This document shows, piece by piece, positions 1-57,100 of a stretch of 57,100 nt of DNA. A model generated the notes under the pieces. It had not been told where the DNA came from. It searched no databases and worked only from the letters and a program-made list of their open reading frames with translations. The stretch is from an uncultured bacterium (lineage in GTDB: Bacteria; Muiribacteriota; UBA6191), in contig CAZDAM010000007.1 in assembly GCA_964503595.1 (NCBI GenBank), positions 1 to 57,100 of the forward strand, written 5' to 3'. A program made the translations under genes and the position numbers. Positions within the stretch are counted from its first letter, which is position 1; every line of letters starts with the position of its first letter.

Positions 1-3000
1 TATATCCTCCCGGATGAAGCCGTATTTGCCCTGTCCACCAAAACCATCACGGAAGGCAGTGATGGAGGTAACCAGCCGGTTCAGATTACCGTCCGCCGGG
101 ATGGCAATACCACCGGAGCAGCTTCGGTAAACTGGGCTTTGACATTCCAGAGCAATGGAACCGCCGCTCAGGATTCCCTTTCCGATTCTACCGACTGGTA
201 CAAGGCAGAAGCTGCCGATTTTGCAGCTGGTCAGGCTTTCTCCGGGACCCTGAACTTTGCGGATGGAGAAAGCAGCAAGACTATCGATCTGAATGTCCTG
301 AATGACACCGTTGGAGAAACCTGGTTTGAGCACTTTCTGGTCACTCTCAGCAATGCCCAGGCTGGTGCCGGATCCGGAAACATTGCCATCAGCACAAAGG
401 AAGGAAGTCTGGCCTATGTCATTCTGGATGATGACAAAAATGATGCCACCAATATTCCAACCTTCTCGGTCACGGCCAACAAGTCCTCTGAGTATGAAGG
501 AACCAATTCCGGCAACAATGTGACCTATACCATCACCCGTTCCGGCAATACCAACCTGAATTCCCAGGTAGCTTTCGAGTTCAGTGGAATGAGCAGCTCC
601 CTGTACAGCTTCAGTGGAGATGGGGCCAACATCACCACAAACTCCAGCCGTGGCCTTGGAGTGGTGAACTTTACAGCAGGCCAGACCAGCAAAACCGTTA
701 CGGTGAACTACACTCCAGATAAAGTCGTGGAATCGGATATTACAACGACTTTCAAGCTTTTGGATCCGGCCCCTTATCAGCAGGGCAGCCTGAATCCATC
801 CACCTTTTACAACAATCACATCCTCGGTTATACCCAGATTGCTGATATCGGACCCGGACGGATTGATGCCAACCATAACACCGTTACCGTCATCCAGAAG
901 AATGATGATATCCGGCTATGGGTTTCCGGTTACTCCGGTACCAGCCCAAGACTGACCTCCTCAGAAGGCGACCCCTTCACCTTCACCATTACCCGGGCAG
1001 GCAGAACTGACAACGCTATCACCATCAACTACACCATTGCCAACTCCGGCAGCCCAAGTACAAGCAATTCCGACTTCACCCAGATGAACGGAACCATTAC
1101 GCTTGCTGCCAATCAGAGTTCGGTCAATGTCTCTTTGGATATCTTCAACAAAGACTCAAGCATTGAAAGCAGCACAGAACGATTCACCATTCAGCTCTCA
1201 AGCTCGGATCAGCATGTCCGCTTTGGAGATAGCTCAACAAGCACGAATCTGCCTCAGAATGCCACCTTCAATGCCGGGATTCTGGATGATGACAACGTCT
1301 ACAGTATCACCACGACCACTTCTTCCATTGTGGAAAAAGATTCTGGTGGCACCGAAGCCATCAAGGTCAAACTGGTTCGCCAGGATAGCACCACTGGCTA
1401 CCAGGGAGCCGTCAGCGTTCGGTACCGTCTGGAAGGAACCGGGACCAATTCCGCATCCGCCGATGATTTGACCACAGGCTTCACAACCGGAACATTCAGT
1501 CTTGCCGCCAACGAAACGGAAAAGGAATTTACCCTGAATATCGTTCAGGGCGATCTGAAAGTCGAAAACAACGAGACCTTCAAGCTGGTTCTGGAAGCCG
1601 TGACTTCTGGCAAAGGCACCATTCACAGCTCCGCAGCCTCCAATTCCCAGACCTTTACCATCCAGAACAATGATACCGGGATCAGCATTGCCGATGCCCA
1701 GATCACCGAAGGCAATACAGATAAAACCATCACCTTTACCGTGACCCGCAGCGGAGATTTGAGTGCTACCTCGGCCATGAACTGGGCCTTGTCTCATGGC
1801 ACGACAACAGCTTCCGACTTCACTGGAGACATAGACGGAACTCTGAATTTTGCCGCCAACGAAAATACAAAGCAGATTACACTCACCGTAAAGGCCGATG
1901 AGATTGGCGAGAGCAATGAGACTTTTACAATCCAGCTGTCCTCTTTCAACAATATTGATGATCCGATTCGGGCTACTGCCACCGGAACCATCAACAATGA
2001 TGACAGTACTTTCGCCATTCAGGCGAGCGAAGTCAGTGTTAATGAAAATGGAGGGAATGCCACCTTCACGGTAACCAGGACGCACGCTACAGTTCAGAAC
2101 CAGACCCTGAATTATGCGATCACCGGTACCGGCAGCAATCCTGCCAATGCCCAGGATTTTGGCGGCACTCTTCCGACCGGTACCATTACCTTTAGCGGAA
2201 ATGAACTCTCCAGAACCATCACAATTCCCATCCAGAATGATGCCAATGCCGAACTCGACGAATCCTTCAAAATCACTCTGACAACCGGTACCGGTGCCAG
2301 TGGTGATTCCATTACCAGAGCAGAACAGACCGGGGTCATTGTCAATGACGACAGCGGGATCCATGTCGTTTTGAACCCTTCAACCATCGAAGAAGGCAGT
2401 GATGGAAGCAAGGATCTGACCTTCCAGGTCGTCAGGAGTGGATCAGCCGCAGGAACCGCATCTGTGGACTGGGACCTGAATTTTACGGGCCAGACGGCCA
2501 CCAGTGCTGATTTTACGGGTACTCAGAATGGAACCGTTCAGTTTGCTGCGGGCGAGGCCACCAAATCGGTAACTCTCAAGCTGGTTGCCGATTCGATTGT
2601 GGAAAGTGATGAGACTTTCCAGATTGTTCTGTCTAACGCTGCCGGAGCTCCCATCATTGCCACTAACACAGACGGAGTCATCAAAAATGATGATGCCAAT
2701 TTAAGTGTTGCCCAGAATGTTCAGATTACAGAAGGGAATACTGGCAATACCCAGGCAACCTTTACCGTAACCCGTTCCGGAAGCGTGGATCATGCTGGAA
2801 CTGTCGGCTGGAGGGTGCTTGCCGGAACAGCCACGGCAGCAGATTTTGTTGGAGGAAACCTCCCGTCCGGGACCTTGAATTTTGCTTCTGGAAGCTCTAC
2901 TCAGGACATCACATTCTTTCTGGCTACCGATTCTGTACTGGAAGGGAATGAAACGTTCGAGGTCGAGCTTTTCAATGCTTCAAACGGTCAGACTATCTCT

Positions 3001-5691
3001 CAGGCAAAGAGCACCGGGACCATCGTGAATGATGATGCCGGTTACGAAATCATTCTGCCCCAGAGCATCAGTGAGGGTACTGGTAGCAATACAACCCTGA
3101 CAGCCACCATCAAACGTACCGGAAACCTGAACCAGACCGGCACGGTTAAATGGGCTTTGGACGCATCTTCAACTGCCGTTGCTGCCGACTTTGTGGGAGC
3201 AACCAGCGGAACTGCCAATTTTGCTGCGAATCAGGCCGAAGTTCAGGTTCAGCTGACCCTGGCCGGAGATCGGGATGTGGAAAGTAACGAGGCTGTAAAA
3301 CTGACCCTAAGCGATGCTTCCACAGGTCACTCGATCACAACAGCCACTGCCTCCAGCACCATCACCAACGACGACTCCGATATTACTCTTCAGGCCGTAA
3401 CCGCATCGGTTCATGAAGGAGACAGTACCGGTGGCCAGATTGTCATGAAAGTAAGCCGGACCGGCTCAACGGCTACGGCTGAAACTCTGAACTGGACAGT
3501 TCTTGCCGGAACAGCAAATGCCCAGGATTTTCCCAATGGGACTCTTCCCACGGGAACGGTCACATTAAATGCCGGGGAAGCCAGCAAGGAATTCACCATT
3601 ACCCTGAATCCTGATTTCACCTTTGAAACAGATGAGACTTTCAAGGTCCAGATCAGCGGGAATTCCTCTGGAAGCGATATTCTGGTCAATGAGGCTACCG
3701 CGACCATTCTGGCAGATGATGATGAAATCAGTCTGAGCCAGAATGCCCTATCCAAGGACGAAGGTACTTCAGACAACGGATTCACATCCTTTCGTTATAC
3801 CGTCACCCGCTCCAATGGAGTCGGGGCAACCAGTGTCAACTGGTCTGTAGCTGGCCAGGGAGATCACGCTGCGGATGCCAGTGACTTTGTCGCAACTTCC
3901 GGGACCGTTCAGTTTGCCAATGGAGAAACCAGCAAGGAAATTGAAATCGCCGTGAAGCCGGATTCCGTTGCCGAGTACAACGAATCTTTCATTCTAAGCC
4001 TCAATTCTCCCGCCAATGGTTCTACCCTCAAAGCTGGCGCATCCAGTGTCACATCCACAATCGTAAATGACGAACCAGCCCTCATTCTAAGAGCCCTGGA
4101 CGCTTCGGCCAACGAAGGAAACTCCTTTGGCAGCGCCATGCGCTTTGAAATCACCCGAACCGGAAACCTTTCAGCAGCCACAACCGCAAGCTGGAATGTA
4201 ACCGGATCCGGAACCCATGCAGCCGATCGCAATGATTTCGGAGGCTTTTTACCAGGGGGACAGATTAATTTTGCTCCCGGAGAAAGTTCAAAAATCATTT
4301 ATGTCGGAGTCAGGGGTGACACCATTGCCGAAACCGATGAAACCTTCAAGGTTGAGTTGAGTAACATCAACGGAGCTTCTGTTCTGGAAGGTAGCACCCA
4401 GGGCACCATTACCAATGATGATGCCGGAATTCAGGCCATTGCCCTGACTCCTTCCCAGCTTGAAGGCAGTGGAACCAACACAGCCTTCCAGTTCAAGATT
4501 GAAGCTCTGGGACCGGTAAACTCCAATATCACTGCCAACTGGAAAATCGTGGGGACCGGAGATCATGCTGCCGGAACCGATGATTTTATCGGAGGGGTTC
4601 TGCCTTCCGGCAGCGTGACCCTGAATGCCGGACATACCAGCGAAACCATCTCCATCAACGTCATTGGAGACAGTCAGTTCGGCCCCAATGAAGCCTTCCG
4701 GCTGGTTCTGGAAAATGTCCAGGGTGCTCAGCTGATTCAGACGGACACCACCAGCACCATTCAGGATGATGACAGTATCATTGGATTCAAAACCACCCAG
4801 GTTGAACACCTGGAAGGAAACAGCGGTTCTGTATCCTACTCCTACGATGTAGAGAGAACCGGCTATCTGAATCATGCTGCAACTGTCCACTGGAAAGTGG
4901 TCGCAGTCGATGGAAGCGGGCTTGAAGGATCGGACTTCATCGGTGGAAATCTGCCCACAGGGACGCTGAATTTTGCTTCCGGAGATGGGCTGGAAACCAT
5001 TCAGTTCCAGATTCAGGGAGACACCCTGGCCGAAGGTCATGAAAAATTCAAGATTGAGCTTTACGATCCTTCCAATGGAGCTTCCCTCAATCCGGAAAAG
5101 GCCGAAGCCAATGGAACCGTGACCAACGACGATCAGGCTCTTCAGATCGTTGCCGTGGACGGTACCCACAAGGAAGGCAACGATTTCTCGGATCCCTTCA
5201 CCTTTGATGTCTTCCGCTCGGGCAAGGTCGATGCTTCCATGGAAGTCAGCTGGAAAATCGTGGCTATCAACGGGCAAAGCACTCCTGATGCCAATGATTT
5301 CTCAACACCCATGAGTGGCACTTTCACCTGGCAGGCCAATGAAACCAGCCATCGCATCACCCTGCAGGCAATTGGGGATACTCTGGCCGAAGCTGATGAG
5401 CACTTTGCCATCGAAGTCAGTGCCACCGGAGTCCAGTCCTCAAGTGCCAATGGCGTAATTCAGAACGATGATCAGGCAGCAGCCCGCCTCAGATGGAGCG
5501 AGCACACTTCCGGATCCCATGAGCTTGTACAGAATGCCGAGGTCTCCATGGCCACTTCCGAGGATTTAGCCGGGACTGACCACGACAGTGGAACCTATGC
5601 TATTTTCCTTTCCATGAGTGAAACCCATCACAGTCATGATGATGCGTTCACAAGCGTGGACGATGATGATCCAAATCATCCAGGAGCCTGA
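1..5691 (+). CDS. Giant Calx-beta repeat protein, probable type I-secreted adhesin (5'-partial)
   Basis: Frame 1 is open from base 1 (YILPDEAVFALSTKTITEG...), so the TTG at 139 is not the real start. I count 15 units of about 115 aa with EG...FTVTR.G...V.W...A...DF...G..G.L.F..GE..K.I...D...E..E.F.V.L, each ending I-x-N/D-D-D. Lies directly upstream of T1SS ABC and MFP genes. Confidence 0.88.
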   Translation, partial: YILPDEAVFALSTKTITEGSDGGNQPVQITVRRDGNTTGAASVNWALTFQSNGTAAQDSLSDSTDWYKAEAADFAAGQAFSGTLNFADGESSKTIDLNVLNDTVGETWFEHFLVTLSNAQAGAGSGNIAISTKEGSLAYVILDDDKNDATNIPTFSVTANKSSEYEGTNSGNNVTYTITRSGNTNLNSQVAFEFSGMSSSLYSFSGDGANITTNSSRGLGVVNFTAGQTSKTVTVNYTPDKVVESDITTTFKLLDPAPYQQGSLNPSTFYNNHILGYTQIADIGPGRIDANHNTVTVIQKNDDIRLWVSGYSGTSPRLTSSEGDPFTFTITRAGRTDNAITINYTIANSGSPSTSNSDFTQMNGTITLAANQSSVNVSLDIFNKDSSIESSTERFTIQLSSSDQHVRFGDSSTSTNLPQNATFNAGILDDDNVYSITTTTSSIVEKDSGGTEAIKVKLVRQDSTTGYQGAVSVRYRLEGTGTNSASADDLTTGFTTGTFSLAANETEKEFTLNIVQGDLKVENNETFKLVLEAVTSGKGTIHSSAASNSQTFTIQNNDTGISIADAQITEGNTDKTITFTVTRSGDLSATSAMNWALSHGTTTASDFTGDIDGTLNFAANENTKQITLTVKADEIGESNETFTIQLSSFNNIDDPIRATATGTINNDDSTFAIQASEVSVNENGGNATFTVTRTHATVQNQTLNYAITGTGSNPANAQDFGGTLPTGTITFSGNELSRTITIPIQNDANAELDESFKITLTTGTGASGDSITRAEQTGVIVNDDSGIHVVLNPSTIEEGSDGSKDLTFQVVRSGSAAGTASVDWDLNFTGQTATSADFTGTQNGTVQFAAGEATKSVTLKLVADSIVESDETFQIVLSNAAGAPIIATNTDGVIKNDDANLSVAQNVQITEGNTGNTQATFTVTRSGSVDHAGTVGWRVLAGTATAADFVGGNLPSGTLNFASGSSTQDITFFLATDSVLEGNETFEVELFNASNGQTISQAKSTGTIVNDDAGYEIILPQSISEGTGSNTTLTATIKRTGNLNQTGTVKWALDASSTAVAADFVGATSGTANFAANQAEVQVQLTLAGDRDVESNEAVKLTLSDASTGHSITTATASSTITNDDSDITLQAVTASVHEGDSTGGQIVMKVSRTGSTATAETLNWTVLAGTANAQDFPNGTLPTGTVTLNAGEASKEFTITLNPDFTFETDETFKVQISGNSSGSDILVNEATATILADDDEISLSQNALSKDEGTSDNGFTSFRYTVTRSNGVGATSVNWSVAGQGDHAADASDFVATSGTVQFANGETSKEIEIAVKPDSVAEYNESFILSLNSPANGSTLKAGASSVTSTIVNDEPALILRALDASANEGNSFGSAMRFEITRTGNLSAATTASWNVTGSGTHAADRNDFGGFLPGGQINFAPGESSKIIYVGVRGDTIAETDETFKVELSNINGASVLEGSTQGTITNDDAGIQAIALTPSQLEGSGTNTAFQFKIEALGPVNSNITANWKIVGTGDHAAGTDDFIGGVLPSGSVTLNAGHTSETISINVIGDSQFGPNEAFRLVLENVQGAQLIQTDTTSTIQDDDSIIGFKTTQVEHLEGNSGSVSYSYDVERTGYLNHAATVHWKVVAVDGSGLEGSDFIGGNLPTGTLNFASGDGLETIQFQIQGDTLAEGHEKFKIELYDPSNGASLNPEKAEANGTVTNDDQALQIVAVDGTHKEGNDFSDPFTFDVFRSGKVDASMEVSWKIVAINGQSTPDANDFSTPMSGTFTWQANETSHRITLQAIGDTLAEADEHFAIEVSATGVQSSSANGVIQNDDQAAARLRWSEHTSGSHELVQNAEVSMATSEDLAGTDHDSGTYAIFLSMSETHHSHDDAFTSVDDDDPNHPGA

Positions 5692-5694
5692 TCC

Positions 5695-7350
5695 TTGAAA
5701 TTTTCGGACCTGTTTCGGGTCACCCCGATGCTGATGGCAGAACTGCTTCTGAGCAGTGCCGCCATCAGCATTCTGGGGCTGGCCACCTCGGTATATTCGA
5801 TCATGATTCTAAGGCGCTATGTGGGCCTTGGGATCGATACAACCCTTTACACCCTGACCAGTGGAGTCCTGCTGGCGATCCTGTTTGAAAACCTGCTTCG
5901 CAGAGCTCGCAATGCCTTGCTTGAGAACTGGCAGCAAAAACGGGATCTCAGGGATTCCTCCCTTCTTCTGAGTGGCTTCGGCCTCAGCCGCTATGAGGTT
6001 CTGGAAGAACTCAATCCGGCCGAAAAGCGGGAAATCCTGGCCGCACCTTCTCAGATCAGTCAGGCCTTCTCCCCTTCCAATCTCTCAGCCATTCTGGATG
6101 CTCCCTTTGCCTGCCTCTACCTATTGGTCCTGACTGCGGCCTGTCCACCGATTGGAGCCATGACCACACTGGCCGTGTTTTTCTCCCTGCTGGTATCACT
6201 GGCCGGTATGCAGATTCTGAAGACTCCCGCGGAAAGTGTTGCCCGCCTGACCTCAAGAGCTGCCATCATCGGACATTTTCTGTCCCAGTCCGGAGAAACC
6301 CTGAGAGCTTTCCGGGCTCTGCCCATTCTCAAGAATGCCTGGACAGACAGCCAGGATGCTTCTACAGATGCCCGTAGAGATCTTCTCAAGAAGCAATCCG
6401 TCCTCCAGCAGATCGGGGCTGTTCTGGCATCCCTTCTGTCAGTCATGACCTATGCCATCGGAGCCCTTCAGGTTGTGGCAGGCAGTCTTGATATCGGAAC
6501 CCTGATTGGCCTGAGCATTCTGTCTTCGCGCTGCTTCCAGACTTTTAACCGTATCACCTCGATGTCCGAAACCATGGCCAAGGCCCGCCGCTCCCTCAAG
6601 GCCCTGAACCGCCTAAGAGAGATGGAACTCGAACCCCAGAAAGGACTGGTTCCTCAATTCATTGAGGGCCATCTGGAACTCATCTCCATCTCCCTGAGCT
6701 TTCCCCTTCATCCATTGCCTGTCTTTGAAAACCTCAATCTGAAGATCCCTGCCGGAGGAATTCTTGCCGTGCAGGGGCCCAACGGCTCAGGCAAGACTTC
6801 TTTGATGCGGCTTCTCTGTGGTCTTCGCTCTCCAGGCGGAGGCATGATGAAAGTCGATGGCATGGAACTGCGCCAGATTGTGCCGGACTGGTGGCGCTCC
6901 CAGGTTGCCTATGTTCCCCAGGATCTGCACTTTTTTGAGGGCACTCTCAAGGAAAACCTGACTGCCCGGCAGCCTGATATTTCGGACGAGGAGCTTCTCA
7001 GGATCTGTGCCTTATGTGATCTGGTTTCCTTTCTTCAGTCAAGACCGGAAGGACTGGGCCTTAAGATTCAGAGCCAGGCTCAGGATCTGCCCGCCGGAAT
7101 TCGCCGCCGGATGGCCCTGACACGGGCTCTGGTTGGTTCCAGCCAGATGATTTTCATGGATGAACCCACCGAAGGACTTGATCCGGCCGGAATTCAGGCC
7201 GTAGCAGCCATCCTGAACCATCTCGCCTCCCAGAAGAAAACCATTGTGATTGCTGGCAATGAACCCTTCATTCTGAACTCCGCCGACTGGGTTCTGGCAC
7301 TGGAAAACGGCCCCGGCCACAGGCTTCTGGTAAGGGAGAAGAAGGAATGA
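5695..7350 (+). CDS. Type I secretion system ABC transporter (TMD + NBD, no C39 domain)
   Basis: N-terminal TM helices; Walker A GPNGSGKTS; Q-loop YVPQ; Walker B IFMDEP; atypical signature LPAGI; TTG start 3 bp after the adhesin stop. Confidence 0.88.
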   Translation: MKFSDLFRVTPMLMAELLLSSAAISILGLATSVYSIMILRRYVGLGIDTTLYTLTSGVLLAILFENLLRRARNALLENWQQKRDLRDSSLLLSGFGLSRYEVLEELNPAEKREILAAPSQISQAFSPSNLSAILDAPFACLYLLVLTAACPPIGAMTTLAVFFSLLVSLAGMQILKTPAESVARLTSRAAIIGHFLSQSGETLRAFRALPILKNAWTDSQDASTDARRDLLKKQSVLQQIGAVLASLLSVMTYAIGALQVVAGSLDIGTLIGLSILSSRCFQTFNRITSMSETMAKARRSLKALNRLREMELEPQKGLVPQFIEGHLELISISLSFPLHPLPVFENLNLKIPAGGILAVQGPNGSGKTSLMRLLCGLRSPGGGMMKVDGMELRQIVPDWWRSQVAYVPQDLHFFEGTLKENLTARQPDISDEELLRICALCDLVSFLQSRPEGLGLKIQSQAQDLPAGIRRRMALTRALVGSSQMIFMDEPTEGLDPAGIQAVAAILNHLASQKKTIVIAGNEPFILNSADWVLALENGPGHRLLVREKKE

Positions 7351-8603
7351 TGAGAACCCGCCTCACCATCTGGATTCTCTCCACCACAATCCTGGCCTTC
7401 TTCATCTGGGCCTATGTAGCTCCTCTGGACATTGCCTCCCACGCTCCAGCCGAAGTCATTCCGGAAGGACAACTCAAACGAATCCAGCATCTTGAGGGAG
7501 GAATTGTTGAAAAGATCTTTGTGAAGGAAGGCGAAAAGGTAGAAGCCAATCAGCCTTTGTATGAGCTCTCTCCCACGGCATCAGATGCCACAATGGCCGA
7601 GATTGCCGTGAAAGCAGCCTCGATAGGATTCAGTATTCTGCGCCTCAGAGCTCAGCTGAAGCGGGCTCAGACCTTTGAGGTGGATCCGGCGATGATCCGG
7701 CAGTGGCCTTCCCAGCATCAGTCTGCCCTGGCAGTGTTTCAGGCGGAGAAACAGAGATTTCTTTCCGAAAAGCAGGTACATGAACTCCGTGTGGAACAAA
7801 AAGCCCAGGAAGAGCAGGAAACCCAGGCACGTCTGAATGGAATGCAAAAGCGCATGGAGCTGATTCAAAAGCAGGTTCAGATCAGTGAAAGACTTTTGAA
7901 TGAACAGCTGGTCAATGATTTTGATCACCTCAACCTCCTGAAGGAGGAAGGTCAGATTGAGGCTGAAATTCAGACTCTGAACTCTCAGCTCTCCCGTACC
8001 AAAACCGCTCTGAATGAGGCAAAAACAGCCCTTAAGAGCCTGGAGTTCAAGCACGAGGAATCCCTTCAGAAGGATCTTGCCGAAGCTTTGATTGAACAGT
8101 CTTCCCTCGATGAAAGAATGCGAAAAGTCAGCGACAGCCGGGAAAGGACCATTGTCCGCGCTCCGGTGAAAGGTACCGTCCTGAGCCTTTTCTACGTCAC
8201 TTCCGGAGGAGTCGTTCCTCCTGGTGGAACCCTTCTGACCCTGGTTCCCAACACCCAGTCCCTGATTCTGAATGCCCGGCTTCACATCGGCGATGTCGGA
8301 TTCGTTCACCCCGGTCAGAAGGTCCGCTTAAGCCTTATGTCCACGAGTATGAGCGGAATTTCTCCAATTGATGGTACGGTTCTTCATATCAGTCCGGACG
8401 CCCTCACCGATCCCAAAACCGGCCCCTACTATCTGGTCCAGATTGCCCCCACCCAGGACTATTTCGGAACCGAGGCCAACCCCTACCCTCTCAAGCCTGG
8501 CCTTCAGGTCATGGCTTCTATCCTGATTGGACAAAGAACCATTCTGGGATATTTCCTCGAACCCCTCCTCGGGGATCTGATTTATGCTCTGAATGAGCCC
8601 TGA
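7347..8603 (+). CDS. HlyD-family type I secretion membrane fusion protein
   Basis: N-terminal TM; IQHLEGGIVEKIFVKEGEKV; long coiled coil; VRAPVKGTV; ISPDA; LKPGLQV; ATGA overlap with the ABC gene. Confidence 0.92.
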   Translation: MMRTRLTIWILSTTILAFFIWAYVAPLDIASHAPAEVIPEGQLKRIQHLEGGIVEKIFVKEGEKVEANQPLYELSPTASDATMAEIAVKAASIGFSILRLRAQLKRAQTFEVDPAMIRQWPSQHQSALAVFQAEKQRFLSEKQVHELRVEQKAQEEQETQARLNGMQKRMELIQKQVQISERLLNEQLVNDFDHLNLLKEEGQIEAEIQTLNSQLSRTKTALNEAKTALKSLEFKHEESLQKDLAEALIEQSSLDERMRKVSDSRERTIVRAPVKGTVLSLFYVTSGGVVPPGGTLLTLVPNTQSLILNARLHIGDVGFVHPGQKVRLSLMSTSMSGISPIDGTVLHISPDALTDPKTGPYYLVQIAPTQDYFGTEANPYPLKPGLQVMASILIGQRTILGYFLEPLLGDLIYALNEP

Positions 8604-8660
8604 ACAATTGACAATGTAACGATAAATCCGAAAAACACCGAAAGGATCAGGCAACAGTGA

Positions 8661-8689
8661 TTTGACAGCCTGTGGATGCAGGAATAGAC
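8661..8689 (+). promoter_or_regulatory. Putative sigma70-type promoter for the SbtA-like gene
   Basis: TTGACA (8661-8666), 17 bp spacer, TAGACT (8684-8689), 31 bp upstream of the ATG at 8721. Confidence 0.55.
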
Positions 8690-8720
8690 TGCGTCAGAAC
8701 CCACTACTTCCTAAACCTTT

Positions 8721-9677
8721 ATGATTGCTTTTTTAGAAAATCTTACCAATCCGGGAGTTATTGGCTTTTCTCTGGGTGGTTTTGCTGCTTTGGTAAGAAG
8801 TGACCTGAAGGTACCGGCACCGGTTCATGATGCCCTTTCCATGGTTCTCTTGTTTGCCATTGGCTTAAAGGGCGGTATTGCCATGCGCTACGGGGCCGAT
8901 CTCCCCATGATCCAGATTCTGGCTGGCGCCGCCATTGGCCTGACCAGTCCTTTGATTGCCTACTGGATTGCTCGGCGAATCGGCCTGATGGATGTTCCCA
9001 ATGCAGCCGGAATGGCCGCAACATACGGTTCGGTTTCTGCTGTCACCTATATGGCTGGCCTTCAGTTCGCTGATACCGCCTCCCTGAAAGTGGATGCCAC
9101 CCTGCCGATCATTCTGGTCATTCTCGAGATGCTGGCTCTGATTCTGGCTTTGGGTCTGGTTTCCCGTCACAAGCCATCCGGAGGCAATCGCTTCAGGGCC
9201 GTGATTCATGAGTCCCTGTGTGGCCAGAGCATCCTTCTTCTGGTAGGTGGGCTTCTGATTGGAAGCCTCTGCACGGAAAAGGCCCTGGGAAGTCTCAAGG
9301 CAGGATTCATCATCCCGATGGAAGGCTTTCTGGTCTTTTTCCTTCTGGAACTGGGCATTCTCGCTGCCAACACTATCCGCGAAGCCCGGTCCCGTCTGCC
9401 CTTTCTGATTCCCTTTGGAACTCTGCTTCCGATTGCTCTTGGAGTTCTGGGAGTCTTCCTGGGCAAAGCCACCGGTATGGGTCCCGGAGGAGCAGCTACT
9501 CTAGGAACACTCGCAGCCAGTGGTTCCTATATTGCCGCTCCCGCCATGCTAAGAACCAGTATCCCCGAAGCCGATCCTGCCCTTTACCTGACGGCAGCAC
9601 TGGGAATTACCCTGCCCTTTAATTTAGGACTGGGAATCCCGCTTTACTTCACTTTGGCCCAAAAATGGATTGGCTAG
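8721..9677 (+). CDS. SbtA-family (DUF897) sodium-dependent bicarbonate transporter-like permease
   Basis: About 10 TM helices; SDLKVP...LLFAIGLKGG, AATYGSVSAVT, LAASGSYIAAPA, LGITLPFNL motifs typical of SbtA. Confidence 0.85.
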   Translation: MIAFLENLTNPGVIGFSLGGFAALVRSDLKVPAPVHDALSMVLLFAIGLKGGIAMRYGADLPMIQILAGAAIGLTSPLIAYWIARRIGLMDVPNAAGMAATYGSVSAVTYMAGLQFADTASLKVDATLPIILVILEMLALILALGLVSRHKPSGGNRFRAVIHESLCGQSILLLVGGLLIGSLCTEKALGSLKAGFIIPMEGFLVFFLLELGILAANTIREARSRLPFLIPFGTLLPIALGVLGVFLGKATGMGPGGAATLGTLAASGSYIAAPAMLRTSIPEADPALYLTAALGITLPFNLGLGIPLYFTLAQKWIG

Positions 9678-9838
9678 GTACATCCAGCATCAGAAGAGCC
9701 TGACAATCCGGATTCTATCGAATTTTTTAAAAATTCTGCCTAAAAGATAAAAACCTGACCCGATTTTGAACTTGAATGGGGAAAAAAGCCAACTGCCGGT
9801 ATATTGATTTCTGATGCAGTCTTTTTCATGAGGTTTTG

Positions 9839-10210
9839 ATGATTACAGTTTTTTATGATGGCAAATGCGGGTTATGCTCCAAAGAGATCGACTACTACCG
9901 CAGGATCGCACCGGCTGAAGTTTTTGACTGGCGAGACATTACCCAGTCCTGGGACGAACTCGAAGAAGCTGGAGTAAGCCTTGTCGAAGGACTGAAAGTC
10001 CTGCATGTAATGGATCACCAGGGTAACCTGCACAAAGGTGTGGATGCCTTCATACTCATCTGGAAGCAGATGAAACTGTGGCGGGTTCTGGCATCCATCG
10101 TATCCCTTCCCCTTTTTCGCCCAATCGCTGATTCTGTGTACAGCCTGTTTGCCAGATGGCGTTTCAAAAGCCTGAAACACTGTCAGATGGCCATGGAACA
10201 GGCCAAATAA
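9839..10210 (+). CDS. DCC1-like thiol-disulfide oxidoreductase family protein (DUF393)
   Basis: VFYDGKCGLC (DxxCxxC); G.DAF..IW; Y..FAR.R. ATG at 9839 preferred over TTG at 9836. Confidence 0.85.
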   Translation: MITVFYDGKCGLCSKEIDYYRRIAPAEVFDWRDITQSWDELEEAGVSLVEGLKVLHVMDHQGNLHKGVDAFILIWKQMKLWRVLASIVSLPLFRPIADSVYSLFARWRFKSLKHCQMAMEQAK

Positions 10211-11010
10211 TGCCCGAACAGATTCTCAGGAAAGATTTCAGGGATCGGGACCATCTGGTTGCCTATGTAAAAGAGTTATCTCCCTGGGCCAAAGGCAAAT
10301 CATCCCCTATTCTTGGCGGAGTCAATCAGGCCCAGGAGATGCTAGAGAATATAGACCCCCTTCGTTACGGAAAAACCCGCAATTATGGTGATGGGAAAGT
10401 CACAGGGCTCTCACCCTACATCCATCATGGCGTTATTGATATCAATCAGATCAGAAATCATGCTCTCTCCAACTTCTCCAAACCAGAATTGATTACCAAA
10501 TTCATTCAGGAGCTGGCCTGGAGAGATTTCTGGCAGCGAATTGCCGAAAAGCATCCCGATTGGATCTGGAATGATATCGAAGATTACAAGACAGGCTTTC
10601 GGGCAGAAAATTACAGCGAGCAACTTCCAGAAGATATCAAGGCAGGACAAACCGGAATTGCCTGCCTGGACTTTTTCATCAGTGAATTGATGGAAACAGG
10701 TTATGTCCACAACCACGCCCGCATGTATCTGGCAAGTTACATCGTCCATTTCCGAAGAATCAAATGGCAGGCGGGAGCCAGATGGTTTCTCCAGCATCTG
10801 CTGGATGGTGATGAAGCCAGCAATAATTTTTCCTGGCAATGGATTGCCAGTACCTTCAGCAATAAACCCTACATTTTCAACCTTGATAATGTAAATAAAT
10901 ATTTTGGCAGTCTCGTGGATACCCGTCCTGAAAACAATCAGATCCTGAATGCCAGCTATGAGGAAATCGCCGCACGATTGTTCCCAAATCTGGGAGCTTC
11001 CCGTGGCTGA
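10210..11010 (+). CDS. Short photolyase/cryptochrome-like protein, FAD-binding catalytic domain only
   Basis: VTGLSPYIHHG, FIQELAWRDFW, TGYVHNHARMYLASY, HLLDGDEASNNFSWQWIAS. ATG at 10210 overlaps the upstream TAA (TAATG); about 266 aa; no N-terminal alpha/beta domain. Confidence 0.85.
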   Translation: MPEQILRKDFRDRDHLVAYVKELSPWAKGKSSPILGGVNQAQEMLENIDPLRYGKTRNYGDGKVTGLSPYIHHGVIDINQIRNHALSNFSKPELITKFIQELAWRDFWQRIAEKHPDWIWNDIEDYKTGFRAENYSEQLPEDIKAGQTGIACLDFFISELMETGYVHNHARMYLASYIVHFRRIKWQAGARWFLQHLLDGDEASNNFSWQWIASTFSNKPYIFNLDNVNKYFGSLVDTRPENNQILNASYEEIAARLFPNLGASRG

Positions 11011-11428
11011 AAAACTATTCTGGATTCATGACAAACACCTCACGGAGAGCTATGAAAATCTAAGATCAACAGGCAATGACTTCAAAGCTGTCTTCATCTG
11101 GGATGATCCATTTTTCCGAAAAAGAGCCTATTCTCTCAAACGGCTGGTCTTCATCTACGAAACCGTATCCCAGATGTCTTTGGATATTGTCCGGGGTGAT
11201 ACGGTGGAAGTCTTATCGTCTCTTTCACCAGATGGGATTGCAACGTTTTTTACACCGGATACAGAAATTCAAGGCCTGATTTCAAAATTGACCAGAACCC
11301 ATGAAATTGAAATCATCAGACCAGAACCGTTTGTACAAATCCCGGAAAAACATGACTTCAAACGATTTTTCAAATACTGGGACAAAGCGAAAAAAACAGC
11401 CTTTCTGAAAAATGGAAAAGATGCTTAA
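11003..11428 (+). CDS. Photolyase antenna (alpha/beta)-like domain protein encoded as a separate gene
   Basis: GTG at 11003 overlaps the upstream stop and follows GGGAG. LFWIHD..L, AVFIWD, YSLKRLVFIYET and C-terminal FKRFFKYW resemble the photolyase N-terminal domain and linker. Confidence 0.6.
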   Translation: MAEKLFWIHDKHLTESYENLRSTGNDFKAVFIWDDPFFRKRAYSLKRLVFIYETVSQMSLDIVRGDTVEVLSSLSPDGIATFFTPDTEIQGLISKLTRTHEIEIIRPEPFVQIPEKHDFKRFFKYWDKAKKTAFLKNGKDA

Positions 11429-11431
11429 TGA

Positions 11432-12961
11432 TTACATTTTATTCAGATTCCTGAAAAATCTTTCACTGTCGTCCCGGATTTCTTTTTTTCTCTCGTATCC
11501 CATCCGATCCAGGCTCTTGTACATCATTCGAATACGCTGATTGCTCTCAAGCTTTTTCCGGTTCCGGTCCAGAAAATCCCAGTAAAGATAGTTGAACGGA
11601 CATGCCTCGGAGCCATTCTTCCTGGTGACCTTATAGCGGCAGGTCTTGCAGTAGTCAGACATCTTACTGATGTAGCTGCCCCCGGCCGCATAAGGCTTGC
11701 TGGCCAAGTATCCACCATCCGCAAACAGGATCATGCCGGAAACGTTCGGCAGTTCAACCCATTCATAGGCATCTGCATAGACAATCAGAAACCATTCGTT
11801 GACATAGCGGGGATCAATCCCGGCAAGAAGAGCAAAATTGCCCAGGACCATCAATCTCTGGATATGGTGGGCATAGGCATTCTGCCGTGTTTCGGTGACA
11901 CACTGGCGAAGGCAGTTCATTCCCGTATCACCACTCCAGTAAAAATCTGGTAGCTCCCGTTTGGCAGCAAAGAAATTCTCTTCCGCATACTCAGGCATTC
12001 TAAGCCAGTAAATTCCGCGCACATATTCACGCCAGCCAATAATCTGGCGAACGAAGCCTTCCACCGCATTCAAAGGCGCCTTTTTTTGCTGATACGCCCT
12101 TTCCGCTGCCCTGACACATTCCAGAGGGAGAAGCAGACCGCAGTTCAGGTAAAAACTGATATGCGAATGGTATAGCCATGGCTCGCCCTGAATCATGGCA
12201 TCCTGATAGTCACCAAAAAGCGGGAGACGTTCATCGATAAAAAGTTTCAGAACCTGAAGGGCATCTTCCCGCGTAACAGCCATATAAAACGGTTCGAGAT
12301 CCCCAAAATGGCTCTCAAAACGCCGGGCCACCAATTCAAGAACATCCCGAGTGATGGAATCTGTCTTCCCTTTATAAGGCAGAGGAACCTTCAGATCATC
12401 CTTTGGTGGCTTGCGGTTTTCGGCATCATAGTTCCACTGCCCGCCAACCGGTTCACCATCCTGCATAAGGAGGTCATATTTCTTCCGCATTTCCCGGTAA
12501 AAATATTCCATGCGCAGCTGTCCGCGACCCCGTGCCCATCTGGCAAACTCTTCCTTGGAAATCAGAAAGCGATCATCCGCCCGGATCTCAACCGCAATGC
12601 CAAACTTACCCTGCCATTCCTGCATGGATTTCAGGACACGGTATTCTCCCGGATGGGTGACAATGATGCGATCAAAACGGTTCTTCTGGATCTGCCGTCT
12701 CACCTCGCCCGAAAAAGACCCAGCATTTTCAGGATCATCCAGTCTGGTATATATTAACCTGTAGCCTTTCTTCACAAGCCCGGCATAAAAATGCCGCATA
12801 GCAGAAAACAGAAAAGCTATCTTCTTCTTGTGATGTCTGACGTAAGTTGCCTCATCCCAGACTTCACACATCAAGACGACATCTTCGTCCCGGTTGCAGC
12901 CTTTAAGACTTGAAATGGATTCGGAGAGCTGATCACCAAGAATCAGGATAAGGCTGGCCAT
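11432..12961 (-). CDS. FeS-BCP cryptochrome/(6-4) photolyase (PhrB/CryB-like)
   Basis: LILILGDQLS, HHKKKIAF, GGQWNYDAENR, IIGWREYVRG, YAHHIQRLM, SKPYAAGGSYI; four Fe-S cysteines in NCLRQ, YCKTC and ACPFN. Confidence 0.92.
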   Translation of the reverse strand: MASLILILGDQLSESISSLKGCNRDEDVVLMCEVWDEATYVRHHKKKIAFLFSAMRHFYAGLVKKGYRLIYTRLDDPENAGSFSGEVRRQIQKNRFDRIIVTHPGEYRVLKSMQEWQGKFGIAVEIRADDRFLISKEEFARWARGRGQLRMEYFYREMRKKYDLLMQDGEPVGGQWNYDAENRKPPKDDLKVPLPYKGKTDSITRDVLELVARRFESHFGDLEPFYMAVTREDALQVLKLFIDERLPLFGDYQDAMIQGEPWLYHSHISFYLNCGLLLPLECVRAAERAYQQKKAPLNAVEGFVRQIIGWREYVRGIYWLRMPEYAEENFFAAKRELPDFYWSGDTGMNCLRQCVTETRQNAYAHHIQRLMVLGNFALLAGIDPRYVNEWFLIVYADAYEWVELPNVSGMILFADGGYLASKPYAAGGSYISKMSDYCKTCRYKVTRKNGSEACPFNYLYWDFLDRNRKKLESNQRIRMMYKSLDRMGYERKKEIRDDSERFFRNLNKM

Positions 12962-13007
12962 GATTTCTCTTCCAAAAGTTTCTACCCAAGTTCTGTAGGG
13001 GCATCAA

Positions 13008-13094
13008 TGGCGGAAGAGGTGGGATTCGAACCCACGGTCCTTTTGGGACACACGATTTCGAGTCGTGCACGATCGACCACTCTGACACTCTTCC
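13008..13094 (-). tRNA. tRNA-Ser(CGA)
   Basis: Reverse strand GGAAGAG...CTCTTCC-G-CCA acceptor stem; anticodon arm CACGA-CT-CGA-AA-TCGTG; long variable arm; T-loop GGTTCGAATCC; encoded CCA; 87 nt. Confidence 0.96.
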
Positions 13095-13106
13095 GCGGCC
13101 AGTCGC

Positions 13107-13135
13107 ATTCTAGCCGATTAATGGACCTATTCCAA
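13107..13135 (-). promoter_or_regulatory. Putative sigma70-type promoter of tRNA-Ser
   Basis: Minus strand TTGGAA, 17 bp spacer, TAGAAT, ending 12 bp before the tRNA 5' end. Confidence 0.55.
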
Positions 13136-13181
13136 GCGATGTCTGTCTTCAAATCAAATTGGGTGACTGGCCCGTAAAAGC

Positions 13182-14696
13182 TCAATAGACGGCTTCCACT
13201 GAATCGATGTGATAGCCCCAGCGATTCAGGCTTTTATCTGCCAGGAACTGCACCCGAACCGTATCCCCTGCCACTGGTTCGGAATAGAAGTCCTCACCCA
13301 GCATTTCTCCATTCAGGCGCTCCACCACCCTGCCATTTTTTGCGGTGATTTCGAGGAAGTCTCCGAAATGATCAAGCTCGAATTTTTTGAAGTGCAGGCG
13401 TACAAAACAGGCTCCAGGAACCGTGATTTCATGGTTTGCTGTATCATGAGTCCGGTAAGGGTGGGTGCTTTGCCAGTCCAGATCCCGGACTTTCCTAAAC
13501 TCCCCTTTGGGATCCTCAATCTGAATCCCGGCCTGATTGGTAAGAAGATTATAGACATTCAAGCGAGCCCCATCCCGGGTAAAACGACGCAGGGCTTGAA
13601 AGCGATCGGCCGTTCTTAACAGGCGGGCCTTGGCTTCCATATGGTTCATGTCCGGGTAGCGGGAATAAAGCATGGCTAACGATGCTGCCACCATAGGAGC
13701 TGCCTGAGAAGTCCCGGACATGGCCCGGTACCGGCTTTTGGGCATCAAGGAAAAAATCACATTCCCTGGGGCTGCCAGATCCACCTTCTTACCGTAATTG
13801 GAAAACAGGGCCGATCGATCACGATTGTCACTGGCCCCGACAATCACCTGATTGCGGTGGCCATAATCGGTTGGATAACCCGTGGTGATATCAGAGTCTT
13901 CACGAGAGTTTCCAGCGGCATTCACAAACAGAACCCCTTTTTGGTCACAGTACAGAATAGCATCGCCCAGGTTCTGGTTGAAGTACTTCCCTCCCCAGCT
14001 GGCATTGATGACTTTGGCCCCATGATCACAGGCATAACGGATGCCCTGGGCGATCTGATCCCTGGTTGCGGTCTGGCCAAGACCAAAAATCACAATCGGC
14101 ATGATTTTAAGAAAACCAAAACCTCCGGCAATTCCGGTCTGATTATTGGATTGAGCTGCGAGAAGTCCCGTAATATGGGTACCGTGGTAATGGCGATCCT
14201 GAATATTATGTTCCTTGTGAGCAAGATTGATGCCATGAACGTCATCGATATAGCCATTGCCATCATCATCAAACCCATTTCCAGGAATCTCACCCGGATT
14301 GGTCCATAATACTTCCGGATCCATGTCTTCATGCAGAAGATCCAGACCGGAATCAATCACGGCCAGAATCACGGTTTCACGGGGCTCAAAAACCTGAAGA
14401 GCGGCATAAAGGCCAATATCAGCCCCCACAGTGCCATTGGTCCCGGTTTCATCAGCCAGGCCCGCATTGTGAAAATACCATTGCTGGGAAAACATCGGAT
14501 CTGCCGGAAGCTCAAACAGAAGACGGGTATCTGGCCTCTTATGCCAGCGAAGATTTTCAAACCGGGGAAAACTCAAAGCCGATGCAGCCGAGTAGGATTC
14601 GGAAATATAAACCGGCTCTATAAGAGAAACCGGCTCTTCGGCTCTGCCCGGAAAAAAACTCAACCCAAAAGCAAGAACACCAAAAATCTGTTTCAT
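13182..14696 (-). CDS. Secreted subtilisin-like S8 serine protease with C-terminal CUB-like domain
   Basis: Signal peptide; triad VIDSG, HGTHITG, GTSQAAP; oxyanion AAGN; C-terminal VRLHFKKFEL...DFLEI...G...F.AD CUB-like pattern. Confidence 0.88.
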   Translation of the reverse strand: MKQIFGVLAFGLSFFPGRAEEPVSLIEPVYISESYSAASALSFPRFENLRWHKRPDTRLLFELPADPMFSQQWYFHNAGLADETGTNGTVGADIGLYAALQVFEPRETVILAVIDSGLDLLHEDMDPEVLWTNPGEIPGNGFDDDGNGYIDDVHGINLAHKEHNIQDRHYHGTHITGLLAAQSNNQTGIAGGFGFLKIMPIVIFGLGQTATRDQIAQGIRYACDHGAKVINASWGGKYFNQNLGDAILYCDQKGVLFVNAAGNSREDSDITTGYPTDYGHRNQVIVGASDNRDRSALFSNYGKKVDLAAPGNVIFSLMPKSRYRAMSGTSQAAPMVAASLAMLYSRYPDMNHMEAKARLLRTADRFQALRRFTRDGARLNVYNLLTNQAGIQIEDPKGEFRKVRDLDWQSTHPYRTHDTANHEITVPGACFVRLHFKKFELDHFGDFLEITAKNGRVVERLNGEMLGEDFYSEPVAGDTVRVQFLADKSLNRWGYHIDSVEAVY

Positions 14697-14719
14697 TTTC
14701 ACTCTTTTTCTCAGGATTT

Positions 14720-14999
14720 GAGCTCAGACAGTTTTTCAAAATTTCTTGAACACTCTAAACCCTGGCCTGTAATTCCCCAAACTTTACCAGAACCGAATCC
14801 ATCCGTCTTTCCAGAGCTTCGTTTTCAAGTTCTCCGCATAACTCGAAAGGGGGCACGACCCCAGTTGCTTCACTGACACCCTTCAGAGAATCCGCAAGAT
14901 CTGCCATGAATTCCCGTGAAATCTGAAGTCAGTAGTAAGAACCTCCCTGATAAAACCTGTTTCTTCTCCAAAATACTCCTCAAGATTAGAAAAACCAAC
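14720..14999 (-). pseudogene. Degenerate histidine phosphotransfer (Hpt) domain gene remnant
   Basis: Hand translation gives FSNLEEYFGEETGFIREVLTT in one frame, then in another frame LQISREFMADLADSLKGVSEATGVVPPFELCGELENEAL...LQARV*SVQEILKNCL (TAG at 14755-14757). Hpt-like A(H)SLKG...G...LC.ELE with Asp at the His position; AGGAGG immediately upstream. Confidence 0.55.
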
Positions 15000-15149
15000 C
15001 TCCTAACCGGCAACCACAAAAAAGGCACACTAGGAGGAAATTTCAACCTCAGATCAAGACCTTTTATTTCCGCCACAACCTGAAAAAGAGTCAAACAGGA
15101 TCTCATCAGTTCCAGAACATTTCTTCTTAGAGGAAATTGATTTCAGGAT

Positions 15150-15623
15150 TCAGGATGCTGATGAGAGCTCCCATAAGGTTCTGGCATCCCATAAATCTTC
15201 ATGGGCAGAAGGAGTCATTCCCAACTCATACATCCTAAAGGTCAAAGCCTGGCGAATTTTCAGGATCAGATCTTCGTGATCCCAGGGTTTGGCAATATAG
15301 GCCGTGACTTTAACTTCATTGATGGCCCTGATCGTGTCCTCATGGGTTGCCATTCCTGTCAGGAGAATACAGGCCGCCGATGATCTGAGTCCTTCGGATT
15401 TGATCCGGATCAGAAATTCAATGCCATTTTCCTCCGGCATCACATGATCACAGATCAGAAGGAGAGGAAATTCCCCATTTTCCTGCATGCTCAAAAGGAC
15501 TTCTTCAGCCTCCGATGCCGATTCACATGGAATCAGCTTCAAAGATGGCAAAGCCTGAAGGTCCTGAAGCAGGGTATCCAGAACTTCTCTTTGGTCCTCA
15601 ATCACAAGTGCAGTCGGGTTCAT
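15150..15623 (-). CDS. Single-domain response regulator (receiver)
   Basis: VIEDQ acidic pocket; ICDHVMPEENG phospho-Asp; LLTG; YIAKPW. Confidence 0.92.
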   Translation of the reverse strand: MNPTALVIEDQREVLDTLLQDLQALPSLKLIPCESASEAEEVLLSMQENGEFPLLLICDHVMPEENGIEFLIRIKSEGLRSSAACILLTGMATHEDTIRAINEVKVTAYIAKPWDHEDLILKIRQALTFRMYELGMTPSAHEDLWDARTLWELSSAS

Positions 15624-15632
15624 GGCAATATT

Positions 15633-16979
15633 CTAAGCTTCCTTCAGGCGAACTTCAAAACAAGAGCCCCCGGAATTTGTGTTTACCCGAATTTCTCCTC
15701 CCATTCCTTCTATCAGAGATTTCACAATACTCAGTCCAAGACCCAGTCCAAACTGGTGCCCTAGTTTTTTCGTGCTGAAGGAAGGTTCAAACAGGCGGGA
15801 AAGATTCTCCGGGGCAATGCCCCCGGCATAATCCCTGATTCTTACCGTGATAAAACCTGCTTCACGCATCACGCCCAGTTCAAGCCTGGGCCGGGCGATC
15901 TGATCCTCCTGCATGGCTTCCAGAGCATTCTGCATCAGATTCAGCATAATCTGCACCAGATCCCCATGGTTTCCCCAGGCACGGATTTCCTCATCCGGAA
16001 AATCAAGAGCCAGTTCCACATTCAAAAGCCGGGACTGAAGCAGATGAATCGACTCCCTGATTCCCGGAAGCGGCGAAAAGGGTCCCTGCTCTCCAAGGAA
16101 AGGACGACCCAGAAGACGCATGGACTGAACCACATGAGAAGATTGGGTAGCCGCAAGTCCCGTATCTCTCAATCGGGAAAAAACAGCCAGAGCATCCAGA
16201 AACAAGGGCCGCTCATCCTCAAGAACCGATTGCTCAAATTCTTCTGGAGTGCTTTGGGCCTGAACAATCAGTCTGGCCTGAAGATGGCTTAATCCAAAGC
16301 GCTTCTCATAAACTTCTGCCTGAGAACGCAGAGCCTGACTGGAAAGGGCCGAGGGGGTGAGAATCCTTTCAAAATAAAGAGCCCAGTTCGGCCTGAGTCC
16401 GGAAAGGTTCTTGATCAGAAGATCCCGAATCTGCCGGGATGCCCCGGCAATCACCGCCATGGAGTTGTTCAGTTCATGCGCGATTCCAGAAGAAAGCTCT
16501 CCCAGCGAAGCCTTTCTTTTCTGTTCCTGAAGCTCAGCAAGCATGCTCTCCTTTTCAGCATAAAGTTTCTGAACCTGAATCATTCTGACTGCCCATTCTT
16601 CAAGAATCACCGGCATGAACTGTTCTGCGAGGGTCAGGCCATAAGGACCTGAAACGGCTTCTATTCCAGGATCCAGCCAGGCCAGGGTGGCATCCTTGCG
16701 GCAAATGACCGTAGTAAGGCTTTGATGAGCAGGATGAAAGCTGCTCTGAATCCCGATAAAATCGCCCTTTACCGCTTCAAAAAGAGGGCTTTCTTCCTCT
16801 TTCTGAAAATGGAGCACACCTTCCAGTTCACCTTCCAGAACATAAAAAATGCGCTGATTCCGTTCTCCCTGGCGCAGAAGAATCTGATCTTCTTTCAGCT
16901 GGAATTGCATATTTGTAGGTGAAAAATAGGTTTCAACCAACCATCTTTTCTGTTCCTGAAGAAGGGGATCCGAATTCAT
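15633..16979 (-). CDS. Sensor histidine kinase with N-terminal cyclic-nucleotide-binding domain
   Basis: LLRQGERNQRIFYVLEG...GDFIG CAP-like domain; H-box IAHELNN; N-box NLMQNA; G1 variant DYAGG; F/G2 boxes FSTK...GLGLGL. Confidence 0.9.
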   Translation of the reverse strand: MNSDPLLQEQKRWLVETYFSPTNMQFQLKEDQILLRQGERNQRIFYVLEGELEGVLHFQKEEESPLFEAVKGDFIGIQSSFHPAHQSLTTVICRKDATLAWLDPGIEAVSGPYGLTLAEQFMPVILEEWAVRMIQVQKLYAEKESMLAELQEQKRKASLGELSSGIAHELNNSMAVIAGASRQIRDLLIKNLSGLRPNWALYFERILTPSALSSQALRSQAEVYEKRFGLSHLQARLIVQAQSTPEEFEQSVLEDERPLFLDALAVFSRLRDTGLAATQSSHVVQSMRLLGRPFLGEQGPFSPLPGIRESIHLLQSRLLNVELALDFPDEEIRAWGNHGDLVQIMLNLMQNALEAMQEDQIARPRLELGVMREAGFITVRIRDYAGGIAPENLSRLFEPSFSTKKLGHQFGLGLGLSIVKSLIEGMGGEIRVNTNSGGSCFEVRLKEA

Positions 16980-18337
16980 ACCTGACCTCCAAAAGCAAAG
17001 AAAAGAAGTGTGAAACCCAGGCAGATCAAACCAAAAACAGCTCCGGTTTTAAATATGTCCTGAGATGAAATCTGTCCGCTTGCATAAGCCAGAGCATTTG
17101 GCGGAGTGCTGATGGGAAGCATCATGGCCAGGGAGCAGGCAAAGCAGACCGCAAGAATGATCGGATCTCTTTGTCCGGATTCTGTCCCCACAACCAGAGC
17201 CAAAGGCAAAAGCAGATTGGATGCCGCCGTATGACTCATGAAATTGGAGAACAGCCAGGCCAGGATGGCAAGAGCACCCAGAAGGGCCACAAAGGGAAGA
17301 TCCTGAGGAAGCAGGGAATCCATCAGATGAGCGGCCAGACCCGTATGATCCATGCCATGTCCAAGCGCAATTCCGCCCGCGACCAGAAAAAGGATATCCC
17401 AGCTCATGGTACGGATTTCCTTTTCCGTAATCACCCTGGTCGCGGTCAGAAAGGCCATTGGAATCAGGGCTACCACATGAGATGGCAATCCGTGAAGGGG
17501 GGAGGACAGCCACAAGGCCACGGTCATAAGACAAAGAAACAGAAGTTGCAGACGTGGGCGGTTCAAACGGTCTTTCTGGACCTCAAGCAGGTCATAAGCA
17601 TCCTTTGTCGGAGGAAAACAGAAGCGCAGTAAAAACCACAGAATCACCAGACCAAAGAATACTGCCGGAACTCCAAGACTCATCCAGCCAACAAAACTAC
17701 CGAAGCGGGAATCCGGAATCATACTCAGGGCAATCGCATTTGGAGGTGTTCCAATCGGGGTTCCCAATCCACCGATATTGGCCGCAAAGGGAATGGCCAG
17801 AAGCAGGGCCTTGCGGAAAGGATCCCCGTTTTCCAGCTTTAAAAACACCGGGGCCAGCATGGCCAAAGCCATTGCAGTGGTTGCCGTATTGGATAAAAAC
17901 ATCGAAAAGACAGCGCAGAGCAGCATCACCCCGAACAGAAGCCGACCCGGACTTTTTCCGCAGGGTTTCATGATACGATAGGCAAGATAACGATCCAGTC
18001 CGGTTTTTTGCATGGCTGCGGCCAGAAAAAAACCTCCCAGAAACAGCCAGATAACCGGAAGGGACAGACAGCCCAAAAACTCTCTGGACAAAACCGCATG
18101 TTCCAGAGGAAAGGGAGAATGCTCACTTAACCCCAGAATCAGACCCAGAAAAAGGCAGAGTGAAGTTGCCGTCACCGGAATGGGTTCAAGCATCCAGCCC
18201 ATCAGGGCAAAGACCAGGATTCCTCCCATGCGTGCATGGGGTTCCTGCCAGAGGGCCAGATTCCTGAAAAGAAAATAAACCCCAAAAGGAGCCATCAGAA
18301 GGAGCAGGGGAGAACGAAGAAAGATTGGCATAGGCAC
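16976..18337 (-). CDS. SLC13/DASS-family sodium:dicarboxylate or anion symporter
   Basis: FLSNTATTAM, GGLGTPIGTPPNA, FMSHTAA, LPISTPPNALAY; many TM helices. Confidence 0.9.
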   Translation of the reverse strand: MPMPIFLRSPLLLLMAPFGVYFLFRNLALWQEPHARMGGILVFALMGWMLEPIPVTATSLCLFLGLILGLSEHSPFPLEHAVLSREFLGCLSLPVIWLFLGGFFLAAAMQKTGLDRYLAYRIMKPCGKSPGRLLFGVMLLCAVFSMFLSNTATTAMALAMLAPVFLKLENGDPFRKALLLAIPFAANIGGLGTPIGTPPNAIALSMIPDSRFGSFVGWMSLGVPAVFFGLVILWFLLRFCFPPTKDAYDLLEVQKDRLNRPRLQLLFLCLMTVALWLSSPLHGLPSHVVALIPMAFLTATRVITEKEIRTMSWDILFLVAGGIALGHGMDHTGLAAHLMDSLLPQDLPFVALLGALAILAWLFSNFMSHTAASNLLLPLALVVGTESGQRDPIILAVCFACSLAMMLPISTPPNALAYASGQISSQDIFKTGAVFGLICLGFTLLFFAFGGQV

Positions 18338-18373
18338 TTCAGGCGCAATTCAGGATATGATGGATACAGATTT

Positions 18374-18883
18374 ATGATACGCCAGCTATTTTCTCAGACC
18401 AGGCTCTCCAATGGGCAGACTCTTTTTGATGAATCCGTCAAAACGCCCCTGCTTATCGTATTTTTACGTCATTTCGGCTGTACATTCTGCCGCGAAGCCC
18501 TGGCCGATCTCGCTGCCTGCAAGAGTTTCATCGAAGAAAAAGGAACCCGCCTTGTTCTGGTTCATATGGCTTCAGAAGACGAGGGAAAAGAATATTTCCG
18601 GCGCTATCAGCTCAGTGACTGCCTGTTTCATTCCGATCCCGATTGCCAGCTCTATGAAGCCTTTGGACTGGGAAAGGGCTCAAAAGTGCAGCTTTTCGGA
18701 CTCAAGGTCTGGGCCAGAGGTCTGGTGAGTGGAATGCTCAAAGGTAACGGAATTGGCCTCCCTCATCAGGATCCCTTTCAGATGCCCGGGGTTTTTCTGG
18801 TCTTCAAGGGACATATTCTGTCCCATTTTCGGCATGACAGCGCGGCAGACCGGCCGGATTACATCCGGTTCCTGCAATCTTAA
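18374..18883 (+). CDS. AhpC/TSA-like peroxiredoxin-fold protein (PRXL2/SelL-related)
   Basis: FLRHFGCTFCRE CxxC; SDP...LYEAFGL; QMPGVF. ATG at 18374 preferred because the longer ORF overlaps the divergent DASS gene. Confidence 0.82.
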   Translation: MIRQLFSQTRLSNGQTLFDESVKTPLLIVFLRHFGCTFCREALADLAACKSFIEEKGTRLVLVHMASEDEGKEYFRRYQLSDCLFHSDPDCQLYEAFGLGKGSKVQLFGLKVWARGLVSGMLKGNGIGLPHQDPFQMPGVFLVFKGHILSHFRHDSAADRPDYIRFLQS

Positions 18884-18886
18884 AAC

Positions 18887-20050
18887 TCAGTCGGCTCCCA
18901 TTCTCTGATCGATTTTCAGGGAATACTCGTACTTCTTCAAAGCAAGGCCCACAATCTTGCGGGAAACCGGATCTTCGGCAGATCGGGCTGTCTCGATATG
19001 CTCGGCAAAAATAGCGTTGCAGAATCTCAAAAGATTCCGCGGCGAGTTTTCCGACTTCAGAAGAACGAACTCATCAACCTTGTCCCGAATTTCATCTTCA
19101 CAGACATTTCCAAGCCTGCCCAGAAGCTTGCCATCACGATTGAAGGCCATGATGCGCTTTTTCAGGACTTCAGCGAGTTTCTCCTGAGTCCAGGAAATGA
19201 CCTGGGACTGAATCTTGTCATTTCTCAGTCCGCATTTCTTAAGATTGTTGACACTCTCCGCCGGCACGAAGAATTTAAAAGCATAGAAATCACGTTGGAC
19301 CACTTCCAGAGCAGCAATCAGAGGTCCCAGCAGAAGACCCGCTTTTTCCGGCTCTTTCATGGTTTTAGAAGTCTCATCCAGCTTATCAATGAAAACGTAA
19401 CAGGAATGATATCCCAAAGCCTTCAGAATCGATGCCATTGCATCCATGGCATAAAGCCCTCGCTCCAAAGCTTCGTCTTCCGTAGTCTCAAGACTCAGGA
19501 AGAGTTCGCGACCCTGTTTTTGAGGATAGCTTCTCAGAAGTTTTTCAATCAAGGACTGAAGTCTCGGATAATGGAGTTCCTTTTCGCCTTCCTTGAAATG
19601 AATCTCCATCATGTGGAAAAGATCCACCTTATGCTGGTTTTTCAGCTTCTTGCGCAATTCAGAGCTTTCTGCCAGAAGGGGAACCAGCTCAAGAATCAGA
19701 ACACGCAGAAACTCCAGCAGGTGATCCTTGATAGTGACCTGGGAGATTTCTTTCTGGCGGGTAAAAGGGAAATTGGAATACTCAATCTGAAAAATCTGTC
19801 CCTTATGCTGAGAGGCAATCCGATCCGAAAGCATTCTTCTTAAGGTCGTCTTGCCAAATCCCCGCATTCCCAGAACCAGAAAAGGCTGAGGATCCTCAGG
19901 AATGCCAAACACTGACTCAAAATAGGGAGGCAGAACCACAAAATTCTGCAAGTCCCTTTCCTTGTCTGCATCAAAGGTATTAAAAGGATGATGGATAAAT
20001 CCCTTGGCCTTTAAAAATGCCTTCATTTCAATCACTGAGAACTCTCCCAT
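18887..20050 (-). CDS. P-loop NTPase, Sll1717-like/STAND-like, no effector domain
   Basis: HPF...AD.E..L..F V.PP.F; Walker A GMRGFGKT; Walker B YVFIDKLDE; sensor region ISWTQEKL..VLKKRI; SPRNLLRFC. Confidence 0.7.
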   Translation of the reverse strand: MGEFSVIEMKAFLKAKGFIHHPFNTFDADKERDLQNFVVLPPYFESVFGIPEDPQPFLVLGMRGFGKTTLRRMLSDRIASQHKGQIFQIEYSNFPFTRQKEISQVTIKDHLLEFLRVLILELVPLLAESSELRKKLKNQHKVDLFHMMEIHFKEGEKELHYPRLQSLIEKLLRSYPQKQGRELFLSLETTEDEALERGLYAMDAMASILKALGYHSCYVFIDKLDETSKTMKEPEKAGLLLGPLIAALEVVQRDFYAFKFFVPAESVNNLKKCGLRNDKIQSQVISWTQEKLAEVLKKRIMAFNRDGKLLGRLGNVCEDEIRDKVDEFVLLKSENSPRNLLRFCNAIFAEHIETARSAEDPVSRKIVGLALKKYEYSLKIDQRMGAD

Positions 20051-20391
20051 TCCACAATGAGTTCATCCGGCATGATCAGCTTGAGTTTCTGCCGGGCGAT
20101 TTTTTCCTGACCCTTGGAAGTCTTGAGCTCCTCAATCGACTGCCTGAGTTTACTATTCTCTGCCTGAATGTCCTCAAGCTCAAGCTTTAAGGACTTCAAT
20201 CCGTTCTTCTGACGCTCAATTTCACGATAGTTCTCAACATAAACCTCGGAAACTACCATGAATATGGAGAAAAGAGCGAGAAAGAGCAGAAAGGAAATAA
20301 ACCAGCCGCCTGGCTCAGGAGCCTCAACCGGTTCCTGAGGCCCCCGGGCCGGACGAAGTTTTAAGGGAATGAAATCCTTATCGCTGGTCAT
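20032..20391 (-). CDS. Septum formation initiator family protein (FtsB/DivIC-like)
   Basis: Single TM followed by a coiled coil ending EKIARQKLKLIMPDE. Confidence 0.75.
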   Translation of the reverse strand: MTSDKDFIPLKLRPARGPQEPVEAPEPGGWFISFLLFLALFSIFMVVSEVYVENYREIERQKNGLKSLKLELEDIQAENSKLRQSIEELKTSKGQEKIARQKLKLIMPDELIVEWESSQ

Positions 20392-20425
20392 ATTTCAGTA
20401 GAGGCCTGAAACGGCCTCGCTCTCT

Positions 20426-22966
20426 TTACTCGGATTCAGCTTCAGGCTGATCCCCGAGGATTTCCTCTCCAATCTGATCCTGACTGATTCTGGATACTCC
20501 AACCAGCTTATCACCCGAGCCCAGATTGATCACGCGAACACCCTGGGTAGCACGCCCGTAGCAGGGGATATCCATGGATTTCAGACGAATCACCTTGCCA
20601 TTCCAGGTGATCAGGATGATCTCATCCCCATCACCAATTTCCATGAATCCGACCACATTGCCAATCTTGTGATTGACCTTCACATTCATGACCCCTTTAC
20701 CGGCCCTGTTTGTAATGCGGTATTCTCCCAGTTTAGTGCGCTTGCCATAGCCTTTTTCCGTCACTACCAGAAGGGTTGGCTCCAAGGCTTCGGCTCCCTC
20801 CACAAGCTCGGCCTCAGAAAGTCCCATCAGAATTTCCATGCCGACAACATAATCGCCATCTTCCAGATCAATGCCCTTCACACCCTGGGAAACCCGACCC
20901 ACACTGCGGACTTTTTCCTCCGGGAAGCGAATGGCCTTGCCAAGATAGGTCCCCATGACAAGCTCACGGGAGTTGTCGGAGATCTTTACCCCGACCAGTT
21001 CATCGTCCTCAGTGGCAAAACGAAGGGCCAGAATTCCATTTTCACGGGTGGCCGAATTGTATTCGCTCAGCTTGGATTTCTTGACCAGACCTTTTTTGGT
21101 CACCATGGTGATGTAGAGATTCTCTCCATCGGTATACTCCCCATCCTGAGCCGAATGAACCGGAATCAGGGTGGTCACCTTCTCGCCTTCTTCCAGTTTC
21201 AGGAAGTTGACAATCGCTTTGCCACGACTGGCTCTGGAACCTTCGGGAAGGGTATGGGTATACCGGGCGAAACAGCGTCCCTGATTGGTGAAGAACAGAA
21301 TGTAATCAAAGGTTCGGGCAATGAAAAGCTGGGACACATAGTCATCATCCTTCATTGAAAGTCCGCTCATTCCCTTGCCACCCCGGCCCTGGTGCTCATA
21401 GGTGGAAAGGGGAAGAACCTTCAGGTATCCCGTATTGGTCATGGTGATCAGCATGGGCTGATCTTCCAGAAGATCCCTCAGGATGATTTCGCCTGAATCC
21501 GGAACGATTTCCGAACGGCGCTCATCGCCGTATTTTTCCCGAATCTGGGTCAGTTCCTCGCGGATGATGTCAAAGACCATGCTACGGGTAGCAAGAATTT
21601 CCCGAAGATGGGCAATCAGCTTCATCAGTTCTTCGAGCTCATCGACAATTTTCTGGGTTTCCAGATTGGTCAGGGTGGAAAGGCGCATGGCGAGAATGGC
21701 CCTGGCCTGGACTTCCGTGAATTCAAAGCGCTCCATCAGACGTTCTCTGGCGATATCCGTCGTCGAGGAAGAACGGATGATCTGAATCACTTCATCGATA
21801 TTGTCCAGAGCAATTTTCAGACCTTCGAGGATATGGGCTCTTTCCTCCGCCTTGCGCAGTTCATAGCGGGTTCGGCGGGTCACCACATCAAAGCGGTGGG
21901 AAATGTAGATACCCAGAAGGCGAGGAAGGCTCAGAATCTCGGGCCGTCCCTGCACCAGAGCCACCATATTAACCCCAAAAGAGGTCTGAAGAGCGGTATG
22001 CTTCAGAAGGTGATTGAGGACGATATCGGGGTTTTCTCCCCGCTTGAGCTCAATGACAATGCGCATACCCTTCTTATCTGACTCATCACGAAGATCGGAA
22101 ATGCCCTCCACCTTCTTGTCACGAACCAGATCGGCAATCGATTCAATCAGGGAAGCCTTGTTCACCTGGAAAGGAATCTCGGTGACAATGATGGACTCCC
22201 GATCTTTGGAAATTTCCTCGGTATGGGTCCTGGCCCTCATCACCACACGGCCGCGACCGGTCCTGAAGGCATTCTGAATACCCTTGGTTCCAACGATATA
22301 ACCACCAGTTGGAAAGTCAGGGCCCTTGATCACCTGCATCAGCTCTTCGACGCTGATGTAAGGATTTTCCATGTAAAGGAAAATAGCATCAATGACTTCA
22401 CGCAGATTATGGGGAGGAATCTTGGTCGCCATCCCTACGGCGATCCCGTCCGCTCCATTGACCAGAAGATTGGGAAATTTGGCGGGCAGAACAACTGGTT
22501 CTCTCAGAGAACCGTCAAAGTTGTCCTGAAAATCTACCGTTTCCTTGTCAATGTCCACCAGAAGTTCTTCACCCAGGGACTTCATTCTGGCTTCGGTATA
22601 ACGATAGGCCGCTGCCGAATCGCCATCCACCGAACCGAAATTCCCCTGACCATCGACCAGAACTCCACGCATGGACCAGGGCTGGGCCATCCTGACCATG
22701 GTTTCATAGATCGCCGAGTCACCGTGGGGGTGATATTTCCCCATCACTTCGCCCACAATCCTCGCGGATTTCTTGAAAGCAGCATTGTGGCGCAGATCCA
22801 GCTCCATCATGGCGTAGAAAATACGGCGATGAACGGGTTTAAGACCGTCACGGGCATCCGGCAGGGCGCGGGATACAATCACGCTCATCGCATAAGCCAG
22901 ATAGGATTGCTCCATCTCTCTCTTGATGGGCACTTCCAGAATTTTATCAATAATCTTATCTTCCAT
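20426..22966 (-). CDS. gyrA: DNA gyrase subunit A
   Basis: [27 protein letters not shown]; YHPHGDS; catalytic YRYTEAR; GyrA-box QGRGGKG; acidic tail. Confidence 0.98.
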
Positions 22967-22985
22967 GCTCTAACCTCAAACTGGC

Positions 22986-25773
<2,788 letters not shown>

Positions 25774-25776
25774 TTT

Positions 25777-27186
25777 CTATCTTTCAAAACTCTTTTCGAG
25801 GCGATCCTTGAGCTCTTCAATCTTGCGGGCTTCTGAATCCTTGGTCTGAATCACTTTCTGAATCTTGTTCATGGCATGAATTACCGTCCCATGATCCTTG
25901 CGGTGGAAGGAAGCTCCAATCTGCTGAAGGGTCATATTGGTGAGTTCCCGAATCAGAAACATGGCTACCTGCCTGGGGTAGGCAATCTCCTTGTTGCGGC
26001 TTTCAGAAAGAAGATCGGAAATTTCCACATGATAAACCCTGGCAACTTCCTCCTGAATGACCTCAAGGCTCAGACGGGGGCGGGAATTCATGATTGAGCA
26101 CAAAACAGTTTCAATCAGTCCCCGATCAATCGGGCGATTTTCAAAGGAACTCATGGCGGCTATGCGGACAAATGCTCCTCTTAACTCCCTCACATTGGAG
26201 GAAACAGAAGAGGCCAGATATTCGATATTCTCATTGGAGAGGACCACTTTCTCCTGAATGGCAAGATTTTTGATGATGGCCATACGGGTTTCCAAATCCG
26301 GGAGTTTGATATCAGCAATCAGGCCACCTTTGAAACGGGAAAGCAGACGATCCTGCAAACCACTGATCTGCTGAGGAGTTCGATCCGCCGCAAGAACAAT
26401 CTGTTTTCTCACATTCCAGAGCTCGTTAAAGGCGTGGTAGAACTCCTCCTGAAAAGCTTCCTTATTGCTTAAAAACTGAATATCATCCACCAGTAGGCAG
26501 TCCACTTCCCGAATCCGGCGAAATTCCGGAAGAGACTTACGATTGCGAATGGCTTCCACAAATTCGTTCATCAGTGTTTCACATGAAACATAGCGAACAA
26601 CTTTACCGGGAAACCTGTTCAAAATGTCGTGGGCAATCGCATGCAGAAGATGCGTTTTCCCAAGACCCACTTCGCCGTAAATGAAAAACGGATTTCCCCG
26701 CTCTCCTGGATAAGAAGCCACCACCTTGGCACTCTCATAGGCAAAACGATTGGAACCACCCATGACGAATGTATCAAAAATGAAAGCTTCATTCAAATCT
26801 TCTGCCCAGCGACGTCTCTCATCCTGACGGTGAGCACTCTGAGACGAAGACTCGGGCAAAAAACCTGCTTCCGGGGAAACCGTAAGAATGGAATCGTCCG
26901 CCGGGGTTTCCGCAGGAAGGGCTACCTGGTACTGCAAATCAAAATGGGTGTCCTTGTAAATCTCTTCCCGAAAAAAAGACCAGAGCTTTTCCTCCACGTG
27001 CTTTTCGCGAAGAATTTTTACAACATAGTCCCCGGAAACTTCAAGAAGAACCCTCTCAGGTTCGAGGGCAGCAAGCGATAGACCCCGAACCCAAAGAAAT
27101 TCACTGGGCTCAACTCTGCTCTTCAGAACTTCCAGCATCCGCTCAAAGACTTTCTGTCGATCCAGAAACGCAAAGAGCTGATTCAC
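25777..27186 (-). CDS. dnaA: Chromosomal replication initiator protein DnaA
   Basis: FIFDTFVMGGSN, NPFFIYGEVGLGKTHL, LLVDDIQF, EEFYHAFNEL, RLLSRFKGGL, NVRELRGA, domain IV PRQVAMFL...KDHGTVIHA. Confidence 0.98.
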   Translation of the reverse strand: MNQLFAFLDRQKVFERMLEVLKSRVEPSEFLWVRGLSLAALEPERVLLEVSGDYVVKILREKHVEEKLWSFFREEIYKDTHFDLQYQVALPAETPADDSILTVSPEAGFLPESSSQSAHRQDERRRWAEDLNEAFIFDTFVMGGSNRFAYESAKVVASYPGERGNPFFIYGEVGLGKTHLLHAIAHDILNRFPGKVVRYVSCETLMNEFVEAIRNRKSLPEFRRIREVDCLLVDDIQFLSNKEAFQEEFYHAFNELWNVRKQIVLAADRTPQQISGLQDRLLSRFKGGLIADIKLPDLETRMAIIKNLAIQEKVVLSNENIEYLASSVSSNVRELRGAFVRIAAMSSFENRPIDRGLIETVLCSIMNSRPRLSLEVIQEEVARVYHVEISDLLSESRNKEIAYPRQVAMFLIRELTNMTLQQIGASFHRKDHGTVIHAMNKIQKVIQTKDSEARKIEELKDRLEKSFER

Positions 27187-27440
27187 AATTTTCTACCCTT
27201 ATTCACAAAACCGCTATTCATCGCTATCGGGAGCCAAAGAAGGATTCTCAGGTTCGATTCCAGGCTGATTCCCAAAGATTCAAGTTATTCACATCGGCAG
27301 TCAAGAACTCGTAACTTCTTCACTTTCCGCTAAAAATTCCCGTCAAATTCAGAGTTATTGTCATTTGCGATCCAGGCCTTCACATTTCAAAGTGAATGCT
27401 TGAAACTCTTAAAGCCTGATAAACAGACGCTTTCTTTGAG

Positions 27441-27510
27441 TTATTCACAAATTCACATCCCTTAATACTATGTACGATCTATTGATCTATAGATCCTGAT
27501 CTAAGATCCC
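27441..27510 (+). promoter_or_regulatory. Putative unwinding element: tandem DnaA boxes, DnaA-trio-like repeats and GATC cluster
   Basis: TTATTCACA and AAATTCACA (27441-27457), then TCCCT, TAA TAC TAT G TAC, then GATC at 27476, 27484, 27492, 27498 and 27505. Confidence 0.65.
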
Positions 27511-27883
27511 ATATAAGTGGCCATTATAGGTCAGTGGTTGAACCCATACAATCTTTTCCATCTTTGGCTTGAATTTGGATGGCTGAATCTCTTTTTCCAG
27601 ACACAAGGGGTCTGTTCTGTCAATTTTTGTATGCATCAACACCGCACCCCTTTTTTCAGGCCTCTTTCACAGGGCATAAACCTTTCACAATTTATTCGCA
27701 GAGGGTGAACAGTTTCTGAAACATTTTCCAGCAGTTTCACAGGAAAAAATCCTTACTTATTCACAGAGAACAGGTTTCATGTGAATGAAATTGTGTAAAA
27801 CATGCCTGAAATGAGCTTGATGACATCTGGATCGACAGAGAGGCTTAATTTTCTGTTGGTCTTTGTTGGGATATGTTTGGACC

Positions 27884-27899
27884 TGTTTCACGTGAAACG
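27884..27899. promoter_or_regulatory. parS centromere-like site
   Basis: TGTTTCACGTGAAACG, 15/16 match to TGTTTCACGTGAAACA, about 210 bp from parB. Confidence 0.88.
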
Positions 27900-28108
27900 C
27901 CTTTTAATGGGCTTTATTTGAATCGATATTTGATCTGAATTTTTCAAAAATCTTTGAAGAACGATCCAGAGGCCAGAATTTAAAGCAAGGCCAATAGATT
28001 TAAAAAAAAATGAAGCCGGTTTTTGGGATAAAACAGAACAGGGTCCAAATCCCGCTTCAGCAAGAAGGAAGGGCAAAGCTCTGAGGAAAAAATCAGGGGA
28101 TCAGAAAA

Positions 28109-28969
28109 TTACTTCTGGAAACGAGAGAGGAAATCAGCAAGTTCCTCTTCATTCTGAAAATCCAGTTCCAGGCGCAGCTTCTTTCCAGAAGACTTTACAT
28201 TCCAGGGAATCTGAGCGAAATGGCTGGATAATGAGCTTCGCATATCATCGGATACGGAAGTACGATTGGGGCCATGGGGAGATTTACTCTGGGGAGCAGC
28301 CTGAAGCTGTTTGACGTATTGTTCGATCTGACGAACATTGAGTCCCTGCACAATGACTTCACTGGCTGTTTTTCGAATTCTGTCTTCATCAGCAAGAGTC
28401 AAAAGAGCCCTGGCTCCCCCGGGGCTTAACATGCCACTCTGAACATATTCCAGAACTGAGGGAGGAAGCTTTAAAAGACGCAGGGAATTGGTAATATGGC
28501 TGCGGCTTTTCCCCAGATTCTGGGCCAGTTCCTCATGTGTGAGCTGAAACTCAAGAGCCAGTCTCTGGTAGCTGATGGCTTCGTCAATCGGATTCAGATC
28601 TTCGCGCTGGATGTTTTCCAGAACAGCATGAACCAGCATGGTCCGATCATCCAGATCCTTAATAATTGCCGGAATCTGTTCGCGGCCAAGGAATTCAAAG
28701 GCCCGAAAACGCCTTTCTCCATGGACGATCTGATAGCCAGTCTCAGTCTTTCTTAAGGTAATCGGCTGCAAAAGCTCGTTTTCAGCGATACTCTGGGCCA
28801 GCTCTTCAATGGATTCGCGAGAAAAAACACGACGAGGCTGAAAAGGATTAGGCTCAATTCGGCTCAGATCAATTTCAGTTGCCGAAGAGGCGTCTTCCTG
28901 ACGGGAAGCCGCGCTGTTTTGTAATAAGGCTCCCAGGCCTTTTCCTAGTGCGCGTTTTCCTTGAGACAT
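28109..28969 (-). CDS. parB: ParB/Spo0J chromosome partitioning protein
   Basis: RALGKGLGALL, PNPFQPRR, LLQPI, GERRFRA, ENIQREDLNPIDEA, HTH KSRSHITNSLRLL. Confidence 0.96.
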   Translation of the reverse strand: MSQGKRALGKGLGALLQNSAASRQEDASSATEIDLSRIEPNPFQPRRVFSRESIEELAQSIAENELLQPITLRKTETGYQIVHGERRFRAFEFLGREQIPAIIKDLDDRTMLVHAVLENIQREDLNPIDEAISYQRLALEFQLTHEELAQNLGKSRSHITNSLRLLKLPPSVLEYVQSGMLSPGGARALLTLADEDRIRKTASEVIVQGLNVRQIEQYVKQLQAAPQSKSPHGPNRTSVSDDMRSSLSSHFAQIPWNVKSSGKKLRLELDFQNEEELADFLSRFQK

Positions 28970-29724
28970 TCAAGAAGCTCCTGAGTAAATTCGCGGTAAT
29001 GTTGAGCCCCCGCAGACTTCGGATCATACATGCTGATCGGTTTTCCGTGACTGGGAGCCTCGGAAAGCTTCACATTGCGGCCAATAATGGTTTTGAAAAC
29101 ATGCTGAGGAAAGTGCTCATTGACCTCATCCACAATCTGGGATGTCAGGTTTGTGCGGTGATCCGCCATTGTAAGCAGCACTCCAAGAAGATTCAGGTCC
29201 GGATTCAGATCTCCCTGAATCAGATGAACCGTATTCAGAAGCTGAGTCAGTCCTTCCAGAGCAAAATACTCACACTGAAGAGGAATCAGAAGATCTGTTG
29301 CTGCTGTTAAGGCATTGACGGTCAGAAGACCTAAAGAGGGAGGACAGTCGATGACAATCCACTCATACTTTGAAGTCAGCGGTTTGAGGGCTTTTTTCAG
29401 CTTGTTTTCTCTGGAAAGCTCGCCGACAAGCTCGATTTCGGCCCCAGCCAGCTGAATCGAAGCCGGGAGAATATCGAGTTTGTCCACAACCGTGGCCTGC
29501 AGGAGTTCCCGAGCCTCGGTATCTTCGATCAGCATGTTGTAAACGCATTTTTCAAAACCATTCTTCTCAATACCAAGACCAGAAGAGCAGTTGCCCTGGG
29601 GATCAAGGTCCACGGCCAAAACCGGCTTGCCGGTTTCCTGAGCCAGAATGGAGGAAAGATTGATGGTCGTGGTGGTTTTTCCCACCCCGCCTTTTTGATT
29701 TACAACAGCTATAATTCGCGTCAT
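28945..29724 (-). CDS. parA: ParA/Soj ATPase
   Basis: NQKGGVGKTT, DLDPQGN, IDCPPSLG, QCEYFALEGL, LSEAPSHG. Confidence 0.96.
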   Translation of the reverse strand: MTRIIAVVNQKGGVGKTTTTINLSSILAQETGKPVLAVDLDPQGNCSSGLGIEKNGFEKCVYNMLIEDTEARELLQATVVDKLDILPASIQLAGAEIELVGELSRENKLKKALKPLTSKYEWIVIDCPPSLGLLTVNALTAATDLLIPLQCEYFALEGLTQLLNTVHLIQGDLNPDLNLLGVLLTMADHRTNLTSQIVDEVNEHFPQHVFKTIIGRNVKLSEAPSHGKPISMYDPKSAGAQHYREFTQELLECLKENAH

Positions 29725-29847
29725 TCCGAAATGCCTTCCATAGAAGTCAAAGAGGTTATCACAAAGCGATTCGGCAAAAAACGATCAAGGTCACCGGGAT
29801 CGAAAACACCGAACATTTTAGCATGGAAAACCTATTTTTATGTCGAT

Positions 29848-31104
29848 CTAATCTGAGGTATTGCGATCATCAACGATCATCATGGATCGTACACGATCTT
29901 CCTTGATCGCCATCATTTTGTGTAAAACAGTTGCACATTCATCCAAATTCCCCACATTCTGGCCTATTTTGCAGGCCTGGTGCTGCCAGATCGACACCTC
30001 GGCTTCGGTGGCCCGGGAATCATGGGAAAGATGAAGAAGGCTTTTGTATGTGAGGGGGAGTAGAAACCCCAGAGGGTGATCCCTGGGTTCGCTGATTCCA
30101 CTGGAATCAAAGCCCGAGCAGACACAGGAAGCAGCTTCGATTTTCCAGGTAGGAAGGGAGTGTTTTTGGGAGAGTGTCTGACGCAGAATCAGCTGATGAA
30201 AAGCATTCAGAATGGTTTCATCATCATTATTCAGAAGAACTTTTTCTCTTAAGATTGCAGCTGATTCATTCATTTTAAAGCTTAGAGGGTAGTCACCGGG
30301 TTCGACCCAGATTTGAAGTTCTGGCGGGGAACTGATCTGAAAAACCCTGTCCCAGGCGGTTTCAAGAATCCGGGAAAGAGCGTTTCTCTGGAACCAGAAT
30401 ACCGGAGATTTCAAAGAAAGAACCTGATTTTGAACCTCAATCTGAAATGGAGCCGGTTTCAAGGATTCAAGCCATCTTTGGGCTCTGATCTGCTGGGACT
30501 CAGATGCTTTTTTTCCAAAAAAAACAGTTTCCTGACTGAATTCGGAATTCTTTGCCAGAGCCTGATAGAAAGGATTCTGGCGAATCGATTCAGGAAGTTC
30601 TGGCAATAGCCCGTAGCGATAGCTCTGCCAGGCCTGCATAGGAGTCTTTTCATACAGCTCATCTCTTAAAACTCTTCTGGCAGCACCGGGTTTGTTGGCC
30701 ATGAAGAGCATGTCCACCATGATGGGATAGGAAGGTGGGAAAGGCGGGAGCGAGTCGTTTTGGTAAAAAGACTCCAGAAAATCCCGCCAGGCCAGAAAAA
30801 TCCGGGCTTCTTCACCTTCAGGAACCTCATTGAGCCACCGAGCCTGAACCAGCCAGGAAATCTCAGGAGATTTCAGACTTTGAAGCAGCCACTTCCCGGC
30901 CTTGAGGTTTCCCGATTTTAGAAGTCGGGCTGCCAGACTCTGAGCGAGGGCGGTTCGCTTGAGAGCAATGGCTTCCTGAAGCCAGGATTCCTGAGCCTCA
31001 TTTTTTGGGGGGGGAGGAATCAGGATCAGGGGATCCGGTAATGCTGCCAGATGAATTCCGGTCAGAAGAAGGAAAACAATCAGGCAGCGTTTTTTTTCAG
31101 CCAT
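29848..31104 (-). CDS. Secreted hypothetical protein, possibly a degenerate peptidase MA-like fold
   Basis: N-terminal hydrophobic signal; helical N-half; AFHQLILRQ...LPTWKIEAAS resembles HExxH...PxWxxEGxA without intact metal ligands. Confidence 0.55.
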   Translation of the reverse strand: MAEKKRCLIVFLLLTGIHLAALPDPLILIPPPPKNEAQESWLQEAIALKRTALAQSLAARLLKSGNLKAGKWLLQSLKSPEISWLVQARWLNEVPEGEEARIFLAWRDFLESFYQNDSLPPFPPSYPIMVDMLFMANKPGAARRVLRDELYEKTPMQAWQSYRYGLLPELPESIRQNPFYQALAKNSEFSQETVFFGKKASESQQIRAQRWLESLKPAPFQIEVQNQVLSLKSPVFWFQRNALSRILETAWDRVFQISSPPELQIWVEPGDYPLSFKMNESAAILREKVLLNNDDETILNAFHQLILRQTLSQKHSLPTWKIEAASCVCSGFDSSGISEPRDHPLGFLLPLTYKSLLHLSHDSRATEAEVSIWQHQACKIGQNVGNLDECATVLHKMMAIKEDRVRSMMIVDDRNTSD

Positions 31105-32951
31105 GCAATTAAAAGAGCCAGATCGGACTGGCGGACTCCGGAGATCAGAGATGCCTGAGCGATATCCAGGGGTTGAACTTCCTTGAGTTTCTGTCGGCTT
31201 TCATTCGAAAGAGCCGGGATTCCGTCATAATTCATATTCCGTGGAATTTGAAGTCCGGTCAGTTTCTGGCGCTCCTGCAGGATCTCCCCCTGTTTTTTGA
31301 TATATCCCTCGTATTTCAGTTCGATTACAGCTTCACGGACGGCTTCTTTTGAGTGTTGCCTACATAGACCATCAAATTCAGGACAAAGTACCCTGATGGT
31401 ATCCGAATGGACCTCAGGACGTTTTAGAAGCTCTGAAAGGGGTTTTCTTCCGTTCCATGGAGAAGTCCGGATCTGGGGATGAGCCGCAAGGACTTCGGAT
31501 CCGATCAGGGTCTGACGCAAAAACCCATGGATGGCATTCATGTCATTTCGCTTGGTTTCAAAACGCTCTATTCTTTCTTGTGTTGCAAGACCTGCTTCAT
31601 AGCCAATCGGGGTCAGACGGGCATCGGCGTTATCGTGGCGGATGAAGGTTCGATGCTCTACCAGGGAAGTGAACATCCGGTAGGGTTCCCTGGTCCCCTT
31701 GGTGACCAGATCGTGAATCAGAACTCCGATATAGCTGTTCTCCCGGTGAATGGGTACCGGACCCTTTCCTGAAATCTTGCGGGCAGCATTGATACCGGCG
31801 ACGAGTCCCTGTCCGGCAGCTTCTTCATAGCCACTGGTTCCATTGACCTGTCCGGCAAAGAAGAGATTTTCCACAATCTTGCTTTCCAGGGAAGGGAAGA
31901 GCTGAATCGGATTGAAGAAATCGTATTCCACAGCATATCCCGGCCGCAGCATATGAGCTTTTTCAAGACCAGGGAGGGTACGGACCATCTGAATCTGAAC
32001 CTGCTGGGGGAGAGATGTAGAAAAGCCCTGAAGATAGATTTCATTGTTGAAACGGGATTCAGGTTCAAGATAGAGAAGGTGGGAGGGCTTGTCCGGAAAC
32101 TTGACGAACTTGTCCTCAATGGAGGGACAGTAACGGGGTCCGGTTCCTTCAATCTGACCTGAAAACAGGGGAGATAAGTGAAGATTGGATTCAATCACTT
32201 CCCGTGTTTTATCCGTGGTCTGGGTAATGTGACAGTCAACCTGCTCACCTTTTAACTCATCTGTCAGAAAGGAGAAATGAGGCATGGGATCCTCACCCTT
32301 TTCAATTTCAAGTCCCTTGGTATCCATACTTGAATTGAGAATGCGGGGGGGAGTTCCGGTTTTCAGCCGTCCTTTTTCGATTCCAAAGCAGGTAATGCTT
32401 CTGGAAAGATGAATCGATGGGGGCTCGCCAATGCGACCTGCAGAAATCTGAGTGGGCCCGATATGGCATTTTCCATTGAGGAAAGTCCCTGTAGTCACAA
32501 TGATGGCCTGGGCAAAATAGCTTTGATCCGCAACGGTCTTAACCCCAATGGCTTTCTGATCCTTTTCCAGAATTTCCGTGACCATACCCTGTCTTAACCA
32601 GAGTCCCGGCTGGGATTCCAGCACCCGCTTCATATGAAGCTGATACATGATCTTGTCAGCCTGGGCTCTTAAGGCCTGAACAGCGGGGCCTTTCTTGGAA
32701 TTCAGGGTGCGAATCTGCAAAAGGGTCTGATCAATGGTCACCCCCATCTGCCCACCCAAGGCGTCAATTTCCCTTACGATATGCCCTTTGGCCGTTCCTC
32801 CGATGGAAGGATTGCAGGGCATCAGGGCGATATTATCCAGATTGATGGTAAGAACCAGGGTTTTCAGACCCATGCGGGATGAGGCCAGGGCAGCTTCAAG
32901 CCCGGCATGCCCGGCTCCGATTACAATAATGTCAAAGTGATTGGCACTCAT
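31080..32951 (-). CDS. mnmG: tRNA uridine-5-carboxymethylaminomethyl(34) synthesis enzyme MnmG (GidA)
   Basis: GAGHAGLEAA, MPCNPSIGG, KGPAVQALRAQAD, RLKTGTPPR, GPRYCPSIEDK, AGQVNGTSGYEEAA, EPYRMFTS. Confidence 0.97.
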   Translation of the reverse strand: MSANHFDIIVIGAGHAGLEAALASSRMGLKTLVLTINLDNIALMPCNPSIGGTAKGHIVREIDALGGQMGVTIDQTLLQIRTLNSKKGPAVQALRAQADKIMYQLHMKRVLESQPGLWLRQGMVTEILEKDQKAIGVKTVADQSYFAQAIIVTTGTFLNGKCHIGPTQISAGRIGEPPSIHLSRSITCFGIEKGRLKTGTPPRILNSSMDTKGLEIEKGEDPMPHFSFLTDELKGEQVDCHITQTTDKTREVIESNLHLSPLFSGQIEGTGPRYCPSIEDKFVKFPDKPSHLLYLEPESRFNNEIYLQGFSTSLPQQVQIQMVRTLPGLEKAHMLRPGYAVEYDFFNPIQLFPSLESKIVENLFFAGQVNGTSGYEEAAGQGLVAGINAARKISGKGPVPIHRENSYIGVLIHDLVTKGTREPYRMFTSLVEHRTFIRHDNADARLTPIGYEAGLATQERIERFETKRNDMNAIHGFLRQTLIGSEVLAAHPQIRTSPWNGRKPLSELLKRPEVHSDTIRVLCPEFDGLCRQHSKEAVREAVIELKYEGYIKKQGEILQERQKLTGLQIPRNMNYDGIPALSNESRQKLKEVQPLDIAQASLISGVRQSDLALLIAWLKKNAA

Positions 32952-34819
32952 GAGGTTTTTTCCAGTGACAGATGTCCTTGTTGGTGAGCATGAATCAAAA
33001 GGGCAATCTCTGTATGCTGGATTCCCTTCAATTTTGCTGCCTGGCCCATATTCATCGGCCTGACTTCATTCAGACGGTTGGCAATATCTTCACTCAAACC
33101 CTGAATCTTATGGTAGTCCATACTGGTTTTCAAAAGCATGGCATCCAGTTCATCCTGATGGCGCATCCGTTTTTTCAGGCGGTTTAGAAAGAAATCATAC
33201 TTGGCGAGAATTTCCAGACGGTAGGCCCAGATGGAATCAAGGACGGTTTCATGGCCAAAACGGGCCAGATCGGTGTAATGGATTTCTTCACGGGCCAAAA
33301 GATTGAAAAGGGAAATCGGATTTTTGATGCTTTTGGATCCGAGTTCTTCAAGGGTTTGAAGAGTCTTTTTATCTGGGCGGATCATGGATGTGTTCAGAGC
33401 CATTCTTTCCCTTTGCATCAGTTGAAGGGAAGCCTCGAACTCCTCAAAGGTTTCTTTTGGAACCAGGCCCAGTTCATAACCGGTTTTGAGGAGTCTTTCC
33501 TCGGCATTGTCGGTACGAAGATGAAGACGGAATTCAGAAGAAGAGGTGGTCACTCTTAGGGGTTCTGTTCGATCATTGGTAACCAGCTCATTGAGCATTT
33601 CAGCCAGATAGGAAGAGGTTGAGGGAAGCAGGAAGGGATCTTTTCCCTGAGCTTTCTGATGGGCATTGATTCCAGCAATCAGTCCCTGGGCAGCGGCTTC
33701 TTCATAGCCGCTGGTTCCGTTGATCTGCCCGGCGGCAAACAGGTTGCCAACCTTTTTGAATTCCAGGGTCTTGAAGAGCTGGGTGCTTTTGACAGCGTCG
33801 TATTCAATGGCATAACCATAGCGCAGAATCCTTGCATTCTGAAGACCGGGAATGGTCTTTAGAATGTCTTCCTGGGCCTCTGGAGGCATGGATGTGGTCA
33901 GGCCCAGAAGATACCATTCATCGTGAAAATCTGATTCGGGCTCGACAAAGATATGGTGAGTTTCCATATCAGGAAAACGGATGACCTTCCGATCGATCGA
34001 AGGGCAGTGCCTGGGGCCGTGCTGGGTGATATTGCCGAGTTTCAAAGGAGATTGGGGAAGCCACTTTTCAATGACCTCGATCGATTCTCCGGTGGTATGA
34101 GTCAAATAGCAGTTTCTTTGTTTCTGACGGGTTTTTTTGCCTGTAAAGCTTGTCAGGCCAGGGTGACCGGGAAGAGGCTCCATCTCTTCAAAATTCAGAG
34201 TGCTGCCGGCAACTCTGGGAGGAGTCGCAGTCTGTAGGCGGGTAATTTCAATGTTCAGTTCATCCAGACTCTGACGTAGAGCTTTGGAGGGGGAATGACC
34301 GGCTGGACCTCCCTCGGTACGGCTGTTTCCGAGGATGATGTTTCCGTTCAGGAAAGTGCCGGTGGCCAGAATCACAGCTTTGGCTTCAAACTGAAGACCG
34401 GTTTCAAGTTCGACTCCATATACGGCAGAGTCTTTGTGCAGAAGCCGGACGGCTTCTCCCTGCATCAGGGAGATGTTGGGGTGGGCCTCCATTCTGGCTT
34501 TGACATTCAGGTGGTAAAGAATTTTGTCAGCCTGGGCCCTTAAGGCACGTACGGCAGGTCCACGGGATTCATTGAGTTCGCGCATCTGAAGATAGGCATC
34601 ATCGACGAAATGGCCAATTTGTCCCCCCAGAGCATGGATTTCCCGAACCAGATGACCTTTGCCGGGCCCTCCTACGGAAGGGTTGCAGGGCATCATGGCG
34701 ACACACTGCAGACTGGTTGCCAGAATCAGGACATTGCTTCCCAGATTGGCAGCAGCAAAAGCGGCTTCAGTTCCGGAATGTCCGGCACCAATGACAATGA
34801 CATCGTATTGATCATGCAT
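32948..34819 (-). CDS. Second, divergent full-length MnmG/GidA paralog
   Basis: GAGHSGTEAA, MPCNPSVGG, RGPAVRALRAQAD, RLQTATPPR, GPRHCPSIDRK, AGQINGTSGYEEAA; 623 aa; ATGA overlap with mnmG. Confidence 0.92.
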   Translation of the reverse strand: MHDQYDVIVIGAGHSGTEAAFAAANLGSNVLILATSLQCVAMMPCNPSVGGPGKGHLVREIHALGGQIGHFVDDAYLQMRELNESRGPAVRALRAQADKILYHLNVKARMEAHPNISLMQGEAVRLLHKDSAVYGVELETGLQFEAKAVILATGTFLNGNIILGNSRTEGGPAGHSPSKALRQSLDELNIEITRLQTATPPRVAGSTLNFEEMEPLPGHPGLTSFTGKKTRQKQRNCYLTHTTGESIEVIEKWLPQSPLKLGNITQHGPRHCPSIDRKVIRFPDMETHHIFVEPESDFHDEWYLLGLTTSMPPEAQEDILKTIPGLQNARILRYGYAIEYDAVKSTQLFKTLEFKKVGNLFAAGQINGTSGYEEAAAQGLIAGINAHQKAQGKDPFLLPSTSSYLAEMLNELVTNDRTEPLRVTTSSSEFRLHLRTDNAEERLLKTGYELGLVPKETFEEFEASLQLMQRERMALNTSMIRPDKKTLQTLEELGSKSIKNPISLFNLLAREEIHYTDLARFGHETVLDSIWAYRLEILAKYDFFLNRLKKRMRHQDELDAMLLKTSMDYHKIQGLSEDIANRLNEVRPMNMGQAAKLKGIQHTEIALLIHAHQQGHLSLEKTS

Positions 34820-34920
34820 AATTCTTCACCCGATTATATCGCTGTGGGCGGGAAGTCACCGGATTGAATTGCTGCCCACAGCCTGGAATCTACAGTGTGC
34901 CAGCCTGAATCGGGGATCTG

Positions 34921-35736
34921 TCAATAACTCTCCACAATATCGCGCACAATCGTTTCGGAAAAGGCCAGATATTTCTGGAGAAGTGCTTCGGGACCGAACC
35001 AGGCGGTAATCATCGCGGCCAGAATGATCCAGGGACCAAAGGCAATCATGGTCATACCCTTTTTCTTTTCCATGAAGCGGGATTTGATCAGAAAGAAGAT
35101 CCCGAAGAAGGAACCGGTCAGAGAGGAGAGGGCCAAAGTCATCAGGCCCCCCTGAACACCGAGGATACTGCCGAGAAAAAGCATCAGTTTGATATCCCCT
35201 CCACCCATGGCTTCGCGTCCCAGAAATCGAGTACAGAGATTGGCAATTGCCATGAGTGTTCCTGCACTGAGGATTGCGCCCAGAAGGGACTCGGTCAGGG
35301 AGATCGTTGGCTGGGTGAATATCTGGGCAGCAGCGGCGTAGGAGATTCCAATCCCCAGCCCTAGCCAGTTGAGTTCATCCGGAATGATGTACCAGTGAAA
35401 ATCAATGCGGGCAATAGTGAAACAGATGGCCCAGGTAAACAGGATCAGAATCGGTGGAAAGAAATGCTCCGGCTTCCCAGCCCACGGCAGGGCGATGACT
35501 GCGAAAATGAGGAAACGGATCAGAGCCCCGTCAGATAATGGCCATACCGGCTGAAGAAGACGGCGAATGCCGCCGGCTTCGGGAACAATTTCAAAGGCAG
35601 CCTGGGGCCGGCAGCGCTCCTGGAGTACTTTCTGTTCCAGCTGGTTCTCAAGCTGGGCAAAAGGAGCCAGACGATCAAACCAGAACTCGGTAAGAAGCCA
35701 GAAAAACGGTATGCAGACAAGAAATTCAAGATTCAT
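34921..35736 (-). CDS. A24-family prepilin peptidase
   Basis: Catalytic Asp motifs IDFHWYIIPD and MGGGDIKL; IAFGPWI; polytopic; lacks the N-terminal CxxC pairs of PilD. Confidence 0.85.
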   Translation of the reverse strand: MNLEFLVCIPFFWLLTEFWFDRLAPFAQLENQLEQKVLQERCRPQAAFEIVPEAGGIRRLLQPVWPLSDGALIRFLIFAVIALPWAGKPEHFFPPILILFTWAICFTIARIDFHWYIIPDELNWLGLGIGISYAAAAQIFTQPTISLTESLLGAILSAGTLMAIANLCTRFLGREAMGGGDIKLMLFLGSILGVQGGLMTLALSSLTGSFFGIFFLIKSRFMEKKKGMTMIAFGPWIILAAMITAWFGPEALLQKYLAFSETIVRDIVESY

Positions 35737-35752
35737 TGTTTCACGTGAAACC
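35737..35752. promoter_or_regulatory. parS site
   Basis: TGTTTCACGTGAAACC (15/16 consensus) filling the 17-bp gap between two genes. Confidence 0.85.
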
Positions 35753-35753
35753 T

Positions 35754-36491
35754 TCAGCGTACGGACTGAATCATTCCACCCACATATCGTACATCAATCG
35801 CTGTACCATTGCGATCCAGAACTGAGCTGTTCTGGGTATCGAATCCGATTGGAGTCGAGAACTTTCCGGCGGACCGGACATTGACCAGAACGGATAAGAG
35901 GACTCCGTCATAGAAATTGCGGGCCTGAATTTCCCGAGTCAGACTATGGGCAATCCAATAGTAGCCACATTCATTTCCACAATCTCCAACCCGGCTGAGA
36001 GGATTGGTTTCAGTTCTTCCCACAAGAATGGAAAACTGGGGATCAAGATAGGAACGCAACCGGACAGACTCATTGCCTTCAATCAGGGAAACTGATTCAG
36101 CGGAGGAGTCCGCAATTTTCAGCAGTGAGGAATTGAAACGCAGAACCAGAGGCATATCGTAGATCTGCTGGGTGGAAGTCTGAATCTGATTAGCGACAAT
36201 GTCGAGCTGAAATACATTATCGCCTAAATCCACTGAACTCAGGCGAATATAGATGGAGTTGGAAGCAATCTGGTTTTCCTGAATCTGAATTTCAGACTGA
36301 GTAGGAAAACTGGTATCCATTTGCTGGAAGCTGAAACGTCTTCCTTGGGATGTGGATGGAGTCTGGGAATTGTTGGAGGAATTGCCATCAAAGACACTGC
36401 CATCGGATGCCTGACAACCAATGAGCTGCAGACAAAAGATCAGGGACAGGAAAAAAATCCCGAATTTAAGGAATCGATTCACCATAGGCAC
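35754..36491 (-). CDS. Lipoprotein with cohesin-like domain
   Basis: Lipobox LIGC; S/N/T/Q-rich linker; beta-rich FQLDIVANQI...IYDMPLVLRFNSSLLKI...EG...GVLLSVLVNVRSAGK...IGFD..NSSVLDRNG. Confidence 0.65.
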   Translation of the reverse strand: MPMVNRFLKFGIFFLSLIFCLQLIGCQASDGSVFDGNSSNNSQTPSTSQGRRFSFQQMDTSFPTQSEIQIQENQIASNSIYIRLSSVDLGDNVFQLDIVANQIQTSTQQIYDMPLVLRFNSSLLKIADSSAESVSLIEGNESVRLRSYLDPQFSILVGRTETNPLSRVGDCGNECGYYWIAHSLTREIQARNFYDGVLLSVLVNVRSAGKFSTPIGFDTQNSSVLDRNGTAIDVRYVGGMIQSVR

Positions 36492-39400
36492 TCAAAAGAA
36501 GCTGCATGTCCTTTTCATCAACAATCTGATCCAGGTTGATATCGAGACGGCAATCAGTTTTCAGGAATTCGGTGCACTGGCGGTTTCGAATCGCCTGAGC
36601 AAGGATGGCTATATCGTAAGCATCAATCTGGTTGGAAGCGGGATAACTCAGATTTGTGATGCGTCTGGACATATCAAAATTCAGCATGGTGACAGTGAAG
36701 GTCTCATTGGGACGGATCTGTTCTCCGTCAATGACAACCTGAATCACCGCAGTCTTTGAAATCGTACTTTTTACAGAGCGCAGCAACTGAACATAGGTCC
36801 CGTCTCCCGAGGAAGTTACCGGGCCAGCCAGGACTCCCTGGGTGGTTTGAATGGAAAGAATGGACTGAGGAGGAAGAAAAAGAACTTCTCCGAAGGTATT
36901 ACGGGGGCGAACAACAATGCGTGTCTGGGTCAGCCCATTGGCATGCAGAACAGGATTGGAAATTCGGACTTCTGTCTTTTGAGGATCTGCTGAGCCGATT
37001 CCGACAAATTGGACTTCCCGGGTCTGAAGGCTGAGCCGATTGTCGATTCTCACCGTAATCTGGGAAGTTGTAGAGAAATTGGTGGAACGTAGAGACAACC
37101 GATAGGTTCCATCCTCAAAGTTTACGGTAGGTACATTTTCCTTGCCTGCAGGTACAAGAATTGTTCCTCCTGAATTGGCGGGCTCAGCCCTTAAAAGGGT
37201 TCCTTCGCTGGCTGAAACCGTGATGCGGTTGGCATCGATGGAAGATCCCATGATGCTTCCATCCGGGAAGATAGGGATGATTCGAATCTCTGTCTGACTC
37301 TCACCGTTGGCTTCAATCGCTGTATTTCCGATTTCAACTTGAAGACGGGTCGGATTGACATCCACAAGCTGGACAACGGCATTGTTGGAAATATCGCGAA
37401 ATCCGTTGCTTTGAAGGCGGCCCCGAACCAGAATGGCGCAGTTGGTGGTAATTCCAATTTGGGGGAGAGCCGTCAGAACAGCTGTTAGAATGATCGTGTT
37501 TCCGGTAGAAAAGGCAATCGGGCGGACACTGATTCCGTTGGTTGTCGAATCTCCAGAAGCGCTGGAAAGGGAAGAATTCACCCCATGGCAGTTGGTGGGT
37601 GAGCTGAGATTGAGCCGGATCAACTCTGAGATATCGGAATTTACGGGAGTTCCATCTTCAAAACGAGGCAGAATTTCAATTTGGGTGGTATCTCCGGATC
37701 CCAGGGTCAGATATTGCCGCTGGGCACGGATTTCAGTTTTAAAAGGATCGGCATAAGAGAAGGTAATCTCAGATCGCTGGGTCAGATTCTCACCCAGAAG
37801 TTCGGCGGCAATGTTGGCTTTGGTAGCATTCGGGCCAGCTGAGACTGTAAAGCGGTAGAAAGGAGAACCAAAATAACTGGTGGAAGCTCCAAGGCGGGGA
37901 CTTGGAAAGGCATCCAGACCCCCATCCGACATCAGAATAAGCGGACCGATGACGGTCGAGATACTGACTCCGGTAACCGATTGTCCGGTTTCAGTGGAGA
38001 GGACGCGAAGCCGCATGTCATGAACGGGGTTCAAAACAAAAGGAACGGGAGTCTGATCGGAAAAATTGGGGTAAAGATCCACAAGAACGGTTGGAGTGGT
38101 GATATTGGGAAGGCCAATATGAACCCGGCTTTGAGAGACAAAAAACTGGGAACCACTGGTAGACGCTGAAATGAAATTCACCGACAGGGGAGGTAGTTCG
38201 ACTCCATCAAAAAACGGTCGCAGGCTGACATTGGCACGTCCGGCAAAGGATGCGGTTGCCAGAAAAGTGGGAACGGCTGCATTTACATCCTTTTCAAATG
38301 CGGTAGTGACGACTGTAGCCGGCCGATCGGACTGAAAAAGGAGAAAACTCCTTGATGTACTCAGGTCGGGGCTGGCTTCAATCGATGTGCCATCTGAAAA
38401 TCGGGGCTGGACTCTTATGGTGGCGGGGGCGGCATAGACATTCGGGGCATAGCCGAAAATGTCGGTTCCGCTTGTTTTGATGCCATGAATGATATCGGGA
38501 ATCAGTTCGACTACGCTGCGATCCGTCTGGGGTTTTTCTATCGACAGGAAGGCTGATTTGACCAGTTCATTTCCATTTGCGGAGCTGTCAAAATAGACTT
38601 CCACTTTATTGAGACAGCGCTGAATTCCATCGGGAAGGGAAGGGGCATACAGTTCAAAACGATAGCGAATCGGAGATCCAGCGAGAAAGGTTGGTTGGGC
38701 CTGGGTGGTGGGAGAAGTCCGGTTCAGTGAGGCTATCGATACTGTCTGACAGAGAGTGTTTGCTTGAGAATCAATCCCCTGGGAAGTGTATTCGGCGAAG
38801 GAGGCCCGGGAAGTCCGGACCTGCAGTCGGGGAGAAATGTTTTCGGTGAGGGCAAAACCGCTGGCATCACGAGCAGTGAAAAACCCCAGAGTCCAGCTCA
38901 GATTTTGATCTGCCCCACCGGTTTTTCCATTGCCATAAAGAATGGTTTTGTCCAGAGCCAGTTCACTGCCACCCAGTTCGACATTGCTGGAACCAAAATT
39001 TGTGATAAACTGGAGGGAAGCACTTCCACCAGGAGTCATGGCAAAGGATGCTGCGGTATTGGCTCCATCTCCGTCCTCCAAAGCGGATTCCCGGGTATCA
39101 TGCCAGAACTCCAGAGAAAAATTCCGCGCCTTGGAAAGCCAGGTCTGTTTTTCATTGGTGCTCAGGCGTTTCAGAAATGTGAAATCCTGTTCGAGCTGCA
39201 CCTGGCGGCTGGCATAATTGGGGACTTCAATCGGAAACGGTTCAATGAAGGCCTCGTAGTTTCCCTGAGGAACCCCCTGAATCCGAAAAGTACCATCGTA
39301 AAGAACTCCCTGATTGGAAGCCAGTCCGGAGATTCCGGAAATGGCAATAGTCCGATCCAGCACATTCCAGAGCGTTACATGGGCACCGCTGACACTGTCT

Positions 39401-40098
39401 CCGGAGAATTCTCCACTCAGGACCCTGCCGGTTACAGTTCCGGAATAACGATTGGTGGAAGCCGGGTAGGTCGAGGCAAAAAGGGCAATATCATCCTGGC
39501 TTAAGGACTTCTGATCATCACTGTAATAGGGAAACATGGTGGCTTCAGAAATTGTCCTGGCCTTCAGTACACGGGTTCGGATCGCGGAGTGATCAAAACC
39601 AAGAAGATGGCCGATTTCATGAGTTGCTACACCCTGAAGAGAAATCTGGTTGGCGCTGACATTGGAATTTCCAGTTACAAAGACAAAACTGGCCTTGTTA
39701 AAGAGAATGTCAGCATCGACAATTTCTCCTGTCTGAGAGTTTGCGGTCGTCAGAGTCAGGCCGATGATCCCGGAATTGAGCTGACCCCCGGAACTGAAAC
39801 TGACATGGTTGGCAAAATCGGGAGTGGCCGATGATGCGGGAGTTGTTGCGGTCTGGATCAGACTCAGGCTGATGCTGGCATCACTGACACTGTTCCAGAC
39901 GCCAATGGCAGCCTGCATTTCAGAAATCACTTCGGCATTGGAGAGTGAGGATGCTGTCGAAGGGTTTACAAAAAGGTTCAGGTTGCTGCTGCTCCAGCGC
40001 ATGGGGGTGAAAGTCCCGGTAGCGGATCGGGCCAAGTAGGGGATTCCAGCCATGCAGCAGGTCTGAAAAATCAGAAAAAGGCTGAACAGACGCATCAT
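36466..40098 (-). CDS. Secreted matrixin-like (metzincin) metalloprotease with Ig/invasin-like repeats and C-terminal dockerin-like domain
   Basis: Signal peptide; HEIGHLLGFDHS with Met-turn ATMFP; prealbumin-like GTVTGRV...DGTFRIQGVPQGNY; repeats such as ANG..QT.I.V.PR...G...DGTY; C-terminal NQIDAYDIAIL and DINLDQIVDEKDMQLLLSAYG. Confidence 0.85.
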   Translation of the reverse strand: MMRLFSLFLIFQTCCMAGIPYLARSATGTFTPMRWSSSNLNLFVNPSTASSLSNAEVISEMQAAIGVWNSVSDASISLSLIQTATTPASSATPDFANHVSFSSGGQLNSGIIGLTLTTANSQTGEIVDADILFNKASFVFVTGNSNVSANQISLQGVATHEIGHLLGFDHSAIRTRVLKARTISEATMFPYYSDDQKSLSQDDIALFASTYPASTNRYSGTVTGRVLSGEFSGDSVSGAHVTLWNVLDRTIAISGISGLASNQGVLYDGTFRIQGVPQGNYEAFIEPFPIEVPNYASRQVQLEQDFTFLKRLSTNEKQTWLSKARNFSLEFWHDTRESALEDGDGANTAASFAMTPGGSASLQFITNFGSSNVELGGSELALDKTILYGNGKTGGADQNLSWTLGFFTARDASGFALTENISPRLQVRTSRASFAEYTSQGIDSQANTLCQTVSIASLNRTSPTTQAQPTFLAGSPIRYRFELYAPSLPDGIQRCLNKVEVYFDSSANGNELVKSAFLSIEKPQTDRSVVELIPDIIHGIKTSGTDIFGYAPNVYAAPATIRVQPRFSDGTSIEASPDLSTSRSFLLFQSDRPATVVTTAFEKDVNAAVPTFLATASFAGRANVSLRPFFDGVELPPLSVNFISASTSGSQFFVSQSRVHIGLPNITTPTVLVDLYPNFSDQTPVPFVLNPVHDMRLRVLSTETGQSVTGVSISTVIGPLILMSDGGLDAFPSPRLGASTSYFGSPFYRFTVSAGPNATKANIAAELLGENLTQRSEITFSYADPFKTEIRAQRQYLTLGSGDTTQIEILPRFEDGTPVNSDISELIRLNLSSPTNCHGVNSSLSSASGDSTTNGISVRPIAFSTGNTIILTAVLTALPQIGITTNCAILVRGRLQSNGFRDISNNAVVQLVDVNPTRLQVEIGNTAIEANGESQTEIRIIPIFPDGSIMGSSIDANRITVSASEGTLLRAEPANSGGTILVPAGKENVPTVNFEDGTYRLSLRSTNFSTTSQITVRIDNRLSLQTREVQFVGIGSADPQKTEVRISNPVLHANGLTQTRIVVRPRNTFGEVLFLPPQSILSIQTTQGVLAGPVTSSGDGTYVQLLRSVKSTISKTAVIQVVIDGEQIRPNETFTVTMLNFDMSRRITNLSYPASNQIDAYDIAILAQAIRNRQCTEFLKTDCRLDINLDQIVDEKDMQLLLSAYGESIP

Positions 40099-40637
40099 GG
40101 ACTGCGGGCCTCCTGAATCCAGGCTTTGAGATTACTGAGCCGGGGATTTTGCAGAAACTGGTAGAGCAGTTGTTTTTCCCTGGATGTATTCAGACGGATG
40201 CGGCTTTGGACAAGAGTATTGGAGGATTGGGGAGTCGCTTTGACCAGCTCTTCTCCACCCGAACCCTTTTCAATCTCAAACTGGCCGGAATGAAACCCTA
40301 AAATCTGAAATCGGGTGTTATGGGGGCTTAAAAAGAGAATATAGGGTTTCTCTGGAATGCAATTGAGATGAACCCCGGATTCAGTGGTATAGCCCCCCCG
40401 GACTCCCCCCGGAATCTCAAGAATGATCGATCCTGGCCCACTGCCATCAATCCATTCCAGAACATCCCACTGCATCAGAGTCCAGACATGACCACCCTTA
40501 AATTCTGTCTGGGTCTTCTGGCATTGGGCTTTGACTACCAGACGTGAATTTTCCAGCATGGTATCAAGATCCATGGGTTTCAGGCTGGCTCCTGTAGCAG
40601 AACCGGAAATAAGAAAGAACAGCAAAAAGAATTTCAT
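40095..40637 (-). CDS. Secreted hypothetical protein, OB-fold-like family often found with matrixin-type proteases
   Basis: ATG at 40637 gives signal peptide MKFFLLFFLISGSATGA; MDLDTMLENSRLVV.A.C...G.VWT...V.E...G...I.LEIPGG...G...YILFL; ATGA overlap with the protease gene. Confidence 0.65.
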   Translation of the reverse strand: MKFFLLFFLISGSATGASLKPMDLDTMLENSRLVVKAQCQKTQTEFKGGHVWTLMQWDVLEWIDGSGPGSIILEIPGGVRGGYTTESGVHLNCIPEKPYILFLSPHNTRFQILGFHSGQFEIEKGSGGEELVKATPQSSNTLVQSRIRLNTSREKQLLYQFLQNPRLSNLKAWIQEARSP

Positions 40638-40728
40638 TTCTGATCCATATCGTTGGAATCCACCCACCCTATGAACAATTTTCGTCCAGATTCTCAGGGT
40701 TTTATCCAAAAATCCCGAAAAATTTTCT

Positions 40729-41826
40729 ATGCGTTCTCTTGCGCTTCTTCTTTTTCGTATAGGCCTGGTTCTGGTAAGTTCTGTTGTATTGCTTGTCAGC
40801 GGCTGTAATTCCGGTGATCCATTCAGGGATCCGATCCCGGCGAGTATTTCTGTGGCTTCTGTTTCTCCGGTGGAAAAAGCTGTGAATGTGGCTTTGGACA
40901 CAGATATTGTCGTGAGCTTTGCCCAGGGAGTGAATCCGGATTCGCTGACAGCATCTAATTTTATTGTAAGCCGGAAAAAATCCGGTACAACGGTATCCGG
41001 GAAAATCACCTATGATGCCACCAGTCTGAAGGCTACTCTGACTCCCTATCAGAGTCTGAAGCCCGGAGAGCAGTATGAAGTGGTTCTGAATCAAATCAAG
41101 GGGGCCAGCGGGGAGTTTCTGGCTCCTCATGTCTTTGAGTTTTCCACAGCATCCCTGTTTCAGGTTCTAAATGTTTCCCCTCAGCCTGAATCCGGTGGTA
41201 TTCCGGTCACAGGGGCCTCTCGTCGGGATATTGAAATTCTTTTTTCCGATAGTCTTGATGTTGCCAAAATCTCTGAAGCAGATTTCTTCGCCTGGGAGCA
41301 GTCCGAGGGGGACAGTCTTCCAACGACTCTGGATGCCCAGATTGTCTGGAATGAATCGGCCAGAACCCTGAGTTTGAAACCACGAAAAGGCCGCCTGAAG
41401 TATTCTCATACCTATCGGGTTGTCTTAAGACGAGCGACTTCCCTGAATGGTTCGGTGGCTGAACCCACCGAATGGGAATTTGAAACGATGAAAGCCAAGG
41501 TCAGTACAACAACCCCTTCCAATGGAGCCACCGGGATTCTTACCGATGTGCCGATCACCGTAACTTTCCCCATTCCTGTGGATCGGGAAACCGTACCGGG
41601 AAATATCCATCTGAAAGATGCCCAGGGTCTTCAGGAAGAATTCGTCTTTGCCCGGCCCTTCACCTATCAGGAAAATTCCGGAACGGTTGTTACTCTGCCG
41701 ATTGGTGATGATGATGAGAGCCATCTGAATCGTGGTACCCGCTACGAACTGATTGTAGATGGGGTACATAGTACGGACGGAGAGCGCTTTCAGCGTCTTC
41801 AGATCTGGTTTGATACGGTCCAGTAA
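40729..41826 (+). CDS. Lipoprotein with three Ig-like (Big_5/SbsA-type) domains
   Basis: Lipobox VSGC; repeats V.SVSP...V..D..I.V.F...VNP.S/L...P...LK....Y.V.L....W.F.T. Confidence 0.82.
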   Translation: MRSLALLLFRIGLVLVSSVVLLVSGCNSGDPFRDPIPASISVASVSPVEKAVNVALDTDIVVSFAQGVNPDSLTASNFIVSRKKSGTTVSGKITYDATSLKATLTPYQSLKPGEQYEVVLNQIKGASGEFLAPHVFEFSTASLFQVLNVSPQPESGGIPVTGASRRDIEILFSDSLDVAKISEADFFAWEQSEGDSLPTTLDAQIVWNESARTLSLKPRKGRLKYSHTYRVVLRRATSLNGSVAEPTEWEFETMKAKVSTTTPSNGATGILTDVPITVTFPIPVDRETVPGNIHLKDAQGLQEEFVFARPFTYQENSGTVVTLPIGDDDESHLNRGTRYELIVDGVHSTDGERFQRLQIWFDTVQ

Positions 41827-42815
41827 TGAGTCTTGAGCAATTGCTTGAATGGTATGAAACCCATAAAAGGGATCTGCCTTTTCGAAAATCCCGTGACGCC
41901 TGGGCTATTCTTGTCTCTGAAATCATGCTCCAGCAGACCAGAGTGGAAGCTGTTCTTCACTCATACCTGCGTTTCATGGAACGTTATCCTTCCCCCCGGG
42001 AATTTGCTCTTGCGACTGAAGAAGAGATTCTGGAAATCTGGCAGGGGCTTGGCTATTACCGGCGGGTTCGCATGCTGCATCAGGCAGCCCAGAAGCTGGC
42101 TTCACGGCCTTTACCTCAAAAGGCCGAAGAGTGGCAGAAACTTCCTGGAGTTGGAGATTACACGGCAGCGGCAGTTGCCTCAATTGCTCAGAATGAAGCG
42201 GTTGTAGTGCTGGATGGTAATGTGGAGAGAGTAGCCTCGCGCTATTTCGGTCTGAATCATCGGGCCCGGTCCCGTCGGGAGCGTCAGGTTTATAAGGATG
42301 CTCTGAATCAGGATCTCCTGGATTTTAAGCATCCGGATCTTTCCAATCAGGCCCTGATGGAACTTGGAGCCCTTGTCTGCCTTCCCAAAAATCCCCGCTG
42401 TGCGGATTGTCCTCTGCAACCGCGCTGCTATGCATCCCTTTATGACCTTCAGGAACATTTTCCTCCCAAAAAAGCGCCGGTGGAATTTGAAGAGATTCAA
42501 CTCTATGTTCTGCTCAGAGTCCGTGAGGGACAGCTTGAAACGGTGGGTACAGGATTTCGTGGTTATCAACCTGGTTTTTTACATCTGCCCTATCTGGAGC
42601 ATTCCAGGGAACTTCGAAAGGAAGAAATTCTTGAGGGATTTGGTATTTCGGATTTCCAGATTCTGGGAAGCTTTCGTCATTCCATAACCCGTTATCGGAT
42701 CCAGGTTCAGGTGATAACGGAAAAAGGGGCTGATTTTTCCGGGATCGGGGAGTTTTTTGGAGTCTTCTCCACGATCATGAAAAAAGCTTTGAAAATAGCT
42801 CGGATCGGGCTGTGA
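41826..42815 (+). CDS. mutY: A/G-specific adenine DNA glycosylase
   Basis: RDLPFR, VSEIMLQQTRV, WQGLGYYRR, HhH LPGVGDYTA, LDGNVERV, Fe-S motif CLPKNPRCADCPLQPRC. Confidence 0.93.
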   Translation: MSLEQLLEWYETHKRDLPFRKSRDAWAILVSEIMLQQTRVEAVLHSYLRFMERYPSPREFALATEEEILEIWQGLGYYRRVRMLHQAAQKLASRPLPQKAEEWQKLPGVGDYTAAAVASIAQNEAVVVLDGNVERVASRYFGLNHRARSRRERQVYKDALNQDLLDFKHPDLSNQALMELGALVCLPKNPRCADCPLQPRCYASLYDLQEHFPPKKAPVEFEEIQLYVLLRVREGQLETVGTGFRGYQPGFLHLPYLEHSRELRKEEILEGFGISDFQILGSFRHSITRYRIQVQVITEKGADFSGIGEFFGVFSTIMKKALKIARIGL

Positions 42816-42830
42816 TATACTCGCGCAATT

Positions 42831-43601
42831 ATGAGCACTGCATTTCAGATTCTTGCCTTTTATCTCATCCTTGGATTTGTCACCAACGGCCTGATTGGCT
42901 ATTACCCAAAAATTGATCCAAATCATGCGCCCATGATTGCAGCTCACATGAAGCTGGGTAAAATCTGTTCGCACTCCATGATGACTCTTCAGATGATAGC
43001 TCTGATTTACCTGATCATCCGGCGTTTTCAAATTGGCTCCTTTGTCAGGAAGCATCGGCTGGATTTGCCCAAAGGTTTGCAGGCCAGGGTTTTATATGCC
43101 TGTGTAGGGACTCCTCTGGTGATTTTCGGGTCCCTGAAAATCTATTTGGGTGGCAAGGCCTTTGAAACGGGTGAAATTGCTTTGACGGAAGCCAGCAAGG
43201 CGGCCCACTTTCATTCCAATATACTTTATCTCCTTCTGATCATTGCTGGACTTTTTCTGAGTGCTGCGGCTCTGGTCAGAATTGAGGAAGCCTGGAAAGA
43301 GGTTCGGAGAAAGGCCGGATTTGCCGTGTCACCGGACAAGTTTCTTGATGACAGCCATTCCCGCAACATGTGGTGGGCCTTCCGCTTTCTCTTTTTGGGA
43401 ATCAATGTCTGGTGGCCCTATCTCGTCCTTAAATATGCTGCTGGTCTTTCTTCCCTCAAGGGCCTGTGGTTCTTGCCTATTCACCTTGCTGGTGTGATTC
43501 CTTATGCAGTTCTGAAGCGAAAACACAAATTCAAGCGTACGATCAATCCGGAATATCCCGGCAAAATCAAGGCACGAGAGAAATATCAGGCACCAGCCTA
43601 A
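42831..43601 (+). CDS. Hypothetical polytopic membrane protein
   Basis: 256-aa ORF with about 6 hydrophobic segments, 15 bp after mutY; no recognised motif. Confidence 0.65.
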   Translation: MSTAFQILAFYLILGFVTNGLIGYYPKIDPNHAPMIAAHMKLGKICSHSMMTLQMIALIYLIIRRFQIGSFVRKHRLDLPKGLQARVLYACVGTPLVIFGSLKIYLGGKAFETGEIALTEASKAAHFHSNILYLLLIIAGLFLSAAALVRIEEAWKEVRRKAGFAVSPDKFLDDSHSRNMWWAFRFLFLGINVWWPYLVLKYAAGLSSLKGLWFLPIHLAGVIPYAVLKRKHKFKRTINPEYPGKIKAREKYQAPA

Positions 43602-43827
43602 TTGCGGCTCGCTTGCTTATTTGCTCTTTGGAGGCAACTGCATCAAAATCCTGAGGCTTTCCATATCTTCTGTATAGCAGTTGCAAGGTCTGAACTGCTT
43701 TTCGTTATCCCTGATTCTTGCGCATCAAATCGCGAACATAGTCGCTCGCATAACTGTGGCGAACCGGTCCGGTCCGACTTTTAAGCCATGCTTTCATTGG
43801 ACCGGTAAGGAATACATTATCTGAATA

Positions 43828-45234
43828 TCAGTTACTGGAGGAAAGGTGGATCTTATTCAGTCTTTCCTTGAAGCCGGCAAAGTCCTGGTCGATCATATAC
43901 ATGACGTTTTTGGCAATTTCCAGTTCCTGGGCTGTGGCATTGGGTTCCTTGGTAAATTTTTCCAGAATCCGGGAAAGCTTTTTGTAGGCCCGGCGGAAGT
44001 TGCAGTCTCCGATGGCAATGCGGTTCAGCCAGCTTTCGAAGCTGTCCTGCAGGTGCAGAAGATACTCGTTTTCCTGATTGATGTACTGGGAAAGAGCCTT
44101 GCACAGAAACAGAGCCAGTTTGGGATGAAAACGGCAGGTATCTTCAAGTTTTTCAATATTGAGACGAAAGGCCCGCACTGGCGAGATACATTTGAGGGTA
44201 TCGGGGTAGATGCCTTGGAATTTTTTCCCCAGAATCAGAGGATCCAGGAAGTGGATCATCTCTCCGGAAGTTGAGTAAAGATTAACCCGGCGATCATTGA
44301 CCATGGTTTCAATCTTGCCTTTCTTCAGGATGAAGAATTCGGTCTGCTTTTCCCCTTTCCGACAAAGGGTTGTGTTGATTCCAAGATAGGATTCCAGCTC
44401 TGCGGGCAGGGAGTCTTCCCGGAAATCAAACTCATGAAAGACTCTTTCCACTTCATCCTTTCGAATGATTCCGGCATCGGAGAGAGGAGGGAGGCTTGAG
44501 GCTTCACGCACAATTTTGGCCATCCAATCCTCGGAAGAAGTGCCTTCCTTGCGCCTTAGGGAAGTTATGATCCGGTTGTAGATTTCCCTATAGTTCAGGA
44601 GCTTGGAAATCAGGGCGTTATAGAGTTTTTCCACCTCATTAACTGAACTTCGGACTTTTCTCAGACGTGTGGCCAGGGTGGCACAGAGAGCCAGACCCAG
44701 TTGGGAATTGTTGATTACCGTACGCTTGAAGGTTTTTTCATCAGTGGAAATTTCCACGACTTCGGCTTCGGTCAGACATTTGATGGAGGCATTGCGGGTA
44801 CCATTTAAAATGGCGGCCATCTCCCCGAACTTGGTGCCAGTTCCTTTGATGGTTGTGATGACCTTGCCGTTTTCGTTGACATAGACACGGGCTTTTTCGA
44901 GGGAATCCTGAGGTGGGATTTCTTCCGTGGCCAAAACCTGCAGAACTCCGACTTTGAGGATATAGATGCTTTTGGCGATTTCACCCTGAAAGCAGATGTA
45001 ATCCCCGATCTTGAATTTACGTGTCGGCAGACGGCTGGCCTGGGCAGGAAATGCGGAATCCTCTCCCCCGATCTGGATTTTGAGGTAATCCAGGGAGAGG
45101 ATGTTGTTGATCATGTCTGCGGTAAGCCGAATTCCCTTGGTATAAACCACTTCCTTGGTTTTGGGATGAACAATGTCCTGACCAAGTACACTGCCAGGCC
45201 GGACATTCTCAATCGGGGTTAACTCCTCTGCCAT
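43828..45234 (-). CDS. Tandem cyclic-nucleotide-binding domain protein with small N-terminal domain and coiled coils
   Basis: N-terminal VRPGSVLGQDIV...G.RLT..MI; CAP domain 1 CFQGEIAKSIYILKVG...FGEMA...RNASI; degenerate CAP domain 2 CRKGEKQTEFFILKKG; no HTH or catalytic domain seen. Confidence 0.8.
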   Translation of the reverse strand: MAEELTPIENVRPGSVLGQDIVHPKTKEVVYTKGIRLTADMINNILSLDYLKIQIGGEDSAFPAQASRLPTRKFKIGDYICFQGEIAKSIYILKVGVLQVLATEEIPPQDSLEKARVYVNENGKVITTIKGTGTKFGEMAAILNGTRNASIKCLTEAEVVEISTDEKTFKRTVINNSQLGLALCATLATRLRKVRSSVNEVEKLYNALISKLLNYREIYNRIITSLRRKEGTSSEDWMAKIVREASSLPPLSDAGIIRKDEVERVFHEFDFREDSLPAELESYLGINTTLCRKGEKQTEFFILKKGKIETMVNDRRVNLYSTSGEMIHFLDPLILGKKFQGIYPDTLKCISPVRAFRLNIEKLEDTCRFHPKLALFLCKALSQYINQENEYLLHLQDSFESWLNRIAIGDCNFRRAYKKLSRILEKFTKEPNATAQELEIAKNVMYMIDQDFAGFKERLNKIHLSSSN

Positions 45235-45247
45235 GTTTTGCTCCGTT

Positions 45248-48200
45248 TTATGCAGCCTGTGCCTTGAGTATCAGGCTTTTCACCAGACGCTTGATGCGGG
45301 GGTTGGCCTCTTTCTGATCCATCACGCTCCGAAGCTGTCTTAAAGCGGTCTGTTTCTGATTCATTCTGAGATTCAGGACAGCCATTTCTACCATTCTCTC
45401 AGGATTGGGCTGAATTTGCTGCAAGCGGGCTAATTCATTGAGAGCTTCCTGAGTCATACCTTCATTGCGGAAAATTCGGGCCCGAATTTCGCGGGCACCG
45501 ATATGGTTTGAGGATTGGGAGAGAATTTTATCAGCGGTTTTTAAGGCATCCCTGAAACGATTGCAGTCAAGCTGGGCCTTGGCACAGGAGCTTAGTGCAT
45601 TGAGATTCCAGGGCTTGATCTTCAGGGACTCTTCAAGCAGGCGAGAAGCTGTTTCCGCTTCGCCTTTTTCCAGATGAATTTCTCCGAGTTCGAGCAAAAC
45701 AGCTGCGTTATGCCGATCTTCAGCCAGAATTTCCCTGAGCATCAGAATGGCCCTGTCCAGATGCCCGGCTTGGCGGCAGATGGAAGCAACCTTGAAGCGA
45801 AGGGCATGGTTTCCCGGAGCGTGCTTCAGATATTCCTCAAAGCATTCCACGGCCTTGAATTCCCTTCGGACTTCAAGCCAGAGATGACCCATTCTCAAGG
45901 CGACTTCGCGACTTTCTTTCTCATCTACCAGATTCTTGAGATTTTCCAATGCTTTAAGGGCCTGCAGGTGCATGCCGTTTTTTGAAGAAAGTTCGGCAAA
46001 CTCCCTGAGCAGACGAATATCTTTTGGGCGAGCTTCGCAAAGAGTTTTCAGATGCATCAGAGCGCTTTGATCATCCTTTTCCCGGCGGGCATCCTGATAG
46101 AGCCTGGCCCGCACATCAAGCTGGGATGGGTTGAGGCGGGCCAGTCTCTGATCGAACTCGTGGCGGACTTTATGATTGCCCAGAAGGCCCATCACAAAAC
46201 TCATGCGTTTCAGGGCGGCTGTATGCGCAGGGTCTTCTTTCAGAATTTCATTCAGAAATTCTCCGGAAAGCCGGAGATTCTTATGGCGATAGGCCAGAGT
46301 CGAGGCCAGTAGAAAGGAATTCTGCCAGGTTTTGGAAGAAAGGGCTTGATTTGCTTTCAGCTGAAGCAGACGGGAAAATTCTTGCAGAGCTTCTGTTTCA
46401 TTGGAAGAAGAAGCCAAAAGTTCGGCGTAGCTTTCGCATAGATTGGTGTTTTCGGGCTGGCATTTTACTCCGAGTTTCAGAACCTGAAGTTTCTGGGCTC
46501 CATCAAACCTTAAAACCAGGAGACTTTCTTCGGGGGCTTTTGGCCAGTCTTCCAAAAGCATCAGGATTTCTTCATCCTCGGCCTGGAGCCCGGACAGAGC
46601 CAGAAGAGCAAAGTGAAGGCCAGGAGTTTTAGGGGCCTTTTCATGAATTTGAGGCAAGAATTTGCGAATGGCCATCAGAGCTTCGCGTCCCAGATCCTGT
46701 GCTACCATCTGGATGAGGGAGTTCTGCAGTTCGACCCAGTCCTCATCTAGGGCAAGTTTTGGATCCAGTTTTCCAATCACATTTTCCAGAAAATCGGTCT
46801 GCATCAAGGCCGAACGGATTTTTAGCTCTATCCAGAAGATTTCTCCGTCACACGGTTCTAATTTCTGGTAATCCATGAGGGACTTCAAGGCTGCCTGATG
46901 CTGGTTTTTCAGGATCCAGGCTTTGGCCATCAGCTTGCGTGTATCCTTGGGTGCTTCCGTAGAATCCATAAGGGCATTGAGGCATTCCAGGGCTTTCTGT
47001 CCGTCTTTTAAGGCCAGGAGGGCCTGAGCTTGCAGGTAGGTTCTGCTGAGGAATAGAACGCTGTTCCGGGGGATTTGGGAGAGCCATTTTAGGGCAGCTT
47101 CAAAGCGCTTACCGCTCAGAAGAGCTCTGGCTGCCATCAGGGATATGCCGGGTCTGGAGACAAGTTCCTTGGGTAAACCCTTGAGATGGTGCAGAAATTC
47201 GAGGGGAGTCTGATTGGCTGTTTCAATCTGATAGAGGCTTTCCAGTGCTTCCATACGGCGGGAAGGGGAAGATGCCAGCACCTTCTGCCAGCTTTCCCGT
47301 GACTTTCTGAAATCGCCCTGCTCCCATTGGACTCCAGCGAGAAGGGCCCGAACCTGGCAGGGTTTGGAATCCTGGAATTCCAGGGATTTTTCTAACCACT
47401 GCGAGGCTTCAGCAAATTTCTGGAAATTGACGGCAATCAGGCCCAGAAAGAAGGTAGAGCGCTGGAAACCTGCAGAGATGTTATGAGTCAGTAAAAAGGC
47501 CTTTTCTGCTATTTCCAGACGGTTCTGGGCAAATGCCCTGGCAGCAAATTTATAGGGAAGTAACGGCACTTCACCCAAAGCATCCTCAAAATCCTTCAGA
47601 TCGGAGATCGAAAATTCCCGGTAAATGGCTTCAAAGGATTCCCGGCGACGTATCAGATGCAGGATTTTCTCGCCAAGGATGCGCCGGTATTCGGGGTTTT
47701 TGGAGAGATTGAGCAGAAGGCGCAGAGTCTGGGGAAAACGGCAGGCATTTTCCGAGGCTTTTGCCCAGACCATCAGGAAGCGGGGTTCCAGATTGTCCTT
47801 CAGTTTTTCAAAATGGGAGCAGGCTTCCCCGAAGCGTCCGATTTCAGTCAGAAGCAGGGCCTGACGGAGTCTCTGTTCCTGATCTTCCGGAGTGACTTCC
47901 AGAAGTCGGCTTCCATAGATGGCGGCCAGATCCGGGTCTTCATTTCGGCAAAGGCGGAAAAGCTCGGTAAGGCCCGAGGGATCATCAGCCAGAACCTGAG
48001 GAGCCTTTTCCAGATAACTCATCATGGTGGCATCCAGAAGATCCTTGCGGGCTATTTCCACCAGGCAGCGCCAGGCCTTCAGATCGACGGGTTTTTCTTC
48101 AAGGGCAAGCCTCAGATGCCTCAAAGCCTCGGTCTGATCACGCAGGCCCAGGTAGCAGCGCATGAATTCAAAATGGGTTCCCAGCGGTGAGAATGTTTCT

Positions 48201-50383
48201 TTTTCCAGGATTTTGAGGCAGGAAAGAGCTTTCTGGAACTGATTTTTCTCAAGACGGATCCGGGCCATTTCCAAAGTGGCTTCCGAGAAGCCCGGATCTT
48301 CCATGAAGAGATCTTCAAGGAGGCTGTAGGCAGTTTCGACGTGACCGAGTTCCCTGCGGGCTTTTGCCTGAAGCAGGCGAAGCTCAGGTGATTTGACAGG
48401 GGCATTCTCTATCAGTTCCAGAGTTTGTTCCGGGCTGGACTTCAGATAAAAAAGACCCAGTTTTTCCCGTGCGGATGGGGATTCCGGCTGAAGGTCGAGC
48501 ATGCCTTTTAGAAAGCATTCTTCCAGATCCCTGCGATTTGTGGATTCACTCAAGGCTTTCATGGCCTTCAGGTGTTCTTCAGTGGCCTTGAAATCTGCCT
48601 TCAGACCAGCAATGATTTCTTCTGCCCTGGATCCACTTTCAAGCCTCAGAAAGCCCAAAGCTGCATAGGTTTTTCCGAAAACGCCCAGATGGGCCTCAAG
48701 CCGGGGATAGAAATCCTGTATTTTTTCCATAAGACCAAGACGGTAGGCTGCTTTGATGAGAGCATTTCCAATCTGGGATCCAAACTCTTCCAGACGAGGT
48801 TCTCCAAGTCTGAGGACTTCGGCATAGTCTTGAGTTTCCTGGGCGTTCTGAATTAGTTTTAAAACCGTTTTGTGGCAATCCGGTCTGACTTCATGTGCTT
48901 TTTTCAGCCAGGCTCTGGCACCCTTGAACCGAAGCTGGGATACCTCCAGATCAGCTATCAAAGAAAGCACTTCAAAATTGCGGGGCTGGGACTTTATCAG
49001 AGCTTTTAGCTGTTTCTCGGCTTTTTCAATCTGCTCGGACTGCAAAAAGGCACGGGAGGCCAGAAGCTTGATATCAAGCTTTTCGGGCTCAATCATCAGA
49101 AGTTCTTCAGCGAGGCTTGAAGCCAGCAGGGGATCCTGATTCTCCAGAGCTGTCTCAATCTGCTGTTTGAGTCCGCTGGATTCTGATTTTCTTAAGGTGA
49201 GCAGATGATTTTCCGCTAAGGCCCTGATTTTCAGATAGCGGGATTGGATAAGCTGATGAAGAAGGTTACGGTGATTTTCCTGAGGTTTCAGGTATTGCAG
49301 AGCCAGCATTTGATGCAGAGGAAGCTGAGACTCAATCAAAGTATCGGCGTGCCTAAGAAGGAGGGACTTCAATTCTTCATTGAGGTTTTCCGGGAGTTCC
49401 AGGTTCAGAAGATCCCCGTTTTTTTCCATCCAGGCAAAGGCAGCCGTTCCCATACCATCCTGAGGATGAGAAGCCAGAAGTTCCAGAATTTTCTGTCTTA
49501 CCTCTGAAGAGGCATGATCGGAGGAAATTTCCAGCCATTTGTCGGCAGAAATGGGAGTCATGGCAAATTCAGGCATCCACTCGGTCAAGGATAGGATCTC
49601 GCGTACCGGGGCGAGGGAATGCAGAAGGGGAGTCAGGAATTTCAGATTTTCCTGATTCAGAAAAGCCTTAAGGGAAACGAGAAGCTTCTGGCGAATTTCA
49701 GCTGGAAATGCGGGTAAGGATTCTATCAGGACCTGCTGAACCTGAAGATCGGGGCTTTCCTCGGAGAGGGCCGGAAAAATTTTCAGGGTCTTGTCATCCA
49801 GGCTATCGAGTGATGCCAGCAGCTGCTTTAGAGGCTTCAGACCCTCAAAGCGCAAAAGGACTTTCAGGGCAGCCAGGCGGGTTCCTGGCCATGGGGCACC
49901 CAGACGGGCCCGGATCCGGTCCAGAGACGTGACATTTTCCAGAATCTCAAGCAGTTCCAGGGCCAGAATGCTCAGTTCAATTTCATCCTCTTCTGCCATC
50001 AGGATCAGATTGGGATGTTCTTCACGGGGAGGAATGCTCTTCAGGGTTTTCAGAATTCTTTTGCGGCGTACCAGGCCAGGGCGGGAAAGGAGTTCCAGAA
50101 GAAAAGTCGTCGTTCTTGGGCTTCTGATGCGGATCAAGGCATCAAAGACAGCGTCGGTTGCCTGAAAACGACTTTGCATGATCAGCTGATGCAGATTGGT
50201 GATGGACTGCTCGCAGGGGTTTTGTTCCACTTCGAGAAGGTAGCGCTGCACCAGATTTTCGGGTGCCAGACTCAGGCGGCGGACCCAGCGGGCATTTTCC
50301 TCTGCACCAGAAAGGTGCAGGGCAGGGATATCCAGGGGATGTCCGTTCTCATCAAGCATCCGGGCGTGGAGATTGGCATTCAT
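45248..50383 (-). CDS. Giant HEAT-repeat plus tetratricopeptide-repeat protein
   Basis: About 1710 aa, all helical; HEAT-like N-terminus (RLAALKVL, IRALAENHL); many TPR-like units (A..LL..LG.I.L..G....A...L...L...P.N..A). Confidence 0.8.
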   Translation of the reverse strand: MNANLHARMLDENGHPLDIPALHLSGAEENARWVRRLSLAPENLVQRYLLEVEQNPCEQSITNLHQLIMQSRFQATDAVFDALIRIRSPRTTTFLLELLSRPGLVRRKRILKTLKSIPPREEHPNLILMAEEDEIELSILALELLEILENVTSLDRIRARLGAPWPGTRLAALKVLLRFEGLKPLKQLLASLDSLDDKTLKIFPALSEESPDLQVQQVLIESLPAFPAEIRQKLLVSLKAFLNQENLKFLTPLLHSLAPVREILSLTEWMPEFAMTPISADKWLEISSDHASSEVRQKILELLASHPQDGMGTAAFAWMEKNGDLLNLELPENLNEELKSLLLRHADTLIESQLPLHQMLALQYLKPQENHRNLLHQLIQSRYLKIRALAENHLLTLRKSESSGLKQQIETALENQDPLLASSLAEELLMIEPEKLDIKLLASRAFLQSEQIEKAEKQLKALIKSQPRNFEVLSLIADLEVSQLRFKGARAWLKKAHEVRPDCHKTVLKLIQNAQETQDYAEVLRLGEPRLEEFGSQIGNALIKAAYRLGLMEKIQDFYPRLEAHLGVFGKTYAALGFLRLESGSRAEEIIAGLKADFKATEEHLKAMKALSESTNRRDLEECFLKGMLDLQPESPSAREKLGLFYLKSSPEQTLELIENAPVKSPELRLLQAKARRELGHVETAYSLLEDLFMEDPGFSEATLEMARIRLEKNQFQKALSCLKILEKETFSPLGTHFEFMRCYLGLRDQTEALRHLRLALEEKPVDLKAWRCLVEIARKDLLDATMMSYLEKAPQVLADDPSGLTELFRLCRNEDPDLAAIYGSRLLEVTPEDQEQRLRQALLLTEIGRFGEACSHFEKLKDNLEPRFLMVWAKASENACRFPQTLRLLLNLSKNPEYRRILGEKILHLIRRRESFEAIYREFSISDLKDFEDALGEVPLLPYKFAARAFAQNRLEIAEKAFLLTHNISAGFQRSTFFLGLIAVNFQKFAEASQWLEKSLEFQDSKPCQVRALLAGVQWEQGDFRKSRESWQKVLASSPSRRMEALESLYQIETANQTPLEFLHHLKGLPKELVSRPGISLMAARALLSGKRFEAALKWLSQIPRNSVLFLSRTYLQAQALLALKDGQKALECLNALMDSTEAPKDTRKLMAKAWILKNQHQAALKSLMDYQKLEPCDGEIFWIELKIRSALMQTDFLENVIGKLDPKLALDEDWVELQNSLIQMVAQDLGREALMAIRKFLPQIHEKAPKTPGLHFALLALSGLQAEDEEILMLLEDWPKAPEESLLVLRFDGAQKLQVLKLGVKCQPENTNLCESYAELLASSSNETEALQEFSRLLQLKANQALSSKTWQNSFLLASTLAYRHKNLRLSGEFLNEILKEDPAHTAALKRMSFVMGLLGNHKVRHEFDQRLARLNPSQLDVRARLYQDARREKDDQSALMHLKTLCEARPKDIRLLREFAELSSKNGMHLQALKALENLKNLVDEKESREVALRMGHLWLEVRREFKAVECFEEYLKHAPGNHALRFKVASICRQAGHLDRAILMLREILAEDRHNAAVLLELGEIHLEKGEAETASRLLEESLKIKPWNLNALSSCAKAQLDCNRFRDALKTADKILSQSSNHIGAREIRARIFRNEGMTQEALNELARLQQIQPNPERMVEMAVLNLRMNQKQTALRQLRSVMDQKEANPRIKRLVKSLILKAQAA

Positions 50384-50520
50384 GAAAGCTCCGAAAATCA
50401 CATAAAGGGCCGAAAATTTCGCTAATTTGTCTTATATCGTATCGGTACTTTTCGGAACGGGTCTTAGCCTGATCCCATCGCTCTATTGCCGGTTTGGGAT
50501 TTGAGGACGATATTCCGGCA

Positions 50521-51792
50521 ATGAACAGTTCCCTTGAAATGACCGAGCGCCAGGAAATGGGTCTTCTGCTTTGCCTGGCGACCATGCAGTTTGCCCATAT
50601 CGTTGATTTTATGCTCATCATGCCTCTGGGGCCTGTTCTGCAAAAATCCCTGGTCATGAATGCCGCCGAATTTGGAACCCTGGTTTCAAGCTATAACATC
50701 AGTGCTGCCTTGCTGGGACTGGTCATGGCGTTTTTTCTGGATCGCCTGAACCGAAGGCGCTTGATCCTGATTCTTTTTGCCGGATTCATCATTGCCACAG
50801 CTCTTTCCGGCATGGCCTGGTCCTATTCCACCATGCTGGTTTCACGGTTTCTGGTAGGAGCCTGCGGCGGGGTTCTTTCCGCTGCGGTCTATTCCGTGGT
50901 TGCCGATGTCATTCCGGAAATGCGGCGCGGGGCTGCCATGGGTACAATTGTCAGTGCTTTTTCTGTAGCCTCGGTACTTGGGATCCCCTTTTCCCTGTGG
51001 CTTGCCACCAACTATCACTGGCGCATGCCCTTCTTTGTTCTGGCTGGAATCAGTGTTCTGATTTATTTCGGTGTCTATCGGCTGGTGCCGGATCTGGCCC
51101 CTATGGGAGCCCAGAGACTGGGCATCAGGGAACAGATTCAAAGAGTGATCCGGCCTTCGGTGAATCGCTGGTCCCTGAGTGTAACCCTTTTTCTGGTGCT
51201 TTCCGGATTCAGTCTGATCCCTTATATCAGTATGAGCATGGTCTATAACGGAGGTGTGCTTGAAGAGGAGCTTCCCTATATGTACCTGGCAGGAGGGGTC
51301 GCGACTCTGATCACTTCCCGCCTGTTTGGCTGGCTCTCCGATCGCTATGGCCGTCTGCCGGTGTTTCTGATTCTGGCAATCTTTTCTCTGGGCCCTGCCC
51401 TTTGGTTGGCGAACTTCCCGCCTCTTGGAATTGCCTGGGCTTCCCTGGCCGTCGCCCTTTACATGGTTTTTAACTCAGGAAGAATGATTGTGGCCACAGC
51501 CATGGCCACGATTGTGGTTCAGCCCTCTATTCGGGGCAGTTTCATGAGTCTGAATACCTGCGTGCAGCAGATGGCTTCCTCGGCTGGGGCCCTGATTGCA
51601 TCAAGAATTGTTGAGCAGGCACCGACAACCGGGCGGCTTTTGCATATGCCGACTCTGGGCTGGTTTTCAGCCGGGATGACCCTTCTTGGGATTTTCAGCT
51701 TTCTGAAGATGCACTCGCTTCATACTGCTTCAAGAGGCTTCGTACCACCACTGAAGCACAATGAGCCCCAAACAGGGGAGGCATCCAGCTGA
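50521..51792 (+). CDS. Major facilitator superfamily transporter
   Basis: 12 TM pattern; motif A FLDRLNRRR; SRFLVGACGG; second-half GWLSDRYGR. Confidence 0.92.
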   Translation: MNSSLEMTERQEMGLLLCLATMQFAHIVDFMLIMPLGPVLQKSLVMNAAEFGTLVSSYNISAALLGLVMAFFLDRLNRRRLILILFAGFIIATALSGMAWSYSTMLVSRFLVGACGGVLSAAVYSVVADVIPEMRRGAAMGTIVSAFSVASVLGIPFSLWLATNYHWRMPFFVLAGISVLIYFGVYRLVPDLAPMGAQRLGIREQIQRVIRPSVNRWSLSVTLFLVLSGFSLIPYISMSMVYNGGVLEEELPYMYLAGGVATLITSRLFGWLSDRYGRLPVFLILAIFSLGPALWLANFPPLGIAWASLAVALYMVFNSGRMIVATAMATIVVQPSIRGSFMSLNTCVQQMASSAGALIASRIVEQAPTTGRLLHMPTLGWFSAGMTLLGIFSFLKMHSLHTASRGFVPPLKHNEPQTGEASS

Positions 51793-52441
51793 TCGTCCCG
51801 ATGACGGATTTCTTGTTGCGGGAACCATCCGTAATACTCAGAAGGCTCTTGTCCACTTCCTCTGGGGAAAAGACCACCTGAACCCCTTTTCGGATGCCCA
51901 GACGGTTGAGACGTTTTCTCAGAGCTTTGGCCAGGGTGCAGTTATAGGATTTGGAGACATCTGAGCTTTGAATCCTCGATGGATCGAGCTTGCCCCCTGC
52001 CCCCATACTGGAAACAACCGGAAGGCCATTTTCGATTGCGGTCTGAATCAGGGAAACCTTGGGAGCAAGAGTATCAATTGCATCCAGAACATAGTCAAAG
52101 CGGTTCTTCAGAAGAGTCCGCATGGATTCCTCACTCAGGTATTCCTCAATGACATCTACCCGGGCTTTTGGATTGATGTCCAGAATCCGCTTTTTCATGA
52201 TGGTGGCCTTATTCTGGCCGTTGGTGGAATCAAGGGCCACCAGCTGACGGTTCTTGTTGGAAGGTTCCACACGGTCCCCATCGACCAGGGTAAGGCGGGA
52301 GATCCCGGCTCTGGCCAGACATTCCGTGGCGAATCCTCCGACTCCGCCGATTCCTACGACGAGAACATGGGCTTTACTCAGAGCTTCCAGGGCTTCTTTA
52401 CCAATCAGCATTTCTTCGCGAATCAGCCAGTCAAAATTCAT
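51695..52441 (-). CDS. tcdA: tRNA threonylcarbamoyladenosine dehydratase (ThiF/E1-like)
   Basis: VVGIGGVGG, VDGDRVEPSNKNRQ, VLDAID, SSMGAGGKLDP, CTLAKALRKRL, VVFSPE, GTISWMPPLFG. Confidence 0.9.
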   Translation of the reverse strand: MNFDWLIREEMLIGKEALEALSKAHVLVVGIGGVGGFATECLARAGISRLTLVDGDRVEPSNKNRQLVALDSTNGQNKATIMKKRILDINPKARVDVIEEYLSEESMRTLLKNRFDYVLDAIDTLAPKVSLIQTAIENGLPVVSSMGAGGKLDPSRIQSSDVSKSYNCTLAKALRKRLNRLGIRKGVQVVFSPEEVDKSLLSITDGSRNKKSVIGTISWMPPLFGAHCASVVVRSLLKQYEASASSES

Positions 52442-53105
52442 TCCCTATCCTTTGAAAGCAGTTTTGGGCATTCTGCCAGATTTGTGTTTTCAGATCATCT
52501 TCTGAAAGATTCAAAAGCCGGGCCAGAAGCGGGCCGGTTTCCTCAAGGGAAGAAGCGGGGGCTTCATCGGTTTCCAGAAGAATTCTGTCTTTGGGGATTC
52601 TTTGAATGAGGGCCTGAAGTTTTGGGCGCTTGAGCAGAAAATGCCCGATTCCAAAATAGGCTGGATAGGAAAGCCACTGCTTCAGCTCTTCTTCTGAAGA
52701 GGAGTAGGCGTGCAGAAGAAATGGGGTTTTCAACCTGCTTTTCCTGATGGCTGAAAGAAGATCGTTATGGGATCGGACACAGTGAAGAACCAGGGGGAGA
52801 TGAAGTTTTTTCCCCAGCTCCAGTTGGGCTTCAAGGGCTTGAAGCTGTAAGGAATAATCGGTCTGATGACGTCGATCCAGACCACATTCTCCCAAGGCCA
52901 GACACTGGGGGTGCTGAAGGTTTTTTTCCAGAGCCGGCAGACGGTTCTGCCAGTTATTCAGGTTCCAGGGATGGAGTCCCCGGCAGTGAAAATGATCCGG
53001 TGACTCCCCTTCTTCGGTCAGAACCTGAATGCCAAAGCCCTGCTCGGGTGGCTTATGGGTGTGAGCATCAAACCATGAATTACGGGGCAATTCCAAAAGC
53101 ATCAT
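52431..53105 (-). CDS. TatD-family nuclease/hydrolase
   Basis: FDAHTH, LGECGLD, VLHCVR, LLHAYS, LLETD; start placed at ATG 53105. Confidence 0.88.
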   Translation of the reverse strand: MMLLELPRNSWFDAHTHKPPEQGFGIQVLTEEGESPDHFHCRGLHPWNLNNWQNRLPALEKNLQHPQCLALGECGLDRRHQTDYSLQLQALEAQLELGKKLHLPLVLHCVRSHNDLLSAIRKSRLKTPFLLHAYSSSEEELKQWLSYPAYFGIGHFLLKRPKLQALIQRIPKDRILLETDEAPASSLEETGPLLARLLNLSEDDLKTQIWQNAQNCFQRIGNEF

Positions 53106-55335
53106 CCAGGGTGCGATCTTCTGAGGAAGATCCGGTATTTCCCGGAGTATCGCTGAGAGGATCGGATGCTGCAACAGATATGGTCGAACTGGCCGGAGTA
53201 CTGGCTGGAGTGGAGGCTTCGGAATTCAGATCTCTTGGCTCGATTACAAAGCTCAGATCCGATTTCTCATAGCCATCCCGGTCCGGGTTCCAGGTAAAGC
53301 GTCCCCCGTTCTCCCGAAGAACCAGATCGGTATTGTGAACCAGGGCTTTCACCATCCATTTTTCGGGATCGTTTTCGTCTTTCGTCCAGACCGAACCGTT
53401 GGAAAGCACCCGGAAATTGGAGTCTTCCCGATTCTTCAGAAGGCGGCGGGAATCTTCAAAGGCAAAGGTATTGTCCGGGGTGACAAACTGTACATCCAGC
53501 CCACTGGTTTTTTCCAGATGACCGACCATCATCAGGCGGTTTTCCAGTTTGACATCGTAGACTCCCTGCTGTCCGTCTACATCAATGATGTCATAACGGG
53601 AGTGGGCTTCATCATCAAAACGCTCACCAAACTGAGGGTTCTCATTTTTGAAATACCAGTAACGACCGTTCTGGTAGAACTGAACCGAATCCAGCCGATC
53701 CACAAAATACATCCGCTGAGGGCTCTGTTTGGCCACTTCCTTGCGTTTCATCATATCCCTGGCTCTGGCCTCGGCCTTTTCTTCCAGGGCATCTTCACTG
53801 AGGTTCATGGATTGAACATGCGGCATGGACTGCATGAGTTCAGTAAGCTGATCGATCAGAGCTGAATTCTTCCAGTTCTGATACCACTCCATTTTGGTAA
53901 CGGCCTTTACCCCTTCGTAGGCGACATAGCCAACAGCGGCGGCGACCAGGACTGCTGGAAGGGCTGTTCCCAATGCGGCAATGGCCACGGCTCCGGCCAC
54001 GGTTCCGGCGGCCTTGGCTTCCCAGTTGTCGGCAGCGTCTTCGGCCAGATCGAGGAAGGCGAATTTGCGATCCTTGATGTATTCGCTCAAGAGGCCGTTT
54101 GTGGCCTGGGAAGAAGTGCGCTGGGTATCGATTTCGATTTCTTCTTCACCGACTTCGATCTGATCGTGTTTCTGGCCAACAGCTAGCACAATCGCCGACT
54201 CCACCAGAGCTTCGGCCAGGACACCGGCGATTGTGCCCTGAACGGTGTGAGTCGCAAAATGCCCGAGCCCGTGAGCAGTGACTTTAGGGATGCTGGCACT
54301 CTGTCCCAAAGCCTTGAAGCCCTGTTTTCCCGCCGCAACGAGCCCTTTGAAGGTAGCCTGCTGGAATTTCAGGAGGCCCTGGACTCCAGAGCGGGTTGAC
54401 TGAGCCCCACGCACACCCATGCGGGCGATTTCCTGTCCGGTATGACGAAGCTGGTGGGAGGCACTTTCTCCATGAAGGACCATTTCTTCGCCAAAAACGG
54501 TAACGTATTTGATGAAGGCTTTCTTGGCCTTCTTCCCGGCTTTGGAAGGATCTTCCTCAGCCAGAACTTCATGGGCCCGGTTGATGGCCAGAGCGAAATA
54601 GAAGGAAAACTCCTCATCCTCAAAAGACTGGTCTCTAAGATGAGTGTATTTGCCGCGAAAAAAACGCTGGGCCTCGGGCGAATCAGGGTTCTGGAAGATC
54701 CCTTCTTCTTCCCTGGATTCCACAAGGGCAACGAAGGCCAGGAGCTGTTCTTTCGAAGTACCCATACCAAGATGCTTCAGAGCGGCAATCAGACCGACGG
54801 CGGTGTAGTTTTCTTCAGTGATGCCTTCCTGAAAGACCGTACAGCGCTGGGAGACATCTCCATCTTCAGAAAATTCTTCCCAGAAGGTTTCCCGAATCAG
54901 GTAGTGCTCCATGTAAAAGTCAAAGCTTCCTTCGATGCCGCTCTCAAGAAGTGCCTGCTGAAGGTTGCTTTTCTCTGAATCTTCGAATGTGCTGAAAATC
55001 CGGGTGGCTTCTTCAATGAGTTCCTGGGGCGCGCGACCAGCCACAATTCGGGTCAGATTGGCCATGCTGGCCCGATCCTTCATGTAGGCATCCCCGAAGA
55101 TTCTGGCTGCCTGATAGGCCAGGTAGTGCAGGGGAGACTGAAGATCTTTTTCCAGAGTCTCCCGAGTTTCTGAAAGACCTTCCTCCCGAAGCTCTCCGTT
55201 ATCGGCCTGAGAGGCCAGAATCATCTCTTGAGCCTGATCCGGATTGAGATCCGTGTTGGCAAACAAAGGAGCAAAAAGGCTTAGAATATGAAGAATGGCG
55301 ACAAAAAGGATATGCTTTTTTTGGGGTGGAACCAT
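53080..55335 (-). CDS. Secreted hypothetical protein with central Gly/Ala-rich hydrophobic helices
   Basis: Signal-like HILFVAILHILSLFAPLFA; segments GTIAGVLAEALVESAIVLAVG and AGTVAGAVAIAALGTALPAVLVAAAVGYVAY; low-complexity STPASTPASS tail. Confidence 0.7.
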   Translation of the reverse strand: MVPPQKKHILFVAILHILSLFAPLFANTDLNPDQAQEMILASQADNGELREEGLSETRETLEKDLQSPLHYLAYQAARIFGDAYMKDRASMANLTRIVAGRAPQELIEEATRIFSTFEDSEKSNLQQALLESGIEGSFDFYMEHYLIRETFWEEFSEDGDVSQRCTVFQEGITEENYTAVGLIAALKHLGMGTSKEQLLAFVALVESREEEGIFQNPDSPEAQRFFRGKYTHLRDQSFEDEEFSFYFALAINRAHEVLAEEDPSKAGKKAKKAFIKYVTVFGEEMVLHGESASHQLRHTGQEIARMGVRGAQSTRSGVQGLLKFQQATFKGLVAAGKQGFKALGQSASIPKVTAHGLGHFATHTVQGTIAGVLAEALVESAIVLAVGQKHDQIEVGEEEIEIDTQRTSSQATNGLLSEYIKDRKFAFLDLAEDAADNWEAKAAGTVAGAVAIAALGTALPAVLVAAAVGYVAYEGVKAVTKMEWYQNWKNSALIDQLTELMQSMPHVQSMNLSEDALEEKAEARARDMMKRKEVAKQSPQRMYFVDRLDSVQFYQNGRYWYFKNENPQFGERFDDEAHSRYDIIDVDGQQGVYDVKLENRLMMVGHLEKTSGLDVQFVTPDNTFAFEDSRRLLKNREDSNFRVLSNGSVWTKDENDPEKWMVKALVHNTDLVLRENGGRFTWNPDRDGYEKSDLSFVIEPRDLNSEASTPASTPASSTISVAASDPLSDTPGNTGSSSEDRTLDDAFGIAP

Positions 55336-55407
55336 AGATCGCTCTCTTTTCTCTGATCTATTGTACGATCCCAAGCTCTTGATGTTGCAGATTTTTTAGG
55401 AAGCCTT

Positions 55408-55965
55408 ATGTTCAAAATTCATTTTCTTGTCCTGATGTTTTTGATATTTCCTGTGCCGGAAGCTTCTGAATCCAAGAAAGAACTCGTGATGCAGGTGCTC
55501 AGACTGACCATGAACAGGGATGATATTTCATTGCAGAAAAAAGATCTTTCCGATCGGATTATCGGGAATCTCAGGAAAGCAAATTCTCTTGTTCTGAAAG
55601 ATCTTCTGGAATGGGAAAAAGATCCGGATCGGATTCAGAAGCGTGAACAAATTTTTCACCGCCTGGAAGAAAAGTCCTATCAGAAGCTTAAGGCGAAACT
55701 TGAAGAAGAGCTGGATCTGTTCCGGCTTCTTTCGTTGACGGCGGCGAAGCTTTACTATCGGGAGTTTGAAGAGGACGAGCTTGAGGTTCTGATTCAGTTT
55801 TATTCTTCGAAGGCTGGCCGAAAAGCTTTAAGCATTGCCCCCAGGGTGCATGAATCAATAAGCGGGGCTCTAAGCGAAGAGGTGATACCTCTGGCTTCCG
55901 AAATCGCCAAAAAAACCCAGAATGAGCTGATTCATCAGTTCATGGAAGAGGTCTCAGGGCTATAG
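55408..55965 (+). CDS. DUF2059 domain-containing protein
   Basis: Signal peptide; Y...F.EDEL..LIQFYSSKAGRK motif. Confidence 0.78.
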   Translation: MFKIHFLVLMFLIFPVPEASESKKELVMQVLRLTMNRDDISLQKKDLSDRIIGNLRKANSLVLKDLLEWEKDPDRIQKREQIFHRLEEKSYQKLKAKLEEELDLFRLLSLTAAKLYYREFEEDELEVLIQFYSSKAGRKALSIAPRVHESISGALSEEVIPLASEIAKKTQNELIHQFMEEVSGL

Positions 55966-56987
55966 GTCTTCTTGACACAGTAAATGGCATAGGGCTCTGA
56001 AGGGTACGTTCCCTCATGAATCCGGCTGACGGTAAAACATCCTTCAAAAGAGTTTTCCCCGGTTTTACGGAAGGCCAGGCTGTCGGGCCAGGCAATTTTG
56101 GGATCTTTTGCAATGGTTATGGTTCTGGTGCTGTTTGGAATGATGGCGGTAATGGCATTCTGGTTCAGGTGAGTCAGCCACAGATTGCCGTCCGGGGCAA
56201 AACCGATCCCATCTGCCGGGCCCATGCGGGTGATTTTTCCCAGCGATTCATAAAGCTGCATGGGGGGAATCCTTCTTTGCTTCAGAGTACGTGTCTCTAC
56301 CGCGAAAAGGGTGGAAGCCGTCAGGGACTGAAAGAAGATCCGTGAATCGTCGGGGGCAATTGCAATACCGTCGGTATGGACATGGCGGATGCTTCCGTCG
56401 GGCTGGATGAAGGCTTTTCCACCAATCTCGATTCGGCTGCCATCGGATCCCAGATTGCGATCCTGATCAAAATGACGATGGGAAAACCCGGTTTTCAGAT
56501 GAAGGACTACAATTCCTGTTCGTCCGGAGTCCGTGATATAGGCATAGCGGGACTCAGAATCAATTCTGAGATCGTTGAAGTAGCTTTCCTCAAACCAGGT
56601 TCCCTGGGGAAAGCGGTATTCGCGCAGGGTTTTTCCGGTTTCAACATCCAGGGCGTAGAGGCGGGGGCCATCTTCAAGAGTACCTTCAAAGCGAGGGTTT
56701 CGGGAATCCAGGGCATAGAGGATCCCTTTGTGGAAAAAGAGGGCCTGAAGGCATTCAAAAGGCTGGTCTTTGCTGGGCCAGGGGTGGGTCTCCCCTTTCT
56801 GATCCACCTCTCCCAGAGCATAGCGATAAGGGCCAAACCATTTGGGAAAACTGACAAACATCCGGCCGGACGGACTCAGGGCAATGCCGGTCCATTGGTA
56901 TTTGGAGCTTGCTCTGATTTTGAATTCCTCAGAGGAAACGGGGGAAAAAAGCAGGAAGTGCAGAGCAAGGAAAAGAAAAAATTTCAT
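55935..56987 (-). CDS. Major royal jelly protein/Yellow-family beta-propeller (L-dopachrome tautomerase-related)
   Basis: Signal peptide; TGIALSPSGRMFVSFP, YFNDLRID...AYITDSG, DGIAIAPD, ADGIGF, WPDSLAF. Confidence 0.85.
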   Translation of the reverse strand: MKFFLFLALHFLLFSPVSSEEFKIRASSKYQWTGIALSPSGRMFVSFPKWFGPYRYALGEVDQKGETHPWPSKDQPFECLQALFFHKGILYALDSRNPRFEGTLEDGPRLYALDVETGKTLREYRFPQGTWFEESYFNDLRIDSESRYAYITDSGRTGIVVLHLKTGFSHRHFDQDRNLGSDGSRIEIGGKAFIQPDGSIRHVHTDGIAIAPDDSRIFFQSLTASTLFAVETRTLKQRRIPPMQLYESLGKITRMGPADGIGFAPDGNLWLTHLNQNAITAIIPNSTRTITIAKDPKIAWPDSLAFRKTGENSFEGCFTVSRIHEGTYPSEPYAIYCVKKTYSPETSSMN

Positions 56988-57014
56988 AAAACACAACATT
57001 TTTCAAAAAACCAT

Positions 57015-57043
57015 TTGACAAGAATTTATTTTTGTGACAATAT
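57015..57043 (+). promoter_or_regulatory. Possible sigma70-type promoter for a transcript leaving the window
   Basis: Perfect TTGACA at 57015-57020 in an AT-rich tract; weak -10 candidates (GACAAT or CAATAT) 15-17 bp downstream. Confidence 0.35.
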
Positions 57044-57100
57044 CAATCTCTTCGATGAACGGCAAGGGATTCGGAGGCGGCTAAGTCCCAATGAGGAAGT

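Follow-up and report, generated by a model that had tools for sequence, protein, structure and literature searches.

The window analysed here, a stretch of 57,100 nucleotides from an uncultured marine bacterium, contains two full-length, overlapping mnmG genes that adjoin the probable replication origin (Table 1). The first-pass annotation had described two 623-aa GidA genes overlapping by ATGA, and both the pair and its translational coupling were borne out by the ORFs and by the junction sequence (...CTCATGAGTG...), in which the TGA stop codon of the upstream gene (copy A) and the ATG start codon of the downstream gene (copy B) share these four nucleotides. The two proteins are 41% identical over 619 aa (BLASTP, E = 1e-159). 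The 4-nt overlap was also seen in 8 of the 10 related loci holding both copies, and a contig from DNA run X2 covered positions 32652-33479 with zero differences to the window. The recurrence of the same arrangement in 10 independent loci of the lineage, together with this contig, shows that the A-B junction is not an assembly artefact. A scan for promoters and terminators between A and B yielded nothing convincing, and a marine metatranscriptome contained fragments that match A, B and parA at 100% identity. The production of A and B from one transcript, with coupled translation, is the best explanation for this organisation.

Table 1. Features of the mnmG pair and of the neighbouring origin region in the window.
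Feature	Position	Strand	Description	Basis
mnmG-A	32948..34819	minus	623 aa, upstream gene, Q-type MnmG isoform	ORF list
mnmG-B	31080..32951	minus	623 aa, downstream gene, canonical K-type MnmG	ORF list
ATGA stop/start overlap A-B	32948..32951	minus	translational coupling	sequence read
TATAAT (34838-34833) and GGTGAAG (34830-34824)	34824..34838	minus	just upstream of A start	by eye
418-aa ORF	29848..31104	minus	start overlaps B end by 25 nt; N-terminal hydrophobic segment	
parA	28945-29724	minus	downstream of pair	translation; syntenic genes carry Pfam CbiA/AAA_31
parB	28109-28969	minus	downstream of pair	translation; syntenic genes carry Pfam ParB_N/HTH_ParB
prepilin (type IV leader) peptidase	34921..35736	minus	upstream of A	Pfam Peptidase_A24, E 8.9e-16
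dnaA	25777-27186			
dnaA-parB intergenic region	27187..28108		probable oriC, 3 kb from mnmG pair	

The region between dnaA and parB is probably oriC: four exact TTATTCACA boxes are present at positions 27199, 27285, 27441 and 27757 (0.41 expected), and the cumulative GC skew reaches its minimum near 28 kb. The TATAAT hexamer and the purine-rich GGTGAAG located before A may possibly correspond to the -10 element and the ribosome-binding site of the operon; the hexamer was missed by a consensus promoter scan, because the -35 match and the spacing are poor. The prepilin peptidase gene fills the slot upstream of A that is occupied by mnmE in other pair-bearing lineages, and its position is kept in the related loci L001 and L003 and in a JGI contig. 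Profile searches with the 418-aa ORF yielded no family match. This ORF is fast-evolving and lineage-specific, with weak similarity (E = 4e-5) to a 515-aa protein encoded at the equivalent place in L001, and it was rejected as a conserved third partner of the pair, being lineage-specific and unrelated to the HEAT-repeat protein encoded between the two genes in Riflebacteria.

Both copies were assigned to MnmG by the NCBIfam equivalog model TIGR00136 (cut-off 524.85), with scores of 690.2 bits for A and 799.1 bits for B. Both contain the Pfam domains GIDA, GIDA_C_1st and SAM_GIDA_C, and the best PDB sequence match was E. coli MnmG in each case (E = 2.5e-142 for A and 1.6e-183 for B). All the motif strings previously quoted for the two proteins were found in their translations, and the FAD motif and both cysteines attributed to them are present in the clade alignment, in which the dinucleotide-binding GxGxxG (G13/G15) and the catalytic C47 and C277 are invariant in 31 A-clade and 26 B-clade sequences. 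For the functional residues defined by mutagenesis (Table S3 of PMC12397908; E. coli numbering), G13, G15, C47, N48, G52/53, K56, R96, T199, T201, C277, K283, Y308, Y377, R427, R436 and R515 are invariant in both clades. The changed residues are G200 (alanine in A) and R432 (serine in A and leucine in B), and E585/K589 are not conserved across the A clade. Judging from these alignments, most of the residues with a catalytic role established by mutagenesis are retained in both A and B. With E. coli MnmG (PDB 3CES, 3CP2, 9HIP-9HIR; PMC12397908), which is a homodimer encoded by one gene, whereas the window has two, A and B share the FAD motif, C47/C277, K283, R427 and R436. However, R432 is absent from both, and A has additionally lost E585/K589 and differs at six positions of the pocket where other MnmGs hardly vary. 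The AF2 model of A (pLDDT 88, pTM 0.90, with a confident C-terminal domain) has the four-domain fold in common with the E. coli protein and superposes on 9hip_C with a TM score of 0.92.

The nearest other family is TrmFO (Gid), the folate/FAD-dependent tRNA m5U54 methyltransferase, whose FAD domain is related and whose flavin-iminium chemistry is the same. A TrmFO identity was nevertheless rejected for both copies. TrmFO is about 435 aa long and lacks the C-terminal helical domain, whereas A and B have 623 aa; A scored 96.4 and 93.1 bits against TrmFO model cut-offs of 262 and 428.65, with a lower value for B (79 bits), and the model of A reached a TM score of only 0.36 to 3g5r.

Copy A has the motifs MPCNPS, RLQTATPPR, GPRHCPSIDRK and EPLRVTTSSSEFRLHLR, and copy B has MPCNPS, RLKTGTPPR, GPRYCPSIEDK and EPYRMFTSLVEHRTFIR. 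We defined Q-type MnmGs by the residues Q198, A200, H/F276, D281, R282 and T313 (E. coli numbering). This signature was found in 71 of 71 members (70 of 71 for position 276) and in none of 120 other MnmGs. In A it consists of Q196, A198, H271, D276, R277 and T308 (corresponding to K198Q, G200A, Y276H, E281D, D282R and S313T), and at the same six positions B has K, G, Y, E, D and S. The signature positions line the FAD/MnmE-tail pocket, and the six changes are predicted to re-line the pocket of A that surrounds FAD, C277 and the site at which the C-terminal tail of MnmE docks. Relaxed selection on the paralog, or its lack of expression, had been named in the first-pass annotation, alongside full complementation by the canonical copy alone, as part of the grounds for rejecting its proposal, but A has a dN/dS ratio of 0.042 over 623 codons (versus L167), indicative of strong purifying selection, and it is represented in the metatranscriptome by the identical fragments mentioned above.

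Copy B, apart from residues 432-437, has the sequence of an ordinary K-type enzyme. The B clade of the window lineage retains 99.3% of 80 scored K-type-invariant columns (84 K-type-invariant columns minus the signature positions), and dN is 0 in the first 105 codons of B. The exception is a helix change that is specific to B and conserved in the lineage, R432L/A433V/Y435H/L437T (LVEHRT): R432 is replaced by leucine in 23 of the 26 B-clade members and is an arginine in all 64 single-copy K-types, and T437 was found in none of 128 K-type representatives.

The signature is carried by only 13 of the best 150 clusters at 50% identity. In addition to the window lineage, the Q-type is present in Riflebacteria, some Bacillota, one Wallbacteria MAG and every one of the 21 Fusobacteriota loci that were examined. 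A single-protein scan of GTDB genomes with A revealed no close relatives, and an alignment-based scan was needed. In NJ analyses with the signature columns removed, the Q-types formed one clade (bootstrap 34%). The A and B clades were each recovered with 100% bootstrap, and the reciprocal motif differences are fixed in each of them, so the divergence between the copies that had been noticed from the two sequences is not noise. A lineage-specific tandem duplication, however, is not what the phylogeny supports: none of 100 NJ bootstrap trees placed A and B as sister groups, and A belongs to a subfamily shared with Riflebacteria, some Bacillota, the Wallbacteria MAG and Fusobacteriota. In the trees, A and B each cluster with their counterpart of the same type from Riflebacteria (bootstrap 54-66% and 55-82%), and the A and B clades mirror the same set of genomes. 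A literature search identified no relevant work on MnmG paralog pairs, the Q-type subfamily or Fusobacterium mnmG, and the matches to mnmG1/mnmG2 corresponded to allele names rather than paralogs. On the basis of these phylogenies, Q-type MnmGs appear to be a rare, old and undescribed subfamily, and A is not a recent duplicate.

The Q-type gene lies upstream of the K-type gene in each of the 10 loci of the window lineage that have both copies (mostly with the 4-nt overlap), in 17 Riflebacteria loci, in locus L081 and in 7 Bacillota genomes, and adjacent Q/K pairs mostly overlap by 1-20 nt. As read from these gene orders, the order Q then K is seen repeatedly, in three phylum-level lineages. 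The pairs of Riflebacteria (Ozemobacter, Rifleibacterium) and of Limnochordia-like Bacillota MAGs have the same signature as the window, with the orders mnmE-Q-HEAT protein-K-rsmG and mnmE-Q-K-rsmG, respectively. Where present, mnmE is directly upstream of Q, and the MnmE tail is the canonical FCIGK. In the window lineage, by contrast, neither mnmE nor rsmG is nearby, and there is no HEAT-repeat gene between Q and K; mnmE was not found in the 57-kb window or in the flanks of the related loci L001-L011 (searched up to 6-8 kb, and over shorter distances where contigs end). The position of the paralog in the place expected for mnmE is a coincidence peculiar to the window lineage: the other pair-bearing lineages have mnmE followed by the Q-type and then the K-type.

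The Fusobacteriota differ in having the Q-type alone after mnmE, as the only MnmG within 5 kb in 21 loci. These proteins (Fusobacterium, Ilyobacter, Cetobacterium) are annotated as plain MnmG, are about 40-42% identical to A and carry its signature (R[YF]QTATPPR, GPRHCPS[LI]DRK and T313). However, they keep R275, R432, Y435, P595, G606 and D611, which are changed or relaxed in paired Q-types such as A. The presence of a Q-type before a normal MnmG in at least three lineages, and alone in Fusobacteria, suggests that MnmG function has been split between two isoforms.

The core domains of Q and K are equally conserved. However, residues 554-625, which constitute MnmE interaction surface 2 of MnmG, are less conserved in Q than in K in all three lineages (0.43/0.60, 0.45/0.51 and 0.44/0.54). 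The residues E585, P595 and G606 are invariant in 120 of 120 non-Q sequences and variable in paired Q-types, whereas the solo Q-type of Fusobacteriota keeps P595 and G606, together with R432 and D611. The alignments indicate that Q-types with a K partner are relaxed at the tRNA-binding R432 as well as in the MnmE-docking subdomain at the C terminus. Loss of the near-invariant motif R405..G411..D415-D416 affects opposite paralogs in two of the lineages: the window lineage lacks it in A and has it in B, whereas Riflebacteria have it in Q and lack it in K.

The E. coli alpha2-beta2 MnmE-MnmG structure is asymmetric, with only one MnmG subunit docking MnmE and binding FAD, and both MnmE contact surfaces are located on the same MnmG subunit (PMC12397908). 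The complex seen by cryo-EM in 2025 is asymmetric, with overlapping MnmE and tRNA sites, and motif 1 of MnmG (273-287) contacts the MnmE tail and is a proposed NADH site. The reading that we favour, to which we assign a probability of about 45%, is that A and B are co-translated, catalytically competent isoforms splitting MnmE-dependent U34 modification between them, preferably as a Q/K heterodimer. By their sequences, both proteins are intact, conserved and selected. Both isoforms would act with MnmE on wobble uridines, the ancestral job having been divided between A and B, and a Q/K heterodimer, which we prefer only slightly to separate enzymes, would take the place of the MnmG homodimer within the MnmE-MnmG complex, such that the asymmetry of the E. 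coli structure would be made permanent. The gene order, the coupling and the complementary relaxation of the two copies point to such a heterodimer, and the intrinsic asymmetry of the published complex also counts in its favour. However, the complete catalytic set in each isoform counts against it, as does the separating gene in Riflebacteria, an arrangement looser than would be expected for obligate subunits. Moreover, Q seemingly works alone in Fusobacteriota and K alone in most bacteria, so neither should need the other in principle, and, with the MnmE contact surfaces on one subunit, even a Q subunit whose docking domain has degraded would require MnmE at its own active site. The 34% bootstrap value for a single Q clade and the failure to find mnmE near the pair also weigh against the favoured reading.

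A serious alternative, although the odds are against it, is that A and B form separate homodimers, both using MnmE and differing in chemistry or substrate. The two enzymes could differ in the amine nucleophile (glycine, ammonium, a taurine-like or another amine), in the reductant at motif 1 or in their tRNA sets, and the cell would then have two xm5U34 activities. The full catalytic sets of both isoforms are consistent with this possibility, as is the location of the signature changes beside the catalytically important T199/T201, C277, K283 and motif 1, and the occurrence of the Q-type alone after mnmE in the 21 Fusobacteriota loci suggests a self-sufficient enzyme. The lineages carrying Q-types are mostly known as anaerobes, and anaerobic hosts would fit a changed reductant. 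Glycine, ammonia and taurine are all accepted by MnmEG (PMC10723064), which also speaks for this possibility. However, the fixed gene order and the overlapping stop and start codons are left unexplained by separate enzymes alone, and there would be no account of why paired, but not solo, Q-types relax MnmE-docking and tRNA-binding residues. We know of no residue that sets the choice of nucleophile, so the link between signature and chemistry is a guess.

It is very unlikely that only one copy works and that the other is maintained for dosage, is on its way out or acts solely as a regulator. The A copies of the window lineage do retain fewer K-type-invariant residues than the B copies (91.7% versus 99.3%), and A scores below B on the family model. 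However, A is full length with its catalytic residues kept, its dN/dS ratio is low over all 623 codons, its clade spans 51-96% identity across 25 clusters, its core domains are conserved as much as those of B, and the Q-K pair has persisted in three distant lineages; such evidence of selection and conservation largely refutes a redundant or decaying duplicate. Still less probable is the recent horizontal acquisition of a foreign mnmG beside the resident gene, or a chimeric assembly, since, despite the patchy distribution of the Q-type and the separation of A from B in the trees, the GC and GC3 values of A (0.498 and 0.510) and B (0.499 and 0.518) match each other and those of the neighbouring genes, the clades mirror the same genomes and group with the Riflebacteria copies of their own type, such that any transfer must be ancient, and the junction is covered by independent contigs. 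A pseudogene, a recent transfer and a mis-assembly were rejected on these grounds.

Nearly universal itself, MnmG has a human homologue, MTO1, that is a disease gene. It is still under debate how MnmE, tRNA, FAD, NADH, folate and the amine come together at a single site, and a conserved natural second isoform could be regarded as an experiment of nature on this question. The Q-type differs exactly at pocket residues next to T199/T201, C277 and K283, and a partnered Q-type lets the MnmE-docking subdomain drift; comparison of the isoforms could reveal the features needed once per dimer and the residues setting the choice of nucleophile or cofactor. We consider it somewhat short of an even chance that the pair is an obligate Q/K heterodimer or that the Q pocket installs a different U34 group, through another nucleophile or reductant. 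If either were true, the Q-type would be a functionally distinct and previously unrecognised branch of a highly conserved tRNA-modification enzyme. The two genes are named alike by annotation pipelines, and the variant form is apparently the one on which Fusobacteria depend. Some Firmicutes are listed in curated databases with an 'MnmG 1' and an 'MnmG 2', which would be the same phenomenon as the Bacillota Q/K pairs.

The first-pass annotation had described two translationally coupled MnmG genes, and our analysis confirmed two 623-aa ORFs (the upstream gene mnmG-A, A, and the downstream gene mnmG-B, B; see the table below) overlapping by ATGA, four bases that supply both the stop of A and the start of B; the motif strings quoted in that annotation were all present as written. 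Aligned end to end, the two proteins share 41% identity. Both scored above the 525-bit cut-off of the NCBIfam equivalog TIGR00136, taken as the threshold for MnmG assignment (A, 690 bits; B, 799 bits), each contains the three Pfam MnmG domains, and the nearest solved structures for both are the MnmG proteins of E. coli, C. tepidum and A. aeolicus. Modelled with AF2, A gave a confident structure (pLDDT 88, pTM 0.90), C-terminal domain included, which matched E. coli MnmG of the MnmEG complex with a TM score of 0.92. Both A and B are MnmG by all tests applied, and the databases give them an identical name. A is an MnmG on all sequence and fold criteria, yet it falls within a subfamily for which we found no description; B is an ordinary MnmG apart from an unusual helix at residues 432–437.

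The subfamily of A is hereafter referred to as Q-type, and canonical MnmG, including B, as K-type. When GTDB was scanned with an alignment, at one genome per species, and all fetched loci were then searched by tblastn, MnmG pairs emerged in two lineages beyond that of the window: Riflebacteria/Ozemobacter (17 loci, yidC-jag-mnmE-copy 1-HEAT-repeat protein-copy 2-rsmG; in L081, a locus listed with this lineage, the pair is adjacent) and Limnochordia-like Bacillota (7 MAGs, rpmH-rnpA-yidD-yidC-jag-mnmE-copy 1-copy 2-rsmG-noc-parA-parB). Since these lineages have mnmE followed by copy 1 and copy 2, the earlier view that the paralog occupies the mnmE position was not upheld. The upstream copy of every pair carries the A-like substitutions K198Q, G200A (RLQTATPPR), Y276H/F, E281D, D282R and S313T (E. 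coli numbering), at positions almost invariant in other MnmG, and the downstream copy of every pair is canonical. This signature was found in 71 of 71 Q-type sequences (70 of 71 at position 276) and in 0 of 120 others. Nothing was found in the literature on MnmG paralog pairs or on the Q-type signature. In Riflebacteria, the gene between the Q- and K-type mnmG, with overlapping start and stop codons, encodes a HEAT-repeat protein of about 700 aa (L029, 9889–12015) for which the window lineage has no equivalent; the gap between the two mnmG genes is 0.9–2.8 kb in loci L012–L078.

The NJ phylogenies (simple distance correction) did not support a tandem duplication, as the first-pass annotation had implied, since A and B were sisters in 0/100 bootstraps and A lies within the Q-type subfamily. 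The A and B clades were each strongly supported (100%), A grouped with the upstream copies of Riflebacteria (54–66%) and B with their downstream copies (55–82%), and all Q-types were recovered, with weak support (34%), as one clade after removal of the signature columns. On these sequence relationships, A is best regarded as a member of an old subfamily and not as a recent duplicate. Of 1.84 billion cluster representatives searched with a Q-type profile, 4925 were relatives with an E value of 1e-30 or lower; the best 150 included only 13 clusters with the signature, all of them high in the ranking, which makes the subfamily small and rare. Annotations of Fusobacterium genomes list one mnmG. 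All 21 fetched Fusobacteriota loci (Fusobacterium, Ilyobacter, Cetobacterium) encode a Q-type MnmG (R[YF]QTATPPR and GPRHCPS[LI]DRK) directly 3' of mnmE, and none of them has a second MnmG within 5 kb, so that the Q-type is apparently able to stand alone. A Wallbacteria MAG also has a Q-type. Given the solo Fusobacteriota genes and this MAG, the Q-type is best seen as an old MnmG isotype and not a neofunctionalised copy peculiar to the window lineage. Four Anaerolineae loci (L058, L065, L072 and L073) have a single MnmG with a half-signature, Q198 and N200 (RLQTNTP) with canonical Y276 and E281, branching near the Q-type group; this may represent either an intermediate or a variant of independent origin.

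Residues were mapped with a 2025 cryo-EM study and its Table S3 (PMC12397908). A and B both keep G13/G15, C47, C277, N48, K56, R96, T199, T201, K283, Y308, R427 and R436. The Q-type signature lies at two sites, one beside T199/T201 and the other in and next to "MnmG-specific motif 1" (residues 273–287), and N310, the residue that binds the carboxy-terminus of MnmE, is three positions away from S313 (PMC12397908). Within a genome, the Q and K copies show equal conservation of the core domains, whereas at residues 554–625, interaction surface 2 with MnmE (PMC12397908), conservation of the Q copy falls below that of the K copy in all three lineages. E585, P595 and G606, invariant in 120/120 non-Q proteins, vary in paired Q-types, and P595, G606, D611, R275 and R432 are changed in paired Q-types but kept in the solo Fusobacteriota Q-type. 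R432, required for tRNA binding and activity (PMC12397908), is present in 64/64 single-copy K-types and in 120 of 128 K-type cluster representatives; it is replaced by S in the A clade and by L in 23 of the 26 B-clade members. The LVEHRT helix (R432L, A433V, Y435H, L437T) is fixed in the B clade, and T437 is absent from all K-types outside it. The near-invariant motif R405..G411..D415-D416 (R405-x3-Y-[IL]-G-V-x2-D-D-L) is degraded in A and kept in B, whereas in Riflebacteria the Q copy keeps it and the K copy is degraded in most cases. This reciprocal loss suggests that a pair needs only one intact copy. Pairing of Q- and K-types is accompanied by a complementary relaxation of constraints.

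The divergence and subfunctionalisation proposed in the first-pass annotation are plausible, and we infer that A and B both act with MnmE on U34, the ancestral function being partitioned between them. The gene order is recurrent across lineages and start-stop coupling is frequent. The reading we place first, with a probability of about 0.45, is that the Q- and K-type subunits would form a heterodimer inside the MnmEG complex. A heterodimer would fit the coupling and fixed gene order, the pattern in which one intact copy seems enough, and the built-in asymmetry of the alpha2-beta2 complex, where MnmE docking and FAD binding are confined to a single MnmG subunit (PMC12397908). A serious competitor, held only slightly less probable, is that the two copies form separate homodimeric enzymes differing in nucleophile, reductant or tRNA set: the signature is located in the pocket, MnmEG is known to take glycine, ammonia and taurine (PMC10723064), and each type is apparently self-sufficient in other phyla.

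Redundancy or decay of one copy is improbable, and recent transfer or an artefact slightly more so, given the selection, conservation, composition and contig-coverage data. Relaxed selection on A, a prospect raised earlier, was not borne out (dN/dS 0.042 at dS 0.45 against L167, a 96%-identical relative), and the first 105 codons of B gave a dN of 0 against the same locus. The homologues of A form a tight clade of 25 clusters at 51–96% identity, the next being at 47% or less; those of B likewise form a clade at 60–71%, the next being at 52% or less. Members of both clades share contigs in 10 independent loci, mostly with the whole synteny, and the 4-nt overlap is kept in 8 of these 10, which exclude an eleventh (L006) whose contig stops shortly after entering the second copy. 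The GC and GC3 values of A and B are those of neighbouring genes. Fragments 100% identical to A, B and parA were present in a marine metatranscriptome, which supports expression weakly, as they may stem from carried-over DNA. The window lineage thus has two intact, selected and co-located MnmG isoforms of different, ancient type.

The minus-strand order is M10-peptidase-like giant protein, 245-aa protein, prepilin peptidase, A, B, 418-aa unknown protein, parA and parB, with an exact TATAAT some 14 nt before the A start codon; neither mnmE nor rsmG was found within the 57-kb window. The pair lies 3 kb from the dnaA-parB spacer, a probable oriC carrying a variant form of the DnaA box: the exact boxes number four against 0.41 expected in the window, the cumulative GC-skew minimum coincides with the spacer, and dnaA, gyrB and gyrA adjoin it. 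The source organism is present in metagenomes from marine, seawater, pond and landfill samples, and its relatives appear in public records under the labels Ca. Cloacimonadota or candidate phylum UBP17. The 418-aa ORF evolves very fast, matching the same-position protein of L001 (515 aa) at no better than E 4e-5, and measures 428–554 aa elsewhere. The synteny of the 1210-aa and 245-aa genes upstream of the pair is kept in distant lineage members (L001, L003 and a JGI contig).

Coordinates of the mnmG pair and of other features of the window
Feature	Positions	Strand	Remarks
mnmG-A	32948-34819	minus	
mnmG-B	31080-32951	minus	
Probable oriC	27187-28108		dnaA-parB spacer
TTATTCACA boxes	27199, 27285, 27441, 27757		exact, same strand
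418-aa ORF	29848-31104	minus	overlaps B end by 25 nt; N-terminal hydrophobic segment
245-aa protein	35754-36491	minus	no family match
1210-aa protein	36466-40098	minus	N-terminal matrixin (M10) peptidase domain, invasin D3 domain
Secretion-like locus	139-8603		1850-aa protein with seven Calx-beta domains, then ABC-transporter ATPase, HlyD-family membrane-fusion protein
387-aa P-loop ATPase	18887-20050		Sll1717 family; between gyrA and DASS transporter
Photolyase-related ORFs	10156-12961		284-aa and 509-aa, opposite strands

Elsewhere in the window, the locus encoding the Calx-beta protein resembles a type I secretion system and its substrate, a giant adhesin-like protein. The 387-aa ATPase scored 210 bits against the anti-phage model DS41_1, below the cut-off of 370. 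The 284-aa ORF adjoins the photolyase-related protein of 509 aa (DPRP family) and has only the FAD-binding domain of DNA photolyases; it may represent a photolyase gene that has been truncated or split.
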